This document shows, piece after piece, positions 1 to 64,000 of a stretch of DNA of 64,000 nucleotides. Position 1 is the first letter of the stretch, and every line of letters begins with the position of its first letter. A model generated the notes under the pieces. The model searched no databases, was not told where the DNA came from, and saw nothing but the letters and a program-made list of their open reading frames with translations. Where the stretch lies: positions 1 through 64,000 of the IMG/VR virus record IMGVR_UViG_3300020576_002722. One strand, 5' to 3'. The DNA comes from a virus (lineage: Duplodnaviria > Heunggongvirae > Uroviricota > Caudoviricetes). Made by a program: the position numbers and the translations under genes.

Positions 1-3000
1 ACGGCCTTCACCAAGAAGATCGTCAAGAACATCGATGGTAATGAGGTGCCTGACGGGTACTTCAATCCGAAGGTGTCGGCGACCATGATGAAGTACATGA
101 GCGGAGAGAAGTATGGGTTCGGCATCTTGCCGTGGACCGGGTCTCTCGGACGAGCCCCGGTGGTCGAGCTTGCCCAGTCGTTCCAGTTCCCGAACAGGCG
201 CGACGTAAAGGGTGCCGCAGGTCAGTACGGACAAGAGAGTCTCGACTACTCCGATGACGCGTGCTATGCCGCAGACGTGAACAACGTTGTCGGGGAGACG
301 TTCGAGTGCATGACACAGGGATCCGTGGCAAAGGACCCTGATGGTGGCCCGATCAACTTCATTCCCAACTACGGATCGTACTCGCCGTGGCGTCCGAACG
401 ATGTACCCGGTTCGGCAGCCGATAGCTACGGCATCTCGCCAGTATTCACACGACTTCTGAGTGAGTCGGGAATTGCTCCTGCAAACATCCAGACGAATAC
501 GGGTGCCGCATTCGCTCCAACGTATCATTCGCTCGGCGTGCTCGTTGGGCCTGTGACGAACATACCCGAGTGGGTGAAGGCTATTACGGTTGTTCGTACC
601 GCTCCCGCTGAGACGGTAATCTGTGAGGGCGTAGGCGTGTACAACATTCGGAGCTTTGGGTTTGGAGGAGTAGCCGGAAAGGATAAGAACTCCCTGGTGT
701 GCAACTTCCCAGACATGGACAAGGGTATCGTTCCGCTGGCTACGCAGAACGACATCATACAGAATCCAGGACTGTACAAGGTAAGGTTCGTGTCGCCGCA
801 AGGGATATACACGGAGCCGTACGCGTTCTCCGGCGAACAGATCACCATCAATGAGCTTGGAGGGCACTCGGACGCACCGAGCAACACGACCGTTCCCTGG
901 CTCCAGCTCAACCTTGTATCGAGTGGGCTGACCGGAACGTCGGCCGCCTGGTGTCTCGACATGATCTCTTACGCCAGGGTAATGCACGACTCTGGTGATG
1001 TGAATGTTGGGGATACCGGTGTTCACGGGTTCCAGCCAGCATTCGGAGTTCCAGCGGCAGCGAACCAGACAGGGTATGCCGCATGGAGGAACAACGGAGC
1101 TACGTTGAATGGCATACCAACAGATGGGGATGACTACTCATTCTGGCTTCAGGGTGGAAACAACGGTAACACGTTGCTCGACATCGATTCATTCACACCG
1201 AGGACGAGCGAACAGCGCGGTCAGTCGTGGGTGCTGAAGACGGCGCAGGATATCTACTACAATAACGGTCAGATCACGGCCAACAGGACAGCGTTCACGG
1301 ATCCACTGGTAAAGAAGTTCCACCAGCCCGTGTACATGATCCAGCTGATCAAGACGGGTGCCGTAATTCATGACAGCAACACTCAGCCGTACATCAATAC
1401 CGGCGCAACGGTTCTGATGGATTCGTGCATCGGCATCTATAACGGTGTCGACACGCAGTTCGAGTTGATCGATGAAAGGTGGGAGGACTGCTCCAATTAT
1501 CTTCCATCCGACTTCAGGTACATCTACATTGTCGAGCCAGGTGGTGCGAAGAAGATCTACGTGGCACTCAACGGGAACGTGTACTTCACCTTCCCAGCCA
1601 ACCTGACGAACGCGCTGAACAACATAGCCGCCAACGGATTCTGGGTGGCCCCAGACGGAACACAGGTGAACGGATTCTATCAGACGTCGACGACTGGAGA
1701 CAGCCACTTCGTGAACATTGGAGTGTTCGGATTCCTTCCGGCTGTCGGATCCAGGATCAGTGTCCGGTACGATCCAGATGCCCCGATCCGTGCGTTCGGC
1801 GGCGACACCACGATCGCGCCATCGACGTTCGCGCCTATCGACAGGTATACGTCCAGGGATCTCGTGAACATCCTGGACGACGGAAATAAGGGGCTCGCGA
1901 TCGGTGGACTACCTCTGCCGTACGCTGGGTTCGGCATGAACCCAAACTACTTCATGCCAGAGAACGGATCACAGATCGAGGCGATACCTGTGGCCGACTG
2001 GGTGCCGGCGATCCGCCAGTGGGTGATCATGTCTGACTGCGAGACCAGACAGAACCAGGCGTTCGCTGTAACAGAGAACTCGACGACAGAGGCGCTTGAC
2101 AACGCGCAGACGTTCCCGGCCATCCACTACATCAACAGGTCGTTCCATGTAGACTCGACGTACACGACCGCCGTGCAGTACGGGTGGTACAACAACTACG
2201 ACAACGACTACCCCGGAGAGGTGGCGATATGGAGGCTCGGCGGACTCAGGTTCATACCGGAGATCAACTACGACTACCCTAAGAAGCAGGACCCGAACTA
2301 TGTTGGCATCCCGCAGAGCGGATACGTCGAGAGGACCGACTGGTGTACATCGATCGCCGCATCCAACAAGTTCGATCCGTCGCAGCAGGATGTCCCGAAC
2401 CTGAGGACGTTCACCTTCATCAATGTGAAGGATCTGTCTGAGGAGACCGGAGAGATCAAGGTGATCAAGAGTGGTCGTGGACCAGATGCGAACTACATCT
2501 ACGCGTGGACGCAGGATGGAGTGTGCAAGATCCCGACCGACAGGTCCGTGATCAGCAACGTGGACGGAACCGTTCTCGGGACACAGGTCGTTGACGGGTA
2601 CTGGGGCCAGGAGCAGTGGCTCACAAGGAACATCGGGCTTCCTGACGAGATGTGGAGGCTGTGGACGTTCGGGCCCACGCCACCTACATACCAGGACAGC
2701 TTCCTGTGGCCCAACCGGGAGGGATTCTTCATCATGACCGGAGACCAGATCAGGGACATAACCAGGAATCGCATCCTGTCGAGGGTGCGCCCGATCCTTT
2801 CGGTGTCGTCCATTGGCACCGGATACGATGAAAGGCTGGCGTCGGTGTACGATCCCAAGTACAACGAGGTGCTGTTCTCGATCAACCCCAAGGGTGACTC
2901 CGGGCAGTCTAGGACGGTCCTGGTGTACAACGCCCTGAATGGGGAGTGGACGGCCGAGTATACGTACCAGTTCGATGAGTATCTTTGCCACGATAGCAGT

Positions 3001-3396
3001 CTGCTGGGAATGAGGAACTTGACTACATACACGCTGGACGCCGGAACCACCATAGGTGGTAACCTGGTCACCGGGTACGTGGAGGTTCCGATGACCGACG
3101 GATCCGGCGACTACCAGGAGTTCTGTCGCTTCAAGGTGTACGGAGACAAGCCGCACGCCGTGGACATCCTGGACCAGAACGGCATCGTCATGTGCCACAT
3201 GGACCAGACCAACTACGGGATCAACTGGGTCAAGGACTACAACGGCTGGGAGAACTGGGTGGCCAGGTGTGACTTCAATTACGACGTGAACAACCGACTC
3301 GTCCAGGACAACCTGTTCTTCATGAGGATCTACTTCCGTGGAGGAAACAGGACCACGTTCAAGTTCGCTGCCGGTCAACTCAAAAAGATCAAGTGA
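1..3396 (+). CDS. large virion structural protein, 5'-truncated by the window edge (possibly a tail-tube/nozzle-type protein)
   Basis: Frame 1 is open from nt 1, and the track ORF 46..3396 only begins at an internal GTG. The product is over 1,116 aa. It heads a co-directional block followed by two mid-size proteins, a giant protein and a tail fibre, which matches the tail-tubular / internal-core / fibre order of T7-like podoviruses. The product call rests on position only. Confidence 0.55.
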   Translation, partial: TAFTKKIVKNIDGNEVPDGYFNPKVSATMMKYMSGEKYGFGILPWTGSLGRAPVVELAQSFQFPNRRDVKGAAGQYGQESLDYSDDACYAADVNNVVGETFECMTQGSVAKDPDGGPINFIPNYGSYSPWRPNDVPGSAADSYGISPVFTRLLSESGIAPANIQTNTGAAFAPTYHSLGVLVGPVTNIPEWVKAITVVRTAPAETVICEGVGVYNIRSFGFGGVAGKDKNSLVCNFPDMDKGIVPLATQNDIIQNPGLYKVRFVSPQGIYTEPYAFSGEQITINELGGHSDAPSNTTVPWLQLNLVSSGLTGTSAAWCLDMISYARVMHDSGDVNVGDTGVHGFQPAFGVPAAANQTGYAAWRNNGATLNGIPTDGDDYSFWLQGGNNGNTLLDIDSFTPRTSEQRGQSWVLKTAQDIYYNNGQITANRTAFTDPLVKKFHQPVYMIQLIKTGAVIHDSNTQPYINTGATVLMDSCIGIYNGVDTQFELIDERWEDCSNYLPSDFRYIYIVEPGGAKKIYVALNGNVYFTFPANLTNALNNIAANGFWVAPDGTQVNGFYQTSTTGDSHFVNIGVFGFLPAVGSRISVRYDPDAPIRAFGGDTTIAPSTFAPIDRYTSRDLVNILDDGNKGLAIGGLPLPYAGFGMNPNYFMPENGSQIEAIPVADWVPAIRQWVIMSDCETRQNQAFAVTENSTTEALDNAQTFPAIHYINRSFHVDSTYTTAVQYGWYNNYDNDYPGEVAIWRLGGLRFIPEINYDYPKKQDPNYVGIPQSGYVERTDWCTSIAASNKFDPSQQDVPNLRTFTFINVKDLSEETGEIKVIKSGRGPDANYIYAWTQDGVCKIPTDRSVISNVDGTVLGTQVVDGYWGQEQWLTRNIGLPDEMWRLWTFGPTPPTYQDSFLWPNREGFFIMTGDQIRDITRNRILSRVRPILSVSSIGTGYDERLASVYDPKYNEVLFSINPKGDSGQSRTVLVYNALNGEWTAEYTYQFDEYLCHDSSLLGMRNLTTYTLDAGTTIGGNLVTGYVEVPMTDGSGDYQEFCRFKVYGDKPHAVDILDQNGIVMCHMDQTNYGINWVKDYNGWENWVARCDFNYDVNNRLVQDNLFFMRIYFRGGNRTTFKFAAGQLKKIK

Positions 3397-3397
3397 T

Positions 3398-4159
3398 ATG
3401 GCATTCTCAGACCTTCTGATGCACTCGCTGCCGGCCGTAGGGCAGATCGCCGGCGGACCTGTTGGTGGTGCCGTCGGTACACTGGCCGCAGGAGTACTCG
3501 GGCAGTTCGCGGCTGACGGTCAGCAAAAGGCGGCCGACGCCGCTGTGAACGCCATCCCGATGTACGACCCGAAGCAGCTGTCGTACATGAACGACGTGCA
3601 GCGTACCGAGCGTGCGTTCCGTGCAGGCACCGATCCCAATACCACTAACGCTATCAGGCAGGCGGTTCAGGCTGGCGGCCAGGTAGGTGCCAACCTTGTT
3701 CGTGCCGGTGGTACGGACGTGTTCAGCAACCTCCTTCGTGGCCAGGCAGCTACGCAGCAGGCGATCGGAAGGTACTCTGCTGCCGCAGGCGCGGAGGCCA
3801 ACAACGTCATGAACATGCGTGGTCGTCTGGTGGACAACATGGCCGGGAGGGTCTACTCCCAGCAAAGGATGAGGGCCGACGATCTGATGGCTAAGGTTGC
3901 CAGGACGCGCCAAGACGCGAACAACAACATGCTCGCAGCGGTCCCACTTCTTCCGCAGGTTGGACTCAAGAAGAGCACTACTCCGTTTCAGGACATCTTC
4001 GGGCAGCCGGATGGTGCTCTTGGTGGGTCGTGGCGTTCTGAGGGAACCAATGGAGCGATCCCTTCTTCTCCGACAGAAGCAATACAATACCCAATGATCG
4101 ACGGATCGGTGCAATCACCCACATCCGGCTACGACATGGGGCAACAAGTGATAATCTGA
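3398..4159 (+). CDS. virion internal-protein-like protein (Gly/Ala-rich hydrophobic N-terminus)
   Basis: ATG (MAFSDLL...) lies 2 nt after the upstream stop. The N-terminus AVGQIAGGPVGGAVGTLAAGVLG looks membrane-active. The function is inferred from position. Confidence 0.6.
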   Translation: MAFSDLLMHSLPAVGQIAGGPVGGAVGTLAAGVLGQFAADGQQKAADAAVNAIPMYDPKQLSYMNDVQRTERAFRAGTDPNTTNAIRQAVQAGGQVGANLVRAGGTDVFSNLLRGQAATQQAIGRYSAAAGAEANNVMNMRGRLVDNMAGRVYSQQRMRADDLMAKVARTRQDANNNMLAAVPLLPQVGLKKSTTPFQDIFGQPDGALGGSWRSEGTNGAIPSSPTEAIQYPMIDGSVQSPTSGYDMGQQVII

Positions 4160-5823
4160 TGGCAACTGGAGGACCAGAGACACCGCTGGCTACTGGCCAG
4201 CCTGACATTGAGTCGGCCATCTCTGGTGCGGCGGCAACGTCAGTTGCGCCAACCCCAGAGGTTCCGGCGGCCGTAGATCCGTCCGCTGTTGATGCTGCCA
4301 ATGCGCAGGCGCAACAGGGTAGTGGCATCAGGCCGACACTCAAGGAGCCCACGATGCCGAACGCCCGTCTCGGCCCTCTGCGTCTCACCCAGGCGGACTT
4401 CTACGGGCAGCCGAACCCGGATACGATCCAGACCAGGACTGGCCCAACCACTGTGGCCAGCTTCGGTCAGGTGCCGCTCGCTATCTCCGGTATGCAGCTG
4501 GCCGAGATCCAGAAGCAGAGGGCCGAGACGCAGAAGGCCATCAAGGACTTCGACATCAACTCCGGAATCGGTAACGCCCCGAGCCCGTATCAGCGGAACT
4601 TCAAGAACCTGGCCATGACCGACATGGATACCTTCCTTCAGAAGGCGATCCAGCTGCACGGTGGCAACAAGGCAGAGGCCGTGAAGGAGCTGATGGACCC
4701 GACCAGCGAACTGAACGCTGCATGGCGGAAGAGGTCTACCCAATGGGAGGCCATCGGCCAGCAGGCGCAGTTCAAGTTCAAGCAGGCCAGCGACCTGTTG
4801 GATGCGGCCAAGACCGGAAAGATCCAGGTATCCCCGGATGCGATGAAGGTGGCCCAGGAGGCGCTCAATGGTATCGGTGAGTTCGGCGGCCCCAAAGGAG
4901 GCGACGTCATGGAGCTGACAGATACGCTGAAGCGCTTCGATCAGATCATGTCCCGCGAGGCGTACATCCAGGACTTCGCAATTCCCGGAATTGAAGCCCA
5001 CATGGCCGAGAAAGGAATCGCGCCCAAGACCACGCGCAACAAGTACGGCCAGCTGATCACTACCTACGGAAAGGAGAAAGACCTGTCTTTGTTCAGGGAG
5101 CAGGCAGCGAAAGACATGGCGTGGCGCGGCATCGGAGAGGGGAACACGATGGAGGAGCGCATCAAGAACAACAAGAAGGCTCTCGATGCTGCTCTTCCGA
5201 GCGACCAAGAGGTTCAGATCGCGATCACCAACCCTCACGCACCGTCCAGTTCCTCTTCGTCCGCAGACGTAAGGCCGAAGCCGGCCATCAGCACAGGCAT
5301 GTCTCCTGCGTCCAGGTACGACCTTGGCAATACAGGATCGGCTGGACAGGGTGTTCCGTCGACGATGGTTCCAACGCTATCCTTCTCAGAGAAGGTCGGC
5401 GACAAGATGGTCCCTATGGCCCCTCGTGAGTTTGACGGACCAAGTGGCCAGGTCAAGATACAGGCACCCGAGTTCAAGTACATCAGTGGCCACTGGCGGA
5501 TCGTTGGACGCGGTACCGGTACCACCAACGAGGCCAGGGACGTTGTTGGCGCAGCACCGACAAGGGGTTCCATCAGTAGCGCTAAGGGCCGGTCGAACGG
5601 CTCGACCGAGTACGAGGTTACCAAGCAGCGCGAGGGACGAATGGAGTTCCTCGACTACGAAAAGAACATACCCAGGGTAAAGAGTTACTTTGGCGAGGAT
5701 TTCGATATCTGGAATGTCGTCAAGGAGAAGGCGCAACAGAAGGGCCAGGCATGGGATCAGGCCGCATTCGATGCGCTTCCTAACGGTACCCGCCAGAAGG
5801 TAATGGACTACCTGTTCCAATGA
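4159..5823 (+). CDS. hypothetical virion protein (554 aa)
   Basis: Long ORF. Its start overlaps the upstream stop (TGATG) and its stop overlaps the next start (ATGA). I did not recognise any motif. Confidence 0.7.
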   Translation: MATGGPETPLATGQPDIESAISGAAATSVAPTPEVPAAVDPSAVDAANAQAQQGSGIRPTLKEPTMPNARLGPLRLTQADFYGQPNPDTIQTRTGPTTVASFGQVPLAISGMQLAEIQKQRAETQKAIKDFDINSGIGNAPSPYQRNFKNLAMTDMDTFLQKAIQLHGGNKAEAVKELMDPTSELNAAWRKRSTQWEAIGQQAQFKFKQASDLLDAAKTGKIQVSPDAMKVAQEALNGIGEFGGPKGGDVMELTDTLKRFDQIMSREAYIQDFAIPGIEAHMAEKGIAPKTTRNKYGQLITTYGKEKDLSLFREQAAKDMAWRGIGEGNTMEERIKNNKKALDAALPSDQEVQIAITNPHAPSSSSSSADVRPKPAISTGMSPASRYDLGNTGSAGQGVPSTMVPTLSFSEKVGDKMVPMAPREFDGPSGQVKIQAPEFKYISGHWRIVGRGTGTTNEARDVVGAAPTRGSISSAKGRSNGSTEYEVTKQREGRMEFLDYEKNIPRVKSYFGEDFDIWNVVKEKAQQKGQAWDQAAFDALPNGTRQKVMDYLFQ

Positions 5824-8800
5824 GCACACAGACACCTCCAACATTCGCCGACCTGGTAAAGGCGGCGACATCTTCCGATGCGCCACAGGTTCCGCCTGCC
5901 GGCAACCCTGCGTCGTCCGGATCTTTCGATGACCTGGTAAAGGCTGCCACCTCCCCAAAGGAGTCGACCCAGTCTCCCGAGAAAGCTCCGGTAGTCGGGG
6001 CGGAGGCTGGGCTTACTGGATCGGGTACGCGGTCGGATCTGCCAGCGCAGCGGCCGCCAGGTATGCCCGAACTTGTGCGGCCGGATATGCCGCAGGCAAG
6101 CACGCCCGAGCAAGACGCGGCGCTTGATAACATCGGAGGTCCGCCGCAGGAAGGCCAGCAGATCGGAGGTGTATCGCTTATCCAGCAGCCAAAACGCGGG
6201 ATGCGAATGACGCTCCCTACGTACACGATAGGCCAAGACCTGAAGGTGCGAGAAGTGCGTAAGCCATCAATGGCCGAGGACTCATTTGTCCGCACACAGC
6301 AGCGGGAGAGTGAGCGCGCAAAGGAGGCGATGGCCAAAGAACAGGCGGCGAGTGAATGGCGCAGGCAGCTTGATCCGACCAAGGAGGATGACCCGCAGGT
6401 GCGCGATCGCATCATGGGCGAGAAGCAGGCCCTTGATGAGCAGCTATCGCTTGCCAACCAGTATGATCCGGTCGCCCCTGATCAGCGGGGAGTCTTTGCC
6501 GGGTATTTTGAGCAGCCACAGCCGCACGATATGGGGGGCTATGTCTTTGACCAGCGGGACGACAAGATCCTGAAGGATTACGTGCAGCACTTGCAAATGC
6601 ACGGAGATGGCCAATACAAGACCTCGACGACACTCGGTGCATTGCAGGCCGGAAGAGAATCGGCCATCGACCGCTTTGCGGATTACTACAAAGACGCACT
6701 TCAGACCCAGACGGATGCGCTCAACGGCCGCGTGACGCGATTGTACCAGATGCGCGAGCGGGGTGCCGACCCACAAATGCTTCAGCAGGAGGCTGCCGAC
6801 ATTGAGGCCGGATACGAGTTCGTGCAGGCGCGCATGGACGACTGGGTGAAGAATGCGCCGAAGAGCGAAGTGCGCAAGGCTATTGAGCAGCGGCAGAAGG
6901 AGACGAATGAGGAGTATGACCGCATCAAGGATGACTGGTTCACGCCATTGTATGCCACAAAGAAGGGATTGCATGCGGCGCAGCTTGGATGGAATGAGAT
7001 GCTCTTCGGGTCGGCGGCAGGCATAGCTCGCGCCTTCGGAGACAAGGAGAACTACGATTGGTCGGATGACGTGTCCGACTACGTGGATCGCGCCACCAAG
7101 ATGAACGAATCGGCGCTGCCTACCGAATGGCAACAACCGTTTTCGCGAACGGTGAAGAGCCCGATCAGCGGTAAGGAGACGACCAAATACAACATCTTGC
7201 CGAGCCTGATTCGTGGCGGCGGCGGCATGGCCGCACTGATGGCTACGGGCAATCTTGCGGCGGCTGGTGGTCGTGCGCTCGGTATGGCACTGGGACGCGG
7301 AGTAGTCGGGGCTGCCGGAGGTGGCGCGAACGTAGCGCTATCCGAAGCCACCATGACGGGAGTGGGCCGAGCGTCCGCCCTGGCAGGAGAGCTTCCTGGA
7401 TATGGACAGAATGCAGGCTTCACCGCAGGCATGTTCTTTCCGGAATACGAGAGCTATGTGCGACAGGCAATGGATGGTGGCGTACCCGAGAAACTCGCCT
7501 CGGATGCTGGCCTGTTCTATGCCCTTGGATCCGCGTACATCGAACGCCTGAACCCACAGTTGTATGTAGGCGGAAAAAAGGCATTCCGCACCGCATTTAC
7601 GCAGGCTATCAGGGATGGGAAAGGTCCGAAGGCCGCGCTCGGTGATGGGCTGCGGCAAATCGGGATACAGGGCGGGAAGGAGGGAACTGAGGAGTTGATG
7701 CAAGGTGAGTTGATGCGCAAGACGAACCTTGCCGTGAATATGCTGACGGGGGCGGACCTCGAATCAGCGACCACACTTCGCGAGAAGATGAACGAGTTCG
7801 GTACCGGTGCCATCCTCGGCAGCATCGCCGCACTACCCAGCAATGGCGTTGCGCGACAGAAGCGCACGTTGGCGGAGAAGGAATCGCTCGCCTTTGCTGC
7901 GGAGTATCCCGAGTTCGCCGCTGAAGTCATCCGCAGGGACGTTCCTGAGGCGCAGCAGAAGGAGTTCCTCGACAAGCTGGAGAAGCTGAATAAGCTGTAC
8001 GTTGGCAATGGACTGACGGACCTTCCTGTCGATAATGCCGATCGCGTTGCTCAGGCGCTTGCCAAGAAGAAGGATCTACAGGAGCAGATCAAGAAGGCTC
8101 CTATCGCTGATGCGCTGCGTTCAGCCAAGGGTGACCCAAGGGAGGTTGAGGTCAACAAGTTGAATGTTGATGTGCTCCGTGAAATGAATGTTCCAGAGGA
8201 TGACATCGCACTGGTCTTGGCGAGCGAAGGTGTGATAAACCTTCCTGACGGAGCCAAGGTCACAAAGGGTGCTGACGGCAAGCTGACCCTTGACATAAAG
8301 GAGCCCAAGGAGGGAGAGCCGGCCGTCAGTAAGGAGGACGTTCTGTCGGGCCTGGTGAAGCAGGTTCATGGTATCGCTGGAGAGAGGACGACTGCTGCCG
8401 CCAAAGAAGCCAAGAAAGCTCCTGACAAAGATCCTGACGAAGAGGTAGAGATCGCACCGGTTGGTGACGCCACTGATCTGGATGCCGCGCTAGCATCGGT
8501 TACCCCAGGAATGAACAAGGCCCTTGACTCCGAAGTGGAGGCCGCAGCCAAGTCGCTATCCGGGGTTGGCGTCAAGGTTGTTGTGCATGATGACATCAAG
8601 TCATTCGCTTCTGCATTCGAGCAGGCCGGCGGATCGAAGTCGGTCGACCACCTGAACCACGAGGGATTCTACGATCGAGGTGGCCGTACTATCCACATCA
8701 ATCGCACCAATAACAGGTCTGGACTTGCCGCTCACGAGGGTGTTCACGCCCTGTTCATGGGCGCACTGTCGGATGTTGCTAACGGCAGGCAGATCATTGC

Positions 8801-11800
8801 GGAGGCCGCCAGGCAGGTAATGAACGAGTCGCCAGAAACGAGGTCATCTATTGCCAGGTTCCTTGAGTCGTACGGTGGGGCCATTCGTAAAGAGGATGGA
8901 TCGATCGATATCGAGGCTACCGTAGCGGACCCGAAACTGGCGCACGAGATATACGCAGAGTTCGTTTCCAGCGTGGCCAATGGTACCATCAAGCTGAACG
9001 GTGGACTTCGCACCTGGCTCAAGGACATGTACAACAAGATCATGGCCACGCTCGGTGTGTCCATGAAGTTCGACCCGAAGAGCGACGACGACTACATCAA
9101 GCTGGCTGCTGATCTTGCGAGCGCCATGAAGACCGGTCGCGTGATCAGGGCTGCGGAGAATGTTGCGGAGAATACAGCACCGGCACTCAGCGTACGTCGT
9201 GCATCAGACCTCGCCCAGCAACTAAACATCGCATCCACCGGGGCCGAGAAGGAGTTCTTCGGGAAGACGTGGCCTGGCTTGCTCAGGCAAGTAGGCAATG
9301 TATTCAAGCCTACCAAGGCTGGGTTTGAGGCTGCTGCCGATCTGGCCGTGAAGGACGTTGAAGAGTTCACCAGGGAGAATCCGAAGTACCAGGACTTCTA
9401 CAACAAGGATTGGGCACTTGCTGTGGCTATGCTCAATGATGCGTTCCCGATAACCAAGGAGCAGCCTGATCTGGTTCTTGCGTTCAGGGCTATGTCCGGA
9501 CTTACGAGTCCACAGACGTCACTTGGCCAGAATATGGTTGAAGCTGTATCTGCATTCGATCACTGGCTGAATAACGGAAGCTTCGATGCTGTAAAAGTAG
9601 TACCAACAGAGAAGGGTAATTTCTCACTCAAGAAATCACCGTTCAGTCTTGGTGGAAAGACAGCAACGAACAAGGCCAGGTCCCTCAAGGGTCTCGGCAA
9701 GCTGATAGATGAGAACGGAGTTGGAAAGGCTATTGAGATACTGAAGGAGCCTGTGTCCGCAAAGGAACTCAATGAGTTCAACGGGAGCCTTGGGTACAAG
9801 AGCGCTGTCGGAGGCATGAAGGCCGTGAAGAACGTGGTCTTGTCTGCTACTGGGCAGAGCGATAAGGTGCCAAGGATGTTCGTGTTCGGACCAAAGCTCG
9901 GTGCCTACACACTGAACTCGCTTGGTGATGGAAGGTTTACGACTATCGACATCTGGGAGAGCAGGTTTATTCGTTCATACTTCCCGAGGATGTTCGCGAG
10001 CGCCGGAGGAAAGATCCTTAACAACAGCACTGATAGCGATATCTTTACCGAGTTCATAGAACAATTCGCAAAGGCTTTCAGGGAAAGGAACGGATTTGAC
10101 CTTGACCCGTCGGCGTATCAAGCGATGCGCTGGTACACTATGATCGACGCTGCCCAGAAGGCAGGGTACACAAAAGCACTCACAGATGGAACAGTCTCAG
10201 ACTACACAGCAGAGGCCCTCGGAAGGGTTAAAGGACACGTTGTTCCTGGATATGCTGGCCGAGGTGGCTTCGACAGCTATCAAAGCAATGATCCAGAAGC
10301 AGAAAACTATGTACCATTCAGTATCCGCCGAGGATCTCCCGGTGGCGACACAGGAGGGAGGGCCGAGCCAGGAAAGAACCTGATACCTAAGGATATCAGG
10401 AAAAACCTCACCAGCGATGGCGACGGTAGCTACTTGTTCTACCATTACGGTGAAGACCTGAATGGCGGACGCATCAATCCAAAGTATGCTGGAACCGGGG
10501 CTGATAAAGGTACCAGGAACGAAGGAAGGAACAACAATGTATCCATGTACTACACGAAGCCTGACGAGCGGGAGTCGATGGTATCTGGAGATGTTCACGT
10601 TGTCAAGGTTCCCGAATACAAGGTGTATCCGTTCAATACCGATCCACTTGGCCTGTACGACAAGGCAGAGAGGATGTTCAGGAAGGACTACGGAGACTAC
10701 ATCGACTTCAGCCCCGTGAAGCAGGCTGACTACATGGGCCCGCTGGCTGCGAAGGCCGGATTCGACATGATGGTGGCCCAGTGGTCAAAGTTCCCGTTGC
10801 GCGGTGAGACGACCAAGGCGCTCAAGTGGGATCGCGAAGCTACCGACAAGGCGCGTGATCCAGCGTTGTCCACCGGATCACAGAAGTTCAACGACATCGC
10901 CCGCGCACTGATCGCTGCCGGCCACAACACCAAGGCCAAGGCCAAGGCGTATCTGAAATCGAAGGGGCAGGACGGGATCATTGATGCTGTCATCGAAGAG
11001 ATGGGGCGCATCCTTGAGGCGCAGCGCGAGATCCGCAAACGCAATGCGGCCGACAATAAACTGTCTGGAGAAACGACCACTCCGTTGCAGAAGCAGATCA
11101 TCGACGACTCTGGACCCGGACAGAACAGGTCTATGATCACTGTCGATGAGCGTATGCTGCTGAAGGACCGCATCAAGCGTGAGGCGCAGCTCGCTGCACA
11201 GTCAGCCCGCAAGGCAGCGACGGCCGCTCGCAATGCAGCCGACCTGGCGCAGACGCACACCGATCAAGGGTACAGGCAGGGCCTCGCCGAGGGTCAGCTT
11301 GCCGGCGAGATATCGGGCAAGGCTCAGGGTCGCAAGGAGGGTGCCCGTGAGGGAGCGGCAGAGGCCGCCCGTCAGCGTGACCTGTTCGTGAAGAGCGTAC
11401 GCGCCCATCTATCGGAGCTTGGCACCAAGTTTACGGAGGCCAAGACGAAGGCCATCATGACCAGGGCCGTGTCGGTGAACCCGACAAACAGGAACCAGGT
11501 CGAAAGATTCTTGGCCTATCTGGATGCGAAGATCGACGAGGCCAACGAGGCGGCACTCGGCAGCGCCGTGGACAGGATCATCGAGCTGACCAACCCGTCA
11601 CGGTACAAGCAGACCAACGAGTCTGGCATCCTGAAGGGGAAGATCGATGACCGCGTTCGCAAGCTGCTCGGGGTGATCCACTCGGCAGTCAAGGGAATGA
11701 CGCTCGAAGAGGTGTCCGACAAGATCGACGCCATCGACGCAGCGCTTTTCTCTCCAGACGCTGATGTGGCCCTTCTGGAGGACCAGCTGGAGGCGTATCG

Positions 11801-14081
11801 GATCGCCCACGGTGCCCTGTCCGGTGATCCGGAAGGCGTGGCCGGTGCGGAGGAGGCAGTGAAGCAGATCATCGCAGAGGGTCGCAGCAAGTTCCGCGAG
11901 GTGCTGGCCGCCAAGCACGAGCGTTACGTGGCCATGAGGCAGGATGCCATCTCGGCCATCACTGGCGACAAGGGTATCAAGTCAGGGTTCGAGGAAGTGA
12001 AGCTGGAGGAGAAGAAGCGCAACTTCCTAAATCACATGCTCGACGGGATCGGATCGTACCTCGACATGAACGAGGGACTCCGTACGCTGCTCGACAAGAT
12101 CGACAAGTCAGCTAGGGGCGGAGATCCTTGGAGCGGCAAGCTGGACCAGTTCTATCGCAAGGTGGCCAACAGCCGCAACACGATGAACACCAGGGCCATC
12201 TCCACGCTCGACGAGATGCGTGCGAAGCTGGAGGACATCTACGGCGGGAAGAAGGAGGTTGCTCGCGCCGTGAACGAGAACTCAAAAGTGAAGTCTCTCG
12301 GGAACTTCACCGACCTGAATGGCAACAACGTGGAGATGCTGCTGTCACAGAACAGGGCATACTACCTGTACAACCTGATGAAGAGCCCGGAGAACGAGGC
12401 TACATTCAGGGAGATGGGATTCACGGACGAGATGAAGAACGCCGTCGTTGACTTCATGACACCGGAAGTGAAAGAGTGGGCCGACTGGCAGACCGACGTG
12501 TTCTACAAGAACATGTACAATGATGTCAATGAGGTGTACAAGGGACTCAACTACATTGATCTACCGAAGAACAAGTACTTCACGCCTATCAGGCGCGTTG
12601 GCGTTGATGACTCTGCACCTGTTGAGGTGGGAAAGTTCCAGCGCAGCGCTGCCGGTGTAGTGAACGGATCACTGAAAGAGAGGACCGGATCCACGAAGCC
12701 GTTCGATCTGACGACGGATGGAGACAGCGTACTGTACCAGTACGTCGCTGCGATGAATCACTACATCGCATTCGCTGAGACTGTGCGCGATCTTAACGCA
12801 ACGTTCGGATCATCTGATGTGCGCAAGGCTATCTCGCAGAACGCCAACTCCAAGGATAACGATATAATCTCAGGGTTCATTGACGCGCTTGCGAATGACG
12901 GAAGGAATAGGGCGCTGTCGATAGGATTCTGGCAGAAGATACGCGGACTGCACGCAACAGCAAAGCTGTCACTGAACATGGTGGTCGCACTGAAGCAGCT
13001 GTCAGCGATGCCGGCGTACATGACCGATCTGTCGCCGAAGGACTTCGCTGTCGGCCTGATGGACTTCATGCGCCACCCGATCGAGGCGTCCAATATCCTG
13101 ATGGAGAGTTCGTACATCCAGGAGCGATACAAGAGCGGGTTCGATCGCGACATGGCCATAGCTATGGCTCGCGACTACCAGAAGGCGTTCTCTGGAAAGA
13201 GCACCCTGATGGACAAGCTGATGTTCAACGTGCGCTGGGGCGACAAGGCCGCAGTGTTCTCCGGCGGATGGGCGGTGTACAAGTACCATCACGATAAGGA
13301 GATCAAGGCTGGAAAGAGTGAGGCAGAGGCCAAGCGCATAGGTCTGTCCGAAATGGACGAGGCCACCAAGATGTCGCAGCAGTCTACCGGCACCGAGGAC
13401 TTGAGCGCATTTCAGAGGGCTGGAGAGGCATTCAAGTGGTTCACGATGTACAAGACGAACCCTATGGCTTTCTTCCGCCAAGAGCGCAAGGGCGTCAGGG
13501 ATATGGTTCGCGGTCTCAAGTCCGGTGACAAGACGCTGGCCGGAGATGGGTTCCGAAGGTTTATCGTGTACCACTTCGTACTCCCGGCCGTATTCCAGTT
13601 CGTGGTCAATGCACTTCCAGGCGTACTTACGTCTTCGGACGATGACGACGACAAGGATATGCTCAGGGCCCTAGCTCTTGGATCCATGAATGGATTGTTC
13701 ATAATGGGAGACTTCATGGAATGGATAGGCGATCGACTAACTGGTAAGCCGTGGGCTACCCACAAGGGGTCGCAGGCGGTGGAGGTTCCTATCTTCAAGT
13801 CCATGTCAGACATGATAGCGTCCATAGGCGATGTCATTGAGAGTTGGAAGAATGACGACGATGAATTGACCAAGAACATCATGGAGACGCTTCTTGAGGC
13901 TGGCGATGCGTCAGGCATACCAGCCAAGAGGGCGGCCAAGATGATGGAGAATGGAAGGTTCACGATGGAGTACTGGGACCAGTTGACGCCTGGCGAGCGT
14001 GCGGCCCTGATTTCGGGGTACGATCCACGGGAGATGGGCGACGGATACGGAGGACACCTGCAAAACCCTGAGAATCAGTAA
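5820..14081 (+). CDS. giant (2,753 aa) virion-associated multidomain protein with a zincin HExxH motif, coiled coil and C-terminal TM segments (ejection / polyvalent-type protein)
   Basis: Uninterrupted 8.26-kb ORF. HEGVH lies at nt 8733-8747 (aa 972-976, context LAAHEGVHALF). There is an N-terminal tandem peptide repeat F(A/D)DLVKAATS, a long Ala/Gln/Arg coiled coil near nt 11150-11400, and hydrophobic segments (FIVYHFVLPAVFQFVVNALPGVL, LALGSMNGLFIMG) near the C-terminus. The gene sits between tail genes and the fibre gene. Confidence 0.85.
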   Translation: MSTQTPPTFADLVKAATSSDAPQVPPAGNPASSGSFDDLVKAATSPKESTQSPEKAPVVGAEAGLTGSGTRSDLPAQRPPGMPELVRPDMPQASTPEQDAALDNIGGPPQEGQQIGGVSLIQQPKRGMRMTLPTYTIGQDLKVREVRKPSMAEDSFVRTQQRESERAKEAMAKEQAASEWRRQLDPTKEDDPQVRDRIMGEKQALDEQLSLANQYDPVAPDQRGVFAGYFEQPQPHDMGGYVFDQRDDKILKDYVQHLQMHGDGQYKTSTTLGALQAGRESAIDRFADYYKDALQTQTDALNGRVTRLYQMRERGADPQMLQQEAADIEAGYEFVQARMDDWVKNAPKSEVRKAIEQRQKETNEEYDRIKDDWFTPLYATKKGLHAAQLGWNEMLFGSAAGIARAFGDKENYDWSDDVSDYVDRATKMNESALPTEWQQPFSRTVKSPISGKETTKYNILPSLIRGGGGMAALMATGNLAAAGGRALGMALGRGVVGAAGGGANVALSEATMTGVGRASALAGELPGYGQNAGFTAGMFFPEYESYVRQAMDGGVPEKLASDAGLFYALGSAYIERLNPQLYVGGKKAFRTAFTQAIRDGKGPKAALGDGLRQIGIQGGKEGTEELMQGELMRKTNLAVNMLTGADLESATTLREKMNEFGTGAILGSIAALPSNGVARQKRTLAEKESLAFAAEYPEFAAEVIRRDVPEAQQKEFLDKLEKLNKLYVGNGLTDLPVDNADRVAQALAKKKDLQEQIKKAPIADALRSAKGDPREVEVNKLNVDVLREMNVPEDDIALVLASEGVINLPDGAKVTKGADGKLTLDIKEPKEGEPAVSKEDVLSGLVKQVHGIAGERTTAAAKEAKKAPDKDPDEEVEIAPVGDATDLDAALASVTPGMNKALDSEVEAAAKSLSGVGVKVVVHDDIKSFASAFEQAGGSKSVDHLNHEGFYDRGGRTIHINRTNNRSGLAAHEGVHALFMGALSDVANGRQIIAEAARQVMNESPETRSSIARFLESYGGAIRKEDGSIDIEATVADPKLAHEIYAEFVSSVANGTIKLNGGLRTWLKDMYNKIMATLGVSMKFDPKSDDDYIKLAADLASAMKTGRVIRAAENVAENTAPALSVRRASDLAQQLNIASTGAEKEFFGKTWPGLLRQVGNVFKPTKAGFEAAADLAVKDVEEFTRENPKYQDFYNKDWALAVAMLNDAFPITKEQPDLVLAFRAMSGLTSPQTSLGQNMVEAVSAFDHWLNNGSFDAVKVVPTEKGNFSLKKSPFSLGGKTATNKARSLKGLGKLIDENGVGKAIEILKEPVSAKELNEFNGSLGYKSAVGGMKAVKNVVLSATGQSDKVPRMFVFGPKLGAYTLNSLGDGRFTTIDIWESRFIRSYFPRMFASAGGKILNNSTDSDIFTEFIEQFAKAFRERNGFDLDPSAYQAMRWYTMIDAAQKAGYTKALTDGTVSDYTAEALGRVKGHVVPGYAGRGGFDSYQSNDPEAENYVPFSIRRGSPGGDTGGRAEPGKNLIPKDIRKNLTSDGDGSYLFYHYGEDLNGGRINPKYAGTGADKGTRNEGRNNNVSMYYTKPDERESMVSGDVHVVKVPEYKVYPFNTDPLGLYDKAERMFRKDYGDYIDFSPVKQADYMGPLAAKAGFDMMVAQWSKFPLRGETTKALKWDREATDKARDPALSTGSQKFNDIARALIAAGHNTKAKAKAYLKSKGQDGIIDAVIEEMGRILEAQREIRKRNAADNKLSGETTTPLQKQIIDDSGPGQNRSMITVDERMLLKDRIKREAQLAAQSARKAATAARNAADLAQTHTDQGYRQGLAEGQLAGEISGKAQGRKEGAREGAAEAARQRDLFVKSVRAHLSELGTKFTEAKTKAIMTRAVSVNPTNRNQVERFLAYLDAKIDEANEAALGSAVDRIIELTNPSRYKQTNESGILKGKIDDRVRKLLGVIHSAVKGMTLEEVSDKIDAIDAALFSPDADVALLEDQLEAYRIAHGALSGDPEGVAGAEEAVKQIIAEGRSKFREVLAAKHERYVAMRQDAISAITGDKGIKSGFEEVKLEEKKRNFLNHMLDGIGSYLDMNEGLRTLLDKIDKSARGGDPWSGKLDQFYRKVANSRNTMNTRAISTLDEMRAKLEDIYGGKKEVARAVNENSKVKSLGNFTDLNGNNVEMLLSQNRAYYLYNLMKSPENEATFREMGFTDEMKNAVVDFMTPEVKEWADWQTDVFYKNMYNDVNEVYKGLNYIDLPKNKYFTPIRRVGVDDSAPVEVGKFQRSAAGVVNGSLKERTGSTKPFDLTTDGDSVLYQYVAAMNHYIAFAETVRDLNATFGSSDVRKAISQNANSKDNDIISGFIDALANDGRNRALSIGFWQKIRGLHATAKLSLNMVVALKQLSAMPAYMTDLSPKDFAVGLMDFMRHPIEASNILMESSYIQERYKSGFDRDMAIAMARDYQKAFSGKSTLMDKLMFNVRWGDKAAVFSGGWAVYKYHHDKEIKAGKSEAEAKRIGLSEMDEATKMSQQSTGTEDLSAFQRAGEAFKWFTMYKTNPMAFFRQERKGVRDMVRGLKSGDKTLAGDGFRRFIVYHFVLPAVFQFVVNALPGVLTSSDDDDDKDMLRALALGSMNGLFIMGDFMEWIGDRLTGKPWATHKGSQAVEVPIFKSMSDMIASIGDVIESWKNDDDELTKNIMETLLEAGDASGIPAKRAAKMMENGRFTMEYWDQLTPGERAALISGYDPREMGDGYGGHLQNPENQ

Positions 14082-14088
14082 CTTCGCA
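14079..14088 (+). promoter_or_regulatory. -7-box-like promoter motif TAACTTCGCA (class II), 5 nt before the ATG
   Basis: One of four near-identical TA(A/C)CTTCGCA decamers (14079, 20102, 25539, 58585), each just upstream of a + strand start codon. It is a variant of the Bacteroidota TAnnTTTG -7 box. Confidence 0.45.
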
Positions 14089-14093
14089 CCCAC

Positions 14094-17000
14094 ATGTTCG
14101 CCCTCAACGTATCCCTCTGCGGATCCTGTAACCAGCTATCGTTCGAGGATTCGACCGGGCTCTTCTCCATTGACAACTCTGGAGGCTACAACTCCGGGGA
14201 CGCCGACACCCCGCAGTCGCCCAGCGACTTCGACACGTATGTGCTGACCATCTGGAAGCCTGGTGCCGACCTGGATGGGCCACCGACATACACTCTGGAC
14301 CTACTGGCCAACGTGCCGAACCCGGACTCTGACTACCACTTCACCTGGACCATTACGGCGTCTGCCCTGGGGATCGATCCGATCGTGTCCGGCATCTGGA
14401 ACGCCCACGTTGAGGCGGCCTACGATCAGGTGACCTATACGGCCGACTACGCCGGCTTGATCGACAGCGATATCCTGGACAAGCTGGACGTGGAGATCAT
14501 GCGTGCCGGTCCCGTTCGTGGCCACCTGACCAAGTGCCAGATCAAGCTCATGAACCTCAAGTCCCTCCTGTGCGCAGCGCACTCCGCTGCTGGCTGCAAC
14601 AAAGCCGACATCGCTCAGGAGATCATCAATTACCTGTATCAAAACTTCCGTCGCTGCTGCGGCTGGCCGAGGGCCGGTAACAACTGTGCATCTGCGCCGT
14701 GTGGATGCGGTAGTCGCGCGCTCCCCGCTGGCCGTCCCCGTCGCAACGGATCGGTGTGGTATTCTGGTATCGGAGCACCGTCTGCTTCCCTCGGCTCTAC
14801 CAGCGACTGGTACGTCGACACCGAGCACAACGCCGACACGCCCGTTGGGTTCGACACCTTCTACCAGAAGGTGGCCGGCGTGTGGACGCTCAAGTTCGTC
14901 ATCGAAGACGGTGCCCCAGGTAATGATGGACCTGCCGGGGCTGATGGCGCTCCTGGGTTCACTACTCTCCTGGCCAGCTCACTAAATCCGGCTATCGGGT
15001 TTACGCAGCCAGCAGCTGATGGATTCAGCTATACACTCGCCAACGTAGCTGACAATAGCTGGATCGCCATCGGTGCCCCGCTATTCATTGGTAACGGCGG
15101 CCAGTACATCGTGGTCGGGAAGGCCGGTGCCAACCAGATCTCGATCGTCAACCTCCAGAACACCGCCATCATCGGATCGTATCCAGGAAACGTTCCTCCC
15201 GGAAGTACGGTCCCTATCGGAGCTATCGTGGCCGCAAGTGGATTCCAGGGCCCAGCTGGTCCAGGATCTTCCTTCAGCGGAGCCTACTCCGATCTGACCG
15301 GAATCCCGTCCAGCTTCAACCCGTCCGCTCACGCTCCAACGCACACCGCAGGAGGCAGCGATCAGATCACCGTTGTCGAGTCGATGATGTCCCTGTCGGA
15401 CAACACGCTCAACAACGCAAGCACGACCAAGCATGGCTTCCTTCCGAAGCTGTCCGGCAATGCAGCGCAGGCGCTTCTCGGTAACGGAACCTGGGGCGCG
15501 AGCGCAGGGTATACGGACGAGCAGGCGCAGGACGCTGTCGGAAACAACATGTTGGACACCAGCACGGTGGATGCTGTGTATACCGACGGTGCTCCATCGA
15601 ACCAGTTCAGCTGGAACGTGAAGCCTGCCGGGATCGCGCTCGACACCCTGGGCAGTCCGACCGACAACACGAACCTGAACGCGACCACCACGTACCACGG
15701 CCTCCTGCCCAAGCTGAATGGATCCACCGGTCAGTATCTGCGCGGCGACGGTACATGGGGTACCCCGGCCGGCAGCGGGTCGGTGACCAACTACCCGGAC
15801 CTGGCTGACGTGGAGGCGATCGCCACTGCGTACAATGAGACGATCCAGGTGAACGGAGATGGCACCGGACTGGTGAACCGCTTGGTCAGCAACCCGACGA
15901 TCGATCTCGGTGCGATGTTCAACATCCGCCCGAAGACGTACGCCAACATGAACAACATCGATCAGTGTGGCCCGGACCTGGGCATGGTGATCGCCGACTT
16001 CATCGACCTGTTCCCGAACTACTACGACGTGCTCAGTGTTGAGCTTGGGTGGTCCGATGCGGACATCCTCAGGCTGACCTACTTCACGGCCGCCTTCAAT
16101 GAGATCGGATTCCTCGCATGGAACGGCGGATCCGGCTACGCGTACACGCGCTACAAGATCGCCCTCCCCGCTGGCAAGCTCTGGTACAACTCCGAGCTTC
16201 GCATGGGGCAGAACATCGTAGAGGGACAGGGTTCCTTCTACTACGGCGGATACGGCAACACGGAGGTGGCCTGCACGCACACCGACTGGAAGAGCCTGTA
16301 CGGATCACAGAACGACGGCACATACCTCGGATTCTGCCCGTGGACCTACGCCGGTGAAGAGGGCGCATCGATCGATCCGGTGGCCACACTCGGTGGATCC
16401 AGCTGGTGCCACAGCACCATGATCAAGGATCTCTGCATGTCTGGCACATGCACCGACTTCAACGACTACCGCTATCGCGAGGCCGGGTTCAACTATTGGG
16501 GTCCTGGTGAGAACTCCGGTGCGGAGAACTGCCTGTTCGTACACTTCAATGACTCGGGCATCGTAGTCAGGGCCCAGTGCGCCTATGCGTACGCCAACCA
16601 CTGCTCCTTCTTCTCGAACGGGGTCAGCGGCTACGGCATCGGTGGTATCTCTCGCGCTACGTTGAGTCTTAGCGCTTCGGGTGACCTGAACCCGTTCATG
16701 TACTACACCTATCGTTGCGGAGAGACGAACACGGCACCCAACGCAAGGGCTGCCGTCACTGCGACGACAGCGAACTTCATTCAGCCGGCCGTATCCGGAA
16801 CGGTGGCAGTTGCCGTAGCGGATACTGGAACCCTGCGTATCGGGCAGCCGTTCTATGTGACCGGTGGAGGATACTATGAGATCACCAACATCGTTGGACT
16901 CACGCTGACGCTGGAGAACACTGGTGACTACCAGAACGCAGCTCCTGGTGCATCGATCCTGTCCGGAGCAGTGTGCAACTTCCCATACTGGCCCAACACG

Positions 17001-17573
17001 TTGTCCGGAAACCCTGGTGGGAACATCACGGTCCCATACCTGAAGCTGGAGTCGTTCGCCTGCGGCACCCTGATCGGAACGTACAGCCCATGCCCGAATG
17101 GCGCAGAGGGCAAGGGTCAGATGCTGGCCCGCCTGACCGGTCGATTCCACTTCGCTGTACTTGGCGGAACAGCCACGTCGGAGGGCGGAAAGTGCGACAG
17201 CCTGATCCGCGTGGAGAACGATGGCGATACCGGCGGAACGATCCCACTGTCGAACTCGTCCGTGTACGTGGCCAACCTCGGCTCCATCAGCTGGGCCCAC
17301 TGGCTGCACGACGTGAAGAACGACACCAAGTACGTGGCCAACGTGGTCGACGACGACACCCACGGAAGCGGGATCATGTGGACCTATGGGTATCCGTCAG
17401 CTCCTGCTGACGCGTTCGACCCACTGAAGGTTGGCGTTACGCTATCGACCATCACCGCCACCTACAAGGGCATCCAGCCGTTCATCAACGACGCCGATCC
17501 TATCGTGTGGAACCAGTCTACTGGTCCATCTGCCGGAGATGGATGGGACGCTGTAACCGGAATCCTGAACTGA
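14094..17573 (+). CDS. tail fibre protein
   Basis: 1,159 aa. It has a short collagen-like stretch GAPGNDGPAGADGAPG and the repeated fibre motifs TTKHGFLPKLSGNAAQALLGNGTWG / TTYHGLLPKLNGSTGQYLRGDGTWG. The C-terminal half is Gly/Asn/Thr-rich and beta-rich. Confidence 0.8.
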   Translation: MFALNVSLCGSCNQLSFEDSTGLFSIDNSGGYNSGDADTPQSPSDFDTYVLTIWKPGADLDGPPTYTLDLLANVPNPDSDYHFTWTITASALGIDPIVSGIWNAHVEAAYDQVTYTADYAGLIDSDILDKLDVEIMRAGPVRGHLTKCQIKLMNLKSLLCAAHSAAGCNKADIAQEIINYLYQNFRRCCGWPRAGNNCASAPCGCGSRALPAGRPRRNGSVWYSGIGAPSASLGSTSDWYVDTEHNADTPVGFDTFYQKVAGVWTLKFVIEDGAPGNDGPAGADGAPGFTTLLASSLNPAIGFTQPAADGFSYTLANVADNSWIAIGAPLFIGNGGQYIVVGKAGANQISIVNLQNTAIIGSYPGNVPPGSTVPIGAIVAASGFQGPAGPGSSFSGAYSDLTGIPSSFNPSAHAPTHTAGGSDQITVVESMMSLSDNTLNNASTTKHGFLPKLSGNAAQALLGNGTWGASAGYTDEQAQDAVGNNMLDTSTVDAVYTDGAPSNQFSWNVKPAGIALDTLGSPTDNTNLNATTTYHGLLPKLNGSTGQYLRGDGTWGTPAGSGSVTNYPDLADVEAIATAYNETIQVNGDGTGLVNRLVSNPTIDLGAMFNIRPKTYANMNNIDQCGPDLGMVIADFIDLFPNYYDVLSVELGWSDADILRLTYFTAAFNEIGFLAWNGGSGYAYTRYKIALPAGKLWYNSELRMGQNIVEGQGSFYYGGYGNTEVACTHTDWKSLYGSQNDGTYLGFCPWTYAGEEGASIDPVATLGGSSWCHSTMIKDLCMSGTCTDFNDYRYREAGFNYWGPGENSGAENCLFVHFNDSGIVVRAQCAYAYANHCSFFSNGVSGYGIGGISRATLSLSASGDLNPFMYYTYRCGETNTAPNARAAVTATTANFIQPAVSGTVAVAVADTGTLRIGQPFYVTGGGYYEITNIVGLTLTLENTGDYQNAAPGASILSGAVCNFPYWPNTLSGNPGGNITVPYLKLESFACGTLIGTYSPCPNGAEGKGQMLARLTGRFHFAVLGGTATSEGGKCDSLIRVENDGDTGGTIPLSNSSVYVANLGSISWAHWLHDVKNDTKYVANVVDDDTHGSGIMWTYGYPSAPADAFDPLKVGVTLSTITATYKGIQPFINDADPIVWNQSTGPSAGDGWDAVTGILN

Positions 17574-17575
17574 CC

Positions 17576-17794
17576 ATGAGCATCAACAACAAGATCCCAG
17601 GAAAGCAAGACTTCATCCGTGCCGGCATCAGCTGGGACCGGGTGGAGCTTGCACGTAAGGCGGTAGCCGAGTCCGAGGCGAAGCTCGCCGAAGTGAGGGC
17701 CGACGACAAGCTGTCCAAGGAAGAGAAGACGGCCAAGATCAAGGCCATCAAAGACGCCCACACCGAGTACATCCTTTCGATCCGGAACAAGTGA
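17576..17794 (+). CDS. small coiled-coil protein (72 aa)
   Basis: ATG (MSINNKIPGK...) lies 2 nt after the fibre stop. The rest of the track ORF upstream overlaps the fibre gene. Confidence 0.55.
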   Translation: MSINNKIPGKQDFIRAGISWDRVELARKAVAESEAKLAEVRADDKLSKEEKTAKIKAIKDAHTEYILSIRNK

Positions 17795-19095
17795 GCATCG
17801 TTATCCCCGACAACGCGATCCTTTCCCGCAGGATCAACTACTCCTGCTGTGTAGCCGACCTGGCGCACCAGTTCATCGTGGCCGACCGCTACGGTGAGGC
17901 GTGCGCAGAGGAGCTTCTTTACAAGATGGAGTGGATGCAGAACGCGCTCGGGGTAATGAACCGCACGCCAACGTCCACGGAGGAAGGGTGCGTGACGCAC
18001 GCATACGCGTGCAAGATCATGCAGTGGGCCGACCCAATGTGCGGACACTGCGAATGCTGCCCTCCGTTCTACCAGCAGGACCCGTGCGCCACACTGCCGT
18101 TCATGCAGGTAGCCTCGGCCGAGGACGCCGGACAGCAGAACGCGCTGGTCGGCAACACCGGTATGCAGTACCTGATCGTGAGCAACAGCCCTCCCGCCGG
18201 AAACGAATGGGCCTCTCATGTTGGCGACATCGCAACGACCAACGGTACCACCTGGTCCTATGTGACGCCTCCGGCCGGATCATTGATCCTGTCGATCAAC
18301 GGTTCAAGCTACTGGATCACCTACTCCGGCGGTGCAGGTACCCAGTACCCTGTCGTTGATGGACAGCTCGCCGGTGCATCCATCTTCCTGTCGTCCGTAT
18401 TCCCGCAAGTGAACGCTATCGCTGCCAGGAACGTAGTCGTACAGGTCAGCAATAACAGCACTGACTGGGTCACCGTATTCGTAGGATCCGAGTCTGCCCT
18501 ATCTACGATCCTGATCGTGGACGCCATCGTACTGGATGCCACGTACATCAGGTCGTACTACTACGTCAACGAGTGCCAGTATGGCCCATCGAACGGAACC
18601 GTTCAGCCTGACGCGTGCGCCGTTGCCCGCACCATCGCCTACGGGGCCGACGCGTCCGAACAGGGAACACTGCCGAACACGCTGGGCATCGAATACCTGA
18701 TCATCTCGGATGAGACAGGTGCCGGAAACGCCTGGGCTTCACAGGTGGGTGACATCGCTACCGGTGACGGCGTCGGCGGGTGGACATACACTACGCCGGC
18801 CGATCTGTCCACCAGCCGTACTACCACGGACTTCTTCGGAGGATCGAACGTCATCTGGATCACATCTGGTGGCGGAACCATCACCCCGTACTTCCCGCCA
18901 TTGTTGGCCAATGTTCTCTGGAACACGGCCACGATCACGACGGACTGGACCCCGAGCGGACACGACATCATCACTCGTCCGGTAACGATCGAGCAGAGCA
19001 ATGACGGCGGAACAACGTGGACGACCGCGTTGGACCAGAGTCGGACCTTGGGGACTCGCTCGACATCACGATCATCCCAGGCGTGGATCCGCTGA
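17791..19095 (+). CDS. hypothetical tail/baseplate-associated protein (434 aa)
   Basis: The GTG start overlaps the upstream stop (GTGA). It contains an internal duplicated segment (...GNEWASHVGDIATTNGTTWSY... / ...GNAWASQVGDIATGDGVGGWTY...). Confidence 0.6.
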   Translation: MSIVIPDNAILSRRINYSCCVADLAHQFIVADRYGEACAEELLYKMEWMQNALGVMNRTPTSTEEGCVTHAYACKIMQWADPMCGHCECCPPFYQQDPCATLPFMQVASAEDAGQQNALVGNTGMQYLIVSNSPPAGNEWASHVGDIATTNGTTWSYVTPPAGSLILSINGSSYWITYSGGAGTQYPVVDGQLAGASIFLSSVFPQVNAIAARNVVVQVSNNSTDWVTVFVGSESALSTILIVDAIVLDATYIRSYYYVNECQYGPSNGTVQPDACAVARTIAYGADASEQGTLPNTLGIEYLIISDETGAGNAWASQVGDIATGDGVGGWTYTTPADLSTSRTTTDFFGGSNVIWITSGGGTITPYFPPLLANVLWNTATITTDWTPSGHDIITRPVTIEQSNDGGTTWTTALDQSRTLGTRSTSRSSQAWIR

Positions 19096-20075
19096 TGCGT
19101 GTATTGTACGGTGGCCTCTGCCCAGGACAGTCCACTGTGATGGTGTCCGTGGTACCGGCAAGGTCGCTCAGGATATCGTCAGGTGCCCAGATGTCGTACG
19201 GTTCCCCTACCGTCGGGTTGATAGTCCCGGTGCGTCAGCAGACATTCACGTTCGGAACGTACATGAAGGCAGCTGGCGCTCTTGATGTGAACGCGTTCTA
19301 CTTCGACTACACCGTGAGCCGAAGCAATGGATACGTATCCGTTCGTGCCGCCCCCGGCCCCCCGGCATCCCCTCCGGCGCTTCCCGAAAACTATCAGCCG
19401 ATCATCATTTCACTGATCAAGGATAGTACCGATCCTCGCTGGCTTGGTAACCACAACATCATACTGAGCTGTTCTTGCCGTAGCAATGTGCAGCCACTTG
19501 ACTACGACGTATACAGCAGGGCGTACGAGATACCTGGATTGCGTGCGCTTTTGGAGGATGGAAACTGGCACAGCATTGATATCGTCAGGTCCACGGTCAC
19601 TGTGAACAGCTTCGACTTCGCCGACTGGAAGGTTTACGTTGACGGGTCTCCAGTCGTGTTGAACGAGATCTACACGGTAGGGTCTGTCGACCTTCTGGTA
19701 GGATATACTAATGTTGCCGGAAACTTCGCCCCTAAACTCACGGCAGATGGACTCACCGGTGGACGCGATCTCCTATGGAAGAACACCTATTGGTGTACCG
19801 GTGCCTTGACACAGTCGCAGATCACCAACGTGGCCAGGACCGGATCTTGGAGCGGAGCGATAGTTGGCCTTCAGGCCATGTTCGGGTACGATCTTCCGGC
19901 AACATGCAGCTGGCCGCCCACGCTGCCGTACATGGGAGAGCGGTACAACCCGGCCATACCGAACGATCCGGCCGGAGGCGGCCTGATTCCAGGAGGAATG
20001 ACCCTGGTTCGATCTGGCCCGACCGGTAACGGGGAGTTCGTGAACGATGTTCCGTCAACCCTCCTGTTCCCGTAG
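19095..20075 (+). CDS. hypothetical structural protein, possibly a LamG/jelly-roll-like domain
   Basis: ATG (MRVLYGG...) overlaps the upstream stop (TGATG). The 5' extension in the track overlaps the previous gene. The domain guess is weak. Confidence 0.5.
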   Translation: MRVLYGGLCPGQSTVMVSVVPARSLRISSGAQMSYGSPTVGLIVPVRQQTFTFGTYMKAAGALDVNAFYFDYTVSRSNGYVSVRAAPGPPASPPALPENYQPIIISLIKDSTDPRWLGNHNIILSCSCRSNVQPLDYDVYSRAYEIPGLRALLEDGNWHSIDIVRSTVTVNSFDFADWKVYVDGSPVVLNEIYTVGSVDLLVGYTNVAGNFAPKLTADGLTGGRDLLWKNTYWCTGALTQSQITNVARTGSWSGAIVGLQAMFGYDLPATCSWPPTLPYMGERYNPAIPNDPAGGGLIPGGMTLVRSGPTGNGEFVNDVPSTLLFP

Positions 20076-20101
20076 AACATGTACAACCGGATGACAATCA
20101 G

Positions 20102-20111
20102 TACCTTCGCA
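20102..20111 (+). promoter_or_regulatory. -7-box-like promoter motif TACCTTCGCA (class II), 2 nt before the ATG
   Basis: The context AATCAGTACCTTCGCA matches AATCAGTAACTTCGCA at 14073-14088. Confidence 0.45.
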
Positions 20112-20113
20112 TA

Positions 20114-20407
20114 ATGGAAGTCACCGTAAGCACAGGCTACCTGACCGTCGATCAGAACCCAGGGGTGACAGCTCCTGTCGTGCTGAACGGGGGCACCATC
20201 ATAAGGTTCACTCCGGTCAACAGCAAGAAGTTCGGGGTCAGCCTTTCCGGGTACACATCAGTTGACGACTGGGAGATCGTGATATCCCCCAACGATCTGG
20301 CCATCGACAAGATCCGCCTCGGGGACGTGACGAACCAGGCTGGATGGACCAATGACCTTGCCGGCGCACAGCAGGCTGCCGCAGACCTTTCAGTAGCACT
20401 TCAATGA
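20114..20407 (+). CDS. small tail-associated protein, paralogous to the N-terminus of the next gene
   Basis: The 97-aa product aligns by eye with aa 1-110 of ORF 20409..21521 (MEVTVSTG.../MEVVVTTG..., ...GWTNDLAGAQQAAADLSVALQ / ...DWTNDLAGTIQAATDLSVAFQ). Confidence 0.6.
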   Translation: MEVTVSTGYLTVDQNPGVTAPVVLNGGTIIRFTPVNSKKFGVSLSGYTSVDDWEIVISPNDLAIDKIRLGDVTNQAGWTNDLAGAQQAAADLSVALQ

Positions 20408-20408
20408 C

Positions 20409-21521
20409 ATGGAAGTAGTAGTAACGACAGGCCAGGTAGCCATCTACGAGGACACGGTAGCGACCAGCGCACCGGTGATCCTGAACGGGAAGTGCATCAT
20501 CCGCATCGAGTCGATCGACGGGAACAAGTACCAGAACGGTGCGTCCGTTTCCGATCCAGCGCTTCCGTACGACGGAGCGCCGTATACCAGCAACCCGCAA
20601 TGGGTCATCGTGCTCGTGCAGAACGATCGCGCCATCGAGAAGCTGGAGATGGGCAAGATTACCAACCACCTGGGCGACTGGACCAACGACCTGGCTGGCA
20701 CCATTCAGGCAGCCACTGATCTCTCTGTCGCGTTCCAGTCCCCTGGAGGAGGTGGTGGCGGCATCGATACAATAGACGGTGGAACCACTGGATACTCATT
20801 CTCGGCTGGTCCAAACAGCGTTATGACCGGGTCTCCGGTCGTACCAATACCGTACGGACGAACGATATTCGTTGACAACGAATTAGGGTCTGATACCACT
20901 GGGACGCCATACCGATTCGACCTGCCTTATGCTACATTCGCAGCCGCCATCGAGGACGCCTCAAATGGTGACACTGTCGTTCTGCGCCCATCATGCTCGG
21001 ACACGATAGCTGACTCTGTTTCGTCTCCAGGAAGCCTCCATATCGTTATAGAACCAGGGATACATAACAGCTCCATCATCGTGGCTATCACAGAGAGTGC
21101 TACCACGTGGAGCATATACGGTCCAGGTTGTACGATAAACACTGTGACCATCAATGGAGGTTCGAGACTGATAATGACCGTCAGGGGCACGAGCAATGTT
21201 ACTATCCTGGGCTCGTCTATACTTGATCTATACGGAAACGTGGATGGGTACGTTGTCGTATCTGGAACGGTAACCCTGAACAATGGAGTAGCCGGTTCGG
21301 CTATCCAAATAAATGACGGGTCTACCACTACTTTGACCAACTACCACGCAGCGGGTGGCATCGACTGCCCCGGCATAGGCGTTAACGTAGATGCTCGTTC
21401 ATCCAGTACCACAGCCATCACTGGACCTGTCTCTATCAATGGCGACATGTTCACCATAGCATCAGGTGGGGCTGGCTCTGTGGCCACGCAGTCGGCTGAC
21501 GGAAGTTGGACTTGGGTATAA
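20409..21521 (+). CDS. tailspike-like protein (adaptor N-domain, Gly linker, right-handed beta-helix-like C-domain)
   Basis: A GGGGGG linker is followed by IFVDNELGSDTTGTPYRFDLPYATFAAAIEDASNGDTVVLRP, which is typical of the start of pectate-lyase-fold tailspikes. Repetitive short beta-strand motifs follow. Confidence 0.6.
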   Translation: MEVVVTTGQVAIYEDTVATSAPVILNGKCIIRIESIDGNKYQNGASVSDPALPYDGAPYTSNPQWVIVLVQNDRAIEKLEMGKITNHLGDWTNDLAGTIQAATDLSVAFQSPGGGGGGIDTIDGGTTGYSFSAGPNSVMTGSPVVPIPYGRTIFVDNELGSDTTGTPYRFDLPYATFAAAIEDASNGDTVVLRPSCSDTIADSVSSPGSLHIVIEPGIHNSSIIVAITESATTWSIYGPGCTINTVTINGGSRLIMTVRGTSNVTILGSSILDLYGNVDGYVVVSGTVTLNNGVAGSAIQINDGSTTTLTNYHAAGGIDCPGIGVNVDARSSSTTAITGPVSINGDMFTIASGGAGSVATQSADGSWTWV

Positions 21522-21543
21522 TTACAGCACCATCTATCGCAAC

Positions 21544-22017
21544 ATGAGCGTACGACGCATTGAACAGGTCATGATGCAGGTGTTTTCCTTTGGGGACAAC
21601 ACTGTATCCAAGGTGATCACTGTGATCCTGTCGGCGGCAGCTGGATTCATCGCCCCCATCTGGCCTTTCCTGGCCCTGTCGTTCGTGCTTTCCGGATTCG
21701 ACCTGTACACTGGTTGGCGCAAGAGTAAGAAGCTGACCGGATCATCAGTAACATCCAAGGGGCTCGGAGGAACAGTAGAGAAGATTGTCCTGTACAGTCT
21801 GGCCATCCTGCTGGCCGAGGGCGTGCGAGTGGTGTTCGGCCTGGATGACATTTGGGGTCTCAATAAGATGACCTACGTGGTGGCTGGACTGATCGCGTGG
21901 CGTGAGCTTCTGAGTTGTTTTGAGAACATCTCCATAGTGATAGGTTGGGACCTTGTCGGTGAGTTCAAGGAGGCTATAAGGAATGGCGTGGCATCCATCT
22001 TCAGGAGCAAGTCTTAG
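21544..22017 (+). CDS. holin (LL-H/holin_4-like)
   Basis: The start MSVRRIEQV is chosen after the upstream stop. There are several TM segments and the motif GFDLYTGWRKSKKLTGSSVTSKGLGGTVEKIVLY, which resembles the DxxTG...S...G..KK core of this holin family. Confidence 0.65.
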   Translation: MSVRRIEQVMMQVFSFGDNTVSKVITVILSAAAGFIAPIWPFLALSFVLSGFDLYTGWRKSKKLTGSSVTSKGLGGTVEKIVLYSLAILLAEGVRVVFGLDDIWGLNKMTYVVAGLIAWRELLSCFENISIVIGWDLVGEFKEAIRNGVASIFRSKS

Positions 22018-22543
22018 CGAACTCTTTGTGTAGCCTTTTGGCTGCATCAACGTATGCCTCATGAGCCTTTTGTGGATCGTCAAACACGCCCAGGTAGTAG
22101 TGCTTTTTGTTGGCTCCTATCTGGGCGACCCATTTGTTGCACTCCTTACTCCACGACACCCCTTTGAATCCGCTCTTGTTCCTGGAGTCCATGCTTCGAT
22201 TCATGTTGTTTTGACTCCTAGTAGCGAGCCTGAGATTGGACAGGGAGTTATTCCAGGGGTTATTGTCGATGTGATCAATGACCATTCCTTTGGGGATCAC
22301 CCTCCCCAGCATGGACCAGATGACATGATGCGCCGCCATCCTTTTGTAGTCAACACATACGGTTACCTGAAGGGCGGATCCATCTGGTTTTGTGCTTTTG
22401 CTTCCGGCCACCTTTCCGAGGTCGCGAACAAGGAACGTGTTGTAAGCCTGATTGCTTCCAAAGGACTCTCTTGGGCGCATCTTGAACGTAAGGTCCCCAG
22501 AGATGGGATCATAGTTGAATCGGTCAGAAAGGTTGGTGGTCAT
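22001..22543 (-). CDS. HNH-AP2 homing endonuclease
   Basis: Only the C-terminal 180 aa of track ORF 22001..23650 are credible. They carry IDHIDNNPWNNSLSNLRLATRSQN (HNH_3) followed by GFKGVSWSKECNKWVAQIGANKKHYYLGVFDDPQKAHEAYVDAAKRLHKEFA (AP2). The locus has lower GC and is convergent with the holin gene, overlapping its last 17 nt. Confidence 0.85.
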   Translation of the reverse strand: MTTNLSDRFNYDPISGDLTFKMRPRESFGSNQAYNTFLVRDLGKVAGSKSTKPDGSALQVTVCVDYKRMAAHHVIWSMLGRVIPKGMVIDHIDNNPWNNSLSNLRLATRSQNNMNRSMDSRNKSGFKGVSWSKECNKWVAQIGANKKHYYLGVFDDPQKAHEAYVDAAKRLHKEFAKTCS

Positions 22544-22565
22544 GCTTGTTTGTAATTGCAATATG

Positions 22566-22573
22566 CAAACATA
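22566..22573 (-). promoter_or_regulatory. TAnnTTTG -7 box (TATGTTTG) for the HNH-AP2 gene
   Basis: The sense strand reads CGTATGTTTGCATATTGCAATTACAAACAAGC-ATG, with 22 nt to the start codon. Confidence 0.45.
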
Positions 22574-22765
22574 CGACAAAGTCTTGACGCCACCCCAGCA
22601 AGAAGGCTTGATTTGCATGTTCCGGAAATCGTTGTACATTCGCCGCCGTGGAGCGTAGGTCTGTCTACCATCCCGAGGGGAGAAAGTCTTCGTCAGCCCT
22701 GTCGGTAGGTCTTCGGCAGTACCACCACATCGAGCCCGCTCCCATTCCAACGAAACCACCCACAC

Positions 22766-23770
22766 ATGGCAGGAAAGCAAAGCGTTGCAGGGCAGATCGT
22801 AGAGCAGTATTGCAAGGACTTCCCGAAGATCAACAACGGAAGGCTGGCAAGAAAGATCGCAGAGGAACACCCACAGCTGGGGACCAGTGAGAAGATCCGA
22901 TGGCAGGTAAGGTTCTACCGTCTCCAGGCCGGGAAGACGCACCGCGACACCAGGAAGAAGAACGGTCACGCTCACATGGAGAAGGAGTCCGCTTCGAGCA
23001 ATGTGTACGAGCTTCCTGAGCCACGCATCATTGAGCGGGTCCCGTTCAAGATGCCAAGCTCGATCCGCAAGCTGCTTGTGTTCTCGGACATCCACGTACC
23101 GTACCACGACATGGACGTGGTCAAGCGTGGCATCGAGTTCGGCAAGAGCGAGGGGTGCGATGGGATTCTGCTGAACGGCGACACAATGGATATGTGTGGG
23201 CCATCGTCGCATGATCCGGATCCACGCAGCCTGGACCTTCCGTCCGAGCTGGAGGATGGACGCCAGTTCCTCAGGCACCTGAGGAATAAGTTCCCTAACA
23301 TCCCCATCTACTTCAAGGACGGGAATCACGAGAATAGGCTGGAGCGATATCTGATCAAGCAGGCACCCGTCCTGCTTGGCGTGGATGATTTCGAGCTGCG
23401 CAGCCTGCTCCGCATGGGCGAAGTGGGCATCCAGTGGATCGGCGACAAGCGCCTGTTCCTGGCCGGCAAGCTGGTCATCATACATGGCCACGAGTACAAG
23501 GGCGCGGGTGGTGTCAATCCGGCCAGGTGGCTCTCGCTGCGCACGTCCGGATCGATCATGTGTGGTCACTTCCACCGAAGCTCCTCGCACTTCTCCAAGT
23601 CCATCATGGACGAGATCTCTGGTGCCTGGTCTACCGGATGCATGTGCCACATGAGTCCCGACTACTCACCGTACAACCAGTGGAACCACGGGTTCGCGAT
23701 GGTCCACGTCAACAAGGACAAGACCTTCGAGGTTGAGAACAAGATGATGATCGGTGGCAAGGTACGATGA
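22766..23770 (+). CDS. calcineurin-like metallophosphoesterase
   Basis: The motifs appear in canonical order: FSDIHVPYHD, NGDTMD, GNHENR, IIHGHE, GHFH. Confidence 0.85.
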   Translation: MAGKQSVAGQIVEQYCKDFPKINNGRLARKIAEEHPQLGTSEKIRWQVRFYRLQAGKTHRDTRKKNGHAHMEKESASSNVYELPEPRIIERVPFKMPSSIRKLLVFSDIHVPYHDMDVVKRGIEFGKSEGCDGILLNGDTMDMCGPSSHDPDPRSLDLPSELEDGRQFLRHLRNKFPNIPIYFKDGNHENRLERYLIKQAPVLLGVDDFELRSLLRMGEVGIQWIGDKRLFLAGKLVIIHGHEYKGAGGVNPARWLSLRTSGSIMCGHFHRSSSHFSKSIMDEISGAWSTGCMCHMSPDYSPYNQWNHGFAMVHVNKDKTFEVENKMMIGGKVR

Positions 23771-24294
23771 TCGAGAAGCTGCTGGAGATGGCCGTCGAGT
23801 TCGCCGAGAGGCTGACGCCTGTGTACTTCGTCAAGGAGTACCAGCGAGGGGTCATGTTCCGTGGCGGCAGGTTTAAGGGAGAGATCACGCCAGGCACCCA
23901 CTTCAAGTGGCCGATATTCGATGACATCGAAGTGTTCCTGGTGGCCACTACAACGATGGCTCTTCCAGCGCAGAGCGTCACCACCCGTGACGGCCGCAAT
24001 GTAGTGATCAAGTCCAGGATCAAGTACAGGGTAAGCAACGTCAAGGTGTTCGGTGTCGAGGTGGCCGACGCGCTCGATGCACTCAGCGACATGGTGTGCG
24101 GGATCCAGTTCGACCTGATCCGATCGATGACATGGGAGGAGTCGTGCCTGGCCAACCTGGACGAGGTGATCACAGCCGACGCCAAGAAGGAGGCCAAGAA
24201 GTGGGGCATCACCATCGAGAAGGTGACCGTGACCGACTACTCCGAGATGCGATCGATACGCCTGTTCAACGAGGGCGGCAAGGTGACCGACTAA
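23767..24294 (+). CDS. SPFH/band-7 (prohibitin/HflK-like) domain protein
   Basis: ATGA overlap with the upstream gene. The sequence VKEYQRGVMFRGGRF...PGTHFKWPIFDDIEVF...TRDGRNVVIKSRIKYRV is the typical SPFH core. Confidence 0.8.
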   Translation: MIEKLLEMAVEFAERLTPVYFVKEYQRGVMFRGGRFKGEITPGTHFKWPIFDDIEVFLVATTTMALPAQSVTTRDGRNVVIKSRIKYRVSNVKVFGVEVADALDALSDMVCGIQFDLIRSMTWEESCLANLDEVITADAKKEAKKWGITIEKVTVTDYSEMRSIRLFNEGGKVTD

Positions 24295-24334
24295 CGATTC
24301 GTCACAAAGTACTTGACGTATCAGGAATCTCTCT

Positions 24335-24342
24335 TACATTTG
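24335..24342 (+). promoter_or_regulatory. class I -7 box TACATTTG (context CTTACATTTGGGGC) upstream of the tRNA cluster
   Basis: The same extended motif TTAC(A/C)TTTG(C/G)GG occurs at 45075(-), 50895(-), 51567(+), 52061(+) and 54108(+). This copy lies 37 nt before the first tRNA-like gene. Confidence 0.5.
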
Positions 24343-24378
24343 GGGCGTCATTGTCAATGGGGGTTGGGTTTTGATGGA

Positions 24379-24448
24379 GGCCGTGTAGCTCAGTTGGTAG
24401 AGCAGCCCCGACCGGGGTTGGTCGCAGGTTCGAGTCCTGCCACGGGTT
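24379..24448 (+). tRNA. tRNA-like gene with a defective anticodon arm (pseudo-tRNA or anticodon-less tRNA mimic)
   Basis: Parse: GGCCGTG-TA-GCTC-AGTTGGTA-GAGC-A-GCCCC-GACC-GGGGT-TGGTC-GCAGG-TTCGAGT-CCTGC-CACGGGT-T. The D- and T-arms are canonical. The anticodon arm is 3 nt short (4-nt or at best 6-nt loop), so no 7-nt anticodon loop can be drawn. There is a G2:G71 mismatch. Confidence 0.45.
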
Positions 24449-24570
24449 CAGGGAGTTCTTTTCTTCATGGTAGCAAAGGCGGGGTGATCACCGCCGAACT
24501 GGTAGTCGGAAGGCCGCAAGCCGGAGACGTTGTACCACATACGGCCTGTTATAGGACTTGGGGCCGTGCC

Positions 24571-24642
24571 GGACGGGTAGCTCAGATGGTAGAGCAGCCG
24601 CCTGAAAAGCGGTGGCCGGTCGTTCGAGTCGACCCCTGTCCA
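24571..24642 (+). tRNA. tRNA-Phe: tRNA-Phe (anticodon GAA)
   Basis: Cloverleaf drawn by hand: GGACGGG-TA-GCTC-AGATGGTA-GAGC-A-GCCGC-CTGAAAA-GCGGT-GGCC-GGTCG-TTCGAGT-CGACC-CCTGTCC-A. No encoded CCA. Confidence 0.9.
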
Positions 24643-24757
24643 CTATATGGCGGCGTAGCTAACCGCAAAGCTGGCAGATGTTGGGATGAACGCATATACT
24701 CCCGGCCCACGTTCAGAGATGCCACACAGCGCTGCTTTATTGACTCGGGCGCGAAAT

Positions 24758-24829
24758 TGGACAGTAGCACAGCGGTAGTGCAGCTCCCTGTTAAGGAGCA
24801 GGTCGGTGGTTCGATCCCATCCTGTTCAG
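24758..24829 (+). tRNA. tRNA-Asn: tRNA-Asn (anticodon GTT)
   Basis: TGGACAG-TA-GCAC-AGCGGTA-GTGC-A-GCTCC-CTGTTAA-GGAGC-AGGTC-GGTGG-TTCGATC-CCATC-CTGTTCA-G. Confidence 0.9.
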
Positions 24830-25069
24830 CAAACAAGCGTGTGCCCTGGCAAGGGTTTTGCTCCACGCCCGAAGTCACACACCCTTCAAGTGTGGCCTAT
24901 GTTTATGGGTGACGCGCCGGAGAGACGGCACCATTAGTAGCCAATGGTCCTGACGGGTAAAGCCGTGGGTAAAGCTACCATCCCGTGGGTGGAAACACGT
25001 GCAATGTGAACCGGCACATGACAGTGTATAAAACAACGGTGACTTGGTGCTTCAGAGAAAGTACCGCCT

Positions 25070-25141
25070 GCGCGGATGGTGTAATTGGTAGCATGTCAGC
25101 CTTCCAAGCTGAGGGTGCGGGTTCAAGTCCCGCTCTGCGCT
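25070..25141 (+). tRNA. tRNA-Gly: tRNA-Gly (anticodon TCC)
   Basis: GCGCGGA-TG-GTGT-AATTGGTA-GCAT-G-TCAGC-CTTCCAA-GCTGA-GGGT-GCGGG-TTCAAGT-CCCGC-TCTGCGC-T. The discriminator T at 25141 is followed by C, then the ATG of the next gene at 25143. Confidence 0.9.
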
Positions 25142-25142
25142 C

Positions 25143-25535
25143 ATGGTGCGAATCGTATCCCATACCAGGATCAAGAAGCTCAGTGGCAAGGGCTACTGGA
25201 TATCGAAGATCTGTGTGCTCGATGAGCGCGGAAACACCGTGTTCGATTGCTACGCCCTGGAGGATGCGGCTGAGTGCCCTCCGGTAGGTACATGGGAGCT
25301 TGTCCTGGAGTACTCGCCCAAGTTCGGCAGGAAGCTGTACGAGATGAAGGGGATACCTGGCAGGGCCGAGATCAAGTACCACGTCGGAAACACCTTGGCC
25401 GACACCGACGGGTGCCCGCTACTCGGAGCCAACTACATCGGCAACACTGTCAATGGATCACGCCTAGCGCTTGATCGATTCATGAGGGCCATGCGTGGCG
25501 TCGACTGCACGACGGTCACCATATCGATCCAATAG
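25143..25535 (+). CDS. DUF5675-family protein (possible YkuD-like cell-wall enzyme)
   Basis: 130 aa. The sequence GTWELVLEYSPKFGRKLYEMKGIPGRAEIKYHVGNTLADTDGCPLLG matches my memory of the DUF5675 signature. Its H-x-G-N...D-G-C spacing resembles the H...GC catalytic motif of L,D-transpeptidase folds, which is inference. Confidence 0.7.
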   Translation: MVRIVSHTRIKKLSGKGYWISKICVLDERGNTVFDCYALEDAAECPPVGTWELVLEYSPKFGRKLYEMKGIPGRAEIKYHVGNTLADTDGCPLLGANYIGNTVNGSRLALDRFMRAMRGVDCTTVTISIQ

Positions 25536-25538
25536 TCG

Positions 25539-25548
25539 TACCTTCGCA
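25539..25548 (+). promoter_or_regulatory. class II motif TACCTTCGCA
   Basis: Third copy of the decamer. It lies 3 nt after the DUF5675 stop and 24 nt before the hairpin at 25572. Confidence 0.35.
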
Positions 25549-25571
25549 CTCGTGTTCATGTGTGGTCAAGG

Positions 25572-25604
25572 CTCCAGGTCTGAAAGGATCTGGAGTTCTT
25601 GTTT
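25572..25604 (+). terminator. stem-loop plus T-tract (rho-independent terminator or 5'-UTR hairpin)
   Basis: CTCCAGGTC-TGAAAG-GATCTGGAG (9 bp including one G.T) is followed by TTCTTGTTT. The role is ambiguous because a promoter-like decamer lies just upstream. Confidence 0.5.
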
Positions 25605-26354
25605 ATGTGGGCACCAATGCCTATGTTTGACACCCCTATGAGGATCCTGTTCGCTGCCCTGATGCTCGTATCCTTGTTGGTACGCGGGCAATCCACATGC
25701 TCGACGGCAGCTCAGTTCTCGTACGGATGCGAGAACTTCCCACCACTGTATCCGGTTCAGGTGACCAGGTGCTACACCTTCCAGACGGGAGGATCGTCGG
25801 CCTACTACAACTTCTTGGTCACGGCCAACTGCTCCAACGACGTCATCTATTCCTTGTACAACCAAGAGTGCGATGTGCTGATCGACCAGAACATCTCCGG
25901 CGTCTTCAGCCTGATTCCGAATCAGGTGTACGTCGTGTGTGTGGACGTGGCCTGTACCAGCTCGGGCGGTATCAGGGCCATCTGTCCGTACGAGGAGTTC
26001 ACTCTTCCGATCGAGCTGCTCCGCTTCGATGCGCGTGCTGCGCAGGACGGTGTATCGGTGTCGTGGTCCACGGCCACCGAGCAGAACTCCTGGTACTTCA
26101 CCCTGTCCAGGTCCAATGACACGGAGCATTGGAGCCAAGAGGCCCAGATCCAGGCGGCCGGCAACAGCCAGAACACCATCAGGTACCAGTTCGTTGACCA
26201 TGAGCCCGCACTCGGCATCAGCTACTACAAGCTGGAGAGCGTTGACATCGACGGCAGCGCCCGCTTCATCGGCGTGGCCTCGGCCATCATGGTGTCGGGT
26301 GGAATTACATCATCCATTGATCCATACGACCTGATCGGTCGCCAAGTGAAATGA
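25605..26354 (+). CDS. secreted protein with signal peptide and a Bacteroidota-type C-terminal beta-sandwich/sorting-like domain
   Basis: The signal peptide MRILFAALMLVSLLVRGQS suggests the more likely start at 25638. The C-terminal region ELLRFDARAAQDGVSVSWSTATEQNSWYFTLSRSNDTEHW...GNSQNTIRYQFVDHEPALGISYYKLESVDIDG resembles a domain common in secreted Bacteroidota proteins. Confidence 0.65.
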   Translation: MWAPMPMFDTPMRILFAALMLVSLLVRGQSTCSTAAQFSYGCENFPPLYPVQVTRCYTFQTGGSSAYYNFLVTANCSNDVIYSLYNQECDVLIDQNISGVFSLIPNQVYVVCVDVACTSSGGIRAICPYEEFTLPIELLRFDARAAQDGVSVSWSTATEQNSWYFTLSRSNDTEHWSQEAQIQAAGNSQNTIRYQFVDHEPALGISYYKLESVDIDGSARFIGVASAIMVSGGITSSIDPYDLIGRQVK

Positions 26355-26824
26355 AGAACGACCTATTCCCAATGCCCAAGTGGTTCTTTCCGATACTCGT
26401 CACTGCGCTCATTGTGGTGCTGTCCGGGCTTCTCACTTCCTGCTCCCCAGAGAAGAAGCTGAACAGGCTTCTGATGAAGTACCCCGAGCTGCGCACCACC
26501 GACACGATCCATGACACCGTCGAGGCGATCGTGTCGTACGTACACACGGACACCGTATTCAAGCCGACCACGGGTGACACCGTTCGCCTGAGCGATGGCC
26601 GCCTGCGCGTGAAGTACGTGCGGATGCCGGGTGACACCGTATACCTGGCCGGAGAGTGCCTGGCTGACACCGTGCGCGTTCCGGTGGAGACCATCGTCGA
26701 ACGCGTGGCCCCCAAGGAGTTCGTAGACCGGACCCCCTGGTGGATCTGGCTGATCATCGCTGTGCTCGCCGCATTGGTAGCGCTGCCAAGGGTAACACAA
26801 TCGATCGCTATCCTGAGGAAGTGA
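26351..26824 (+). CDS. lipoprotein with C-terminal TM anchor (unimolecular-spanin-like architecture)
   Basis: ATGA overlap with the upstream gene. It has an N-terminal signal plus lipobox (VLSGLLTSC), a beta-rich middle region, and a C-terminal TM segment (WWIWLIIAVLAALVALP). This is the same topology as the T1 gp11-type u-spanin. Confidence 0.6.
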   Translation: MKNDLFPMPKWFFPILVTALIVVLSGLLTSCSPEKKLNRLLMKYPELRTTDTIHDTVEAIVSYVHTDTVFKPTTGDTVRLSDGRLRVKYVRMPGDTVYLAGECLADTVRVPVETIVERVAPKEFVDRTPWWIWLIIAVLAALVALPRVTQSIAILRK

Positions 26825-26914
26825 GAGGATACGTAGCGCGGATACAGTACACGGTATCCGAACGGATGGGCGAGTTCCCTCCACTGGACAAACAAGAACC
26901 ATACACATACGAAC

Positions 26915-27133
26915 ATGGCAAGACCAAGGCAGGAGGCATCGACATCACAGTCGAGCCGGGAGAAGATGGACAGGAGCATGACGCTCGTGTTCAGGAACGG
27001 AGCGAGGCATGTAGTCCACCCGACCAAGGCGTTCGAGGGTGACTGGAGGGGCCTGGCCGACTACATCGCCGGTGGCGAGCCGTACCAGATCGAGCGCCAA
27101 GTGAAACACGAAACACCTGAACCGAAGCAATGA
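26915..27133 (+). CDS. hypothetical protein (start uncertain)
   Basis: The frame is fixed by the ATGA overlap with the next gene at 27130. Alternative starts are at 26966 and 26978. Confidence 0.4.
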   Translation: MARPRQEASTSQSSREKMDRSMTLVFRNGARHVVHPTKAFEGDWRGLADYIAGGEPYQIERQVKHETPEPKQ

Positions 27134-27474
27134 GCACACAGATGGAGTTCCCTGGAGAGGGGCAATTCAAGGCCGAAATTCCCAAGGACTTCGACCCCAA
27201 GCAGATGATCGCTGACGCGGTCGATAAGCTGGAGGAGGAGATCCAACTCCCAAGGTCATTCCCAGGGATCCTGATGGTGGACCACAAGTTCACCGATGAC
27301 CCGGCCGTCAAGTACGAGCGTGCTCACGAGAAGAGGCGACTGAAGGCGTACCTCAAGGGACACCAGCGGTTCCAGCACGGGTGGCAGCCGGCCTATCCGA
27401 TCGGCCGCAGGCCCATCATGTTCCCCATGTACGAGGGACCCAAGAACGACAAACCAACACAAGCAAAAGCATGA
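27130..27474 (+). CDS. hypothetical protein (114 aa)
   Basis: ORF with ATGA coupling at both ends. Confidence 0.65.
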   Translation: MSTQMEFPGEGQFKAEIPKDFDPKQMIADAVDKLEEEIQLPRSFPGILMVDHKFTDDPAVKYERAHEKRRLKAYLKGHQRFQHGWQPAYPIGRRPIMFPMYEGPKNDKPTQAKA

Positions 27475-27692
27475 GAGAGCTGACCATTGGAGAGAAGCGG
27501 GTTCGCATTGAGTTCAACCCGAGCAACCAGGATAATGTCTTCCGGGTGAAGACCAAGATCGCAGAGCTGATCAATGAAGCAGAGGCCATCAAGGCTACGG
27601 TAACTGATCCTGAGGCAAAGCGTCTCGCAGCTCTCGCCTCCACTGATCTTGAGAACGCGGCCATGTGGCTGGTGAAAGCACTTACGGCATGA
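27471..27692 (+). CDS. small helical phage protein (73 aa)
   Basis: The start MRELTIGEKR overlaps the upstream stop (ATGA). The C-terminus LENAAMWLVKALTA resembles a widespread small phage protein family of unknown function, recalled from memory only. Confidence 0.55.
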   Translation: MRELTIGEKRVRIEFNPSNQDNVFRVKTKIAELINEAEAIKATVTDPEAKRLAALASTDLENAAMWLVKALTA

Positions 27693-28117
27693 GCAACGGA
27701 AGGATCATCGCCATCGATTTCGATGGCACATGCGTAACGCATGAGTACCCGAAGGTCGGAAAGGACATCGGCGCTGTGCCCGTCCTGAAGGCGCTGGTAG
27801 AGGCTGGACATGCCCTGATCCTGTACACGATGCGATCAGGTCAGACGCTCAATGATGCAGCCGACTGGTTCCGAAGGAACGGGATAGGGCTGACGGCCGT
27901 AAACGTGAACCCGTTCCAGTCTACCTGGTCCAGCTCGCCCAAGGTGTACGCTCAGTTGTACATCGATGACGCAGGGTTCGGGGCACCACTGGTGCTTCCG
28001 GATGGAGAACAGCGTCCGCACATTGATTGGGCGTTGGCTGAGAACTGGCTACGCCTGGCCGGGTACCTTCCCCAAGTCAAGGAAGCCAAGCAAGAAGAAC
28101 AAACCACCGAAGTATGA
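27689..28117 (+). CDS. HAD-superfamily phosphatase
   Basis: The start MSNGRIIAIDFDGTCV carries HAD motif I (DxDGT). ATGA coupling at both ends. Confidence 0.7.
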   Translation: MSNGRIIAIDFDGTCVTHEYPKVGKDIGAVPVLKALVEAGHALILYTMRSGQTLNDAADWFRRNGIGLTAVNVNPFQSTWSSSPKVYAQLYIDDAGFGAPLVLPDGEQRPHIDWALAENWLRLAGYLPQVKEAKQEEQTTEV

Positions 28118-30618
28118 TGAAGAAACTGTTACTGATCCTGTCACTGCTGGTCACCTCACTGTGCCCCGCCCAATACCCGGCGCAGACCGCGTCGGTACCC
28201 ATCTCTGCGGTGGCCAACGTGAGTCCCGCCAAGATCACGTTGACGTGGACCGCGTTCTCCGGGACGACCGGGTTCACCCTGTACCGCAAGACCAAGGCGC
28301 AGACCACCTGGACCCAGATCGCTACCCCGGCCAGCAATGCCACTACGTATGAGGACGCCACCGCAGTGGTCGGCACCTATTACGAGTACAAGCTGGTACG
28401 AACGGCGTCGGCCGGTACGGGTTACGGTTACATCGCCGCCGGGATCACGCTTCCTGTGGTCGACAGCCGTGGCAAGATGGTTCTCCTGGTGGCCGACAAC
28501 ATGACCACGCCGTTGGCAACTCCGCTATCGCAGCTTGTCGCTGACCTTCGCGGTGACGGATGGGTGGTACTGAGGCACGACGTCAGCACGAGCGCGTCAC
28601 CAACCACGATCAAGGCCGTGATCCAGTCCGACTACAACGCGGATCCAACGAACGTGAAGGCGGTGTTCATCTTCGGGCACGTCCCGGTACCCTACTCCGG
28701 CAACATCAACCCGGACGGGCACGGCAACCACCAGGGCGCTTGGCCCTGCGACGGCTACTACGGTGACATGGATGGAGTGTGGACCGACAGCACGGTCAAC
28801 AACACGTCGTCCAGCGCTGACGGAACCAGGAACGACAATGTACCGGGTGACGGCAAGTTCGATCAGAGCAGCTACCCGAGCGCACTTGAACTCCAGGTGG
28901 GTCGCGTTGACCTGTACAACATGGAGTCGTTCTCGTTCTACGCTGGACTCAGCGAGACGCAGCTGCTGACCAACTACCTGACCAAGCTGCACAACTTCAA
29001 GATCAAGCAGTTCACTCCGACGTTCAGGGGTGGCGTGTTCGACAACTTCGAGGACGTGTCGCAGCCATTGCTAGCTGGCGGATACCGCAGTGTGTTCTCC
29101 AATGTGGGCCCATCCAATACCACCGACTGGAACGGTAACGGTTCACCGTACAGCTCCTACATCAACGGGCAGAGCTACCTGTGGACGGCGACCGCCGGCG
29201 GTGGACAGTTCACCAGCTCGCAGAACGTGACCAGCACAGGTGAGCTGGCTCAGTCGGTGGTCAACGGTGCCATCTTCAACCAGATGATCGGCAGCTACTT
29301 CGGCGACTGGGACTGCATGAACAACTTCCTCAGGGCACCCTTGTGCAGCGGCAACGGTCTCACCAACTGCTACAACGGGCTCCCGGCCTTCTTCTGGTTA
29401 CACCACATGGGCATGGGCGACAATATCGGGTACGGTACCCTGGTCTCCATGAACAACGTGGCCACTACTGGGACCTATCAGCCACAGGGACCAGCCTACC
29501 AGGGGGTGAGCGCCGGCAATAACCGGGTGAACATGGGCCTCATGGGGGACCCCAGCCTCCGCCAGATCTCCGTGGCACCACCTTCCAACCTGGCCATCAC
29601 CAACTCAGGAGGGTTCGCCTCGTGGTCTTGGACGGCGGCAAGCGGATCACCGCTCGGCTACCACGTATACGACCTGGGTACCGGATCTACTGCACCGGTG
29701 AGGCTTACGACGGATCCAGTGAATGCCACCAGCTGGAGCCCTGGCACCGTCCCTTTCGTCGCGGCCCGTCAGTACATGGTACGAGCGGTCGTCCTCACGA
29801 CCGGGGCCACCGGCACTTACTACAACATGTCCCTGGGGGCACTGGGGACATCGGCATCTACTCCGACCATCCTTGTCAGCCCGCGTGCATTCCTGGAGGG
29901 ACCATACGTCAGCGGCGTAGGCACAATGTCCGACGGGCTCCGCACCCTGTCCACGTTTCCCCTCAGCGATCCATATCCAGCGCTCGGCTACGTACACGTT
30001 GGGACCGGCGCTACTGGAACCATCAACGCTTCGGCTCTCACTGTTACCGGCAACAACGCCATCGTTGACTGGGTTGTCGTTGAGATACGATCCAACGCTT
30101 CCCCGTATGCTGTCGTTGCAAGCAAGAGTGTCCTCGTCCAGCGCGACGGTGACGTTGTGGATCGGGATGGTACCTCGGCGGTATCGTTCCAGGTCGCGGC
30201 GGCTACATATCGGGTTGCGGTGAGGCATCGGAACCACCTGGGTATCATGTCTGGTGCCGGTATCGCGCTCACCACGACGACCACTGCCGTCAACTTCACG
30301 TCGACCAACACATCGATGTATGGAACCAGCCCGCGCAAGCAGATCATTGGATCATTCACCACCTGGGTCATGTACGCCGGCGATGTGAACTTCAACCGCC
30401 AGATCAAGTACGTGGGATCGGCCAACGACAACGACCCGATCCTCGTGGCCGTGGGTGGAACCACACCGAACAACACGATCACCAACACGTACAGCGGTGC
30501 CGACACGAACATGGACGGCCTGATCAAGTACACGGGCAGCCTGAACGATCGCGACATCGTCCTGGTGAACGTTGGCGGAACGACACCGAACGCAGTGCGT
30601 AACGCGCAGTTACCGTAA
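28114..30618 (+). CDS. large secreted protein with an FN3-like domain and C-terminal Asp-rich (calcium-binding/dockerin-like) repeats
   Basis: Signal peptide MMKKLLLILSLLVTSLCPAQ. The FN3-like segment is PAKITLTWTAFSGTTGFTLYRKTKAQTTW...YYEYKLVR. The C-terminal repeats are GDVNFNRQIKYVGSANDNDPILVAVGGTTPNN and GADTNMDGLIKYTGSLNDRDIVLVNVGGTTPNA. Confidence 0.8.
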   Translation: MMKKLLLILSLLVTSLCPAQYPAQTASVPISAVANVSPAKITLTWTAFSGTTGFTLYRKTKAQTTWTQIATPASNATTYEDATAVVGTYYEYKLVRTASAGTGYGYIAAGITLPVVDSRGKMVLLVADNMTTPLATPLSQLVADLRGDGWVVLRHDVSTSASPTTIKAVIQSDYNADPTNVKAVFIFGHVPVPYSGNINPDGHGNHQGAWPCDGYYGDMDGVWTDSTVNNTSSSADGTRNDNVPGDGKFDQSSYPSALELQVGRVDLYNMESFSFYAGLSETQLLTNYLTKLHNFKIKQFTPTFRGGVFDNFEDVSQPLLAGGYRSVFSNVGPSNTTDWNGNGSPYSSYINGQSYLWTATAGGGQFTSSQNVTSTGELAQSVVNGAIFNQMIGSYFGDWDCMNNFLRAPLCSGNGLTNCYNGLPAFFWLHHMGMGDNIGYGTLVSMNNVATTGTYQPQGPAYQGVSAGNNRVNMGLMGDPSLRQISVAPPSNLAITNSGGFASWSWTAASGSPLGYHVYDLGTGSTAPVRLTTDPVNATSWSPGTVPFVAARQYMVRAVVLTTGATGTYYNMSLGALGTSASTPTILVSPRAFLEGPYVSGVGTMSDGLRTLSTFPLSDPYPALGYVHVGTGATGTINASALTVTGNNAIVDWVVVEIRSNASPYAVVASKSVLVQRDGDVVDRDGTSAVSFQVAAATYRVAVRHRNHLGIMSGAGIALTTTTTAVNFTSTNTSMYGTSPRKQIIGSFTTWVMYAGDVNFNRQIKYVGSANDNDPILVAVGGTTPNNTITNTYSGADTNMDGLIKYTGSLNDRDIVLVNVGGTTPNAVRNAQLP

Positions 30619-30640
30619 CCAGATAGGAGGCCGGTCAATG

Positions 30641-30676
30641 AAAGGGGCTAAGGAGGTTGCACTCCGAGGCCCCTTT
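30641..30676. terminator. long-loop hairpin AAAGGGGC...GCCCCTTT after the secreted-protein gene
   Basis: 8-bp stem with a 20-nt loop, followed by CGATTT. A weak terminator candidate. Confidence 0.35.
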
Positions 30677-30694
30677 CGATTTACCTGGAATACG

Positions 30695-30702
30695 TATCTT
30701 TG
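30695..30702 (+). promoter_or_regulatory. TAnnTTTG -7 box (TATCTTTG) for the HNH gene
   Basis: It lies 7 nt upstream of the ATG at 30710, in a low-GC patch. Confidence 0.4.
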
Positions 30703-30709
30703 ATTCCAA

Positions 30710-31105
30710 ATGGATATCAACTGTACTAAGTGTGGTTCCCTGATCAGGGCCGACAACAGAAGGTCAAAGAGTCGCTGGTGCAAGGAGTGTCACAAGGAGT
30801 ACGACAGAGCCAGGTATGCGCAGAACGCAGACTCAAGAAAGGCAGCGATCAAGGCACAACGCATATCTGTTCAAGAGTTTGTAGACGAGATCAAGAGAAC
30901 GTCTCCATGCACTGACTGCGGGGGATATTTTCATCCGGCCGTAATGGAATACGATCATCTGCCAGGAAGCAAGAAGACGGAGACTCCGTCAAACCTTGCC
31001 AGGACAGGAAGGAAGAACAGGTTCATTGAAGAGATCAAGGGGTGCGAACTGGTGTGCGCAAACTGCCACAGGATGAGGACCGTTCTACGCAGGAGGAAGC
31101 GCTAG
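30710..31105 (+). CDS. HNH endonuclease (free-standing)
   Basis: There are Cys pairs at the N-terminus (CTKCG...CKECH) and the motifs YDHLPGSKK...ELVCANCH. Local GC is lower. Confidence 0.8.
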   Translation: MDINCTKCGSLIRADNRRSKSRWCKECHKEYDRARYAQNADSRKAAIKAQRISVQEFVDEIKRTSPCTDCGGYFHPAVMEYDHLPGSKKTETPSNLARTGRKNRFIEEIKGCELVCANCHRMRTVLRRRKR

Positions 31106-31581
31106 AGCTTCAGTCCGGCCAGGTCGAAGATACCGATGCACTCCAGTAGCATCTGGTGCCCTCTGGTAGTGAGCGAGCAGTCGGACACGTCGCCGTTGTG
31201 CTCGATGAATCCTTCGCGATCGAGCATGGCCAGGATCGTATCCAGGTGGCCGGATGGGAACATCCTTCGGAGCACGCCGTCCCACTTGATCCAGTGACAG
31301 AACCCCTGCTGGGGGTCGTCGCGCTCGTCGATGATGTAGAGGGCTGACGCGATGTGCGACAGGACTACCATAGAGGAGTCGCCGGCCGCCATACCCATCA
31401 GCCTGATCATGGCCAGCGGCTCATTGATGAACTGGTCAGACTCGTTGCCGTACAGCTCGATCTGTTCAGACAAGGTCCACAGGTCCGGATAGAGCGGATG
31501 CGGGATGATCAGCGGCTGCGACTCGATCTCTATGATGTTGAGCTGGTCCTCAAGCAGGGATACGGTATCTGACATGGCCAT
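31102..31581 (-). CDS. hypothetical protein (159 aa)
   Basis: Clean ORF. Its stop overlaps the convergent HNH stop (CTAG). Confidence 0.6.
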   Translation of the reverse strand: MAMSDTVSLLEDQLNIIEIESQPLIIPHPLYPDLWTLSEQIELYGNESDQFINEPLAMIRLMGMAAGDSSMVVLSHIASALYIIDERDDPQQGFCHWIKWDGVLRRMFPSGHLDTILAMLDREGFIEHNGDVSDCSLTTRGHQMLLECIGIFDLAGLKL

Positions 31582-31606
31582 CTATTCGATACAGCTAAGG
31601 TACGGA

Positions 31607-31990
31607 TCAGCGCCCGGATCGAGGGTAGAAGACCCCTTTCATGTAGTCGTTCACGTCTGTCATGAACTCCTCTAGGGAGCGGCATTCATAGACTATCCAT
31701 CCAGCCTCTGAGAACCTGATCTGCATCTCTTTCTGTGACTCGGATAGCTTGCCTTTGTCAGACTTCATCTCGATGGCCATGCCGCAGACGTGCGTATCTC
31801 CATACGTCCTGGGATGGCACACCAGGATATCAGGGACTCCGGCCAGTACCCCCATGTCCTTCCACAATTTCCCCATGTGTGGACTCCCGGCATCTCTGCC
31901 ATTGGGAGGGTGGAACGCCAGGACGTTAGGGTACTGTAACCGGAGCCACTTGATACACGCCTTCTGGAGCGCTTGTTCTGGACGCTTCAT
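31607..31990 (-). CDS. VRR-NUC (PD-(D/E)xK) nuclease
   Basis: The start MKRPEQALQKACIKWL has an ATGA overlap with the RNA ligase stop. The catalytic motifs are GVPDILV ... GMAIEMKSDKGKLSESQ. Confidence 0.8.
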   Translation of the reverse strand: MKRPEQALQKACIKWLRLQYPNVLAFHPPNGRDAGSPHMGKLWKDMGVLAGVPDILVCHPRTYGDTHVCGMAIEMKSDKGKLSESQKEMQIRFSEAGWIVYECRSLEEFMTDVNDYMKGVFYPRSGR

Positions 31991-33063
31991 TCCTCGTACT
32001 TGAGAAGGAACTGAGGATTGATCGCCTTGAACGATATGCGTCCACGGGTCACCGTCTTGCCGGTGATGAAGGTCTCGGTCATCTCTTCCAGGCTGCGCAC
32101 CACGATCCCCTCGGCCCATACGTCGGGGTTGATGGCGCTCTTGCGGGTGGCGAAACCAACCAGCTCGTCAACACTGAGGGCACCAAGGGTGAGGCAGTCG
32201 ATGTACGGGACCATCTTCAGGTCCATCGATCCGAATGCGACTGCGGCATCGCTAGGCAGGTACGGCTTGCCGGCATCGATGTCGAACACGTTGAAGAAGA
32301 GAACCTTGCGGCCGGTCAGCTTGTACTTGTTGCCCTGGATCCCTTCGCCGATCAGCTCGCCCTGGATGGCGATGTTCTTGCCGTAGTCGCGGAGCTTCTG
32401 CTCGACGTTCATCTCTCGGGCGTACTGCCAGAACGCATTCCTTTCGTCCTCCTTCAGCTCCAGGTTGCGCGAGCAGACCCCGAACTCCCCGTTGTACAGG
32501 TAGAAGGTAGCGCTGCTGCCGTCCATCTTCTCGCGGATCTCCACCTGCGCTGCGGCGTACTTGTCCAGGATGCCTGGCATGTTCTGGATCCGCTCCTCGT
32601 CCGTCTTGTGGATGAAGGATGGGAAGTAGCCGCGCACGGTACCGCCCAGGCAGGCCGGGATGGCGGGCTCGTACTTGATGATGCCGAGCAGCTCTGTCAC
32701 ATCGTACCCTTCTGCTGACAAGCCCAAGGCTGCGAACAGCTCGTGCTCGGCCGTGATAACATCGGCAAGGATCGACACCGGCATCATCAGGCCCTGGGAT
32801 ACCTGTCCCTTGAGTTTGATGGTGCGCACACGCATGTGGCGTGGCTTCATGAACTCGAACTCTGGTCGGTCAGGAAGGATGCTGTCCGGCTCTATGAATA
32901 CGATCGAATCGCCAATTCTGTGTCCGGCATCGTTCCTGATCACGCACTTCCACCCCAATACGCTGGCTACGGACACTTCGTCGGCTCCGGGTATTGGCTG
33001 GATGTCAGAGATCGTCTGTATGCTTGCAAGTTTTCTGCTCATGATTTTGTGTTTGAGAGCCAT
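31987..33063 (-). CDS. ATP-dependent RNA ligase (DRB0094/Rnl5-like)
   Basis: The N-terminal module is RKLASIQTISDIQPIPGADEVSVASVLGWKCVIR. Nucleotidyl-transferase motif I is EKMDGSS (KxDG). Downstream motifs are EGIVVR and ISFKAINPQF. Confidence 0.85.
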   Translation of the reverse strand: MALKHKIMSRKLASIQTISDIQPIPGADEVSVASVLGWKCVIRNDAGHRIGDSIVFIEPDSILPDRPEFEFMKPRHMRVRTIKLKGQVSQGLMMPVSILADVITAEHELFAALGLSAEGYDVTELLGIIKYEPAIPACLGGTVRGYFPSFIHKTDEERIQNMPGILDKYAAAQVEIREKMDGSSATFYLYNGEFGVCSRNLELKEDERNAFWQYAREMNVEQKLRDYGKNIAIQGELIGEGIQGNKYKLTGRKVLFFNVFDIDAGKPYLPSDAAVAFGSMDLKMVPYIDCLTLGALSVDELVGFATRKSAINPDVWAEGIVVRSLEEMTETFITGKTVTRGRISFKAINPQFLLKYEE

Positions 33064-33458
33064 TCGATCGCTGATCGTAGGCGGTTAACGTCATCTTTCA
33101 AGTGGCCTATTCCCTTATTACAGGCAGAGCACAGGAGTCCCCTGACCCTACCGGTCTTGTGGTCGTGATCTACTGTCACTGTATCCATTGCTTGACCCTT
33201 GGTCTTTGTGGGCATCTTCATCTTGCACTTGCATATACCACACTCTCCGCGAAACGCCATCCACATGGCGTCAAACTCGCCCGGATCAAGCCCATACTTC
33301 TTGCTCAGGTGCCAGTTCCTGCGATATATGGATATGTCTGCATGTATGCGTCTATGCGATCCATTGCATTTGTAACAACGGACTGACTTATTTCCAGCCG
33401 TACCGGTTCCGCAGTCAATGCAGTGGCCTCTGATCCTACGCGTCTTGACTAACTCCAT
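33039..33458 (-). CDS. recombination endonuclease VII-like protein
   Basis: The sequence CGICKCKM...VDHDHKTGRVRGLLCSACNKGIG is the endo VII signature. Confidence 0.85.
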   Translation of the reverse strand: MELVKTRRIRGHCIDCGTGTAGNKSVRCYKCNGSHRRIHADISIYRRNWHLSKKYGLDPGEFDAMWMAFRGECGICKCKMKMPTKTKGQAMDTVTVDHDHKTGRVRGLLCSACNKGIGHLKDDVNRLRSAIEWLSNTKS

Positions 33459-33906
33459 TTGCTTCGTTGCGTAATGTATCCCTTCTCATGAACATGATGA
33501 TCCACGACTCCTGATCACCGTGCTTGCCAGATTCAAGATCCTCCCGGTTATTGTCATGCCAAGACTGGTGACAATGGCCGCAAACGATGCGGATATTCCG
33601 AGGATCCGTCTTGTAGTTCCTATACGTTCCCCTCTCAAGGAGGTGGGAGAAGTTGATCGGCTGCGGTGGATCGGATATTGGAATGCCGCATACCTCACAG
33701 CAGTGTTCCCGTAGGCCAAGATCATCACCGGTCTCCCAGATCTCCAGGGCTGCTTTCCACCAGCCCTTGTTTGATGGTGCCCTCTTCCGAAGTGGCTTCC
33801 TCTTGCTCTCCAGCTTCGACGCCTTCGTCACCAGGCCCCTCTTCATCATCTCCGTCAACGATGGCTTGGTGAACGGCTTCCTTGCGAGCTGCTTTTTCCT
33901 GAGCAT
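33436..33906 (-). CDS. HNH/NinG-like nuclease (start uncertain)
   Basis: It carries CCEVCG...HLLERGTYRNYKTDPRNIRIVCGHCH. Its 5' 180 nt overlaps the 3' end of the upstream ORF in another frame. Confidence 0.6.
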   Translation of the reverse strand: MLRKKQLARKPFTKPSLTEMMKRGLVTKASKLESKRKPLRKRAPSNKGWWKAALEIWETGDDLGLREHCCEVCGIPISDPPQPINFSHLLERGTYRNYKTDPRNIRIVCGHCHQSWHDNNREDLESGKHGDQESWIIMFMRRDTLRNEANGVSQDA

Positions 33907-34183
33907 TGGTGGTGAGTTCGTTGAACAGTGTGTCGGCGGACTCCTGGTCCATGCGGATCCAGGCGATCTGGCCGACCATCTCGTTGGACCAGAGCCGTTC
34001 GCCGGCCGGGATCACGTTGCCTGCGATTGTTCCGCCTTTGTCGCGGTGGATGTAGCCAACCTCGAAGGCTACCTGCCTTCCCTTGTCGCGCTGGATGAAC
34101 ATGGCGACATGCTCGTTGCGCTTGACCAGGTCGTAGTCGTACCCGTTCTTGCGGTAGTGTTCCTTGAGTGGGTTCATGATCAT
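33725..34183 (-). CDS. hypothetical protein with acidic C-terminal tail
   Basis: ATGA overlap with the upstream gene. The tail is DGDDEEGPGDEGVEAGEQEEATSEE. Confidence 0.55.
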   Translation of the reverse strand: MIMNPLKEHYRKNGYDYDLVKRNEHVAMFIQRDKGRQVAFEVGYIHRDKGGTIAGNVIPAGERLWSNEMVGQIAWIRMDQESADTLFNELTTNAQEKAARKEAVHQAIVDGDDEEGPGDEGVEAGEQEEATSEEGTIKQGLVESSPGDLGDR

Positions 34184-34488
34184 GCGTCTACGAGTTGAAG
34201 TTCATCTTCGTTCACTGTGTCCTTGTCGAGTACCTTGTCGGTGGGCGCGAACAGCTGCTCCAGGATCCAGGTCTGCGGATCATTGTGCCGCTCCATGCCG
34301 CAGATACATCGGCCGGCCGGCCTCATTCCTGGTGGCACCTGTTGTGTCACGCCGACATCAACGGACATCGTGCCGCAGTTGAGGCATCTGGTCTGGTCGA
34401 TCACATGGTAGTGTTTGCCTACCTGTACCAGGTTCTGGGAGTGCCGCTTGATGCAGACCACCTCCGATCCGATGTGTATCCCGCTCAT
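34180..34488 (-). CDS. hypothetical Cys-containing protein (102 aa)
   Basis: The ORF carries CLNCG...CICG, a possible zinc ribbon. Confidence 0.55.
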   Translation of the reverse strand: MSGIHIGSEVVCIKRHSQNLVQVGKHYHVIDQTRCLNCGTMSVDVGVTQQVPPGMRPAGRCICGMERHNDPQTWILEQLFAPTDKVLDKDTVNEDELQLVDA

Positions 34489-34661
34489 AGCACAGACAGT
34501 ACTGGTGACAGTATTGCGGCGATGATCGCGATCATGATCACCCTGGCTACAAGCGACACGACGACGGGCTTATCGGCGTGCGATCTCCTTGCCCTCCTGG
34601 CATCCGATGCACCATGATGTACCTTGATGGATGCGTGCCTGGTAACGTTGTTCGTCTTCAT
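34485..34661 (-). CDS. small membrane protein (58 aa, below the ORF-track cutoff)
   Basis: Hand translation: MKTNNVTRHASIKVHHGASDARRARRSHADKPVVVSLVARVIMIAIIAAILSPVLSVL. The stop forms an ATGA overlap with the next start at 34488. Confidence 0.4.
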   Translation of the reverse strand: MKTNNVTRHASIKVHHGASDARRARRSHADKPVVVSLVARVIMIAIIAAILSPVLSVL

Positions 34662-34673
34662 GAGGCTGCAATG

Positions 34674-35057
34674 TTACTCACCGTTAGGGTTCCATCCAAG
34701 TCCTTGTGACGGAACGTTGGGCTTAGGCTCCTCGTCCGGGAACAAGCCTGGGATCTCGGGTGGCTTCTGCATGGTCGGCTGCCTCTTGATAGACTTCTTC
34801 CGGTCGATCATGTCGCACGCCTCTTGGATGGTGATCGGGTCTCCGCTGGCCGACCTGCACACGATGCGCTTGATTCCGCTCTCTGTGCCGACGACCTGCT
34901 TCCTGCCGGCCTTCTTGTCGTTCTCGTCACGGGGTACCTCGTCCCGGCCCGTGGTCCTCCACGCCTCGAACGACCCGTCAGGGTGCCGGTACACCGCGTA
35001 CCCGTTCCAGTGCATCACGTACTCAGGCTGACTTGGTGGGATCGATAATTGGTTCAT
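34674..35057 (-). CDS. hypothetical protein (127 aa)
   Basis: ORF of coding-like composition. Confidence 0.55.
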   Translation of the reverse strand: MNQLSIPPSQPEYVMHWNGYAVYRHPDGSFEAWRTTGRDEVPRDENDKKAGRKQVVGTESGIKRIVCRSASGDPITIQEACDMIDRKKSIKRQPTMQKPPEIPGLFPDEEPKPNVPSQGLGWNPNGE

Positions 35058-35244
35058 TGATGAAGTGGTCTTTTGCTGTGTTGACTGCGCTTACGAACAG
35101 GGTGGCCTCGTGCAGTGATCGGCCAGGCATCACCTTGACGTTGAACTTCTTCTTGGCCAGGATGTACTGCTCGATCAGCCAGATGCCTTCCGGGATGGAT
35201 GTCTCGGCCTTGTGCGCCATCTCCTTGGCCATGAAGTTGGTCAT
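35023..35244 (-). CDS. hypothetical protein (73 aa)
   Basis: The start MTNFMAKEMAHK has an ATGA overlap with the primase stop. Confidence 0.5.
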   Translation of the reverse strand: MTNFMAKEMAHKAETSIPEGIWLIEQYILAKKKFNVKVMPGRSLHEATLFVSAVNTAKDHFINEPIIDPTKSA

Positions 35245-36410
35245 GATATGGTGATGTTGTTGACGTCCAGGTCCAGTTCCTTGATCATGTGATCGATGGC
35301 TGGATTGATCTCGATCAGCTTGTCGATGGCCGGTATCCCGCAATTATCCCCCACATTCTGCGGGATGAGCGTGGGCTTGATCATCTCCTTGGCCTCTGGC
35401 GTCACCTCGATCCCTTCCATCTCACCCTTGAGGATGAGCGTCGGAGTGCCACTATTTGGCTTCGGGTCCTCGAACTCGTCATCGATGGCGTGGCCCTCGA
35501 TCAGAAGGTCAGCAATGTCGATCCCGATCTCGCGCTCGGCGTCACTGGCCACCGTCTCCACGTAGGAGCTGACGTGCATCGACAGGAACAGTGGCTCATA
35601 CTGGTCGGCCAGCTTGTTCCACTCGACGAACCCCTTGCCGGCGTCCGGGAAGATGTACACCCTGCGCCCGTTGAGCGGAAGCATCTTGCGTCCCGACATG
35701 TTTCCGCTGCCGCCCGTGGCTACCCATACGATGTCCGGGTAGAAGAAGCGACCGACCAGTGCGGTCTTCTCGCTCTCTACCAGGGCCACCTTGGCGTCGG
35801 GGTACGCGGCCAACAGGTGCTCACCGAAGAGGCATTGGATAGCCCCGATCTCGCTCCCCTTCTTGCCAGTGATGATGCGGCTGATCCAGGTAGGGGTCAC
35901 ATCCTTGTCCCGGCGGAACCCCTTGTACTGCATCAGCTTGCCGTTGAGCAGTTCGCCTTTGGCATTGAACTGCCAGAACACGGTGGCGTTCTCCCACTTC
36001 TCGCTGCCCTTGATCTTGGGGAAGGTGCCGACACAGTACTCGGACCAGATGGGCTCGATCGCCTCTCCGAACTTCGCCCGCAGATCCCTCCACAGGGGGT
36101 TCATCCCGTGGCTGCGGGTCTTCTCGTACTTACCAGCCGGCACCCTCCAGTCGTCGCGCACCGGCTCCGGTGGCGGCAGAGGCTTCCGTTCAACCTGGCC
36201 GAAGCCACCCTTCGATCTTATGTAGTCCATCGCTGTGTACAGGTATCCGCAACTGTTCTCCCGATCGCACACACCCACCTCTTCGGGAAGAAGCTCTCCA
36301 GACACCGTGTCCATGTACCGGCGGAACCTCTTTCGACCACACTGTGGACACTGGGTCTTCTCTGTTCCGTGGGCCAGTCGGTAGCGTGCGGCCGGGTTCT
36401 TCAGACTCAT
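35241..36410 (-). CDS. DNA primase (zinc finger plus Toprim)
   Basis: The start MSLKNPAARY has an ATGA overlap with the helicase stop. The zinc finger is CPQCGRKRF...CDRENSCGY. The Toprim glutamate is VALVESEKTAL and the acidic motif is YIFPDAG. Confidence 0.8.
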   Translation of the reverse strand: MSLKNPAARYRLAHGTEKTQCPQCGRKRFRRYMDTVSGELLPEEVGVCDRENSCGYLYTAMDYIRSKGGFGQVERKPLPPPEPVRDDWRVPAGKYEKTRSHGMNPLWRDLRAKFGEAIEPIWSEYCVGTFPKIKGSEKWENATVFWQFNAKGELLNGKLMQYKGFRRDKDVTPTWISRIITGKKGSEIGAIQCLFGEHLLAAYPDAKVALVESEKTALVGRFFYPDIVWVATGGSGNMSGRKMLPLNGRRVYIFPDAGKGFVEWNKLADQYEPLFLSMHVSSYVETVASDAEREIGIDIADLLIEGHAIDDEFEDPKPNSGTPTLILKGEMEGIEVTPEAKEMIKPTLIPQNVGDNCGIPAIDKLIEINPAIDHMIKELDLDVNNITIS

Positions 36411-37642
36411 TCCTGCCAGATGATTCGTTGGGTAGGGAGATCGTAGTGGAGCTGTCCCTCGTACCGGTCCCCGTACCTGTTCTTCCACATGGTGAAGTCG
36501 ATCAAGTACTTGTTATCAGGGTTGGTCAGGATGGATAGTCCGGAGGTGGCGTCGTTGGCCGGCACAGAGGACCCGTATACGTCGTCAGCCTCTGGCATGG
36601 ACGTCGGGGTCTCCAGCTTGCGCGGCTGCGCCAGTGCCATGATGGCCACGTCGCAAGCCAAAGAGATCCTGGTTATCTCATTGGAGACAGCCTCGATCCG
36701 ATCCACGGTAGACATCTGAGTGGCCGTCCGGACCCGTTGCAGATAGTCGATCACGATGAACTGTACGCCGTGCTCCTGTACCATCTCGCGGATGATCGGG
36801 TGCAGCATCTCCAGGTACAGGGAGTGGCCAGGTTGCCAGTGGATCTTGCCCCAGTGATCAGGCTTCGGTGTCCTCTTGTGCTTGTCCACGGTCTCCCGTT
36901 CCAGGTGGGACATGCGGCCGCTCTTGATGTGATTCCCGTTCACGCCGGTGTCCATCGAGATCAGCCTGTTCATGAGATCCTCTACCCGCATCTCGAACGA
37001 GAGGAACCCGCTCGATATGCCCTGCATTCGTAGGTTCCTCACGGCGTTCAGGGCGATGGCCGTCTTGCCCTGGCCCCTCTTGCCCATGACGATGTTCATG
37101 GTGCCCGGATAGTGCTCCCACACGTCGTCAAGGGGGCCGAACCCGAGCCTCAGTCCAGGCTTGTCGACCTTCCCGATCGATGCGGCCATGTCGAAGTCGT
37201 AGTCGGTCATCAGGTGACCGGACAGGTTGCTGTGCTTGGCGGCGAACGAGGTGATCGCCAGGATGGCAGGAGAGATATCGCCCGGCCTGGACGAGAGGAT
37301 CAATGTCTCCTCCAGCTTCTTCTGGAAGTCCTTCCGCAGCTTGATCCTGGCCACTACCGATACGGTGTGCTCCAGGTTCAATGCATCGGGAACCTCCATG
37401 ATAGCGGCAACAATCCTGTCGGCGTGCTCGTCGCTCCAAGCCTGTGCCCGGAACTCCTCACGCAGGGTGTCGACCGTGACATCGAACGACTCCCGATAGA
37501 TGCAGTCGCCCATGTCGAAGGCAAGCCGCATGTATGGATCCTCGAAGTGATCAGAGGTGACCGACCTGACGACGTATCCTGCCCTGCCGGTGACCATCGC
37601 CTTGATGATCTGTGCCTCGGCAACTACTGGTTCGTAGCTCAA
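36407..37642 (-). CDS. dnaB: replicative DNA helicase (DnaB family)
   Basis: It has an N-terminal DnaB-like domain, Walker A GKRGQGKTAIAL, the segment LSFEMRVEDLMNRL, and Walker B IVIDYLQRV. Confidence 0.9.
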   Translation of the reverse strand: MSYEPVVAEAQIIKAMVTGRAGYVVRSVTSDHFEDPYMRLAFDMGDCIYRESFDVTVDTLREEFRAQAWSDEHADRIVAAIMEVPDALNLEHTVSVVARIKLRKDFQKKLEETLILSSRPGDISPAILAITSFAAKHSNLSGHLMTDYDFDMAASIGKVDKPGLRLGFGPLDDVWEHYPGTMNIVMGKRGQGKTAIALNAVRNLRMQGISSGFLSFEMRVEDLMNRLISMDTGVNGNHIKSGRMSHLERETVDKHKRTPKPDHWGKIHWQPGHSLYLEMLHPIIREMVQEHGVQFIVIDYLQRVRTATQMSTVDRIEAVSNEITRISLACDVAIMALAQPRKLETPTSMPEADDVYGSSVPANDATSGLSILTNPDNKYLIDFTMWKNRYGDRYEGQLHYDLPTQRIIWQE

Positions 37643-37941
37643 AGTTTTCTGAGCCCAGGGCTCGTGTTGTTCGGGTCAAACATACCCTTTTTAGGCTCCG
37701 GTACAAAGAACTTTTTCTCCTGGAAGATGCCGTTCCAGTTCTGCGACATCGAGTACTCGATCGCGGCGATCACGTCAGCCTCGCTGGTGAAGTCCCTGAA
37801 CAGGCGCTTGATCAGCATGTGTTCTCCGATCGGCTTGTATGCCTGCTTCTTCTCCTTCTTGTAGGCGATCCACAGGTCGAATGCGTCCCAGAATGCATTC
37901 GTCACCCACAGTGGATTAGGTACTGGCTTCAGCTCTTTCAT
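37639..37941 (-). CDS. hypothetical protein (100 aa), possible replication accessory factor
   Basis: ATGA overlap with the helicase start. The function is guessed from position only. Confidence 0.55.
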   Translation of the reverse strand: MKELKPVPNPLWVTNAFWDAFDLWIAYKKEKKQAYKPIGEHMLIKRLFRDFTSEADVIAAIEYSMSQNWNGIFQEKKFFVPEPKKGMFDPNNTSPGLRKL

Positions 37942-37946
37942 GGCGG

Positions 37947-38687
37947 CTATCCGTTGTATGATCGACCGACATCTTGCGATGAGTCGTCTGACCTTGTGGG
38001 TATGTATTGGCCTCCGTCCGACTTGATGGACCCCTTCACGGTTCCATTGGTCTTCATGAAGTGCCTGAATCGTTCCCTATCTTCGGGCTTCCAGTCCATC
38101 TCCGGCTTGACCGGCCCCAGGTCATCCTCCATCTTCAGATCCTCCACATACTCCTCCAGTTGCTTGGGTTTCGCTGCAACGAAGGAGAACCAGTCGGGCT
38201 TCTCGTACTTGTTGGAGCCCTTCATGCCGGCGTTGATAGAGCTGGCTGCCATGAGCCACTTGATGTCGTCGTATACCTCGGAGGATGTCTGTATCCTGCG
38301 CACGCCATAGATGATCGTAGCGTGGTCCCTGCTGTACGCTGCGGCGATCGATACATAGGTCAGCCCCATCTTGCGCAGCAGCCACCAGGCCACCATGCGT
38401 GCATTGGCCGCCGTGGCATTGTACCTGAGACCGGATCGCATGATCTCGTCGGTCAGCCCGTGGCACAGTACCTCGCTCATGGCCGACAGTACAGCCTCGT
38501 TCGCCTTGGTAACGAACTCGGGCGAAGACATCGATTGCGACATCTTCTGTGAGGCACGCAGCTGCTTGTCCCGAAGGATGCAACCTGCCACGACTCCATC
38601 GATGTCCTTTGTCCCGAGGGACGCCCTCTGTCTGATGTACTTGGCCAGGTGGCCAGGTACCGTGATCGTCATCATCTCTGCTTCCAT
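37947..38687 (-). CDS. DnaA C-terminal (domain IV) HTH-like protein, putative replication initiator
   Basis: The sequence NARMVAWWLLRKMGLTYVSIAAAYSRDHATIIYGVRRIQ matches the DnaA domain IV pattern (R..A.YL.R..T..S...IG..F.RDH.TV.H....I). The ATG lies 1 nt after the tRNA-Arg discriminator. Confidence 0.65.
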   Translation of the reverse strand: MEAEMMTITVPGHLAKYIRQRASLGTKDIDGVVAGCILRDKQLRASQKMSQSMSSPEFVTKANEAVLSAMSEVLCHGLTDEIMRSGLRYNATAANARMVAWWLLRKMGLTYVSIAAAYSRDHATIIYGVRRIQTSSEVYDDIKWLMAASSINAGMKGSNKYEKPDWFSFVAAKPKQLEEYVEDLKMEDDLGPVKPEMDWKPEDRERFRHFMKTNGTVKGSIKSDGGQYIPTRSDDSSQDVGRSYNG

Positions 38688-38688
38688 G

Positions 38689-38760
38689 AGGCCCCGCCAG
38701 GAGTCGAACCTGGATCTAGCGTTTAGGAAACGCTCGTTCTGTCCATTGAACTATGAGGCC
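38689..38760 (-). tRNA. tRNA-Arg: tRNA-Arg (anticodon CCT)
   Basis: Sense strand: GGCCTCA-TA-GTTC-AATGGACA-GAAC-G-AGCGT-TTCCTAA-ACGCT-AGAT-CCAGG-TTCGACT-CCTGG-CGGGGCC-T. It is followed by C, then ATG (38687). Confidence 0.9.
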
Positions 38761-38764
38761 AAGT

Positions 38765-38841
38765 GGTGTCGGGTGTGAAACAGGATACCTGTCGTCGAAC
38801 CAGGTAAACGCCCCTGCGTTGCCTTCGGGGCACCCGACACC
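38765..38841 (-). ncRNA. structured element (11-bp closing stem, internal hairpin, T-arm-like hairpin) between a stop codon and tRNA-Arg
   Basis: Sense strand: GGTGTCGGGTG-[GCCCC GAAGGCAACGCA GGGGC]-GTTT-[ACCTG GTTCGACGA CAGGT]-ATCCTGTTTCA-CACCCGACACC. It starts 4 nt after the TAG at 38846 and ends 4 nt before tRNA-Arg. Confidence 0.45.
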
Positions 38842-38845
38842 GGGA

Positions 38846-39238
38846 CTACTTCTCTTTCTTGTCCAGGTCGTCCAGATCCTGGAGCTTGTCCTTGAGCTGC
38901 TTGTTCAGCATGTCCATACGCCACGCGTAGTAGTCCTTGAAGCTCTGGAATCCACTGGGCTGCTTCTCCCAGGTGCGGTACAGGATGTTCTTCATCCGCT
39001 TGCTCTTGCTTACCGGGTTGTCGTTCAGATCCGTGTCGAGGGCATCCAGCTCACTCTTCTCGGCCTGGGTCAATTCGGTCTCGGCCTTGAAGTACATGTA
39101 GCCGAAGGTGTCGATCATCCCGTGGATCTTGGCGATGTCCTCGGGAGTCATCTCCTGGGTCACGAACTTCAGCATCACGGTCCTGTCCTTCCGGTTGCTG
39201 TAACCGTCGAACTGTGCTGGTAGAAGGATCTTGCCCAT
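38846..39238 (-). CDS. hypothetical protein (130 aa)
   Basis: Clean ORF with a Lys/Asp-rich C-terminal coiled coil. Confidence 0.65.
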   Translation of the reverse strand: MGKILLPAQFDGYSNRKDRTVMLKFVTQEMTPEDIAKIHGMIDTFGYMYFKAETELTQAEKSELDALDTDLNDNPVSKSKRMKNILYRTWEKQPSGFQSFKDYYAWRMDMLNKQLKDKLQDLDDLDKKEK

Positions 39239-39241
39239 CGA

Positions 39242-39967
39242 TCAGAAGGCTTCATCTTCTTCACCGATCCCTGATCCCGGCACATTGCGTACGCCTTCAG
39301 CCACCTCCGCTGTTACGGGAGCCGTTCCGCCTGCCGCGATCAGCCGCTCCTTGGCCTGGGCCAGCACCACGTCACGCAGGAACTCGTTGCGCTCCAGGAA
39401 GGTCCACTCCATCTTCCCGGTCTTCGGGTTCTTGGCCTGGGTCGCCTCTGGCAGCCCATCGATATTCCCGGCCATCACCTTCTCGTCGTCCTGGTAGATG
39501 GCGATACCCTGCTTCAACGACGTCTTCCCTGTCTCCTTGTTGGTGGCCTCGAAGGAGTATGGGCTCAACTTGACGTCCTTTGTGAAGTCGATACCAGGTG
39601 AACGCATCAGGAAGTTCTCCCAGTGGCGCTTGAACTCAGGCAGGTCGACCCGGTACTTGGTACCATCAGCAGCCGTCAGGTGTACCGACAGGAACACGGT
39701 CTCCTCTCCATCGTACAGCTGTGCCTTGCGCTCGCTGAACGAGGTGATCCGTCCTTCCAGATTCTCGTGCTCGGTTCGGTACTTGTGGTTGCCATCCTTG
39801 TCGGTGGCCGGTTCGTCATGGTTCTTGCCCTTCATGACCTGCACCGCTCCTGGCGCTCCCTTCTCTGCCGGCAGCGTGAATACTCCGCCGCTGACCCCTA
39901 CCCACGTCTCGTTTCCCTTGCGACCTTCGTCGCCTCCTGTGCCTTTCGGCTTGCTCAATCCGCTCAT
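39242..39967 (-). CDS. putative single-stranded DNA-binding protein (T7 gp2.5-like)
   Basis: 241 aa, sitting in the replication block. The acidic C-terminal tip ends in an aromatic residue (GIGEEDEAF), as in gp2.5/SSB tails. This is inference; no strong motif was found. Confidence 0.5.
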   Translation of the reverse strand: MSGLSKPKGTGGDEGRKGNETWVGVSGGVFTLPAEKGAPGAVQVMKGKNHDEPATDKDGNHKYRTEHENLEGRITSFSERKAQLYDGEETVFLSVHLTAADGTKYRVDLPEFKRHWENFLMRSPGIDFTKDVKLSPYSFEATNKETGKTSLKQGIAIYQDDEKVMAGNIDGLPEATQAKNPKTGKMEWTFLERNEFLRDVVLAQAKERLIAAGGTAPVTAEVAEGVRNVPGSGIGEEDEAF

Positions 39968-39982
39968 GTTGTTGGTTGTTGT

Positions 39983-40357
39983 TTACTTGGTTCGTGTGAC
40001 CCACTCGTAGATCGAGTCGGCGTAGTCCTTGAAGTTGTCGAAGCTGGCTCCCAGAGCTGCCGCCGAGTTGACGCAGGCCATCCTGGTGATCCGCTCCTCG
40101 CGATCGAACTCGGCCACATCGAAGGGGCGGATCTTGGTCTCTTTGCCCTCGGCCTCGATCACAATGAAAGCGCAGTGCTTTCCGACCGTGAACGGTGGCG
40201 GGAACTGGCTTCCTTTTTCGTCCTGGTCCGGGGTCCAAGTGAGCCCCTGTGAACCGTCCGTGAATCGGACGAACCACTTGTGCCAGATAGCGCCCCCGCT
40301 CATACGGGTCGTGCCACGGTCCTCTACCGTGAGAGGTGTCGACTTGTGGACTTGCAT
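39983..40357 (-). CDS. hypothetical protein (124 aa)
   Basis: ORF. The start overlaps the upstream stop (TGATG). Confidence 0.6.
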   Translation of the reverse strand: MQVHKSTPLTVEDRGTTRMSGGAIWHKWFVRFTDGSQGLTWTPDQDEKGSQFPPPFTVGKHCAFIVIEAEGKETKIRPFDVAEFDREERITRMACVNSAAALGASFDNFKDYADSIYEWVTRTK

Positions 40358-41010
40358 CAGCAGTCGAATTTGATGGTGGCCTCCTCTTCGAGCGTGTTCA
40401 TCTCGGCCTGCGCCTCCTTGATGCGCTTGCCCAGGTCTGCGCCCTTCTCGCGGATGTGGCGAGCCTTCGCTTTGGCCGCCAGGTTCTCCAGCGTGTCACG
40501 TTCGGCACCCCAGCGTGCGATCAGGAACCGGTCCTTCGGCTGGAATCCGATCGTGTGGCCGGCTGCGCGAACCTCTTCGATCTTCTCCGGGCTTTCGATC
40601 TCCTGCCAGTCGACCACGCCGGGGATCTTTCCACCGGTACCGTACGTGTACCGGTGCCCAACCTCTCCGATAGCCACCGGATTGGGTGCCTTGTCATCGT
40701 AGCGGATCATGATCCGGCTGAAATGGCCCCCACGAAGCGCCAGCTTGATGTGTTCCAGTGCCTCCAGCGGGATAGCTCCGGACCTGTACTCCTTCAGCTC
40801 CATCTCGCGGGGGCACAGTGTCTCGAATGTGGCCACCATCGACGGGGTCATGTGCAGGTATGGGACAGGCGACTTTTCCGGCTTGGCGATGGATCCCTGT
40901 CCGGTGAGACCCAGCTCAGCCACCGTGGAGTGCCACTTGTCGAGAGCTTCCGGGTCGGTCACCAGATCGACCAGCTCTTCCTGGAGGTACGATTCAACTT
41001 GTGTGCTCAT
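40357..41010 (-). CDS. hypothetical protein (217 aa)
   Basis: ORF preceded by a promoter-like region at 41032-41080. Confidence 0.65.
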   Translation of the reverse strand: MSTQVESYLQEELVDLVTDPEALDKWHSTVAELGLTGQGSIAKPEKSPVPYLHMTPSMVATFETLCPREMELKEYRSGAIPLEALEHIKLALRGGHFSRIMIRYDDKAPNPVAIGEVGHRYTYGTGGKIPGVVDWQEIESPEKIEEVRAAGHTIGFQPKDRFLIARWGAERDTLENLAAKAKARHIREKGADLGKRIKEAQAEMNTLEEEATIKFDC

Positions 41011-41031
41011 GTTTGTTGGTTTGAGGTTGCG

Positions 41032-41059
41032 AATCTAGTGTGCGTTGTCGACTTGTCAA
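41032..41059 (-). promoter_or_regulatory. promoter candidate TTGACA-N16-TAGATT(CG)
   Basis: Sense strand: TTGACAAGTCGACAACGCACACTAGATTCG. TAGATTCG also approximates TAnnTTTG. There are 21 nt to the ATG at 41010. Confidence 0.45.
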
Positions 41060-41060
41060 C

Positions 41061-41080
41061 ATTCGTGTGACGAATAGTTA
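41061..41080 (-). repeat. 16-nt repeat TAACTATTCGTCACAC (copy 1) forming the hairpin ATTCG-TCACA-CGAAT
   Basis: An identical 16-mer occurs at 44805-44820. Both copies lie 54-55 nt upstream of a start codon. This copy contains the TAA stop of ORF 41078..41275. Confidence 0.6.
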
Positions 41081-41275
41081 GCCCACGATCTCGGTAGACA
41101 CGATCGTTGCCCCCGTGGCCGACTCGATGAATTTCTGTGCCGTATGCTCGGCCATCTCTTCGGTCTGGTATACCGGGTAGTCGATCACCAGGCGAACGGT
41201 CCTGTACTTGGCGAAGTCTGTTGCGTTGGCCGGGTTGCGCGGATCTGTGTCGGCCCCTTCTGGTATGTTGTTCAT
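41078..41275 (-). CDS. hypothetical protein (65 aa)
   Basis: ORF. ATGA overlap with the upstream gene. Confidence 0.55.
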   Translation of the reverse strand: MNNIPEGADTDPRNPANATDFAKYRTVRLVIDYPVYQTEEMAEHTAQKFIESATGATIVSTEIVG

Positions 41276-41865
41276 GATCTTGGTTGCTGTTTTAGTTCAC
41301 CTCTAAGGGCTGACAGCGCGGCCACAAGCGCCTCAATAGCCAAGTCCCGTGCTTCGGAGGACAGGGGGGAAGGACCGTAGACCGGGAACATTCTCACAAA
41401 GTCGCGTACTTCGGAGTAGGGGAACATCGCATCGTATGGGTAGCCTTCGGGAAGTGTGTCCTCGTAGATCCACGCCACCGGGGTCTGCTCACCTATCGCC
41501 TGCGACGGACGGAGGTAGCCGTGGTCGCGGGCGTAGCGCAAACCGGCACGGAAAGAAGCCCTACCTCGCGATCCCAATCCAAGGGCATCGGTCACTCGAT
41601 CTATCTCATCATCCGTGAGCATCTTCGGAGCACTCGCTTTGGTTTTTTCGCCGCGCCATTCCATCAGGGAAGCATTGTTACGCGCCAGCGCAATGGATAC
41701 GGGATCGCGCCCGACTTCATACTCCCCTGCCTGCGCCTCCTGTGCTTCGGCTTGGGCGATGCACTGGTCGAGCATCTTGGTAATGGGGTCGTGTTCGTCG
41801 CACGCCTTTGGCACGACAGCTTCGCGCAACTCGCGCAGTCTCTGGGATAGGGTCTTGTCGCTCAT
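41272..41865 (-). CDS. hypothetical protein (197 aa)
   Basis: The start MSDKTLSQRL is chosen at the ATGA overlap with the upstream stop. Confidence 0.6.
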   Translation of the reverse strand: MSDKTLSQRLRELREAVVPKACDEHDPITKMLDQCIAQAEAQEAQAGEYEVGRDPVSIALARNNASLMEWRGEKTKASAPKMLTDDEIDRVTDALGLGSRGRASFRAGLRYARDHGYLRPSQAIGEQTPVAWIYEDTLPEGYPYDAMFPYSEVRDFVRMFPVYGPSPLSSEARDLAIEALVAALSALRGELKQQPRS

Positions 41866-42185
41866 GGGAAAAGGGTTTTGAGGCGGGCGCGGAGGTCGTC
41901 CATCGTTGCGTTCCAATTTGGATGGCCGCGATCGTATTGCCATCCGTGATCGCTGCTATGGTCGTGCATCTCTTCAATGCCTTCCTCGATGTAATCTTCG
42001 AGAAACTCCATCAACTCATCAACCGTTTCCTCCACCGTAGGGGCCACCTCCTTGGGATGGGCGTCCTGCTGGCCACGGGTGTAGCCATTGATGAATCCTT
42101 CGGCACGGAACACGTCCGGGTGGATACGGTTGTCGCCCTTGCTCTTCGGGTACTCCTCCATCGCTATCTGTTCTGCTGTGGTCAT
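41862..42185 (-). CDS. hypothetical acidic protein (107 aa)
   Basis: The start MTTAEQIAME is at the ATGA overlap with the upstream stop. Confidence 0.55.
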   Translation of the reverse strand: MTTAEQIAMEEYPKSKGDNRIHPDVFRAEGFINGYTRGQQDAHPKEVAPTVEETVDELMEFLEDYIEEGIEEMHDHSSDHGWQYDRGHPNWNATMDDLRARLKTLFP

Positions 42186-42400
42186 GGCTTGGTGAAGAAT
42201 TTGGGTTCCTTCTTTCGCAGCTCGTCTGTTGCCGGGAATACGGTACCACGGAAACGATTGGACAACGGGTCGCGCCTTCCTTGCGTAATCTGAACTTTTC
42301 GCGCCTGACACTTGGCCTTGCTCGTGAACCTGCCTTCGCTAGTGAGTTCGCGCTGGTTAACGCAGTCCCAGAGATACCACTTGTCCTTGGTCTGTTCCAT
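42182..42400 (-). CDS. hypothetical protein (72 aa)
   Basis: The start MEQTKDKWYLW lies 25 nt after the upstream stop. Confidence 0.5.
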   Translation of the reverse strand: MEQTKDKWYLWDCVNQRELTSEGRFTSKAKCQARKVQITQGRRDPLSNRFRGTVFPATDELRKKEPKFFTKP

Positions 42401-42425
42401 GTGTTCAGGGGAGTTTGATTCCGCC

Positions 42426-42944
42426 TTACCGGGGCTTCTCGAACTTGATCGAGTCCTTCTTGTAGGTCTTGATGGCCGGGATGATCTCTTCCCCATCAGC
42501 CGTCCCGGTCACCATCCCCTTGTCGGCGAGCTGGGACGCTGTCTTGGCCTTGTCCTCGATCTCCTTCATCCTGGCCTTCAGATCTGCCCACTCAGGGATG
42601 TGGTCGTACTTGTACTCGGCCGCACCCTGCTGCGCCGACACCTTCCACCCCTGCATCTCTGCTACCCTTTTCGGATACGCTTCGAGTGCGGACTCCAGTG
42701 TCGGTGTCAGCCGCTTCAGCAGATCCTCAGCATGGTCCTTCACGCTCCTGATGGCGATGGCCACCGATATGACATCAGCTTCTCCCTGCATTGCGGCGTC
42801 GAACGCCTCGTTGATGTCTCCGATATTCGTGTCTGCCATCTCTTGTGGTTTGTTGAAGTGCTTGTCTTCGAGATACCGTTGGCGTGTGGTGTCGCCGCGC
42901 AGGTCATCCTGCTGTTGTTCCCACAGTTGCTTGCTTGCTCCCAT
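42426..42944 (-). CDS. hypothetical coiled-coil protein (172 aa)
   Basis: The start MGASKQLWEQ overlaps the upstream stop (TGATG). Confidence 0.6.
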   Translation of the reverse strand: MGASKQLWEQQQDDLRGDTTRQRYLEDKHFNKPQEMADTNIGDINEAFDAAMQGEADVISVAIAIRSVKDHAEDLLKRLTPTLESALEAYPKRVAEMQGWKVSAQQGAAEYKYDHIPEWADLKARMKEIEDKAKTASQLADKGMVTGTADGEEIIPAIKTYKKDSIKFEKPR

Positions 42945-43144
42945 CACCTCTTCGGTGTCAACAGTTGAAGGGCGAAAGATAGGGCCACGATGCCACCGGC
43001 GATCCACAGGATGCTGACCAGCTTGTCGGGCGTACGCACGGACGTGAAGAACGACCACGCGCTCATGAGGGCCAACAGGACTCCGATGATGGCGGGTCCG
43101 CCGCCCTGTTGCGACGGACCCCTGGCCACAGGTACCTGGATCAT
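42944..43144 (-). CDS. small membrane protein (66 aa, two TM segments)
   Basis: The sequence is MIQVPVARGPSQQGGGPAIIGVLLALMSAWSFF...LVSILWIAGGIVALSFALQLL. ATGA overlap with the ParB-like gene stop. Confidence 0.55.
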   Translation of the reverse strand: MIQVPVARGPSQQGGGPAIIGVLLALMSAWSFFTSVRTPDKLVSILWIAGGIVALSFALQLLTPKR

Positions 43145-43941
43145 TGGGCGACCGGGAATTTCTCGCCGTCCACAGAACGCATCCTCTGGATGTTCTTCTT
43201 CCCACGGAACGCGTTCCACGTCTTGATAGTGAGACCCAGCAGCTCCCCTCGGTACATCTTCTTGCTGGAAGAGGCGTTCTGGATCAGCACCGCTTGCAGC
43301 TTCTGGAGGGCACTTCCACGGGTGATACCGGTCCCTGTCAGCAGGGACGTCATGAAGGCGTCTGCATCGCTTCGGCTGTGCCGTGAGAAGATGAAGTGGC
43401 ACGCCGCTGCGATGGATGGCTGAAGTACGGCCGTCTTGTGATTGATGGCCACGGCCACGCTCTCACGGATCTTCGGATACTTCTCCAGCCACTTTTCGTA
43501 ATCCTGGTTGGTGGCACCTTCTGCGGTCAGGCGCGACCCGTAGGAAACGTTCCCGTCATCGTACAGCTTGACGATGACCAATGCCGCCGCAAGGGCCGCG
43601 TAGTTCTTCTCTTCGCGTACGGCGAAGGTGTCGGCCGCACCACGGCGGCGTCCGCAGTCGATCGTATCGAACGCCTCGGCATCGAGACCCGTGGACACGA
43701 GCGTGTCGAACGGAACATTGGCAGCCACGCAGGCGGCCAATCGGTGCTGTCCATCGATCAGCCGGTCCTGTCCAGCGAACTTGATGGACTCACCGTTCAT
43801 CTTCCAGCGCTCTTCGGTCATATCCTTGGCGTAGAGCCCTACCTGTTTGGGGCTCAGTGGCCTGTTGCGCTTGTTCATCAGCAGCCACCTCTGTGCCATT
43901 GCGGGAGTGACCCGCATCTTCTCTGTCCTTACCTGTGCCAT
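43141..43941 (-). CDS. ParB-like nuclease domain protein
   Basis: It carries the ParB N-terminal-domain motif LIDGQHRL and the typical upstream segment RPLSPKQVGLYAKDM. Confidence 0.8.
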   Translation of the reverse strand: MAQVRTEKMRVTPAMAQRWLLMNKRNRPLSPKQVGLYAKDMTEERWKMNGESIKFAGQDRLIDGQHRLAACVAANVPFDTLVSTGLDAEAFDTIDCGRRRGAADTFAVREEKNYAALAAALVIVKLYDDGNVSYGSRLTAEGATNQDYEKWLEKYPKIRESVAVAINHKTAVLQPSIAAACHFIFSRHSRSDADAFMTSLLTGTGITRGSALQKLQAVLIQNASSSKKMYRGELLGLTIKTWNAFRGKKNIQRMRSVDGEKFPVAQ

Positions 43942-43956
43942 GTGTGTGTGTGTGTT

Positions 43957-43970
43957 GAGGATTGTACCTC
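43957..43970 (-). promoter_or_regulatory. variant hairpin GAGG-UACAAU-CCUC upstream of the ParB-like gene
   Basis: It holds the same position as the UCACAU hairpins (directly 3' of a tRNA-like element), but the loop differs. A (CA)n tract follows before the ATG. Confidence 0.35.
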
Positions 43971-43972
43971 GC

Positions 43973-44012
43973 GGGCCTCCCGGTCTCGAACCGGGAAGAC
44001 TGCCTGTGGCCC
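43973..44012 (-). ncRNA. tRNA-like element T1 (acceptor plus T-arm)
   Basis: Sense strand: GGGCC-ACAGGCAGTCTT-CCCGG-TTCGAGA-CCGGG-A-GGCCC. It starts 6 nt after the TGA at 44019. Confidence 0.5.
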
Positions 44013-44018
44013 CGTTGA

Positions 44019-44288
44019 TCAGCTGAACAGCTCGTTCTTCAGCTCTTTGAGCATGGTCAGCCCCTTCTCCAAGCTGGCCACCTCGTCGAGCGCATCAATG
44101 ATGGCCGCCCCGGACAACGGCACGGCGGACTTCAGCGTGTTCACTTTGCGCTTCGCCGATGTGAGCGCCTTTTGGGTGGCCAGGATATCGCTGTCCAGTT
44201 GCAACGCTTGCTCGGCGTCCGTCTGAGCGAACTGCTCTGCCTCCACCACCGCCTTGTCCTTTGTCAGACTTTCCAGATACTTGCCCAT
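44019..44288 (-). CDS. small coiled-coil protein (89 aa)
   Basis: The start MGKYLESLTKDK is preceded by an A/C-rich leader. The composition is coding-like. Confidence 0.55.
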   Translation of the reverse strand: MGKYLESLTKDKAVVEAEQFAQTDAEQALQLDSDILATQKALTSAKRKVNTLKSAVPLSGAAIIDALDEVASLEKGLTMLKELKNELFS

Positions 44289-44751
44289 GTTGGGTTGTTG
44301 TTTGTTTGGTGGATGCAGGTCCACCGGCCTTTATCTTCTTGAAGCGTTCGGCAAACATACGCACACCGTTGCTTATCTCTATCAGAGACGGATCTCCGTT
44401 CACTCCGACACGAATGACGATGTCCATGTGTCCGACCACAGCCCTGCTATCCCCTGACTTATCAATGACTTCCACGGTATCGCCCACCCGTATCACGTCG
44501 TCCGTCTGATGGACGCCGATGCAGAAATGGGCCAACATCTGCTCCTTGGTCACCATAGGTCTGCTGTTCTTGGCGCAGTTCTCGATGGAGTCACCAGAAA
44601 GGCCGGCTGCCCACAGCATGAATATCGGATACGTTCCATCGGCGGTAATCGAGGTCATCGATGCCCCGGCGGCCTTGATCTGTCGGATGAACTCCATCCG
44701 CTCGGCCATATCGTCGATGCGTACGGCGCATCCATCGGGTAGCTTGCTCAT
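44095..44751 (-). CDS. hypothetical protein (3' end uncertain)
   Basis: The start is MSKLPDGCAVRIDD. The frame stays open for about 190 nt into the next gene, where its translation looks non-coding (GQGGGGGRAVRSDGRR...). Confidence 0.5.
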   Translation of the reverse strand: MSKLPDGCAVRIDDMAERMEFIRQIKAAGASMTSITADGTYPIFMLWAAGLSGDSIENCAKNSRPMVTKEQMLAHFCIGVHQTDDVIRVGDTVEVIDKSGDSRAVVGHMDIVIRVGVNGDPSLIEISNGVRMFAERFKKIKAGGPASTKQTTTQHGQVSGKSDKGQGGGGGRAVRSDGRRASVATGQRYPGHPKGAHIGEAQSEHAEVRRAVVRGGHH

Positions 44752-44804
44752 GTTCCTTGTGTGTGGGCACAAAAATGGGGAACCGTTTCCGATTCCCCAA
44801 ATCT

Positions 44805-44820
44805 GTGTGACGAATAGTTA
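44805..44820 (-). repeat. 16-nt repeat TAACTATTCGTCACAC (copy 2), promoter-associated
   Basis: Identical to 41065-41080. It is followed by the hairpin GGGGAA-N10-TTCCCC and a -7-like box CATTTTTG 18 nt before the ATG at 44751. Confidence 0.55.
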
Positions 44821-44822
44821 AG

Positions 44823-45068
44823 GGCGGCCGCTCACTTCGCCCTCAGAAGGACATGCGCTTTCCGTACAGGACCAGATCGCCATTGTTGCGGATCAGGTTG
44901 CGCATGATCTCCTTCATGCGACCGGTGGGTGACTTTTTGCCATGCGTGCCAGTCCATTGTTCTACATGCCGCGCCCCGAACAGGTGCTATGACCTGTTCG
45001 CGAGCGAATGGATCCCTGACGGGGCGCGGGCTTATTGTAAGTTACGGCATTCACGAAGTACGGTCATA
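44823..45068 (-). ncRNA. candidate non-coding transcript or structured leader (about 245 nt)
   Basis: No ORF longer than 24 aa on the sense strand. It begins after the class I -7 box at 45075-45082. It contains the nested helices GCGCCCCG...[GAACAGGT-CATAGC-ACCTGTTC]-GGGGCGC (about 44952-45014) and a hairpin GCATGA-AGGAGA-TCATGC, and it ends with the hairpin GGGCG...CGCCC (44823-44843). Confidence 0.35.
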
Positions 45069-45074
45069 GCTCGG

Positions 45075-45082
45075 CAAATGTA
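45075..45082 (-). promoter_or_regulatory. class I -7 box TACATTTG
   Basis: Sense strand: TTCATACATTTGCCGAGCTATG. It lies immediately downstream of the stop at 45097. Confidence 0.45.
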
Positions 45083-45096
45083 TGAACTATTCCGAA

Positions 45097-45432
45097 TCAG
45101 TCGTTGGGGTGTTTGAACGCGTTAGGGTCCTGTCCGGGACGTGTGATCGTATTGGTGCGCAGCACGAAGGCGTACACCGCACAGCCACCCACCGGAGTAA
45201 TGATGCCGTGCGACGTTATGGTGTACCCGTGGTCGAATGCCCACCGATAGATCACATCCAGTGAGTTCTCGTCCTCCGGGGTGAACGGAACCACCTCGCT
45301 GTACTCGAACCGGGCTACCTTGATGCGGACGCGCATCCCACGGCGTTCGGTCGGCTGCATGTACGTGCCGGTGGCCACCAGTGCGTTATTCTGGTGGTTG
45401 GCCCCTCGTTGTGTCATCCTGTTCTTTCTCAT
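45097..45432 (-). CDS. hypothetical protein (111 aa)
   Basis: The start MRKNRMTQRG lies 8 nt downstream of hairpin H1. The longer track ORF runs through the RNA elements. Confidence 0.55.
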   Translation of the reverse strand: MRKNRMTQRGANHQNNALVATGTYMQPTERRGMRVRIKVARFEYSEVVPFTPEDENSLDVIYRWAFDHGYTITSHGIITPVGGCAVYAFVLRTNTITRPGQDPNAFKHPND

Positions 45433-45440
45433 TGTCGTTG

Positions 45441-45458
45441 ATGGCGATGTGACGCCAT
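45441..45458 (-). promoter_or_regulatory. conserved-loop hairpin H1 (sense AUGGCG-UCACAU-CGCCAU)
   Basis: 6-bp stem and 6-nt loop. It is one of 8 copies with an identical loop and unrelated but complementary stems. Confidence 0.7.
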
Positions 45459-45460
45459 GT

Positions 45461-45500
45461 GCGCGTCCCGGAATCGAACCGGGACGTGAACCGTTCGCGC
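45461..45500 (-). ncRNA. tRNA-like element T2
   Basis: Sense strand: GCGCG-AACGGTTCAC-GTCCCGG-TTCGATT-CCGGGAC-GCGC, then AC. It is preceded by tandem stops TAG-TAA. Confidence 0.65.
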
Positions 45501-45503
45501 TTA

Positions 45504-45752
45504 CTATTCTTCGCCCTGAGCGATGACAGGGAGTCCGTGGAACGCTATGTCGTTCCGGTATGTTTCGAGCGCCTCTGCTATCGACCTGCATTCAGCGACG
45601 ACCCCCTCGGGGGTGTGCATGATAACGCGTCGGAAGCCCCTGGTGATGGCGATGCCTCGTAGCTGGCAGGCCAGCGACAGGGTGTCCCATTTGGTCCGGC
45701 GCGGGTCCTGCTGGGACTGGTGCCGGGTCATCGAGTGGTGCGCTGTGTACAT
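45504..45752 (-). CDS. hypothetical protein (82 aa)
   Basis: The ATG overlaps the upstream stop (TGATG). Confidence 0.5.
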   Translation of the reverse strand: MYTAHHSMTRHQSQQDPRRTKWDTLSLACQLRGIAITRGFRRVIMHTPEGVVAECRSIAEALETYRNDIAFHGLPVIAQGEE

Positions 45753-45961
45753 CACTTTTCCTCGTTGTAGTGTGACTGTGCCCGTCGCAGCGCATCAGCG
45801 AAGTCCGTCTGAGCCTCATTGGTATCGCAGTAGTGCATCAGGTCGGCCAAGATGTCGCAAACCGTGTTGGCGTTGTCGTCGGCACCAAGTTCGGCCACAT
45901 ACGCATCGACCAGCTTGGCACCCATTGCCGCCCGGTCCTTGTTCGTTCTTTCGATGTCCAT
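45752..45961 (-). CDS. hypothetical acidic protein (69 aa)
   Basis: The start MDIERTNKDR follows the A/C-rich leader TCAAACCAATACCCAAAACAAC. Confidence 0.55.
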   Translation of the reverse strand: MDIERTNKDRAAMGAKLVDAYVAELGADDNANTVCDILADLMHYCDTNEAQTDFADALRRAQSHYNEEK

Positions 45962-45983
45962 GTTGTTTTGGGTATTGGTTTGA

Positions 45984-46027
45984 GCCTGCGGGCGGAATCG
46001 AACCGCCCTGAGTACTCCATTGCAGGC
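45984..46027 (-). ncRNA. tRNA-like element T3
   Basis: Sense strand: GCCTGC-AATGGAGTACTCA-GGGCGG-TTCGATT-CCGCCC-GCAGGC, then TC. It starts 8 nt after the TAG at 46036. Confidence 0.65.
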
Positions 46028-46035
46028 TGCCGGGT

Positions 46036-46461
46036 CTACGACCACTCGGTGATCAGCGCCACTTTGTCGGCGTTCAGTCCCCACGTATTCGCCCGGTCGC
46101 GGAGCCTCGACTGGACCCCTTCTACCGTGCGCGACTGTTCGTATTCCTCGCCGGGTCCATCGTGCGCCGTTTGCATGTCCACGAAGAAATTCTGCGGCAA
46201 CACCGGCAGATAGTCCTTCGCAGCTTCATACACATCATCGTTGCGTATGAATGATGTGCCGCCGGAGTTCAACATCGAATCCAGCTTGACGGCCACATTA
46301 TCCGGCAACATGCAGCCGACGGCGCAGCTTGTTCCGCCCGGTCCACGATAGGCGCACCCTGTTGCTGGTGCCATTGCCCGACGCCTCTGCTTGGCCATGT
46401 GTTCGACGATGAAGTCGAACGTTTGCTGCATGTCCATCTTCTTGATATCCTCCGTGTTCAT
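46036..46461 (-). CDS. hypothetical protein (141 aa)
   Basis: Clean ORF. The ATG lies 11 nt after hairpin H2. Confidence 0.65.
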   Translation of the reverse strand: MNTEDIKKMDMQQTFDFIVEHMAKQRRRAMAPATGCAYRGPGGTSCAVGCMLPDNVAVKLDSMLNSGGTSFIRNDDVYEAAKDYLPVLPQNFFVDMQTAHDGPGEEYEQSRTVEGVQSRLRDRANTWGLNADKVALITEWS

Positions 46462-46472
46462 TGTTCATGTGC

Positions 46473-46488
46473 GGGCAATGTGATGCCC
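46473..46488 (-). promoter_or_regulatory. conserved-loop hairpin H2 (GGGCA-UCACAU-UGCCC)
   Basis: See H1. The spacer to the ATG is GCACAUGAACA. Confidence 0.7.
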
Positions 46489-46491
46489 TGT

Positions 46492-46530
46492 GCTGCCCCC
46501 GGAATCGAACCGGGGGAGAACCATTGCAGC
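46492..46530 (-). ncRNA. tRNA-like element T4
   Basis: Sense strand: GCTGC-AATGGTTCTC-CCCCGG-TTCGATT-CCGGGG-GCAGC, then AC. It starts immediately after the TAA at 46531. Confidence 0.65.
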
Positions 46531-47022
46531 TTACAGGTCGAGTGCGTCGATGCGCCCCACCATCTTGCGGGCCTTGGCGATGTCGCCCACCGTGGCCGTG
46601 CAGTGTACCAGATGCTCGGTGAGCACCTCGATCATGTCGCGGGCCTCGCGCAGCACACCGGACACCGTCTCGAAGTCCACGGGGACATCTTCGGACTCTT
46701 CCATCCATGCCGTCTCCACATACTGCTGCTGGCCGTACGTGATCACGCCCAAGCTCACCAAGAGCTTCAGCGCGTCGTGGATGTTGTTGAAGCCCCTGAT
46801 GGCCTGCACTCGTCCATCCACGCTGCCGTACACGGTCCAGAACACGCTGTTTGCTGGCGCATCCTCTGGAGGCTCGACGCCGTTGAGCGGTTGCGTATCG
46901 GTGCCGTCATCCATGCACAGGGAAAGCTCGTACGAGTTGAATGTACCGACATTGGAGGTGTCCTTCGTGAACAGCCACCGGTCGGGGCGCTTCTCGTCGT
47001 GCATCCGTTCTACTTTGGTCAT
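46531..47022 (-). CDS. hypothetical protein (163 aa)
   Basis: The start MTKVERMHDE lies 11 nt after hairpin H3. Confidence 0.65.
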   Translation of the reverse strand: MTKVERMHDEKRPDRWLFTKDTSNVGTFNSYELSLCMDDGTDTQPLNGVEPPEDAPANSVFWTVYGSVDGRVQAIRGFNNIHDALKLLVSLGVITYGQQQYVETAWMEESEDVPVDFETVSGVLREARDMIEVLTEHLVHCTATVGDIAKARKMVGRIDALDL

Positions 47023-47033
47023 TGGTTCATGGT

Positions 47034-47051
47034 AGCGCAATGTGATGCGCT
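47034..47051 (-). promoter_or_regulatory. conserved-loop hairpin H3 (AGCGCA-UCACAU-UGCGCU)
   Basis: Identical in sequence to H8. The spacer to the ATG is ACCAUGAACCA. Confidence 0.7.
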
Positions 47052-47121
47052 GGTGGAGCCGGGGGAATCGAACCGCCCGCGAATGCGCTCTACTTGCTGC
47101 GCAAGGGTACCATAGCTCCAC
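47051..47121 (-). ncRNA. tRNA-like element T5 (69 nt, D-arm-less, encoded A-CCA end)
   Basis: Sense strand: GGAGCTA-TGGTACCCT-TGCGC-AGCAAGTAGA-GCGCA-TTCGCG-GGCGG-TTCGATT-CCCCC-GGCTCC-A-CCA. It has an extra hairpin with a 10-nt loop in place of an anticodon arm, and one C:C mismatch in the T-stem. Confidence 0.55.
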
Positions 47122-47128
47122 GCCTTCT

Positions 47129-47884
47129 TCACGATAGCCTGTTGGCGCTCGATGTTGCACCGGACACCGGCCTATTGAAATTCACATTGTCTCCAGCAGA
47201 ACGACCGGAGTTGTAGGCATCCCTGCTTCCTGCGTGTCTGCGGCTTGTCGTGGTCCGCAGCTTCACCCCAAGGTCGCCCAGATACTTCTTGTACTTCTGG
47301 ACGGTCACATTGCTCTTCACGACCATAATGGCCGTGCATGAGTTGCCCTCTGCCGCCTTTCGCTCTGCCACCATGCGACGTAGTCGTTCGGCGATACGTG
47401 ATCCCATGCCGAGCATGAACGAGGCACGCAGAGTACGACCGTGCATACTGGTACCGCCATCTCGTTTGAGGCGCTTCAATTCAGCCTGCTTCAGCTTCCA
47501 CGCCTGCTCCATAGCTCCCTGTATCATGTCGCACAGGTAGAAGGCCATCTCGGTGTCTTTGGCGGTTCCGAAGTATAGCATTTCGCCGTTGTACCACTTC
47601 GTCACCTTGGTATCGGTGAACTCGGAAATGGCAACGGAGCACGAGTTTACCACCTCAGGCCACCTGTTCATATTCACGCCCGTGGCGTACGGACGCTTTC
47701 GGGCACCGTACTGGTCACCCATGATGGACGCCTCGTCCATAGTGATGTTGTATTCGCGGATAAGGGAGTCCAACTTCTGTGCTGCCGCGATGGCCTCTGC
47801 CTCAGTGCAACCGTTGCTAACGGTACGCGCCTGAAGCTCCCGGATGATGCGGGCTATCCGCTCCCGATTAACGTTCTGTTCCAT
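47129..47884 (-). CDS. DUF2786-like protein (251 aa)
   Basis: The N-terminus ERIARIIRELQARTVSNGCTEAEAIAAAQKLDSLIREYNI resembles the DUF2786 helix pair common in phage and plasmid proteins, recalled from memory. Confidence 0.65.
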   Translation of the reverse strand: MEQNVNRERIARIIRELQARTVSNGCTEAEAIAAAQKLDSLIREYNITMDEASIMGDQYGARKRPYATGVNMNRWPEVVNSCSVAISEFTDTKVTKWYNGEMLYFGTAKDTEMAFYLCDMIQGAMEQAWKLKQAELKRLKRDGGTSMHGRTLRASFMLGMGSRIAERLRRMVAERKAAEGNSCTAIMVVKSNVTVQKYKKYLGDLGVKLRTTTSRRHAGSRDAYNSGRSAGDNVNFNRPVSGATSSANRLS

Positions 47885-47895
47885 TGTTCATGTGT

Positions 47896-47913
47896 ATACC
47901 CATGTGAGGGTAT
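47896..47913 (-). promoter_or_regulatory. conserved-loop hairpin H4 (AUACCC-UCACAU-GGGUAU)
   Basis: The spacer to the ATG is ACACAUGAACA. Confidence 0.7.
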
Positions 47914-47915
47914 TG

Positions 47916-47972
47916 GAACGGTGGATGGTGTCGATCCATCAGCACGCGTGCTCACCGGCCGGGGCACCGTTC
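47916..47972 (-). ncRNA. tRNA-like element T6 (divergent)
   Basis: Sense strand: GAACGGTG-CCCCGGCCGGTG-AGCACGCGTGCT-GATGG-ATCGACA-CCATC-CACCGTTC. It has an 8-bp closing stem, and the T-loop departs from the TTCGA consensus. Confidence 0.45.
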
Positions 47973-47977
47973 AGGTA

Positions 47978-48370
47978 TTACATTAGGCCCAGACCACGCA
48001 GGGCGCTCATATCCTTGTCGAAGCTCGCCGGCCACTTCACCGTGGACAGGTCGCGCACGAACGTCGACGCCTCCGCGTCAAGGAACAGGCACCCACCGAT
48101 GGACACCTTGAATGGGTTCGGTTGCAGCCCGTTCCACGCTGCGAACGCCAGAGGGTCACTCATGGCGCTCGGAGCCTTCTTCAGTAGCCGCATGTGCTTC
48201 TGTGGCCCGACCTTGTAGAAGGCCCTCTGGATGGCGTCCAGATGCGTCTGCGGGATGTCGCACCCGTGCTGCGCCTTGTGGATGTCCTTGGCCACGTTCT
48301 GGGCCAGTTGCAGTGCGGTCATACGTTGGACCTTGTCGGCGTGCTCTGCGTACGCCTTCGCTGTGCTCAT
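47978..48370 (-). CDS. hypothetical protein (130 aa)
   Basis: Clean ORF with the A/C-rich leader AAACCAATACAACCACAGAACA. Confidence 0.65.
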   Translation of the reverse strand: MSTAKAYAEHADKVQRMTALQLAQNVAKDIHKAQHGCDIPQTHLDAIQRAFYKVGPQKHMRLLKKAPSAMSDPLAFAAWNGLQPNPFKVSIGGCLFLDAEASTFVRDLSTVKWPASFDKDMSALRGLGLM

Positions 48371-48394
48371 TGTTCTGTGGTTGTATTGGTTTGT

Positions 48395-48434
48395 GCCCGC
48401 CGTGGAATCGAACCACGGCGTGAACCGTTCGGGC
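48395..48434 (-). ncRNA. tRNA-like element T7
   Basis: Sense strand: GCCCG-AACGGTTCAC-GCCGTGG-TTCGATT-CCACGGC-GGGC, then AC. Its first G is the G of the upstream TAG stop. The linker is identical to T2 while both stems differ by compensatory changes. Confidence 0.65.
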
Positions 48435-48538
48435 TACTGGTCGGCCAGTGTCTGGTCGTCGGGCCGCTGTTGCGACCGCTTCTGTTCAGCCTTGCGGCGT
48501 TCGTGCTCTTCGCGGAGCACCTGTGTGTAGTGCGTCAT
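48434..48538 (-). CDS. possible micro-ORF (34 aa)
   Basis: The sequence MTHYTQVLREEHERRKAEQKRSQQRPDDQTLADQ starts 2 nt after the upstream stop. The rest of track ORF 48434..48697 overlaps the previous gene. Confidence 0.3.
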   Translation of the reverse strand: MTHYTQVLREEHERRKAEQKRSQQRPDDQTLADQ

Positions 48539-48540
48539 AG

Positions 48541-48765
48541 TCAGTTCAGGGTGAGTCGTGGTACTACAACGAAGGCCCCCAGTTCCCGGTGGAACACGTA
48601 GCGTGCCCCGATAGTGGAGCACAGGCATACACGGCCCTCGGCCATCAGTACCCGTGCATAGGTGGGCACCTTGTCGATGGGGTCGAGTCGTAGGCACCCG
48701 TCTATCAGGTGCCCGTCAAGGTCGTGGGCCAGCGCTGCGGCCCGCTCTTGGTCCTTGGTATTCAT
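48541..48765 (-). CDS. hypothetical protein (74 aa)
   Basis: The ATG lies 10 nt after hairpin H5. Confidence 0.55.
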   Translation of the reverse strand: MNTKDQERAAALAHDLDGHLIDGCLRLDPIDKVPTYARVLMAEGRVCLCSTIGARYVFHRELGAFVVVPRLTLN

Positions 48766-48775
48766 TCGTCAGTGG

Positions 48776-48793
48776 ACGGCAATGTGATGCCGT
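48776..48793 (-). promoter_or_regulatory. conserved-loop hairpin H5 (ACGGCA-UCACAU-UGCCGU)
   Basis: The spacer to the ATG is CCACUGACGA. Confidence 0.7.
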
Positions 48794-48796
48794 TGT

Positions 48797-48838
48797 GCGC
48801 GGGCAGGGAGTCGAACCCCGCCCTCGGACCATCCGCGC
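48797..48838 (-). ncRNA. tRNA-like element T8
   Basis: Sense strand: GCGC-GGATGGTCCGA-GGGCGGGG-TTCGACT-CCCTGCCC-GCGC, then AC. It starts 2 nt after the TAA at 48841. Confidence 0.6.
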
Positions 48839-48840
48839 TG

Positions 48841-49122
48841 TTACTTCCACACTTCCGCCACCACCTCAGGTGGCGCATCCTCGGTCGCCCTGCACATTTC
48901 CCAACCAGTGGTGCTCAGGATGGCTTGGCCGTACTTCTCGTCGCACTTGACACTGACCACTTGCCCTTGGTGTACCGGGTTGGACCCATAGGCCGACGGA
49001 TACGCCTCAAAAGCCTCGCCATCGCGAGCTATCAGGATGGCGTGCCTCAGGCCGAACGAATTGGTGTTGGTGGACAAGATGGCCACCTTGAACTCCTTAC
49101 GGAGCATGGATGTCTGGTTCAT
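48841..49122 (-). CDS. hypothetical protein (93 aa)
   Basis: The start MNQTSMLRKEF is at the ATGA overlap with the small zinc-ribbon ORF. Confidence 0.55.
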   Translation of the reverse strand: MNQTSMLRKEFKVAILSTNTNSFGLRHAILIARDGEAFEAYPSAYGSNPVHQGQVVSVKCDEKYGQAILSTTGWEMCRATEDAPPEVVAEVWK

Positions 49123-49268
49123 CGCTTTGCTGGTGTTGGTTTCTTCTCGGTGTAGAACATCATCCCGCACTGGTAGCAGCGGAAATGGATGATGGTGCCC
49201 ATGAGTCCCATAGGCGCGTTGGTCGTGCTGCACATGGGGCAGCTACGGCGTACTCGTTGCCATGCCAT
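49119..49268 (-). CDS. small zinc-ribbon protein (49 aa, below the track cutoff)
   Basis: Hand translation: MAWQRVRRSCPMCSTTNAPMGLMGTIIHFRCYQCGMMFYTEKKPTPAKR (CPMC...CYQC). The ATG lies 10 nt after hairpin H6. Confidence 0.45.
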   Translation of the reverse strand: MAWQRVRRSCPMCSTTNAPMGLMGTIIHFRCYQCGMMFYTEKKPTPAKR

Positions 49269-49278
49269 TGTCTGTTGG

Positions 49279-49294
49279 TCGCAATGTGATGCGA
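49279..49294 (-). promoter_or_regulatory. conserved-loop hairpin H6 (UCGCA-UCACAU-UGCGA)
   Basis: The spacer to the ATG is CCAACAGACA. Confidence 0.7.
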
Positions 49295-49297
49295 TGA

Positions 49298-49342
49298 TCG
49301 CTGTCTGGACTCGAACCAGATGTCCCGCCTATCGGGCAGCGA
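49298..49342 (-). ncRNA. tRNA-like element T9 (acceptor, D-arm-like hairpin and T-arm)
   Basis: Sense strand: TCGCTG-[CCCG ATAGG CGGG]-ACA-TCTGG-TTCGAGT-CCAGA-CAGCGA, then TC. Confidence 0.55.
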
Positions 49343-49376
49343 AGGGTGCGCTACGTCCTTGGTGGCGCGGTATTGG

Positions 49377-49763
49377 TCAGCCTTGGTTCACCGGCTGAAG
49401 GTGTGCGTTCAGTGTGCGGCCATCGGGCATCAGGAAGAATTGCGGGTTGAACTCGCCCCACTTCTCAGCTTGCGGGCCAACGAGGTAGCCCTTGCCGCCC
49501 CGGTTCCAGTACACGGCGATGGCCTCTTGTCCGAGGGTTTCAGACAACCGGTGGACAAGTGTCTCTTCAACGGCATTCCACCCGGCAGCGCCAACCTCCA
49601 CTACCATCGTCGGTTCGGTGTTGCTGTTTATCGGGCCGTGAAAGGTGAGCGGAGCGTGGATGCCTGTGTCGGTCGGATACGTCCTTCGCACCGCATCCAT
49701 TACCTGTTCTACGGTATTGGTTCCGCCGTCCGGCCTGTTGAGGCCGATGTTGAGTGTGAACAT
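49377..49763 (-). CDS. hypothetical protein (128 aa)
   Basis: The start MFTLNIGLNRP is chosen 9 nt after hairpin H7, by analogy with the other units. An in-frame ATG inside the hairpin (49790) is possible. Confidence 0.6.
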   Translation of the reverse strand: MFTLNIGLNRPDGGTNTVEQVMDAVRRTYPTDTGIHAPLTFHGPINSNTEPTMVVEVGAAGWNAVEETLVHRLSETLGQEAIAVYWNRGGKGYLVGPQAEKWGEFNPQFFLMPDGRTLNAHLQPVNQG

Positions 49764-49772
49764 TGCTTGGGG

Positions 49773-49790
49773 ATGTCCATGTGAGGACAT
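49773..49790 (-). promoter_or_regulatory. conserved-loop hairpin H7 (AUGUCC-UCACAU-GGACAU)
   Basis: The spacer to the ATG is CCCCAAGCA. Confidence 0.7.
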
Positions 49791-49792
49791 TG

Positions 49793-49860
49793 TGGACCGT
49801 ACGGGAGTCGAACCCGCCGTCAAACCCCACCCGGGGCGGCCCTGTATTGCTCCACGGCTC
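49793..49860 (-). ncRNA. tRNA-like element T10 (about 68 nt, non-canonical core)
   Basis: Sense strand: GAGCCGT...CCCCGGGTGGGG...-GCGGG-TTCGACT-CCCGT-ACGGTCC-A-C. The acceptor has 7 bp with one mismatch. The D and anticodon regions cannot be drawn canonically. Confidence 0.45.
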
Positions 49861-49877
49861 AGTACGTCTTTTGAGGG

Positions 49878-50114
49878 TCAAGCTGCGTCGGGCCCTGAAG
49901 GCATTTCTACCACTTCCTCGTCCCATGTTTCTACCTCGGCCTCGGTGTCTTGGGTGAACTTACCCACGTCTGCAAGGTATTCCGCGCCTGCGGCAAGATT
50001 CTCCTTCAGTTCTTGGATGGATGCCCCGTTCATGGTGTATTCCACCTCGATAGTCAGTCTCAGTTTAGCGGTCTTCATGTTCGTGCTATGCTTAGCGCTT
50101 GTCTTGATATCCAT
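49878..50114 (-). CDS. hypothetical acidic protein (78 aa)
   Basis: The first gene of the small-gene block. The ATG lies 9 nt after hairpin H8. Confidence 0.6.
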   Translation of the reverse strand: MDIKTSAKHSTNMKTAKLRLTIEVEYTMNGASIQELKENLAAGAEYLADVGKFTQDTEAEVETWDEEVVEMPSGPDAA

Positions 50115-50123
50115 GGCCTTGAT

Positions 50124-50141
50124 AGCGCAATGTGATGCGCT
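50124..50141 (-). promoter_or_regulatory. conserved-loop hairpin H8 (AGCGCA-UCACAU-UGCGCU)
   Basis: The most upstream copy. No full tRNA-like element precedes it, only the hairpin CCGGG-AGCGATG-CCCGG at about 50148-50170. Confidence 0.7.
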
Positions 50142-50659
50142 GCCTGTCCACCGGGCATCGCTCCCGGACCTCGTTGGCGGTTAATTACTCCGCCACGTTG
50201 CGCTTCATTAGCTGAACAGGTTGTGCGATGTTTCCGTTATCGTGCATCGCCTCACTGGCCCTTTCATGAGGTGGAGCCATACCCGGTGGCGCATTACGGT
50301 GCGCTCTACCTGCGCCCCCTATCCCGCATCGAAGCGGGTGGCCACGTAGTGACGGTGGTCGCGTCCTGCTAGGGGGTATAGTTCCAAGATGTCAAAGAAC
50401 GCGCTCTAGGTCACACCGCACCGTGTTTCTCGGTACAGTCCCGTTCCCAGCGGCCTTCCTACGGGCCATCGCGGCTAGTAGTTTCGGCACCACATCATGT
50501 GGCTGCTGGTCAGTGCGTTACGTGTGAAAGAACGACGCCTAGCTTGGTGGCCCTCACGGGTGACTGTTGCCGAACGCGATGCAAGTGTAGGCTGCCGCAT
50601 GGCCACCGACCTAATTTCCAGTGACGAACGGTTGGGAACGGGACGAACGGTTGGCCAGA

Positions 50660-50890
50660 CTAGGTGGCTTGATCGCCTGGAGGCCGCGATACTGTAGGCC
50701 AGAACGACATCTTGTAGCCAAGTAGCTGCAAATAGGCTTGGAGCGTAGACATGGACGTGGTAAGCACGTTGGCTTCGAGCCTGGCCACGGTCACTGGCTT
50801 CACCCCGATGCGTTCGGCCACGTCCGCTTGTGACCACCCGAGCCGCCTGCGTTTGGCGATCACAAAGTTGTCCATCTTGCGCCTGGCCAT
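50660..50890 (-). CDS. XRE/Cro-CI-family helix-turn-helix regulator (76 aa)
   Basis: The sequence is MARRKMDNFVIAKRRRLGWSQADVAERIGVKPVTVARLEANVLTTSMSTLQAYLQLLGY. A class I -7 box lies 4 nt upstream of the ATG, which predicts a leaderless transcript. The N-terminal extension in the track is not credible. Confidence 0.75.
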   Translation of the reverse strand: MARRKMDNFVIAKRRRLGWSQADVAERIGVKPVTVARLEANVLTTSMSTLQAYLQLLGYKMSFWPTVSRPPGDQAT

Positions 50891-50894
50891 GCCC

Positions 50895-50902
50895 CAAAGG
50901 TA
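50895..50902 (-). promoter_or_regulatory. class I -7 box TACCTTTG (CTTACCTTTGGGGC-ATG)
   Basis: Four nt separate the box from the HTH gene's ATG. Confidence 0.5.
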
Positions 50903-51158
50903 AGCGGCCACGCGGATACGGTGATCACGCTGCCCATGCGATAGCGATAGGAGCGGATAGCCCGCAGCCCGAAGGGCGAGGACTATGAGCGGATAGCGCG
51001 GGCCGAAGGCATCGCCCAAAGGATGGAAGCACTCTACTACAAGAGAGAGAACATGCTGGTGATCAGGCTGTTGGACCGGTAACACGTAGACACATAGCCA
51101 TATCACTATGTGTAAGCCCTTTCTCGGGGACAATAGGTGAACGCGTGCGCGTGGTGAT

Positions 51159-51386
51159 CTGGTGGCTGATCTTGGGTAGTGGTGGCCATGTTGGGGACTA
51201 TCCCCACGCCCACGACATTAAAAGGCCCACCAGTCAAGGCTTTCCACTCAAACGCGTGCCCATACACGTACACCCCTCAAAGGGCTCACCCCTCACACAC
51301 TGGTGGCCAGAGACAAGGTGGCCAGTGATCAGGTTTGACCTGTTATTGGTGGCCCAGACTAGGATCCCTTTTCACTTTGTGGCCCC
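51159..51386. repeat. cluster of GGTGGCC(A/C) repeats in the divergent control region
   Basis: Copies lie at about 51161, 51181, 51302, 51317, 51349 and 51379 (TGTGGCC). Further copies, some inverted, lie at 50547, 50599 (ATGGCCACC), 50651 and 50664. Confidence 0.55.
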
Positions 51387-51412
51387 GATCGAGGCGACCC
51401 GTTTCCCTTTTT

Positions 51413-51442
51413 GGGAGGCCAGGGGGGAGGGCAAGGGGGGGG
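51413..51442 (+). other. G-quadruplex-type G-tract motif including a G8 homopolymer
   Basis: GGG-AGGCCA-GGGGGG-A-GGG-CAA-GGGGGGGG. Confidence 0.4.
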
Positions 51443-51566
51443 AGTCCCCCAAATTCAGATATACCGGGCACCCCTTTTCAGGCAAGCCAGGGGGTATCCG
51501 CCCCATACCGGTACCTGCTTGTATCGAATTTCATGATCAAAGCGAAACACATCCCAGGAGTTGTAT

Positions 51567-51574
51567 TACATTTG
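51567..51574 (+). promoter_or_regulatory. class I -7 box TACATTTG (TTACATTTGCGGGCAT)
   Basis: It lies 18 nt upstream of the ATG at 51593. The 16-nt context is identical to the copy at 52060-52075. Confidence 0.55.
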
Positions 51575-51592
51575 CGGGCATAAACGATACAC

Positions 51593-51820
51593 ATGACTAT
51601 AGACACACTGATCATCGCAGCCTGGGCCACCGCCTCCCTTGGTGTGTTCGCCTATGGCGTGCAGGAGATCCTCTTGGATGGGGGCGAGGATGACTTCGGG
51701 AACAAGATGAGGCACCGGATCGACATCCCTCTGCTCATGGCTACCACCTGGCCACTATGGTGCCTTGTCGTGTGGCCGGCTGAGGCTATCACATGGATCT
51801 GGAAAAAGCTGGTACGATGA
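51593..51820 (+). CDS. small membrane protein (75 aa)
   Basis: Two hydrophobic segments. Confidence 0.55.
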   Translation: MTIDTLIIAAWATASLGVFAYGVQEILLDGGEDDFGNKMRHRIDIPLLMATTWPLWCLVVWPAEAITWIWKKLVR

Positions 51821-52035
51821 GCCCAGTATCACGAGCAGCCTACCAGAGGTACCTCAGGTGGGACAAGAACCCGATCGCCAAGAGAACGGTCGGCCGCCTG
51901 TCGGTCTGCTTCATCCGTGGCCTGGATGACGAGGCCAAGAAGTTCGTGCCAGCCACCCGGTACCGGAACCTGGAGAACGAGGTGGCCACACTGAACGGAT
52001 GGAACCTCGGCCCGGTCCAACCATCCATCACTTAG
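51817..52035 (+). CDS. hypothetical protein (72 aa)
   Basis: The start MSPVSRAAYQ is at the ATGA overlap. Confidence 0.5.
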   Translation: MSPVSRAAYQRYLRWDKNPIAKRTVGRLSVCFIRGLDDEAKKFVPATRYRNLENEVATLNGWNLGPVQPSIT

Positions 52036-52060
52036 CACTTGCACTATCAGAAATGGCGCT

Positions 52061-52068
52061 TACATTTG
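52061..52068 (+). promoter_or_regulatory. class I -7 box TACATTTG (CTTACATTTGCGGGC-ATG)
   Basis: It lies 5 nt before the ATG at 52074. Confidence 0.5.
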
Positions 52069-52073
52069 CGGGC

Positions 52074-53063
52074 ATGAGTCTGAACGAGTACCTGCGACAG
52101 AAGGTCCATTACATCCGCAAACAACGGAAACAGCTTCCGAACGACGCCTGGCACATGGACGATAGCACTCGTCAACAGATGCGCGACATCATCAGTGACC
52201 TTGGGGCACTGCAAGATATTCAGGCCGGCAGGCGCAAGGTGCTTCCTGGTGTCGTCGACAGGACCAAGAGTGGACCTATTGCGCACCCGGATGAATACGG
52301 ACCCGTGATCTATCGGTACGACGGGGTCGTCTATCGCCGGAAGAACGGAGTCACCACCGCCCTTGTTGAGCTGGATGAGACGATCAAGTGCGACGGATGC
52401 AACGTCTACCCAAACCAAGAAACCAACAACACACACATGGTAAGCCAAAGCAAGATCGATGAGGCCAAGTCCAGGGGTATTGTACCTGGAGCAACGATCA
52501 AGTGCGCATCGGTTCCCGACAGGTACGGCGTGGTCATGCCCACCTCGTACTGGAGGACAACGAGTGGCGGGGCTATCGATGTCGGCCTCGACAACAAGGG
52601 CACACAACTGTTCGCCTACTCCGGAGTGTTCAACAAGTGGTCCGAAGTGATCACCCTGGCACCGCCACCCATCGGGCTCCAGCCACAGGACGCCGTGAAG
52701 GCATCAGGGGCAATGCTCGCCGCCATCGCCGACAGGGCCGCCGAACTCGGGCTTCTCGACAGGAAGTTCGCGGGTGAGAACGGATCCGACTACCTGAATA
52801 GCGTGTCGGTACACTGGGACCCGACATGCTATTGCCCACTCCAGGTCGGCCACACACACGTCAAGCATAACCTTCTGACGCCGGACGAGTTCCTCCGTCG
52901 CCTGGAGAGCACGGTGTTGCAGCCTGTCACCAAGATCACAGAGCCGCGCATTGGCCGCGATCTTGAGCACACGGTCAAGTTCAACAAGGGCTCCATCACC
53001 GTTGGACGCACGACCGTTCCCAATGAAACCGTCCGCAAGATCGCGGCAAACCTCAAGGACTGA
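52074..53063 (+). CDS. hypothetical protein (329 aa)
   Basis: The start MSLNEYLRQK is chosen downstream of the promoter box. Alternative ATGs lie at 52053 and 51999. Confidence 0.6.
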   Translation: MSLNEYLRQKVHYIRKQRKQLPNDAWHMDDSTRQQMRDIISDLGALQDIQAGRRKVLPGVVDRTKSGPIAHPDEYGPVIYRYDGVVYRRKNGVTTALVELDETIKCDGCNVYPNQETNNTHMVSQSKIDEAKSRGIVPGATIKCASVPDRYGVVMPTSYWRTTSGGAIDVGLDNKGTQLFAYSGVFNKWSEVITLAPPPIGLQPQDAVKASGAMLAAIADRAAELGLLDRKFAGENGSDYLNSVSVHWDPTCYCPLQVGHTHVKHNLLTPDEFLRRLESTVLQPVTKITEPRIGRDLEHTVKFNKGSITVGRTTVPNETVRKIAANLKD

Positions 53064-53248
53064 TGACCTACCACATCGTTCAAGCGCTTGCCCTGGCCGT
53101 GGCCCTGTGGCTATCCGGTAACTACGTCGGCAACCTGGCTGTGGCTATCAAGGAGCACAGCAATGTTGCTGTGTCAAAGGCCAATATCAGCCTGCGGCTA
53201 TCAGCCATAGCGTGGGCCATATTCTGGTACATGTCATGGGGACACTGA
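53063..53248 (+). CDS. small membrane protein (61 aa)
   Basis: TGATG overlap with the upstream stop, and two TM segments. Confidence 0.5.
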   Translation: MTYHIVQALALAVALWLSGNYVGNLAVAIKEHSNVAVSKANISLRLSAIAWAIFWYMSWGH

Positions 53249-53439
53249 GACTGTTCCTCCTGTGCGTGGCCGGGTTCTCGCTCATCCTGTGGCTGGCAGA
53301 GTCTATCGATCAGCGGGCCACTATGGGCAGGAATCGCGTATACGTAGACCGAAGTACGTACGAGCCTGCCATAATGAGACCCATCTGGTGGGCAGCGGTA
53401 GCCATTGTGTCGACCTGCGCAGCCTATGCGCTTTCATGA
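53236..53439 (+). CDS. small membrane protein (67 aa)
   Basis: MGTLRLFLLCVAGFSLILWL... and a C-terminal TM segment. Confidence 0.5.
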   Translation: MGTLRLFLLCVAGFSLILWLAESIDQRATMGRNRVYVDRSTYEPAIMRPIWWAAVAIVSTCAAYALS

Positions 53440-53731
53440 GCTGATCCTCGTGGCCCTGGCGGCTGCATCGATCGGATACCAGCTGACGGATTTCGGGATC
53501 ATGTGGGAGGACGAGTTCCACATGATCCCGCCCGCTCGTCTATTGATACACGAGCCCCGTCGAACTTCATTGCCGTTCTACCATCCAGAGGCTACCTTTG
53601 TGAGGAGGAGATCTATCAGAAGGTCTTCTGTCCGAAAAAACGAGGATGAAATACTGGATCGCGTTCATCGTTGCTCTCTTCTGCCTGGACTCGTGCGCCC
53701 AGAGGTTGATGAGGAGCCACCTGGTTGGTGA
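53426..53731 (+). CDS. possible small membrane protein (doubtful 3' part)
   Basis: MRFHELILVALAAASIGYQL looks real. The Arg-rich tail overlaps the next gene. Confidence 0.3.
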   Translation: MRFHELILVALAAASIGYQLTDFGIMWEDEFHMIPPARLLIHEPRRTSLPFYHPEATFVRRRSIRRSSVRKNEDEILDRVHRCSLLPGLVRPEVDEEPPGW

Positions 53732-54026
53732 CTCTACCTCCAAGTGCATCCTGGTGATCAGGGACATGGACTCCTATGGCGATCCGAAGGCGTACGAGTT
53801 CCGCAAGTACAACGCCTTCAACCTGAAGCCCGGTGACTACCTGATCGGGTACTTCATCGACACCGGCTTCGTACACACCGAGATCATGCACGTCTCCCAC
53901 GAGAAGAGCGTGCAGGACCAGTTCATCCTGATCCGTCCGGTTCCACTCCACAAGGTGCGCTTCGCGCCTGCTGACAACGGGGACTCCACATCGTTCTTCT
54001 TTGATCTCGATTACCTGGACCCATGA
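53646..54026 (+). CDS. lipoprotein (126 aa)
   Basis: Signal plus lipobox: MKYWIAFIVALFCLDSC. Confidence 0.6.
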   Translation: MKYWIAFIVALFCLDSCAQRLMRSHLVGDSTSKCILVIRDMDSYGDPKAYEFRKYNAFNLKPGDYLIGYFIDTGFVHTEIMHVSHEKSVQDQFILIRPVPLHKVRFAPADNGDSTSFFFDLDYLDP

Positions 54027-54107
54027 AACGAATGACCCTCTTCATCAACGAGGGGTTCGCCACTGCGGTAGCGATCCTTCTGATGGTTCTGTTCTGCTGA
54101 CAGTGGG

Positions 54108-54115
54108 TACCTTTG
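54108..54115 (+). promoter_or_regulatory. class I -7 box TACCTTTG (GGTACCTTTGCGGT-ATG)
   Basis: Four nt separate the box from the ATG at 54120. Confidence 0.5.
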
Positions 54116-54119
54116 CGGT

Positions 54120-56063
54120 ATGGCAACCCGCACCGGTACGATCTTCGTCCTGAACTTCGACCCAAGGCCAGTGCCATCGGGTGACATCTGGATCGAGGTT
54201 CCGGGTGAGTACGACCAGGCCACCAACACCCGCAGGTTCAAGTTCAAGGTCGGCACCGGGCAGACCGCTTACAAGTATCTCCCGTACGGGCTGATCGGAG
54301 AGGAGACCGCCGCGCCGGCATCGACCGGCGGCAACATGGTCGGTCCCGCGTCGAGCACCGACAACGCACTGGTCCGATGGGACGGCACCACCGGTAAGCT
54401 GACCCAGAACTCGGTCATCGTCGTCTCTGACCTGGGAGCCATCACCGGGATCCTGTCGCTGAACGGGAACACGTTCGGGCCTACCCCAGGGGTACTGATC
54501 GTCCAGGGCAACGCGCTCACCCTCCTGTCGTCCGGGGCAGCCGCCGCAGGCCAGGTGGCTACCGCCGATGGGGCCGGCAACATCACATGGGTAACACCGA
54601 CAGCTGGGACAGGAGACGTCGTTGGACCGGCATCCGCCGTAGATGGCCACATCGTACAGTTCGACGGGGTAACCGGTAAGCTGATCAAGGACGGCCTGGC
54701 GACGTCCGCCGGCGGGAACGGTACGGCCGACTCCGGGAAGGTCCCTGTGTTCGGCGCTGACGGAAGCCTGTCAGTGGCCAATACAGGAGGCTCCGGATCA
54801 GCTCTGCTGGCCACGTCCGACGTTGCCTTCTTGCCCGCCGTGAACGCACTCAGCAATGGGAGCGGGCCGGCCGGCGCATTCTACAACAGCTCCACCGGCG
54901 ACGGGGTCAACGCATCGGTGAACGACGGGTACGCCGTATTCGGACTGAACGACTCGATAACGGCACCCGCTGGCCACTTCCAGAACGTGGACCCCACGAA
55001 GACTGGGGACCTTGGGCAGTTCCACAATGCCGATGACGACGGGCTCATCATCGAGAACGACGGTGGCCTCGACTGGACGACCCCTACTGGAGCGCAGTCA
55101 ACGGCCACCAATCTGCCCGTGTTCAGTGCTCTCAAGAAGGGAGTCGTGCCGGCGGCCGGCGCAGTACCATCGGCCACCAAGTTCCTGGACGAGACCGGGG
55201 CCTGGGCAGTTCCTCCGGACACCGATACCGGGATCACCCAGCTCACTGGAGATGTCACGGCTGGGCCTGGAAGTGGATCGCAGGCAGCTACGCTCGCCTC
55301 CGTCATCACGGCTGGTGGGCCGACGGGTAGCGCTTCGGTCGTCCCGGTCATCACCTATGACGCCAAGGGGAGGTTGACCGCCGTGTCCACGGCAACCATT
55401 ACACCTGCCGCTATCGGCGCTCCGGCCGGGTCAGGTACAAGTACAGGAACGAATACCGGGGACCAGACCAACATCTCCGGGAACGCGGCAACCGTTACCA
55501 CCAACGCCAACCTCACCGGCCCGGTCACGTCGGTAGGTAACGCCACCACGATCGCGGACCCAGAGCTGGCGGCTATCGCAGCCCTGACAAGCGCAGCGGA
55601 CAAGACCATCCAGTTCACTGGATCCGGAACGGCGGCACTGGTGAACTTGAAGGAGGGTCCGGAAGCGGCCTACACTGGAACGATCACATGGACAGCCGGA
55701 GCGGCCCCGTCTGGAGCGTCGTCACTCAGGCAGTTCTATACACAGGTCGGCAACCAGGTGTCGTGGCAGATCAGCTTGACGTACGCCAACACCGGAACTA
55801 CCGTAACGAACGTAGTGTTGACCTTCCCCACTGAATTCCCGACACCCGCGATACCATCAGGCTTCACGGGTGCCAGCGTTCGCCTGTACAGTTGCGACAA
55901 CGTACGCTTGTTGAGTACGCCCACCGGCTCGCTCGCTAATGCAACGGGCTTCTTCGTGATGCGGAACGCGGCTGATACCGGGTTCGATATCAAGAGCACT
56001 GGTACGTTCGCATCCGGATCCTATCGCACGTTCATCTTCGGTGGAACATATTTCACCTCCTGA
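54120..56063 (+). CDS. second tail fibre protein
   Basis: 647 aa. The repeated motifs are MVGPASSTDNALVRWDGTTGKLTQNS and VVGPASAVDGHIVQFDGVTGKLIKDG. The sequence is Gly/Thr/Ala-rich, and the segment KKGVVPAAGAVPSATKFLDETGAWAVP is fibre-like. Confidence 0.8.
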   Translation: MATRTGTIFVLNFDPRPVPSGDIWIEVPGEYDQATNTRRFKFKVGTGQTAYKYLPYGLIGEETAAPASTGGNMVGPASSTDNALVRWDGTTGKLTQNSVIVVSDLGAITGILSLNGNTFGPTPGVLIVQGNALTLLSSGAAAAGQVATADGAGNITWVTPTAGTGDVVGPASAVDGHIVQFDGVTGKLIKDGLATSAGGNGTADSGKVPVFGADGSLSVANTGGSGSALLATSDVAFLPAVNALSNGSGPAGAFYNSSTGDGVNASVNDGYAVFGLNDSITAPAGHFQNVDPTKTGDLGQFHNADDDGLIIENDGGLDWTTPTGAQSTATNLPVFSALKKGVVPAAGAVPSATKFLDETGAWAVPPDTDTGITQLTGDVTAGPGSGSQAATLASVITAGGPTGSASVVPVITYDAKGRLTAVSTATITPAAIGAPAGSGTSTGTNTGDQTNISGNAATVTTNANLTGPVTSVGNATTIADPELAAIAALTSAADKTIQFTGSGTAALVNLKEGPEAAYTGTITWTAGAAPSGASSLRQFYTQVGNQVSWQISLTYANTGTTVTNVVLTFPTEFPTPAIPSGFTGASVRLYSCDNVRLLSTPTGSLANATGFFVMRNAADTGFDIKSTGTFASGSYRTFIFGGTYFTS

Positions 56064-56375
56064 TCACTGGTCCTCCCAGCTGATCACCTGGCCGATCGGA
56101 AGGCCGTCAGCGTACGACCTGAACTCCCAGCTTGAGTCCAGGTAGGCCACGTAGGTCTGGTCGTGCGTATAGGCAACGACGATCTGATCGGGCTCCGGAA
56201 GCTCCATGACGTGGCTGGATCGAAACGACAGCAGGTACCCGATCGCTACGCCGGCTGCCAGCGCTACGGATGCCCACACCTTCACATTGGAGATGTACTC
56301 GTCCTTGGCCTGCTTCAACTCCAGGCGATGGCGCTCAAGCGCTGCGTTCCTGGCCTCCCTTGCTGTGCTGTTCAT
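56064..56375 (-). CDS. membrane-anchored protein (103 aa)
   Basis: A central TM segment (VWASVALAAGVAIGYLL). The stop abuts the convergent fibre stop. Confidence 0.55.
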   Translation of the reverse strand: MNSTAREARNAALERHRLELKQAKDEYISNVKVWASVALAAGVAIGYLLSFRSSHVMELPEPDQIVVAYTHDQTYVAYLDSSWEFRSYADGLPIGQVISWEDQ

Positions 56376-56950
56376 ATTTTGGTCCTTGTTGATGGCATGT
56401 ACATGTTGACCGGGTATCCGTAGTCGTACTTGCGTCCATTGACATCAACCAGGTACCTGTATTCATCCTTTGCGACGATCTCCAGGTGCCTGTCGCTGTA
56501 TCCATTAGGAGCCGGCTTGATCTCCCATCCATGGTACATGATCTTTCCGCCAACGTTTCCATGATTCTTTCGCACGATACCGCGACGATCAAGCTCACTG
56601 GCGAGTTCATGGATATTCCTTGCACCCATCATGAGGTAGAAAGACTGCGGATCCAGGGCCAACGCATAGATCTTCATATCGATCGCGCTGATGATGTCGA
56701 ATGGCTTCGACTCGGCAACTCTGATCGGAAGTGGATTCCTGCTGACCAGGTCATCCACGTCACGATGTGTGCAGCTCCCGAACATCTCAGAGTACTTGTC
56801 GGCAGAGATCTTCTCCTCTGCGAACAGCTTCTTGAGCCTCTGGTCAGGTGACTCCTCTTTTTTCATTTCGCTCCAGAATGTCCGGTAATCAATATACTGT
56901 TCACTGAAAATCATCACCATCTCATCGACGGCCCTAATATGCTTTTCCAT
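56372..56950 (-). CDS. hypothetical protein (192 aa)
   Basis: ORF with an ATGA overlap downstream. Confidence 0.6.
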   Translation of the reverse strand: MEKHIRAVDEMVMIFSEQYIDYRTFWSEMKKEESPDQRLKKLFAEEKISADKYSEMFGSCTHRDVDDLVSRNPLPIRVAESKPFDIISAIDMKIYALALDPQSFYLMMGARNIHELASELDRRGIVRKNHGNVGGKIMYHGWEIKPAPNGYSDRHLEIVAKDEYRYLVDVNGRKYDYGYPVNMYMPSTRTKI

Positions 56951-57347
56951 GCTTGTGCGGCCTCGTTTCGTTGTAGGCCATCTTCAGCTCGATGTGGCGC
57001 TCCAGGTCGATACCCATCGCTCCGCACATGTCGGCGATCCTGATCACTGCATCGGCCAGCTCATCCTCGAAGGTGTCCTTGATGTGCTCAGTGAACGCCT
57101 CTTTGAAGATAGGGCTCTCAATGCGCTGCACGATCTCTCCGCGCTCATCCACCTTGAGCATGGTTGGACGTACCTCTATGTCGAAGGCACCAATAGATGC
57201 CCTCCTGTTATTCCTGTCAGCCTCCAGCGCCTCGCTCAGTTCACTGACCACGAGCATCAGGCGCTCGCCTACGTTCTGCTCGCGCTCGTAGAAGCCCTTG
57301 GCCACTGCGTTCGCGTGAGCCATCTTGATCAGATCCTTGATGTTCAT
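56934..57347 (-). CDS. mazG: MazG-like nucleoside triphosphate pyrophosphohydrolase
   Basis: The start is MNIKDLIKMAH. The motifs are ERLMLVVSELSEALEA, DELADAVIRIADMCG and KMAYNETRPHKHGKAY. Confidence 0.8.
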   Translation of the reverse strand: MNIKDLIKMAHANAVAKGFYEREQNVGERLMLVVSELSEALEADRNNRRASIGAFDIEVRPTMLKVDERGEIVQRIESPIFKEAFTEHIKDTFEDELADAVIRIADMCGAMGIDLERHIELKMAYNETRPHKHGKAY

Positions 57348-57640
57348 AGCGAAAGCGTAAGCGTGTCTCCGCACATTCTGGTATTGAATGTTGCGCTATC
57401 TACGCGCACGCATCGAACACCGGAACGATTGGCGATGAACCAGTTCCATTCCGGATACTTCCATACGTGATGATGTACGACCACGACCGGTACGTATGCG
57501 TACGAATAAGTCCTTGTGCCATCGTGACACATGTGCCCAGGTGTATACTCCTTGGCCACCAGGTATCCGTGGAACGGCTCAGGGTCACACCCCGACAGGA
57601 GCGCTGTCAGGAACAGCAGCGCCATCATCTTTCGTTTCAT
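57344..57640 (-). CDS. lipoprotein (98 aa)
   Basis: MKRKMMALLFLTALLSGC (lipobox). Confidence 0.6.
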   Translation of the reverse strand: MKRKMMALLFLTALLSGCDPEPFHGYLVAKEYTPGHMCHDGTRTYSYAYVPVVVVHHHVWKYPEWNWFIANRSGVRCVRVDSATFNTRMCGDTLTLSL

Positions 57641-57899
57641 TTGTCATGACCTGTTTTACGTACTCTTCGATCGGTACTCCTTCCGGTTTCTCCTTCATGA
57701 TGCGCTCGTTCACGGCGAGCAACTGCTTCCATTGTGCCCCGGTCATCGACTTGCCGGCGATCGGGCCGTCCTCGAATGTGTAGACGACCTTGTCGTTCAT
57801 GGCCGCTACCACCTCGCCGAACGTGTGCTTCTTCTCGATGACCCGTTTGCTCTTGCGACGGGCCGCCCTTCCTGGGCTGCGTGGGTTACTCTTGCTCAT
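57585..57899 (-). CDS. hypothetical basic protein (104 aa)
   Basis: ORF. Its 3' 56 nt overlaps the lipoprotein gene. Confidence 0.5.
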   Translation of the reverse strand: MSKSNPRSPGRAARRKSKRVIEKKHTFGEVVAAMNDKVVYTFEDGPIAGKSMTGAQWKQLLAVNERIMKEKPEGVPIEEYVKQVMTNETKDDGAAVPDSAPVGV

Positions 57900-58036
57900 C
57901 GTGACAGGTCTTTCAGGTGCTTGATCCGCTTGTGGCCTACCTCATACCTGCGATTGTGCGGGGCATCCATCAGGTAGCACAGGATCCCGTACGAGATCAC
58001 TGCAACGACCAGATGCGCTATCAGGTACGTGATCAT
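57896..58036 (-). CDS. small membrane protein (46 aa, below the track cutoff)
   Basis: Hand translation: MITYLIAHLVVAVISYGILCYLMDAPHNRRYEVGHKRIKHLKDLSR. ATGA overlaps at both ends. Confidence 0.4.
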   Translation of the reverse strand: MITYLIAHLVVAVISYGILCYLMDAPHNRRYEVGHKRIKHLKDLSR

Positions 58037-58326
58037 TGGTCGATCTTCGTCAATGCGTTCGGCTTCACGAACTGGGCGATGTCGATCCGCTCGTTCAGCT
58101 TCTTCACCTCGTCGGCCAGCGTGTCGTGCAGCGCTACGATGGCACCATCGACGGTTCCGGCCGTATTCGACAGGGTTGTGATCTGCTTCTTGATCGACCT
58201 CGACAACTCTTGCTGGGAGCCTCCCCAGTACTCGAACGCAGATTCAACGTCCTTTGCGGTCTTCTTGTCCTTGCGCAACTTCCACAGGAATGCCGCAGTG
58301 AGCAGTGTTAGCCAGATGGTGTTCAT
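58033..58326 (-). CDS. membrane-anchored coiled-coil protein (97 aa)
   Basis: The start is MNTIWLTLLTAAFLWKL. The track ORF extension upstream is not credible. Confidence 0.55.
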   Translation of the reverse strand: MNTIWLTLLTAAFLWKLRKDKKTAKDVESAFEYWGGSQQELSRSIKKQITTLSNTAGTVDGAIVALHDTLADEVKKLNERIDIAQFVKPNALTKIDQ

Positions 58327-58487
58327 GAGTTGTTGGGTTTGTACTTGCGGGTGAGGAGGACGTGGTACGTTCCATTGGGTCCAGGAAGTACGGCAATGGC
58401 GATAGTCGCCTTGCCGTGACTGGTCACAAGGCTCTCGATCAGGTCCGGTAGGCCCTGGAGGTCGGTGTCGAATTGGACTGTTTCCAT
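58323..58487 (-). CDS. small protein (54 aa, below the track cutoff)
   Basis: Hand translation: METVQFDTDLQGLPDLIESLVTSHGKATIAIAVLPGPNGTYHVLLTRKYKPNNS. ATGA overlap with the next start. Confidence 0.4.
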   Translation of the reverse strand: METVQFDTDLQGLPDLIESLVTSHGKATIAIAVLPGPNGTYHVLLTRKYKPNNS

Positions 58488-58584
58488 GATTGGAGGAGGC
58501 AAGGGTAAGAGGTATCACTGAGTAATGCAAGAGGAATTTTCGCCTCACAGGTCAACTCGCTGATACTCAGGTGGAAAATTTCCT

Positions 58585-58594
58585 ACCTTCGCAT
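58585..58594 (+). promoter_or_regulatory. class II motif TACCTTCGCA
   Basis: Fourth copy, 22 nt before the ATG of the small + strand gene. Confidence 0.45.
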
Positions 58595-58615
58595 GTTCAA
58601 ACGAGAGAACGTTAC

Positions 58616-58969
58616 ATGGAAATCACTTTCGCACCCACCGGCCAGGTCGTTGATACGGCTTTCGCCACGCCCCAGAAAGGCACCGTCATCGCCCCGGTAG
58701 GTATCCCCTATCTGAATGTCCCCGACACCGATCCTCCGACCACCCCGTACGACGGAGTGATCGTGGACGGTGGAAGCTCCCTGTACCCGATCATGGGTGG
58801 ACCGGTGTACAACCTGTCCTTCTATGGCCCCGGTGGGACCCTGAAGGTGGCCGACTTCGCTATGGAAAGCGAGGCCGCTATCGCCACCGCTCAGGCTACC
58901 ATCGCTACCGCCCTGAACGCGACTACCGCTGCCATCACGCTGAACGCGGACGGAACGCTCGGTTCCTAA
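58616..58969 (+). CDS. hypothetical protein (117 aa), a stand-alone transcription unit
   Basis: The start is MEITFAPTGQ. It is flanked by a promoter-like decamer and a terminator. The C-terminus is Ala/Thr-rich. Confidence 0.6.
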   Translation: MEITFAPTGQVVDTAFATPQKGTVIAPVGIPYLNVPDTDPPTTPYDGVIVDGGSSLYPIMGGPVYNLSFYGPGGTLKVADFAMESEAAIATAQATIATALNATTAAITLNADGTLGS

Positions 58970-58993
58970 GGATCCTGCCCGACAAGGCCGAGA

Positions 58994-60508
58994 TCAGCCC
59001 TGAGAGGGGCTTTTCTTGTTTGCCATCCTCTCTGCCACTTCTGCCCTGATCCGGTCGAACTTGGCCTTGTCCTCCTCGGCCTTCCTGTTTATGTAGGCGG
59101 CCGTACCTCTCTCCGGAGGGGACTTCATGATGATCGTATTGACCCTGTCGACCCAGTTGATATCGAGCATCTTGGCCAGATCCCTGATCACGCGGTAGTC
59201 CCCCCTGCGCCAGGGCTCCCACTCGACCGACCCAAGGTGCTGCGAATGGAAGGCGAACGAGATCCCGCTGATATCGCCGGCCACGATCTTGCCCCAATTC
59301 TCGTTTGACGGTATCAGCTTCTGTCCGGACATGGTCCTCCAGATCGTCGTCTGGTCAGGATGCAGCTCGCTGGCGATGTTGGCCAGGCCATTCGGCGCAA
59401 TGATATCGTCGTCGTCCAGGTACATGACATACCCGGATCGCACATGTCTGGCCAGCTCATTCAGGTACCTGTTGGCAGCCAGTGGTGCCGCGTAGTCTGG
59501 CCCACCTGGTGGTGCACCGACTGCGTACGGATGCACGCGCACCTTGTAGAACGGGTATTTGCAGATGAACCTGAATGTGTCGTCATCATGGTACGACGCG
59601 ATGACGTTCCAGTTGCGGTACAGCTGACCCTTCAAGCTGCTGTACAGCCTCTCGATCCCCTGCTCCCTGCGGTGGCATCGGACCAGGATGTTGATCAGCG
59701 GATCCTTGGCCACCCACTTGGAGAACACGATGGCGCACAGGTCGTCGTATGTATGTACAACCTTTATGATCGATCCACCCAGGTCCGGGTACCAGTTGTT
59801 GAAGCTGTTGATGTTGGGCCACAGCTCTCGGCACTCCTTGGAGTAGATGATGTTCTCGCCCCCGAAGTAGCTGCACAGGATCGAGTGGCCACCGTTCATG
59901 GTGATAAATCGCTCGCAGCCGGCGAACACTCGGCACTGTACCTCATTGAAGTCGCCCCCATGCGAGTCGACCAGGTCGTTCATGAACACGACCTCAGGGT
60001 ACTCCCTGGCGATCATGTCGTAGTCTCCAAGGTCCATCGAGTGGGCCGTATCCTCAAGTTCCTCGTTCCCGCGCACGTTCACGTACACGACCGTGTGGTC
60101 CGGGATCAGCATGTCGAACAACCTGCGCAGCGTCGGCAGGTCGAAGTAGTTGATCGGGCCACGACCCCACTCGCTATTGTAGCGGTTGCAGATGCATACG
60201 GTAGGCTTCTCGAACGTGATCGCGTCGGCCGAGAAGTGCTCCTTCAGCGGAGGTGGACGCCACTTGTCCTTGTCGAGGATTGGCTTATGGATCCTCATGT
60301 TGGGGATCTCCTTCACCGCCTCATTCGTGGCCTCGAAGCTGCGCTGCTTCGGATTGATCTGGTGGTCCGGCGAGAACCAGTATAGTGGCTCGCTACCTGG
60401 GCCACTGATGGTCCCCTCCAGGGTCCCGTTCAGGAAGTGGTAGTACGCGTACGGGAGCGTAGCGATCAGCTCGTACCCGAACTCAGTGTTGTGGCTGTTG
60501 ACTCTCAT
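58994..60508 (-). CDS. two-domain glycosyltransferase (C-terminal GT-A/family-2-like with a DxD motif)
   Basis: 504 aa. The C-terminal half carries INILVRCHRREQGIERLYSSL...YVMYLDDDDIIAPNG, typical of the GT2 nucleotide-binding and DxD regions. The N-terminal 250 aa form a separate alpha/beta-looking domain. Confidence 0.7.
   Translation of the reverse strand: MRVNSHNTEFGYELIATLPYAYYHFLNGTLEGTISGPGSEPLYWFSPDHQINPKQRSFEATNEAVKEIPNMRIHKPILDKDKWRPPPLKEHFSADAITFEKPTVCICNRYNSEWGRGPINYFDLPTLRRLFDMLIPDHTVVYVNVRGNEELEDTAHSMDLGDYDMIAREYPEVVFMNDLVDSHGGDFNEVQCRVFAGCERFITMNGGHSILCSYFGGENIIYSKECRELWPNINSFNNWYPDLGGSIIKVVHTYDDLCAIVFSKWVAKDPLINILVRCHRREQGIERLYSSLKGQLYRNWNVIASYHDDDTFRFICKYPFYKVRVHPYAVGAPPGGPDYAAPLAANRYLNELARHVRSGYVMYLDDDDIIAPNGLANIASELHPDQTTIWRTMSGQKLIPSNENWGKIVAGDISGISFAFHSQHLGSVEWEPWRRGDYRVIRDLAKMLDINWVDRVNTIIMKSPPERGTAAYINRKAEEDKAKFDRIRAEVAERMANKKSPSQG
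58996..59021 (+). terminator. rho-independent terminator
   Basis: AGCCC-TGAGAG-GGGCT is followed by TTTCTTGTTTG. It lies inside the 3' end of the convergent glycosyltransferase gene. Confidence 0.55.
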
Positions 60509-60749
60509 TCTCGCAAGCTATGACCTGCGTATTGTCCAGGGTCTCGCAGTGCCGGCATCCGGATGTCGTGGACTCGATCCACTCGTGGCCGTTGGTACAC
60601 TGGAACACCTTGATCGATACGGTTCGATCGTGGAAGTGATAGCCGTCGTCATCGTTGATCCTGAGGAGGGGCCCCTCTTGCTCGGTCTCCTCCATCAACT
60701 GTGGCCTGCTTCTCAGACCATCCCTCTTGCACACCGGACATTCGCTCAT
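60483..60749 (-). CDS. small zinc-ribbon protein (88 aa)
   Basis: CPVC...C..GH...CRHC. ATGA overlap with the macrodomain stop. Confidence 0.55.
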   Translation of the reverse strand: MSECPVCKRDGLRSRPQLMEETEQEGPLLRINDDDGYHFHDRTVSIKVFQCTNGHEWIESTTSGCRHCETLDNTQVIACENESQQPQH

Positions 60750-61204
60750 AGTTTCCAGAGATTCTTCTCAAAGGTATCAGGAATCCTGAAGTCGATGATC
60801 TCTCGGACCACGTTCCAGTTGAGGCCACCCAGGTGGCATCCGATCAATGGGAAGTTGATCGCAAGTGTTCCGTCGATCGCAGCCAAGACGGCTACCTGTT
60901 GCATACACGCATCCATCGCATCGTAACTCGCATACTTCCTCCCGTCCTTTCCGTAGAACTCCTGCGTGAAGCAGTTCATGACGATCGTGTTGTCGCTGCC
61001 GAACAGATGTACCTCTTGAACGTCACCAAGCAAGTGGCCTCCAGGTCTCTTGGACGCAACATGCTTCAAGTACTCAGTGAACACTTTGGGCCACTTGTTC
61101 CGGATGGCGAGCGCCACACCAGATCCCATCACGCCTTGGGTATTAACCCCGTGCAGGATGATGCCTTTCGCGGTGAGAAGGTCACCCTTGATCTCGTTGA
61201 TCAT
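60746..61204 (-). CDS. macrodomain protein (ADP-ribose-binding/hydrolase, Poa1p-like)
   Basis: The sequence is MINEIKGDLLTAKGIILHGVNTQGVMGSGVALAIRNKWP...NFPLIGCHLGGLNW. ATGA overlaps at both ends. Confidence 0.8.
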   Translation of the reverse strand: MINEIKGDLLTAKGIILHGVNTQGVMGSGVALAIRNKWPKVFTEYLKHVASKRPGGHLLGDVQEVHLFGSDNTIVMNCFTQEFYGKDGRKYASYDAMDACMQQVAVLAAIDGTLAINFPLIGCHLGGLNWNVVREIIDFRIPDTFEKNLWKL

Positions 61205-61986
61205 TTGAAGTAGGAGTCGATGCGTTCGCGGATCTCCCTCATGCTTCCAGCCCTAGTGATCACCCCGTCAGCGAACACCACATCGAAGGCGCAGTCGTGA
61301 ACATCTTCCCATGATGCCTGCTCCTGCAATAGGAACCCGTGATCGTGGTCGTGGTGTACAGCCAGGAGCCCCTTGGCGCTGTTCTTTCCACCATTGTCGG
61401 TCTTCGGCTTCTTGAAGATCTCGCGAGGCTTGTAGTTCACCACTCCGTAGGTGGCCTTGATCGCCATGCCGTAGGTGTCACGGGTCACATACTGGTACGT
61501 GTAGCTGCCGATGCCGAACACGACATTGGTGCTGGCGAACCCTTTCGCGATCAGCCTGTCGACGATCTTCTGGGCACGCTCCGGGGTGATGCTGTCTCCG
61601 TAGATGGCACCGATATGCGGGTCGAGAACCTTGAATCCCTTCTCGTTCACGGTACCTCCGAAGGTGTTCCATAGGCACTCAATGAGCCCTTTGCCCTCTG
61701 GGGTCATCTTGGTAAAGGTTCTAGTACCAGGAAGATGGTATCCGCACAGGATGTCCACCGGATCCCCGCTGTCTGGCCTGATCACCACCTTGCCTTCACG
61801 ATTCATGATCTCTGATTTCAGGGCCGGCAGATACTCGGTGACCACCTTCCAGAAGTCCCATGTGTCGCTGACGATGCTGATGATCCCGGACGGATGTACC
61901 TCAGTGATCAGGCGCTTGAAGTGGAGAAATTCCCCTCTTGTAAGTCTCTCTTCTTCAGAGAGTTTCCTTGTCCGTGTTTTCTTCAT
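61201..61986 (-). CDS. NAMPT/Namat-like phosphoribosyltransferase, C-terminal half
   Basis: FKRLITEVHPSGIISIVSDTWDFW, VVIRPDSGDP, IYGDSIT and VFGIGSYTYQ are the conserved C-terminal NAMPT motifs. The gene has its own ATG (MKKTRTRK...). Confidence 0.85.
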   Translation of the reverse strand: MKKTRTRKLSEEERLTRGEFLHFKRLITEVHPSGIISIVSDTWDFWKVVTEYLPALKSEIMNREGKVVIRPDSGDPVDILCGYHLPGTRTFTKMTPEGKGLIECLWNTFGGTVNEKGFKVLDPHIGAIYGDSITPERAQKIVDRLIAKGFASTNVVFGIGSYTYQYVTRDTYGMAIKATYGVVNYKPREIFKKPKTDNGGKNSAKGLLAVHHDHDHGFLLQEQASWEDVHDCAFDVVFADGVITRAGSMREIRERIDSYFK

Positions 61987-61993
61987 ACTTTTG
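61986..61993 (+). promoter_or_regulatory. TAnnTTTG -7 box (TACTTTTG) for the intervening HNH gene
   Basis: It lies 19 nt before the ATG at 62013 and overlaps the start codon of the NAMPT C-half on the other strand. Confidence 0.4.
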
Positions 61994-62012
61994 CTGTCGT
62001 TAACATGACCCT

Positions 62013-62675
62013 ATGATCGGGACAAAGATATGCTCCAGATGCAAGGATCGAAAGGTTCTTGACGAATTTCCAGTGAACTCCAGGTTCCCGGACGGAAGGA
62101 ACTCCAAATGCAAGCTCTGTACGAACGCACTGAACAAGGCTTACAGGGACTCCAATAAGGAGGCATTCTGCGCATCCAGGAGAAGGCACTACATAGCAAA
62201 CCTGGAGAAGATGCGATCTGGAAGGCGAAAGTACGCCGCATCCAACAAGGACAAAAAGAGCCAGTATGATGTATCGTACAGGGCTCAAAACAAATCCAAA
62301 ATAGCGGCCTACAAGAAACAGTGGGAAAGGAACCTCATGAGTGACCCTGTGTTCAGGATCAAGAGAAACCTTCGCCGCAGGATTAGTCACGTCCTTAACG
62401 GAAGACTGAAGACGGCAGATACGTTCAGCCTCGTTGGATGTACGCCGTCCGAGTTCAGGGACCACATTCAGTCCCAATGGACCGAAGGGATGTCCTGGGA
62501 TAACTACGGATACCGTGGATGGCATGTTGATCATGTGATACCGTGCTGCTCATTTGATCTGTCTACCGAGGATGGCCAGAGAAGGTGTTTTCACTTCAGC
62601 AACCAAAGGCCGCTATGGGCATTAGACAACCTTCGGAAGGGCAGGAAGATCCCTGACCCACTTCCATTGTCCTGA
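62013..62675 (+). CDS. HNH homing endonuclease, antisense between the two NAMPT halves
   Basis: The N-terminus has Cys pairs (CSRCK...CKLC). The HNH core is GWHVDHVIPCC...NQRPLWALDNLRKG. The gene has lower GC, and its 3' 54 nt overlaps the 3' end of the NAMPT N-half (convergent). Confidence 0.85.
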   Translation: MIGTKICSRCKDRKVLDEFPVNSRFPDGRNSKCKLCTNALNKAYRDSNKEAFCASRRRHYIANLEKMRSGRRKYAASNKDKKSQYDVSYRAQNKSKIAAYKKQWERNLMSDPVFRIKRNLRRRISHVLNGRLKTADTFSLVGCTPSEFRDHIQSQWTEGMSWDNYGYRGWHVDHVIPCCSFDLSTEDGQRRCFHFSNQRPLWALDNLRKGRKIPDPLPLS

Positions 62676-63452
62676 CGCCTCGTCGTACTCCTCTTCAACC
62701 TCCAGCACCTCTTCTGCATAATCTGTTGATGCAAGGCAGCAGACAGCATGTTCTGTGGCCGGCACCGAGTATCCGTCTGCACCTCCGTAGTACTCGTCAC
62801 AGAAGTCGAGCGCAGCGAACGTATCGGTCCCAAGGAACGATGTCAGGTGCGCGGCACCGCTCATGATAGCGGCCTCCACTCCGAACATCCCGCGCATCGA
62901 GAAGTCGTGGCCCTGGAACTTGACGAAGAACTTGTCGCCGCCACTCATTTCTGCGGCCCCCTCCAGGATCTGCCGGTACCGGAACGCCGTAGTTGCTGAC
63001 GTGATCATCGGCCACAGGGTGACAGACATCAGGGTCTCCAGGTAGTTCGGCAGCCAGTAGGCGCTCGGGTGCGTGTTGTAGGTCACCAGGAACGGGACCT
63101 TTGTCCGGACCTTTGATCCTTCAGGCAGCGCCATGATCGTGATCGGCAGGTATCCTAGATCATGCAGCTCTTCGATATGCTTCATCGATACCTTGTCGGG
63201 CCCAAGGTACGCGTCGATGCGCTTCTTGTAGGCAGCGACCGCGTCAGCCTTCGGAACCCCGAAGAAGGATTCATTCCACTCCTTTATCAGGTAGCGCTTG
63301 ATGTAGTACTTGAGGCCAAAGAAGATGTTGTAGTCGACACCAGGAATGCGGCTGCTCCTTGATGTCATGTTGTTGAACACGAGCGACGTTCCTTCCGGGA
63401 ACATGGGCGCATGTCCCACCTTGTATCCGTCTGTCAGGTTGAGCGCTTTCAT
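62622..63452 (-). CDS. NAMPT/Namat-like phosphoribosyltransferase, N-terminal half
   Basis: The start is MKALNLTDGYKVGH (TDSYK-type motif). It also has FQGHDFSMRGM, LGTDTFAAL and SVPATEHAV. It ends with a 30-aa tail encoded opposite the HNH 3' end. ATGA overlap with the Prs-like stop. Confidence 0.85.
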   Translation of the reverse strand: MKALNLTDGYKVGHAPMFPEGTSLVFNNMTSRSSRIPGVDYNIFFGLKYYIKRYLIKEWNESFFGVPKADAVAAYKKRIDAYLGPDKVSMKHIEELHDLGYLPITIMALPEGSKVRTKVPFLVTYNTHPSAYWLPNYLETLMSVTLWPMITSATTAFRYRQILEGAAEMSGGDKFFVKFQGHDFSMRGMFGVEAAIMSGAAHLTSFLGTDTFAALDFCDEYYGGADGYSVPATEHAVCCLASTDYAEEVLEVEEEYDEASGQWKWVRDLPALPKVV

Positions 63453-64000
63453 ATCTCTGTGCGGTTGATGCGTGATTCGTCGATACTGTCGAGCATGAAC
63501 GAGTTGGTCGTGTAGATGGCGTCGATTCCGTCGTTCAGCAATACGTCTAGGCCGTGCGTGAAGAGGCCGTGCGTGGCGCATAGGATGACCTTCTGGGCTC
63601 CGGCGTACTTCAGCTTCTTGGACAGCTCGATGAACGTCCTTCCTCCGTCGCAGATGTCGTCGACGATGATGACATCCTTATTGAGTAGGTCTGCTCCCAT
63701 GATCGCACCTGGGATCACTTTTCCGTCCTCCCTCCTCTTCGTCGTGAAGCAGATGCCATTGGTGTTGCCAACTGCGGCCGACATCAGGTCCACGCGCTTC
63801 ATGGCACCCAAGTCTGGTGCGCAGAACACAGCGTCAGGATACGCGGCCTTCGCAGCCATGACGTGGCCGACGAACCGCATGGTCGTGTAGTTGTCGATCA
63901 GCGCCGGCATCACATCGCTGTGCGGATCCAATGACATCACGCTCGTGTACCCCTGCGCATTGATCAACTTAGCCATGACCGACGCCGACAGGGCCTCCCC
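63449..64000 (-). CDS. ribose-phosphate pyrophosphokinase (Prs)-like protein, 5'-truncated by the window edge (candidate Adps)
   Basis: The frame is open to nt 64000. The PRPP-binding loop is VIIVDDICDGGRT, and the segment VILCATHGLF is typical of the Prs C-terminal domain. Confidence 0.85.
   Translation of the reverse strand, partial: GEALSASVMAKLINAQGYTSVMSLDPHSDVMPALIDNYTTMRFVGHVMAAKAAYPDAVFCAPDLGAMKRVDLMSAAVGNTNGICFTTKRREDGKVIPGAIMGADLLNKDVIIVDDICDGGRTFIELSKKLKYAGAQKVILCATHGLFTHGLDVLLNDGIDAIYTTNSFMLDSIDESRINRTEI

Follow-up and report, generated by a model that had tools for sequence, protein, structure and literature searches.

A tRNA-shaped RNA gene without an anticodon loop at the head of a phage tRNA cluster: a possible exapted processing module

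The tRNA genes of phages are currently explained by codon supply or by the replacement of host tRNAs that defence nucleases have destroyed. Non-decoding tRNA folds are known from longer transcripts, as in the t-elements of plant mitochondria, mitochondrial tRNA punctuation, and the mascRNA of MALAT1 together with MEN-beta (RF01684); the acceptor, T-arm and elbow of these tRNA-like signals recruit RNase P and RNase Z, which generate the RNA ends. Recognition by RNase P, RNase Z and the CCA-adding enzyme is directed at the elbow and the acceptor end and does not need the anticodon. Among viruses, murine gammaherpesvirus 68 encodes tRNA-like vtRNAs (TMERs) that are not aminoacylated and serve as processing handles for linked RNAs. 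In phages, the polycistronic transcripts of the T7 early region are cut by host RNase III at structured intergenic elements, and the tRNA gene cluster of T4 co-encodes the stable RNAs C and D, small non-tRNA RNAs that are co-processed with the tRNAs and whose function is, to our knowledge, still unknown. Virus-encoded tRNA-like RNAs are among the topics reviewed in PMC12680231. A literature search returned phage tRNAs as anti-defence tools, and neither an anticodon-less phage tRNA mimic nor tRNA-like punctuation in phages.

The gene considered here heads a tRNA cluster in a 64,000-nt stretch of phage DNA, the whole of which was analysed and is referred to as the window. The window has a G+C content of about 58%. 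Its products include very large proteins that match no family, as well as endonuclease VII, a DnaB-type helicase, a DUF6371 protein and an RNA ligase, and it also carries NAMPT-family genes. Against isolated phages (about 50,000 genomes), neither megablast of positions 24000-25600 nor tblastn of the neighbouring 370-aa protein gave a match, and tblastn of the helicase and the RNA ligase gave distant matches only; by these comparisons, this is an uncultured phage without a close sequenced relative. The features of the locus, and the ligase, are the following.

23767-24294: Band_7/SPFH gene, upstream of the promoter
24313-24340, plus strand: sigma-70-like promoter TTGACG-16-TACATT found by motif scan, 19 nt past the Band_7 stop codon
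24341-24378, plus strand: leader of about 38 nt, with the G-rich motif GGGGGTTGGGTT at 24359-24370
24379-24385, plus strand: 5' strand of the acceptor stem, GGCCGTG, pairing with 24441-24447
24386-24404, plus strand: U8, A9, D-arm GCTC-AGTTGGTA-GAGC and A26, all canonical, with A14, G15, G18, G19 and A21 present
24405-24418, plus strand: substitute for the anticodon arm, a 5-bp stem GCCCC/GGGGT with the 4-nt loop GACC (24410-24413)
24419-24440, plus strand: variable loop TGGTC and T-arm GCAGG-TTCGAGT-CCTGC, with canonical T54-T55-C56-A58
24441-24448, plus strand: 3' strand of the acceptor stem, CACGGGT, and discriminator U73, followed by CA
24449-24473, plus strand: conserved trailer CAGGGAGTTCTTTTCTTCATGG, ending at a mosaic junction (24473/24474)
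24571-25142, plus strand: canonical tRNAs Phe(GAA) 24571-24643, Asn(GTT) 24758-24830 and Gly(TCC) 25070-25142, co-oriented with the element
31987-33063, minus strand: OB-fold RNA ligase

The element at 24379-24448 reads, 5' to 3', GGCCGTG-TA-GCTC-AGTTGGTA-GAGC-A-GCCCC-GACC-GGGGT-TGGTC-GCAGG-TTCGAGT-CCTGC-CACGGGT-T. The Rfam tRNA covariance model (RF00005) spans exactly these positions with 45.8 bits (E 1.4e-6; gathering threshold 29 bits), with 4 nt aligned to the 7-nt anticodon loop of the model; the four ordinary tRNAs of the window (Phe-GAA, Asn-GTT, Gly-TCC, and Arg-CCT at 38.7 kb) score 58-67 bits. ARAGORN places the gene at 24379-24449 and labels it 'tRNA-???' with a 2-nt anticodon, 'ac', which corresponds to an alternative 6-nt loop, CGACCG, formed when the last C:G pair of the anticodon stem is opened. 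No register of the anticodon arm gives a 7-nt loop with the stem retained, and a U33-bearing 7-nt loop with a 3-nt anticodon is lacking in both the 4-nt and the 6-nt form. In the acceptor stem six of the seven pairs are formed, including a G.U at 1:72, and the seventh is a G.G mismatch at 2:71 (24380 with 24446). The earlier note on this DNA, whose hand count had given a 4-nt loop or a 6-nt alternative, with normal D- and T-arms and a single G:G mismatch in the acceptor, was thus right. The CCA end is not encoded, as is also the case in the neighbouring tRNAs, and U73 followed by C74 is common to both known alleles of the element and to the tRNA-Gly and tRNA-Arg of the window. The sequence at 24379-24448 is a tRNA-shaped RNA gene without an anticodon loop and cannot read codons, because that loop is absent.

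The promoter at 24313-24340 is the only site of its kind in the window, and the element is its first downstream gene, in keeping with the earlier description of a promoter-proximal cluster member. No terminator-like site was found in the scan between the Band_7 gene and the element, and the first one downstream of the tRNA cluster lies at 25570-25597, after the DUF5675 gene. The ATG of the DUF5675 gene (25143) follows the tRNA-Gly without a gap; both this tRNA and the tRNA-Arg finish with U73-C right before the ATG of the next gene. Because these two tRNAs abut start codons and the sole post-cluster terminator-like site follows DUF5675, it must, judging from the gene arrangement, be tRNA excision that sets the mRNA ends in this phage. 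At the 5' side of the element, RNAalifold on both alleles predicts pairing of leader G24377 and A24378 with C74 and U73 (-2:74 and -1:73), which would lengthen the acceptor helix. A helix between leader and trailer, suggested by a single-sequence fold, was discarded, as the alleles differ at 24359, 24466 and 24467 without compensation. The G-rich leader motif GGGGGTTGGGTT has no second copy within the window that would mark it as a repeated signal.

Exact-protein look-ups retrieved many metagenome contigs that encode the identical Band_7, Metallophos and DUF5675 proteins, and the 70 nt of the element are identical in 15 independent contigs from different samples; an assembly artefact is thereby excluded. 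These copies also share an identical upstream flank of 90 nt, so that their identity says little on selection. In two of the 15 contigs the downstream cluster is another one, with a second odd element followed by Trp, Phe, Met and Gly, and the cluster variants at loci L006, L007 and L010 leave or re-join the window sequence at 24473/24474; the tRNA cluster has been shuffled into a mosaic, with cassettes gained and lost among relatives. The element is missing from loci L047-L049 (Band_7 78% identical) and L050-L052 (67% identical). At L047 the TTACATTTG of the promoter joins directly to the trailer AGTTCTTTC, and the cluster of L050 consists of Met, Asn and Gly. Since these Band_7 relatives do without it, the element is, on such genomic evidence, dispensable. 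Still more distant relatives of Band_7 and DUF5675 have no tRNA cluster beside the gene or no element, and yielded no further alleles. A pattern for additional alleles found no match in a metagenome DNA scan; the pattern fits 18 retrieved loci, and the collection evidently does not hold these contigs. IMG/VR likewise gave no match for the Band_7 protein, the exact element or a T-arm-plus-trailer pattern. Across the relatives examined, the slot holds the same allele, an allele with a 19-nt loop, or nothing, and none of them has an intact tRNA there. The comparison of orthologous clusters proposed in the earlier note thus never returned a normal loop: it is 4 nt long in the 15 contigs and 19 nt long at L006, and elsewhere the element is absent.

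The diverged allele, known from the single contig of L006, lies beside a Band_7 gene with 0 differences from the window in 528 nt. From the promoter spacer onward this locus is about 35-40% diverged, with a homologous element at the equivalent place, and looks, from this distribution of differences, like a cassette swap starting in the spacer. Both promoter hexamers are unchanged and the spacer has seven substitutions; the motif GGGGGTTGGGTT is also unchanged, and the rest of the leader is about 35% diverged. Within the element, the core (D-arm, variable loop, T-arm, positions 8, 9 and 26, and U73) shows 0 differences at 42 positions, against 14 at the 24 positions of the acceptor and anticodon stems (Fisher p = 2.5e-8). 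Pairing survives each of the 14 stem differences: in five pairs both partners differ, and in two pairs one partner does. The acceptor of L006 (ATCTTCG/CGAGGAT) forms seven of seven pairs, and the G.G mismatch of the window is there a U:A pair; the anticodon stem (GTCGG/CCGAT) carries three double compensatory changes and closes a non-canonical loop of 19 nt, for which no antisense target was found in the window at up to three mismatches. This element scores 56 bits with the Rfam tRNA model, and the cloverleaf also emerges independently from RNAalifold on the two alleles, with five compensatory pairs among those predicted. The comparison of this one pair of alleles points to selection that would maintain the tRNA body and both helices, and not the anticodon loop, although the identity of the D- and T-arms could partly reflect shared descent from a widespread tRNA-Asn/Lys consensus.

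The element has sisters elsewhere in the genome. The window has 11 copies of the T-loop motif GGTTCRANTCC where 0.26 are expected, and eight of the 11 belong to intergenic minus-strand folds of tRNA-like shape at 45.4-49.9 kb. These eight elements are co-oriented with the local small genes, mostly 0-10 nt past a stop codon, and their predicted folds are tRNA-like junctions of graded completeness. They are listed here, together with a fold near the tRNA-Arg.

49793-49860, minus strand: sister of near full size, with acceptor, T-arm and the hairpin GCCCC-GGGT-GGGGT, whose stem is the same as at 24379-24448 and whose loop is likewise 4 nt long
49297-49342, minus strand: sister without a D-arm, predicted to fold into the acceptor TCGCTG/CAGCGA, the hairpin CCCG-ATAGG-CGGG and a T-arm, followed by U73-CA
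48838-48796, 48434-48394, 47121-47052, 46530-46491, 46028-45982 and 45500-45460, minus strand: six intergenic modules, 0-10 nt past a stop codon
38765-38841, minus strand: three-way-junction tRNA-like fold, read by eye, with an 11-bp closing stem, a CCCC...GGGG hairpin and a degenerate T-arm

Most of the six modules consist of a 4-7 bp acceptor, a D-loop-like bulge of about 10 nt containing GG, and a T-stem of 6-7 bp, and the reduced sisters thereby amount to a 12-bp acceptor/T minihelix with a D-loop surrogate; one minus-strand sister combines an 8-bp acceptor with a hairpin closed by a 3-nt loop. Common to the element and its sisters are the acceptor helix, the T-arm and a GG partner of the D-loop type. 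The allele of 49297-49342 at L055 and L061 differs at six positions, which make up three of three double compensatory pairs. Degenerate members occur near 38.8, 44.0 and 47.95 kb, and the fold at 38765-38841 lies 4 nt upstream of the tRNA-Arg(CCT) at 38688-38760. In all, the genome carries at least 10 tRNA-like modules besides 24379-24448, and at least 11 tRNA look-alikes overall, so that the ten other anticodon-less mimics counted in the earlier note are real. The gene content between the minus-strand elements varies among relatives.

These look-alikes probably act through their shape and not through translation. As for 24379-24448 itself, the tentative reading to which the data lead, held with less than even confidence, is that of an exapted tRNA body recognised by the host tRNA-processing enzymes as a transcript processing module. 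Transcription would start at the 24313-24340 promoter, probably with additional read-through from Band_7, and would yield the element first, ahead of tRNA-Phe, tRNA-Asn, tRNA-Gly and the DUF5675 gene in a single unit. Selection would keep the acceptor helix, D-arm, variable loop and T-arm, which form the D/T-loop elbow, together with a stable stem replacing the anticodon arm; the anticodon loop, whose length is 4 nt in the window and 19 nt at L006, would be dispensable. The tRNA body could then be a handle for RNase P on the 5' side and for a 3' endo- or exonuclease and the CCA-adding enzyme on the 3' side, and the putative cleavages would make the element a punctuation module that parts the upstream Band_7 message from the tRNA/DUF5675 precursor. 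The same job may be envisaged for the reduced post-stop-codon modules on the other arm, at least 10 in number, and for the tRNA-Gly and tRNA-Arg that abut start codons.

Several observations speak for a processing module. The core is invariant and the stems are compensated between alleles, with a flanking leader about 35% diverged and no change in the 528 nt of Band_7; neither allele has a canonical loop, all relatives lack an intact tRNA in the slot, and the identical element of the 15 contigs stands before two downstream cluster architectures. The T-loop motif is strongly enriched, and the sisters, co-oriented with genes, retain the acceptor, T-arm and GG-bulge that make up the minimal part of a substrate for RNase P and the CCA-adding enzyme; one of them shares the GCCCC-N4-GGGGT hairpin and another shows the three compensatory changes in three. 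No terminator-like site separates Band_7 from the element, and tRNA-Gly and tRNA-Arg end at ATGs, where their excision would set mRNA ends. In addition, no version of the scaffold with a shortened arm was found in 185,579 representative bacterial and archaeal genomes or in IMG/VR; the two patterns run against the genome collection had no match at all. Nevertheless, the covariation comes from one comparison between two alleles, the D- and T-arms belong to a common consensus scaffold, and the element is missing from the relatives whose Band_7 is 78% or 67% identical. A processing site would also be redundant here, with a promoter 38 nt before it and a true tRNA 190 nt further on; unlike its reduced sisters, the element still has the full D-arm and the full-length stem, which hints at a need beyond recognition by RNase P; and canonical cleavage by that enzyme would be made harder by the predicted -1:73 and -2:74 pairs.

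The complete body counts in favour of a function in trans, in which the element, matured in the manner of a tRNA into a stable, abundant and uncharged tRNA-shaped RNA that is not consumed in translation, would act as a decoy or sponge and titrate a host protein binding the tRNA body, for example a defence effector that cleaves or modifies tRNAs. This is rather unlikely, but the whole L-shape, with D-arm, variable loop and a stem of normal length (5-7 bp), is kept where the intergenic sisters have lost these parts; the element has its own promoter within a tRNA operon, and the alleles differ in acceptor stem, anticodon stem and loop, as expected of specificity determinants in an arms race. The best-known tRNA-targeting effectors, however, recognise the anticodon loop, precisely the part that the element lacks; no partner protein has been identified, close relatives lack the element, and the literature search gave no precedent for an anticodon-less decoy in phages. 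Circumstantial support comes from the counter-defence type genes of this lineage (NAMPT-family genes, the RNA ligase and, in relatives, an Acb2/Tad1-like gene), and the known countering of tRNA-targeting defences by phage tRNAs (PMC10264068, PMC11464382 and PMC11555353) can be counted on the same side. The processing signal fits the genome-wide pattern somewhat better than the decoy does. A non-functional relic, that is, a former tRNA gene that has lost 3 nt of its anticodon loop and still awaits decay or deletion, is unlikely. It would explain the lost decoding capacity, the G.G mismatch in the acceptor, the dispensability in relatives and the position in a shuffled cluster; the case against it draws on only two alleles, and the 15 identical copies with their equally identical 90-nt flank give no evidence of purifying selection within the lineage. 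Yet the sole diverged allele, also without a normal loop, has a flawless core and compensated stems; two independent inactivations confined to the loop are unlikely. The relaxed constraint expected of a pseudogene is not seen in this single allele pair (0 of 42 core positions changed and 14 stem differences that all keep pairing), nor do relatives carry the intact orthologous tRNA that decay would imply. A paralogue uses the same C4/G4 tetraloop hairpin design, the sisters are structurally constrained, and the large collections hold no comparable deletion variant of the scaffold. On the sequence evidence the element is probably not a simple decaying pseudogene. Of the two options left by the earlier note, pseudogene or functional mimic, a functional non-decoding RNA is thus favoured by the L006 allele, the lack of intact relatives and the sisters, and the relic keeps the low probability given above.

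Two further possibilities are much weaker. The elements could be modules at the DNA level, used mainly as homology linkers or cassette boundaries in the recombination that shuffles genes and tRNAs, with no function as RNA. The mosaic junction at 24473/24474 adjoins the element, the genes between the minus-strand elements differ among relatives, and the L006 allele resembles a cassette swap from the promoter spacer; but the compensatory changes preserve RNA helices, which DNA homology does not need, and every element lies on the coding strand of its neighbours. A pure DNA module is accordingly quite improbable, although a DNA-level role and an RNA role are not mutually exclusive. Hardly credible is an unusual decoding tRNA, either with a 6-nt loop that reads the doublet 'ac' and thereby promotes -1 frameshifting, or as an 8-nt-loop frameshift suppressor. 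Only the 2-nt anticodon call of ARAGORN would favour it; the 6-nt register opens a C:G pair, and CGACCG offers neither U33 nor a purine at 37. The 19-nt loop of L006 means that the alleles share no anticodon, and U73 with C3:G70, under the established identity rules, provides no obvious identity for anticodon-independent aminoacylation.

Compared with the systems described at the outset, the element shares with canonical phage tRNAs and so-called pseudo-tRNAs the cloverleaf body, the position in a tRNA cluster, the lack of an encoded CCA and a score above the Rfam threshold; it differs from canonical tRNAs in having no 7-nt anticodon loop, and this feature (4 nt, or 19 nt at L006) excludes it from the decoding tRNAs even though it passes RF00005. 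A body under constraint with a free loop, as the diverged allele suggests, is expected neither of a working tRNA nor of a decaying one. The t-elements and mascRNA are also non-decoding folds on the sense strand of longer transcripts, and the element would be placed alike if the unit is transcribed as proposed; the many folds at gene boundaries and the tRNAs abutting start codons add to the likeness. The element differs from the organellar and nuclear examples in that these are non-homologous, that cleavage is putative here, and that the element has its own promoter and stands at the head of a tRNA operon instead of at an mRNA end. The Rfam mascRNA-menRNA model had no match in the window at E up to 10, and the sister allele at L055 reached a sub-threshold 22.4 bits (threshold 42.5), in agreement with a likeness to mascRNA by analogy and not by homology. 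The vtRNAs of murine gammaherpesvirus 68 belong to a eukaryotic Pol III/RNase Z system that releases miRNAs, and no linked small RNA was identified beside the phage element. The RNase III sites of T7 are the nearest phage analogue of the proposed punctuation, but are simple hairpins without a tRNA shape; RNAs C and D of T4 have no known sequence relation to the element and are not simply cloverleaves minus the anticodon loop. The tRNA-like domain of tmRNA and the Y RNA-like YrlA are also non-decoding mimics that keep acceptor, T-arm and elbow. As a tmRNA the element was rejected, having C3:G70 and not G3:U70 and no tag reading frame, and ARAGORN reported no tmRNA; YrlA (RF02553) was rejected as well, with no match in the window at E up to 10 and a permuted tRNA-like module joined to a Ro-binding stem, where the topology of the element is that of a normal tRNA. 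In function, the element would most resemble the organelle processing signals, the mascRNA of MALAT1 and the herpesvirus vtRNAs, with homology to none of them.

Taken more broadly, the tRNA shape may be used by this phage as a general-purpose module, a proposal as provisional as that for the element itself: a cloverleaf without anticodon loop heads an operon, and graded folds follow stop codons across the early-gene arm, which would allow punctuation of the mitochondrial kind by host RNase P and 3' enzymes or, alternatively or additionally, the deployment of anticodon-less decoys against tRNA-directed immunity. A conserved non-decoding phage 'tRNA' would mean that selection can act for the tRNA body as such. 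If these elements are handles for RNase P and 3' processing, they would be a bacterial-virus counterpart of mitochondrial tRNA punctuation and a simple, testable model for the exaptation of tRNA genes into RNA-processing signals; if they are decoys, they would constitute a new class of RNA anti-defence factor. In annotation, such genes are silently labelled 'tRNA-???' or pseudo-tRNA, or are missed.

With respect to origin, no genuine tRNA of the relatives comes closer than the tRNA-Asn(GTT) of L050, which is 76% identical to the element and has the same D-arm, T-arm and U73. A pattern built on the D/T scaffold, with an anticodon arm of free length, had 26 matches in IMG/VR (25 tRNA-Asn and one tRNA-Lys), all with normal 17-nt arms, and it is from a phage tRNA of this Asn/Lys type that the element, as a processing module, appears to derive.

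In the cluster downstream of the anticodon-less tRNA-shaped RNA (the element, window 24379-24448, plus strand), as well as on the minus strand, a tRNA runs directly into a protein-coding gene.

25141-25145, plus strand: tRNA-Gly 3′ end, U73-C, then directly the ATG of the DUF5675 protein gene
38685-38689, minus strand: tRNA-Arg 3′ end, U73-C, then directly the ATG of a DnaA-HTH-like protein gene

A Shine-Dalgarno sequence would have to lie within the tRNA itself, which suggests that tRNA excision would generate leaderless or near-leaderless mRNAs at both sites; L050, a metagenome contig of a related phage (as are the other L-numbers), has the arrangement of the window, the ATG lying 2 nt past tRNA-Gly. 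The tRNAs are separated by unusually long spacers of 110-240 nt, in which structured modules are kept across diverged relatives.

Spacers with structured modules:
window 24449-24570
window 24831-25069
L047:1720-1815
L047:2070-2145
L050:1016-1087
L070:172-323

In one module, CTGGTAGTCGGAAGGCCGCAAGCCGGAGACGTTGTACCACA follows a hairpin that reads GGCGG...CCGCC or, in a compensated variant, GGTGG...CCACC; another is a long hairpin upstream of tRNA-Gly in L047, L050 and L070. The leader between promoter and element carries a G-rich motif, GGGGGTTGGGTT (window 24359-24370), which is present in a single copy in the window and is the same in the two diverged alleles of the element.

A second odd tRNA-like RNA, of 103-128 nt, occurs in relatives between the slot of the element and tRNA-Trp, and is absent from the window.

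L006:2681-2784
L007:1861-1964
L010:2568-2671
L047:1335-1463

Its tRNA features are a 7-bp acceptor, a D-like helix, a T-arm and U73-C; in place of the anticodon arm stands a variable-length hairpin closed by GGCC/GGCC, with one compensatory variant, GGTC/GACC; neither ARAGORN nor Rfam calls it.

Between its small minus-strand genes the window has ten or more intergenic tRNA-like folds, some with an extra hairpin. Built from an acceptor, a T-arm and a GG bulge, they grade from near-complete cloverleaf to minihelix.

45460-49860, minus strand: tRNA-like folds
about 38765-38841, minus strand: tRNA-like fold
about 43960-44030: tRNA-like fold
about 47900-47990: tRNA-like fold

In the fold at 49297-49342, the relatives L055 and L061 show double compensatory changes (3/3). 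This early-gene arm is strongly mosaic when window 45000-50000 is compared with L055-L064: otherwise near-identical contigs carry different genes, or lack genes, between one tRNA-like element and the next. The 251-aa DUF7168 gene, for example, either gives way to a 121-aa gene or is absent; the recombination boundaries may coincide with the minus-strand tRNA-like elements.

The phage lineage carries cargo of counter-defence type.

61201-61986, minus strand: NAPRTase/NAMPT-family ORF
62622-63581, minus strand: second NAPRTase/NAMPT-family ORF
31987-33063, minus strand: RNA ligase with N-terminal OB domain (PF21189 + PF09414)
L012:5329-5550 and L017:3707-3928: Acb2/Tad1-hairpin protein of some relatives, inserted downstream of the tRNA cluster

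Most minus-strand tRNA-like elements of the window are followed by a short conserved hairpin, GGGCA-TCACAT-TGCCC, or variants with the loop ATCACATT, about 10-25 nt upstream of the next start codon, which could be a promoter, operator or processing signal.

Examples, minus strand:
46488-46473
47047-47034
48786-48773
45457-45444

Follow-up and report, generated by a model that had tools for sequence, protein, structure and literature searches.

Two protein-coding genes of an uncultured tailed phage begin a single nucleotide after the discriminator base of a tRNA gene, and we propose that processing of the tRNA 3' end yields a leaderless mRNA for each of these two genes fused to tRNA 3' ends, a reading that we hold to be evenly balanced between right and wrong. 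One of the genes encodes a DUF5675 protein and the other a DnaA_C-like helix-turn-helix protein, and they lie on opposite strands of the stretch of 64,000 nucleotides analysed here (hereafter the window; Table 1). The geometry of the two junctions, the absence of a Shine-Dalgarno (SD) sequence and of a -7 box at either of them, the promoter architecture of the phage and the pattern among its relatives are read directly from the DNA, and from these we infer co-transcription, the enzyme, the site of the cut and the translation of the product. If the proposal holds, a tRNA-maturation nuclease, and not the RNA polymerase, would set the 5' ends of some phage mRNAs and would hand a leaderless message to the ribosomes. 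Punctuation-type expression of this sort is known from mitochondria, and no description of it in bacteriophages was found in the literature searched. The claim follows sequence logic and concerns two genes of the window.

Table 1. Features of the two tRNA-gene junctions and their surroundings in the window
Feature	Position	Strand	Evidence or remark
-7 box TACATTTG, from which the tRNA cluster and the DUF5675 gene are presumably read	24335..24342	+	exact TAnnTTTG match
tRNA-like gene with shortened, abnormal anticodon loop; trailer T|CAGG (C74 next)	24379..24448	+	ARAGORN 'tRNA-???'; Rfam 45.8 bits
tRNA-Phe(GAA), CCA not encoded, trailer starts CT	24571..24642	+	ARAGORN, Rfam
tRNA-Asn(GUU), CCA not encoded, trailer starts CA	24758..24829	+	ARAGORN, Rfam
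tRNA-Gly(UCC)	25070..25141	+	Rfam 67.4 bits; ARAGORN; acceptor stem pairs 7/7
Single C, tRNA-gene position 74, no special spacer	25142	+	C74 frequency
DUF5675 gene, 130 aa, no leader, SD or own promoter	25143..25535	+	Pfam PF18925, E = 5.5e-18; coding score 36
Terminator-like hairpin (12 pairs) followed by a T-rich stretch; probable end of the tRNA-DUF5675 unit	25570..25597	+	
DnaA_C-like helix-turn-helix gene, 246 aa from ATG 38687	37947..38687	-	Pfam PF08299, E = 5.6e-8
C74 between the tRNA-Arg discriminator and ATG	38688	-	sequence
tRNA-Arg(CCU), within the minus-strand replication operon	38760-38689	-	Rfam 58.2 bits; ARAGORN
Structured 85-nt spacer from the upstream gene stop to tRNA-Arg	38761..38845	-	10-11 bp terminal stem, two hairpins, one GUUCGA loop

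Both tRNAs at the junctions are of canonical bacterial type with standard anticodon loops, and score above the Rfam RF00005 gathering score of 29. The acceptor 3' strand of tRNA-Gly, TCTGCGC, ends at position 25140, and is followed by the discriminator U73 (T in the DNA) at 25141, one C and the ATG at 25143, exactly as the original prediction had it on inspection of the letters, and ARAGORN, Rfam and the sequence agree on this geometry. The second junction that it had placed on the other strand, with the tRNA-Arg discriminator U73 at 38689 and the ATG at 38687, was recovered by the same three means. At both junctions the ATG stands 1 nt past the discriminator and 2 nt past the acceptor stem. 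In the window copy of tRNA-Arg this stem pairs at six of seven positions, with an A7:C66 mismatch; most strain variants (L014-L023) carry A7:U66 and have a fully paired (7/7) stem. It had also been stated that the same string, GGCC-T-C-ATG, occurs at both places, which is correct for the Arg junction (...GGCC-T-C-ATGG, 38693-38684) and for the 1-nt gap, but the Gly acceptor ends in GCGC (...GCGC-T-C-ATGG, 25137-25146), and the part common to both is the heptamer C72-T73-C-A-T-G-G.

The further argument that two identical 1-nt spacers point to design does not survive, since the C is the nearly universal C74 of tRNA genes. It is present in 5/5 tRNAs of the window, in 6/6 tRNAs of the related contigs L011 and L012, in 22/23 tRNAs of the cultured Bacteroides phage crAss001 (MH675552), and in 87% of the 455 phage tRNAs that we sampled. 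CTCATGG was likewise rejected as a motif, since C72, U73 and C74, followed by the ATG and a G that is frequent at +4, suffice to explain it. Because the C is tRNA position 74, the ATG begins at position 75, so that the start codon of the DUF5675 gene occupies positions 75-77. None of the five window tRNAs encodes its CCA (0/5), each having C74 followed by A or T, and their maturation therefore needs endo- or exonucleolytic trimming and a CCA-adding enzyme. A permissive Rfam scan of the window gave no degenerate tRNAs or t-elements beyond these five.

Each of the two ATGs is the earliest start codon downstream of an in-frame stop (for the DUF5675 frame, a TGA at 25110 within tRNA-Gly), and hence neither ORF can start further upstream. 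As to real starts further downstream, which by its own terms would refute the prediction, the N-termini of DUF5675 homologues align within 1-3 residues of M1 and support the start at 25143. For the DnaA_C-like gene, codon 6 is a possible start. If it begins with that ATG at 38672, 15 nt downstream of 38687, excision of the tRNA would leave a 16-nt purine-rich leader (C-AUGGAAGCAGAGAYG) and only the DUF5675 gene would be truly abutting; we consider this a serious possibility, although clearly the less probable one. The database gene call of 241 aa does use 38672 (P0005, 22 contigs), and codon 5 varies among strains, being ATG in the window and ACG in most others. An exhaustive homologue search gave one near-full-length relative, P0006 (30-31% identity), the alignment of which begins at residue 31, so that the N-terminus of the DnaA_C-like protein is unconstrained; no diverged relatives covering the tRNA-Arg junction were found. 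The DnaB relatives P0111 and P0112 were recovered, and the P0112 contig, L259, ends before the junction. However, the automatic call probably derives from an SD-like score of GGAAG/GAGA, which has little meaning in a system without SD, and leaderless initiation favours the 5'-proximal AUG on a processed RNA. The gene would, moreover, still be promoterless and dependent on read-through of the tRNA. The finding matters for gene calling in SD-less phages, the placing of this start 15 nt downstream by the predictors being a case in point.

The phage appears to belong to a system in which translation does not use SD sequences. SD-like 4-mers occur in 4/42 upstream regions in the window against 6.3 expected at random, which is no enrichment, and the upstream regions are A/C-rich; at both junctions the ORF has an ATG start with the acceptor stem directly 5' of it and no SD. 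In Bacteroidota, the -7 box occupies -12 to -5 (PMC9723704; PMC6847099), and the distance from the box to the transcription start is normally 4-5 nt (PMC6847099). Exact matches to the -7 box consensus of the host sigma-A, TAnnTTTG, were found 16 times in the window, and eight lie no more than 60 nt ahead of a gene start (binomial P = 6e-9). Promoters 4-7 nt from the ATG, to which the original prediction had referred, are indeed present at four genes, with the box followed by 4 nt and the ATG at 54120 and 20114, and by 7 nt and the ATG at 30710 and 14094. From these promoter and SD signals the phage is probably SD-less and a phage of Bacteroidota; cultured-phage records held no DNA or protein match to it. 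A T9SS sorting domain, which would point to a Bacteroidota host, was considered in the product of 25599-26354 and was discarded, as it is unsupported by NCBIfam and Pfam.

In or after tRNA-Gly and tRNA-Arg no TAnnTTTG box was found, and the octamers at -12 to -5 of the two ATGs, CGCTCTGC and GGCGGGGC, do not resemble one. A promoter of its own between tRNA and ORF, which would have spoken against dependence on the tRNA, is thus not seen at either gene, and its absence implies that transcription of both ORFs would have to run through the tRNA. Upstream of the tRNA-Gly cluster, the position of the box at 24335-24342 predicts a transcription start at ~24347, ~31 nt ahead of the first tRNA-like gene. 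It is very improbable, in our judgement, that a phage-specific or alternative-sigma promoter hidden inside the tRNA genes produces primary leaderless transcripts independently of any processing. The search covered the exact host sigma-A consensus, and very large unannotated proteins of the window (e.g. 5820-14081, 2753 aa) could include a candidate phage RNA polymerase; yet neither tRNA holds a -7 box at a suitable distance, their 3' halves have nothing in common beyond CTCATGG, and the tight constraint on tRNA sequence leaves little room for a promoter.

According to the model that we favour, the DUF5675 gene would be co-transcribed with the tRNA-Gly cluster from the -7 box at 24335-24342, and the DnaA_C-like gene with tRNA-Arg inside a long minus-strand replication operon. 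Endonucleolytic 3' maturation, likely by the host RNase Z, would then cut after U73 or possibly after C74, and this one cut would free both the tRNA, to be completed by the CCA-adding enzyme, and an mRNA with the 5' end pC-AUG or pAUG; a cut after the conserved C74 would start the mRNAs exactly at AUG. Translation of the freed mRNA would follow the leaderless pathway, with recognition of a 5'-terminal AUG by the ribosome, a pathway that is apparently also used by the genes of the same phage whose promoters lie 4-7 nt from the ATG. In this way the tRNAs would serve as punctuation of the transcript, and excision of tRNA-Arg would in addition divide the mRNA of the replication operon into two. 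Neither an RNase Z nor a CCA-adding enzyme was found among the 58 phage proteins, so that host enzymes would be required, and synthesis of the two proteins would be tied to the tRNA-processing capacity of the host.

Several points bear on this model from the side of known enzymes and transcripts. RNase Z cuts immediately 3' of the discriminator in CCA-less precursors, and cytidines right after the discriminator inhibit it (PMC7479834); both junction trailers begin with C, which is a point against an RNase Z cut. It also counts against the model that, in those Bacteroidota that have been studied, few mRNAs are leaderless, 5' UTRs under 10 nt making up 3.7% in B. thetaiotaomicron and leaderless mRNAs 5.5% in F. 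psychrophilum. Furthermore, a processed 5'-monophosphate end may destabilise the mRNA. Folding of the predicted mRNAs over their first ~50 nt gives a neutral result, with no unusual structure (z -0.2 to +0.9).

Looking beyond the window, as the original prediction had suggested, we found that tRNA 3' ends within 3 nt of a start codon are rare and recurrent. Sampling 100 viral contigs without bias gave 455 tRNAs; with abutment defined as the ATG of an ORF of >=70 aa lying 0-3 nt from the discriminator, one of these tRNAs abuts and 36 have an ATG at 10-30 nt, or ~1 in 60 tRNA-to-gene junctions. This count is the relaxed one, since a strict filter for the first start in frame misses L012 and L124. 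A bimodal spacing seen in a first survey was set aside, because the contigs had been chosen for an ATG lying 0-3 nt downstream of a tRNA and its strength was not reproduced in the unbiased sample. Among other contigs, L124 has four junctions, three of the form tRNA|CT|ATG and one CCTT|ATG; the stop codons of its ORFs adjoin the tRNA that follows, and the first abutting ORF has an HNH-like motif recognised by eye. One junction each occurs in L068, L049, L111 and L164. In crAss001, tRNA-Gly(GCC) ends T|CT|ATG at the start of Gp8, a gene annotated as putative HNH endonuclease that is missing from most close relatives and overlaps the next tRNA with its 3' end; no comment on this junction was found in the literature searched. 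The layout of tRNA-Gly discriminator, C74 and ATG is shared with the window, with one extra nucleotide in crAss001, as is, probably, an SD-less Bacteroidota host; in crAss001, ORFs and tRNAs are intermingled, 1-4 nt apart, and the abutting ORF, unlike the window genes, is a mobile HNH gene. A per-contig SD index gave 23% vs 21% when we asked whether abutting junctions concentrate in SD-less phages, the index being too noisy to separate the two groups. More tentatively than for the window itself, we suggest that in phages of SD-less bacteria, crAss001 and L124 included, tRNA genes may double as punctuation, excision by host RNase P and RNase Z leaving leaderless (C)AUG mRNAs and making expression of the genes hinge directly on tRNA maturation.

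The relatives of the DUF5675 gene provide the closest comparison. In L012 (63% identity, with a syntenic Band_7-tRNAs-DUF5675 order), tRNA-Gly(UCC) ends T|CAG|ATG, a gap of 3 nt, and the abutment has been kept even though the sequence of this tRNA is strongly diverged from the window copy. In L011 (67% identity), a terminator-like hairpin comes after the tRNAs, and TATCTTTG-CAAGC-ATG after the hairpin, with the box 5 nt from the ATG. This arrangement would predict a leader of 0-1 nt, that is, nearly the same mRNA 5' end reached by transcription, and a DUF5675 gene that has an abutting tRNA in the window and in L012 but a promoter at leaderless distance in L011 makes an unusually clean natural comparison. 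Queries of IMG/VR with the DUF5675, DnaA_C-like and DnaB proteins and with the exact tRNA 3' ends returned no close relatives. At distant DUF5675 loci a metagenome scan gave a tRNA in 0/15, so that the linkage with tRNAs is lineage-specific and confined to the close lineage.

These data bear on a rival explanation, namely that intergenic DNA has been squeezed out passively and the abutment as such does nothing, the ORFs being translated from whatever RNAs exist. Since the host needs no SD, a gene could drift up to a tRNA harmlessly. The window is tightly packed, 17 of its 49 same-strand gene-gene junctions (35%) having a gap of <=3 nt, and at this frequency two tight junctions are not improbable as plain compaction; the spacer base is merely C74, the linkage is lineage-specific, and the L011 gene works without an abutting tRNA. 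Measured against phage tRNAs generally, the abutment goes beyond chance; measured against the genome's own packing, it does so much less. On the other hand, close packing of genes usually accompanies translational coupling, which is impossible for a tRNA, abutment is rare among phage tRNAs, and it was retained between the window and L012 through strong divergence of tRNA-Gly. With a folded tRNA standing 2 nt from the AUG, the 30S binding site would also be occluded unless the tRNA is cleaved off, so that removal or unfolding of the tRNA is still required and processing-dependent expression follows even under compaction. We regard passive compaction as unlikely, though it deserves more weight than the readings that invoke a hidden promoter or the destruction of the start codon.

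In the last-named reading, one of antagonistic coupling or negative control, tRNA and mRNA would vie for one transcript: a cut a few nucleotides downstream followed by exonucleolytic trimming would destroy the start codon, and only RNA that escapes processing would express the ORF, at a level kept low, as has been proposed for homing-endonuclease ORFs of the T4 and T5 tRNA clusters. The inhibition of RNase Z by a C at position 74 (PMC7479834) would favour such other pathways, and in L054, L082, L108, L131 and L139 an encoded CCA overlaps the ATG (CC|ATG), so that there either the CCA end can be mature or the AUG intact, but not both. There is also a precedent in T4 segB, which is made within a tRNA precursor, has its own 5' UTR and SD, and whose expression is proposed to be lowered by processing that impairs its mRNA (PMC2330249). 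The window would resemble T4 segB and T5 F-TflI-III (PMC2330249) in that an ORF lies within a tRNA precursor with the promoter upstream of the cluster, and the RNA bearing the ORF is cut by processing. crAss001 Gp8 and the first abutting ORF of L124 fit the segB type in part, being of HNH type and without a UTR, and mobile genes of this kind would benefit from low expression. The window ORFs, however, have no UTR and are not homing endonucleases, one of them being DnaA_C-like and part of the replication module, and processing would create rather than impair their translatable 5' end. The L011 homologue, with a full promoter at leaderless distance, argues that the form with a 5'-terminal AUG is the expressed one, and the adjacent tRNA fold should make an unprocessed precursor untranslatable. 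We therefore think this reading quite improbable for the window, and return to leaderless mRNAs produced by tRNA processing.

The nearest parallel to the favoured model is the tRNA punctuation of mitochondria, which is said to have been put forward by Ojala, Montoya and Attardi in 1981. In mitochondria, mRNAs flanked by tRNAs in a polycistronic transcript have their ends set when RNase P and RNase Z (ELAC2) excise the tRNAs, and the mRNAs so made have leaders of 0-3 nt and are translated without SD. The phage shares with them a coding sequence 0-3 nt from the tRNA 3' end (1 nt at both window junctions, 3 nt in L012), and, if the model is true, would be the bacterial-virus counterpart of this system. 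It differs in that the tRNA adjoins the ORF on the 5' side only: the genes upstream of the tRNAs stop 84-85 nt before them, and the mRNA 3' ends are not delimited by tRNAs, the DnaA_C-like gene being followed after 5 nt by the next ORF and the DUF5675 gene by the hairpin and the next ORF. Moreover, it concerns two genes in 64 kb of a bacteriophage that would use bacterial enzymes, and is known here from sequence. L124, in which tRNAs flank ORFs on both sides, is much nearer to the mitochondrial pattern, and the cultured crAss001, with the same kind of junction at Gp8, makes the model directly testable.

Transcribed leaderless mRNAs are known in bacteria and phages, for instance lambda cI from pRM and many in Actinobacteria and Deinococcus, and strongly require AUG (PMC4633059, PMC9031893). 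Both window junctions are like them in using ATG without SD, with the AUG at or near the predicted 5' end. The 5' ends of the bacterial leaderless mRNAs are primary triphosphates, whereas those of the phage would be 5'-monophosphates left by a tRNA-maturation nuclease.

Finally, the spacer in front of tRNA-Arg is itself structured. The 171-nt stretch 38680-38850, which includes tRNA-Arg, folds at -65.2 kcal/mol (z = -2.0); in the spacer, 38761-38845, there is no Rfam call and, by inspection, no -7 box. In plant mitochondria and Haloferax, t-elements, that is, tRNA-shaped structures recognised by RNase P and RNase Z, define mRNA ends. The elements at the two junctions differ from these in being bona fide tRNAs well above the Rfam threshold, and the spacer is the only candidate t-element: it may represent a t-element or a tRNA that has degenerated, or may act as a 3' stabiliser of the upstream mRNA after RNase P cleavage.

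ARAGORN found five tRNA genes in the window, all five confirmed by Rfam above threshold, and the first four tRNA-type genes form a single plus-strand cluster. At the first junction (plus strand), the 3' strand of the tRNA-Gly acceptor runs to 25140 and is followed by the discriminator T (25141), a C (25142) and the ATG of the DUF5675 gene; at the second (minus strand), the tRNA-Arg acceptor runs to 38690 and is followed by T (38689), C (38688) and the ATG of the DnaA_C-like gene. The window sequence bears out the junction coordinates of the original prediction, but the Gly acceptor ends in GCGC, not in GGCC as written there; CTCATGG is common to both junctions. Each ATG is the first start codon past an in-frame stop, which for the DUF5675 ORF is the TGA at 25110, within tRNA-Gly.

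Coordinates of the tRNA genes, junction ORFs and other features of the window
Feature	Position	Strand	Evidence or remark
HNH_3 + AP2-domain protein gene	about 22001-22543	-	amid plus-strand genes
Calcineurin-like phosphoesterase	22766-23770	+
Band_7 gene	23767-24294
TAnnTTTG box	24335-24342		directly ahead of tRNA cluster
tRNA-like gene	24379-24448	+	ARAGORN, Rfam
Spacer	24449-24570	+	122 nt
tRNA-Phe	24571-24642	+	ARAGORN, Rfam
Spacer	24643-24757	+	115 nt
tRNA-Asn	24758-24829	+	ARAGORN, Rfam
Spacer	24830-25069	+	240 nt
Terminator-like hairpin	24878-24894		in the 240-nt spacer
Near-consensus box TATGTTTA	24899-24906		in the 240-nt spacer
tRNA-Gly(UCC)	25070-25141	+	ARAGORN, Rfam
DUF5675 ORF	25143-25535	+	Pfam E = 5.5e-18; PHROG 1501
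Terminator-like hairpin, 12 bp	25570-25597		3' of DUF5675 gene
RNA ligase with PHA02142 OB-fold domain	31987-33063	-
DnaA_C-like ORF	37947-38687	-	DnaA C-terminal helix-turn-helix domain, Pfam E = 5.6e-8
tRNA-Arg(CCU), solitary	38760-38689	-	ARAGORN, Rfam
Spacer, upstream gene's stop codon to tRNA-Arg	38761-38845	-	85 nt
NAPRTase-family protein	61201-61986	-

The identical 1-nt spacers had been taken to argue for design, a reading that we set aside, since the spacer base is C74, the position after the discriminator, and a C there is near-general in phage tRNA genes, so that an identical spacer is expected. The trailers of the five window tRNAs read T|CA, A|CT, G|CA, T|CA and T|CA, that is, C and then A or T in every case, and C74 is also found in 6/6 tRNAs of two relatives (L011 and L012), 22/23 of Bacteroides phage crAss001, 9/9 of the IMG/VR contig L124, and 87% of 455 phage tRNAs in an unbiased sample (54% with C then non-C, 30% with full CCA). 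More accurately, positions 75-77 of the tRNA gene are taken up by the ATG. In a majority of the sampled genes, the first CCA letter alone is thus encoded; the prevalence of C74 may reflect its recognition by RNase P, or a 3'-processing rule, and bears on the start points of trailers and of any downstream mRNAs.

The unbiased sample comprised 100 viral contigs picked by T-arm sequence alone, with 455 usable tRNAs, for which the distance was counted from the discriminator to an ATG opening an ORF of at least 70 aa; the pipeline recovered both window junctions and the crAss001 gene Gp8 as positive controls. ATGs lay at 0-3 nt in 1 case, 4-9 nt in 4, 10-30 nt in 36 and 31-60 nt in 19. The sole 0-3 nt case is a tRNA-Val (L164, 3506-3579, minus strand; A|C|ATGG, then a 144-aa ORF), so abutment is rare: it affects ~0.2% of tRNAs, and about one tRNA-to-gene junction in 60. 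A survey of tRNA 3' ends near start codons had been envisaged in the original prediction; the arrangement is uncommon, yet it recurs, in L124 and crAss001. Two abutting junctions out of two in one window have a probability of the order of 3e-4 under the phage-tRNA null, but of about 0.1, which is not remarkable, given the window's own packing, where 17/49 same-strand gene junctions have a gap of at most 3 nt. Such packing would suit passive compaction, tolerated in a system lacking Shine-Dalgarno (SD) sequences, which we consider unlikely as the explanation. The interest of the abutment is mechanistic, not statistical.

The translation start of the DUF5675 gene at 25143 is well supported, because M1 matches, to within one to three residues, the aligned N-termini of homologues at 98, 67, 63 and 41% identity and the sole alternative is a GTG at codon 2. 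The ORF has good coding potential under a self-trained codon model, and the identical protein is encoded on 23 metagenomic contigs. The start of the DnaA_C-like gene, which lies in the replication module beside DnaB and a primase-like gene, is less certain. Codons 5 and 6 are ATG as well, with public gene calls beginning at the latter (P0005, 241 aa), and codon 5 (38675-38673), ATG in the window, is ACG in most strain variants (L014-L023). An exhaustive profile-free search yielded only one near full-length relative (30-31% identity), aligned from residue 31 on, so homology cannot choose between M1 and M6. For junction 2 only, a downstream start is a real if minority possibility; a search for diverged relatives of this junction returned only strain variants, all of which retain it.

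The upstream regions of window genes are rich in A/C and poor in G, and SD-like 4-mers occur in 4/42, where chance would give 6.3. The Bacteroidota sigma-A -7 element TAnnTTTG occurs 16 times, 8 of them correctly oriented and within 60 nt 5' of a predicted start (binomial P = 6e-9); another of the 16 lies directly ahead of the tRNA cluster. From these expression signals only, we infer a Bacteroidota-like host; nothing similar to the window was found among cultured phages or in IMG/VR, and domain search gave no support for a suspected T9SS domain. In Flavobacterium, this box lies at -12 to -5, with 4-5 nt to the transcription start (PMC9723704; PMC6847099). The promoters 4-7 nt from an ATG that had been noticed earlier are indeed present, at 4 nt for genes 54120 and 20114 and at 7 nt for genes 30710 and 14094 (two of the four boxes with one mismatch), and at this distance the mRNAs should have leaders of 0-3 nt. 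About one third of the promoter-proximal window genes look leaderless; in B. thetaiotaomicron, 5' UTRs <10 nt make up 3.7%, and in F. psychrophilum leaderless mRNAs make up 5.5%.

At the two junction ATGs, the 8 bases at -12 to -5 (CGCTCTGC and GGCGGGGC) are both unlike the box, and an unrecognised promoter within the tRNA is very improbable. The simplest transcription unit, given the hairpin after the DUF5675 gene, would run from the promoter at 24335 through the four tRNA genes and DUF5675 to that terminator. Within the 240-nt spacer, the hairpin followed by TATGTTTA may provide a second, internal promoter for tRNA-Gly and DUF5675. tRNA-Arg lies inside a long minus-strand operon, with no box by sequence in the 85 nt 5' of it.

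We give about even chances to a model in which tRNA and ORF would share one transcript, an endonuclease would cut the tRNA 3' end at or beside the discriminator, and the resulting (C)AUG mRNA would be translated by the leaderless pathway. If 3' processing kept C74, the mRNA would start exactly with AUG; a cut by RNase Z after U73 would leave pC-AUG. RNase Z cuts CCA-less precursors after the discriminator, and cytidines immediately 3' of it inhibit the enzyme (PMC7479834), which is a caveat for RNase Z in this role. A search of 58 phage proteins turned up neither RNase Z nor a CCA-adding enzyme, so host enzymes would serve. Translation of the junction ORFs should need the tRNA removed, because the folded tRNA, whose end lies 2 nt from the AUG, would fill the upstream 30S space. 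Antagonistic coupling, whereby maturation of the tRNA would ruin the mRNA, is improbable; the proposal of low or processing-limited expression is an old one for T4 segB and the T5 endonucleases (PMC2330249). The first ~50 nt of the predicted mRNAs show nothing unusual when folded, which does not help to choose between the preferred model and its rivals. The closest system by function is mitochondrial tRNA punctuation, from which the window differs in that no tRNA bounds the mRNA 3' end; among phages, the T4/T5 tRNA clusters with co-transcribed ORFs come closest, and the closest translational precedent is primary leaderless mRNA. Among the papers searched for tRNA punctuation or leaderless mRNAs tied to phage tRNAs, only organellar work and the T4 discussion came up.

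The syntenic DUF5675 gene is available in three lineages, in which the sequence before the ATG is ...TCTGCGC-T-C-ATG (window), ...CACCCGC-T-CAG-ATG (L012, 63% identity) and ...TATCTTTG-CAAGC-ATG (L011, 67% identity). In L012, the order is Band_7, tRNA-Met, tRNA-Asn, tRNA-Gly and DUF5675, the tRNA-Gly(UCC) body is very unlike that of the window, and a box of its own, TATATTTG, probably drives the cluster. In L011, the tRNAs end ~105 nt 5' of the gene, with a terminator-like hairpin after them, and a box at 5 nt places the predicted transcription start on the A of the ATG or on the C preceding it. Two routes, a promoter (L011) or a tRNA 3' end (window, L012), would thus lead to near-equal 5' ends of the predicted DUF5675 mRNA; no other finding supports the leaderless-by-processing reading as strongly. 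No tRNA lies near more distant DUF5675 genes (33-52% identity; 0/15 loci). One of these homologues (L037, 2510-2524) carries TACTTTTG, 4 nt and a candidate ATG, which would make for a further leaderless-type promoter, provided that translation starts at this ATG.

A biased scan for ATGs 0-3 nt past a tRNA gave 125 seeds, and 26 of them start ORFs of 60 aa or longer. Contig L124 (IMGVR_UViG_3300015171_000002; 112 kb, 32% GC) carries at 1699-4850 an alternating tRNA-ORF array with the junctions tRNA-Met|CT|ATG, tRNA-Cys|CT|ATG, tRNA-Val|CT|ATG and tRNA-Asp|CCTT|ATG, so that three ORFs start 2 nt and one 4 nt past the discriminator; ORF stop codons lie 0-5 nt ahead of the next tRNA, and by eye the products include an HNH-like protein and a DPPY-motif methylase-like protein. 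This array is near mitochondrial-style punctuation and the clearest phage analogue among the loci examined. In crAss001 (MH675552), a cultured Bacteroides phage, the discriminator T of tRNA-Gly(GCC) (5235) is followed by CT and the ATG (5238) of Gp8, a putative HNH endonuclease (region 5163-5712); other CDSs of its tRNA array stop 3-4 nt before the next tRNA. The architecture is therefore present in a tractable system, and the leaderless-by-processing reading is plausible though unproven, backed by comparison, recurrent and testable in crAss001. Gp8 is absent from most close relatives (PhiCrAssBcn), which keep both tRNAs adjacent; it is thus a mobile insertion, and these cases show that some abutting ORFs are selfish genes. 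The Gp8 3' end overlaps the next tRNA-Gly(UCC) by 14 nt, and Gp5 likewise overlaps tRNA-Ser.

Several further features were observed. The tRNA-like gene heading the cluster (Rfam 45.8 bits; ARAGORN 'tRNA-???', no anticodon assigned) has the anticodon arm CCCC-GACC-GGGG, hence a shortened loop, and is kept in every strain contig reaching that far; it could be a pseudo-tRNA, decoy or processing element. The cluster spacers are unusually long for a phage array and might encode small RNAs. In the 85-nt spacer before tRNA-Arg, a 10-11 bp terminal stem (GGUGUCGGGUG / CACCCGACACC) surrounds two hairpins, one with a T-loop-like GUUCGA; the size and shape of the spacer suggest a degenerate tRNA without an anticodon arm, or a 3' stabiliser of the upstream mRNA, and it has no Rfam match. 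The spacer ahead of the plus-strand cluster is of near-equal length (84 nt) but holds a promoter. Position 66 of tRNA-Arg (38695) is T in most strain variants, mending the window's A7:C66 mismatch. In variants with T66 and ACG, the neighbouring DnaB is just 79% identical to that of the window and the junction region nearly identical, so the replication module is mosaic. The HNH_3 + AP2-domain protein, ~1.8 kb 5' of the tRNA cluster, is of homing-endonuclease type (180 aa in database gene calls). The phosphoesterase gene lies ~600 nt 5' of the cluster, with Band_7 between; further Pfam matches include Macro, phosphoribosyltransferase, PRPP-synthetase-like, endonuclease VII and MazG-like domains, and the gene set, with the RNA ligase and NAPRTase-family protein, suggests counter-defence through tRNA repair and NAD+ salvage.
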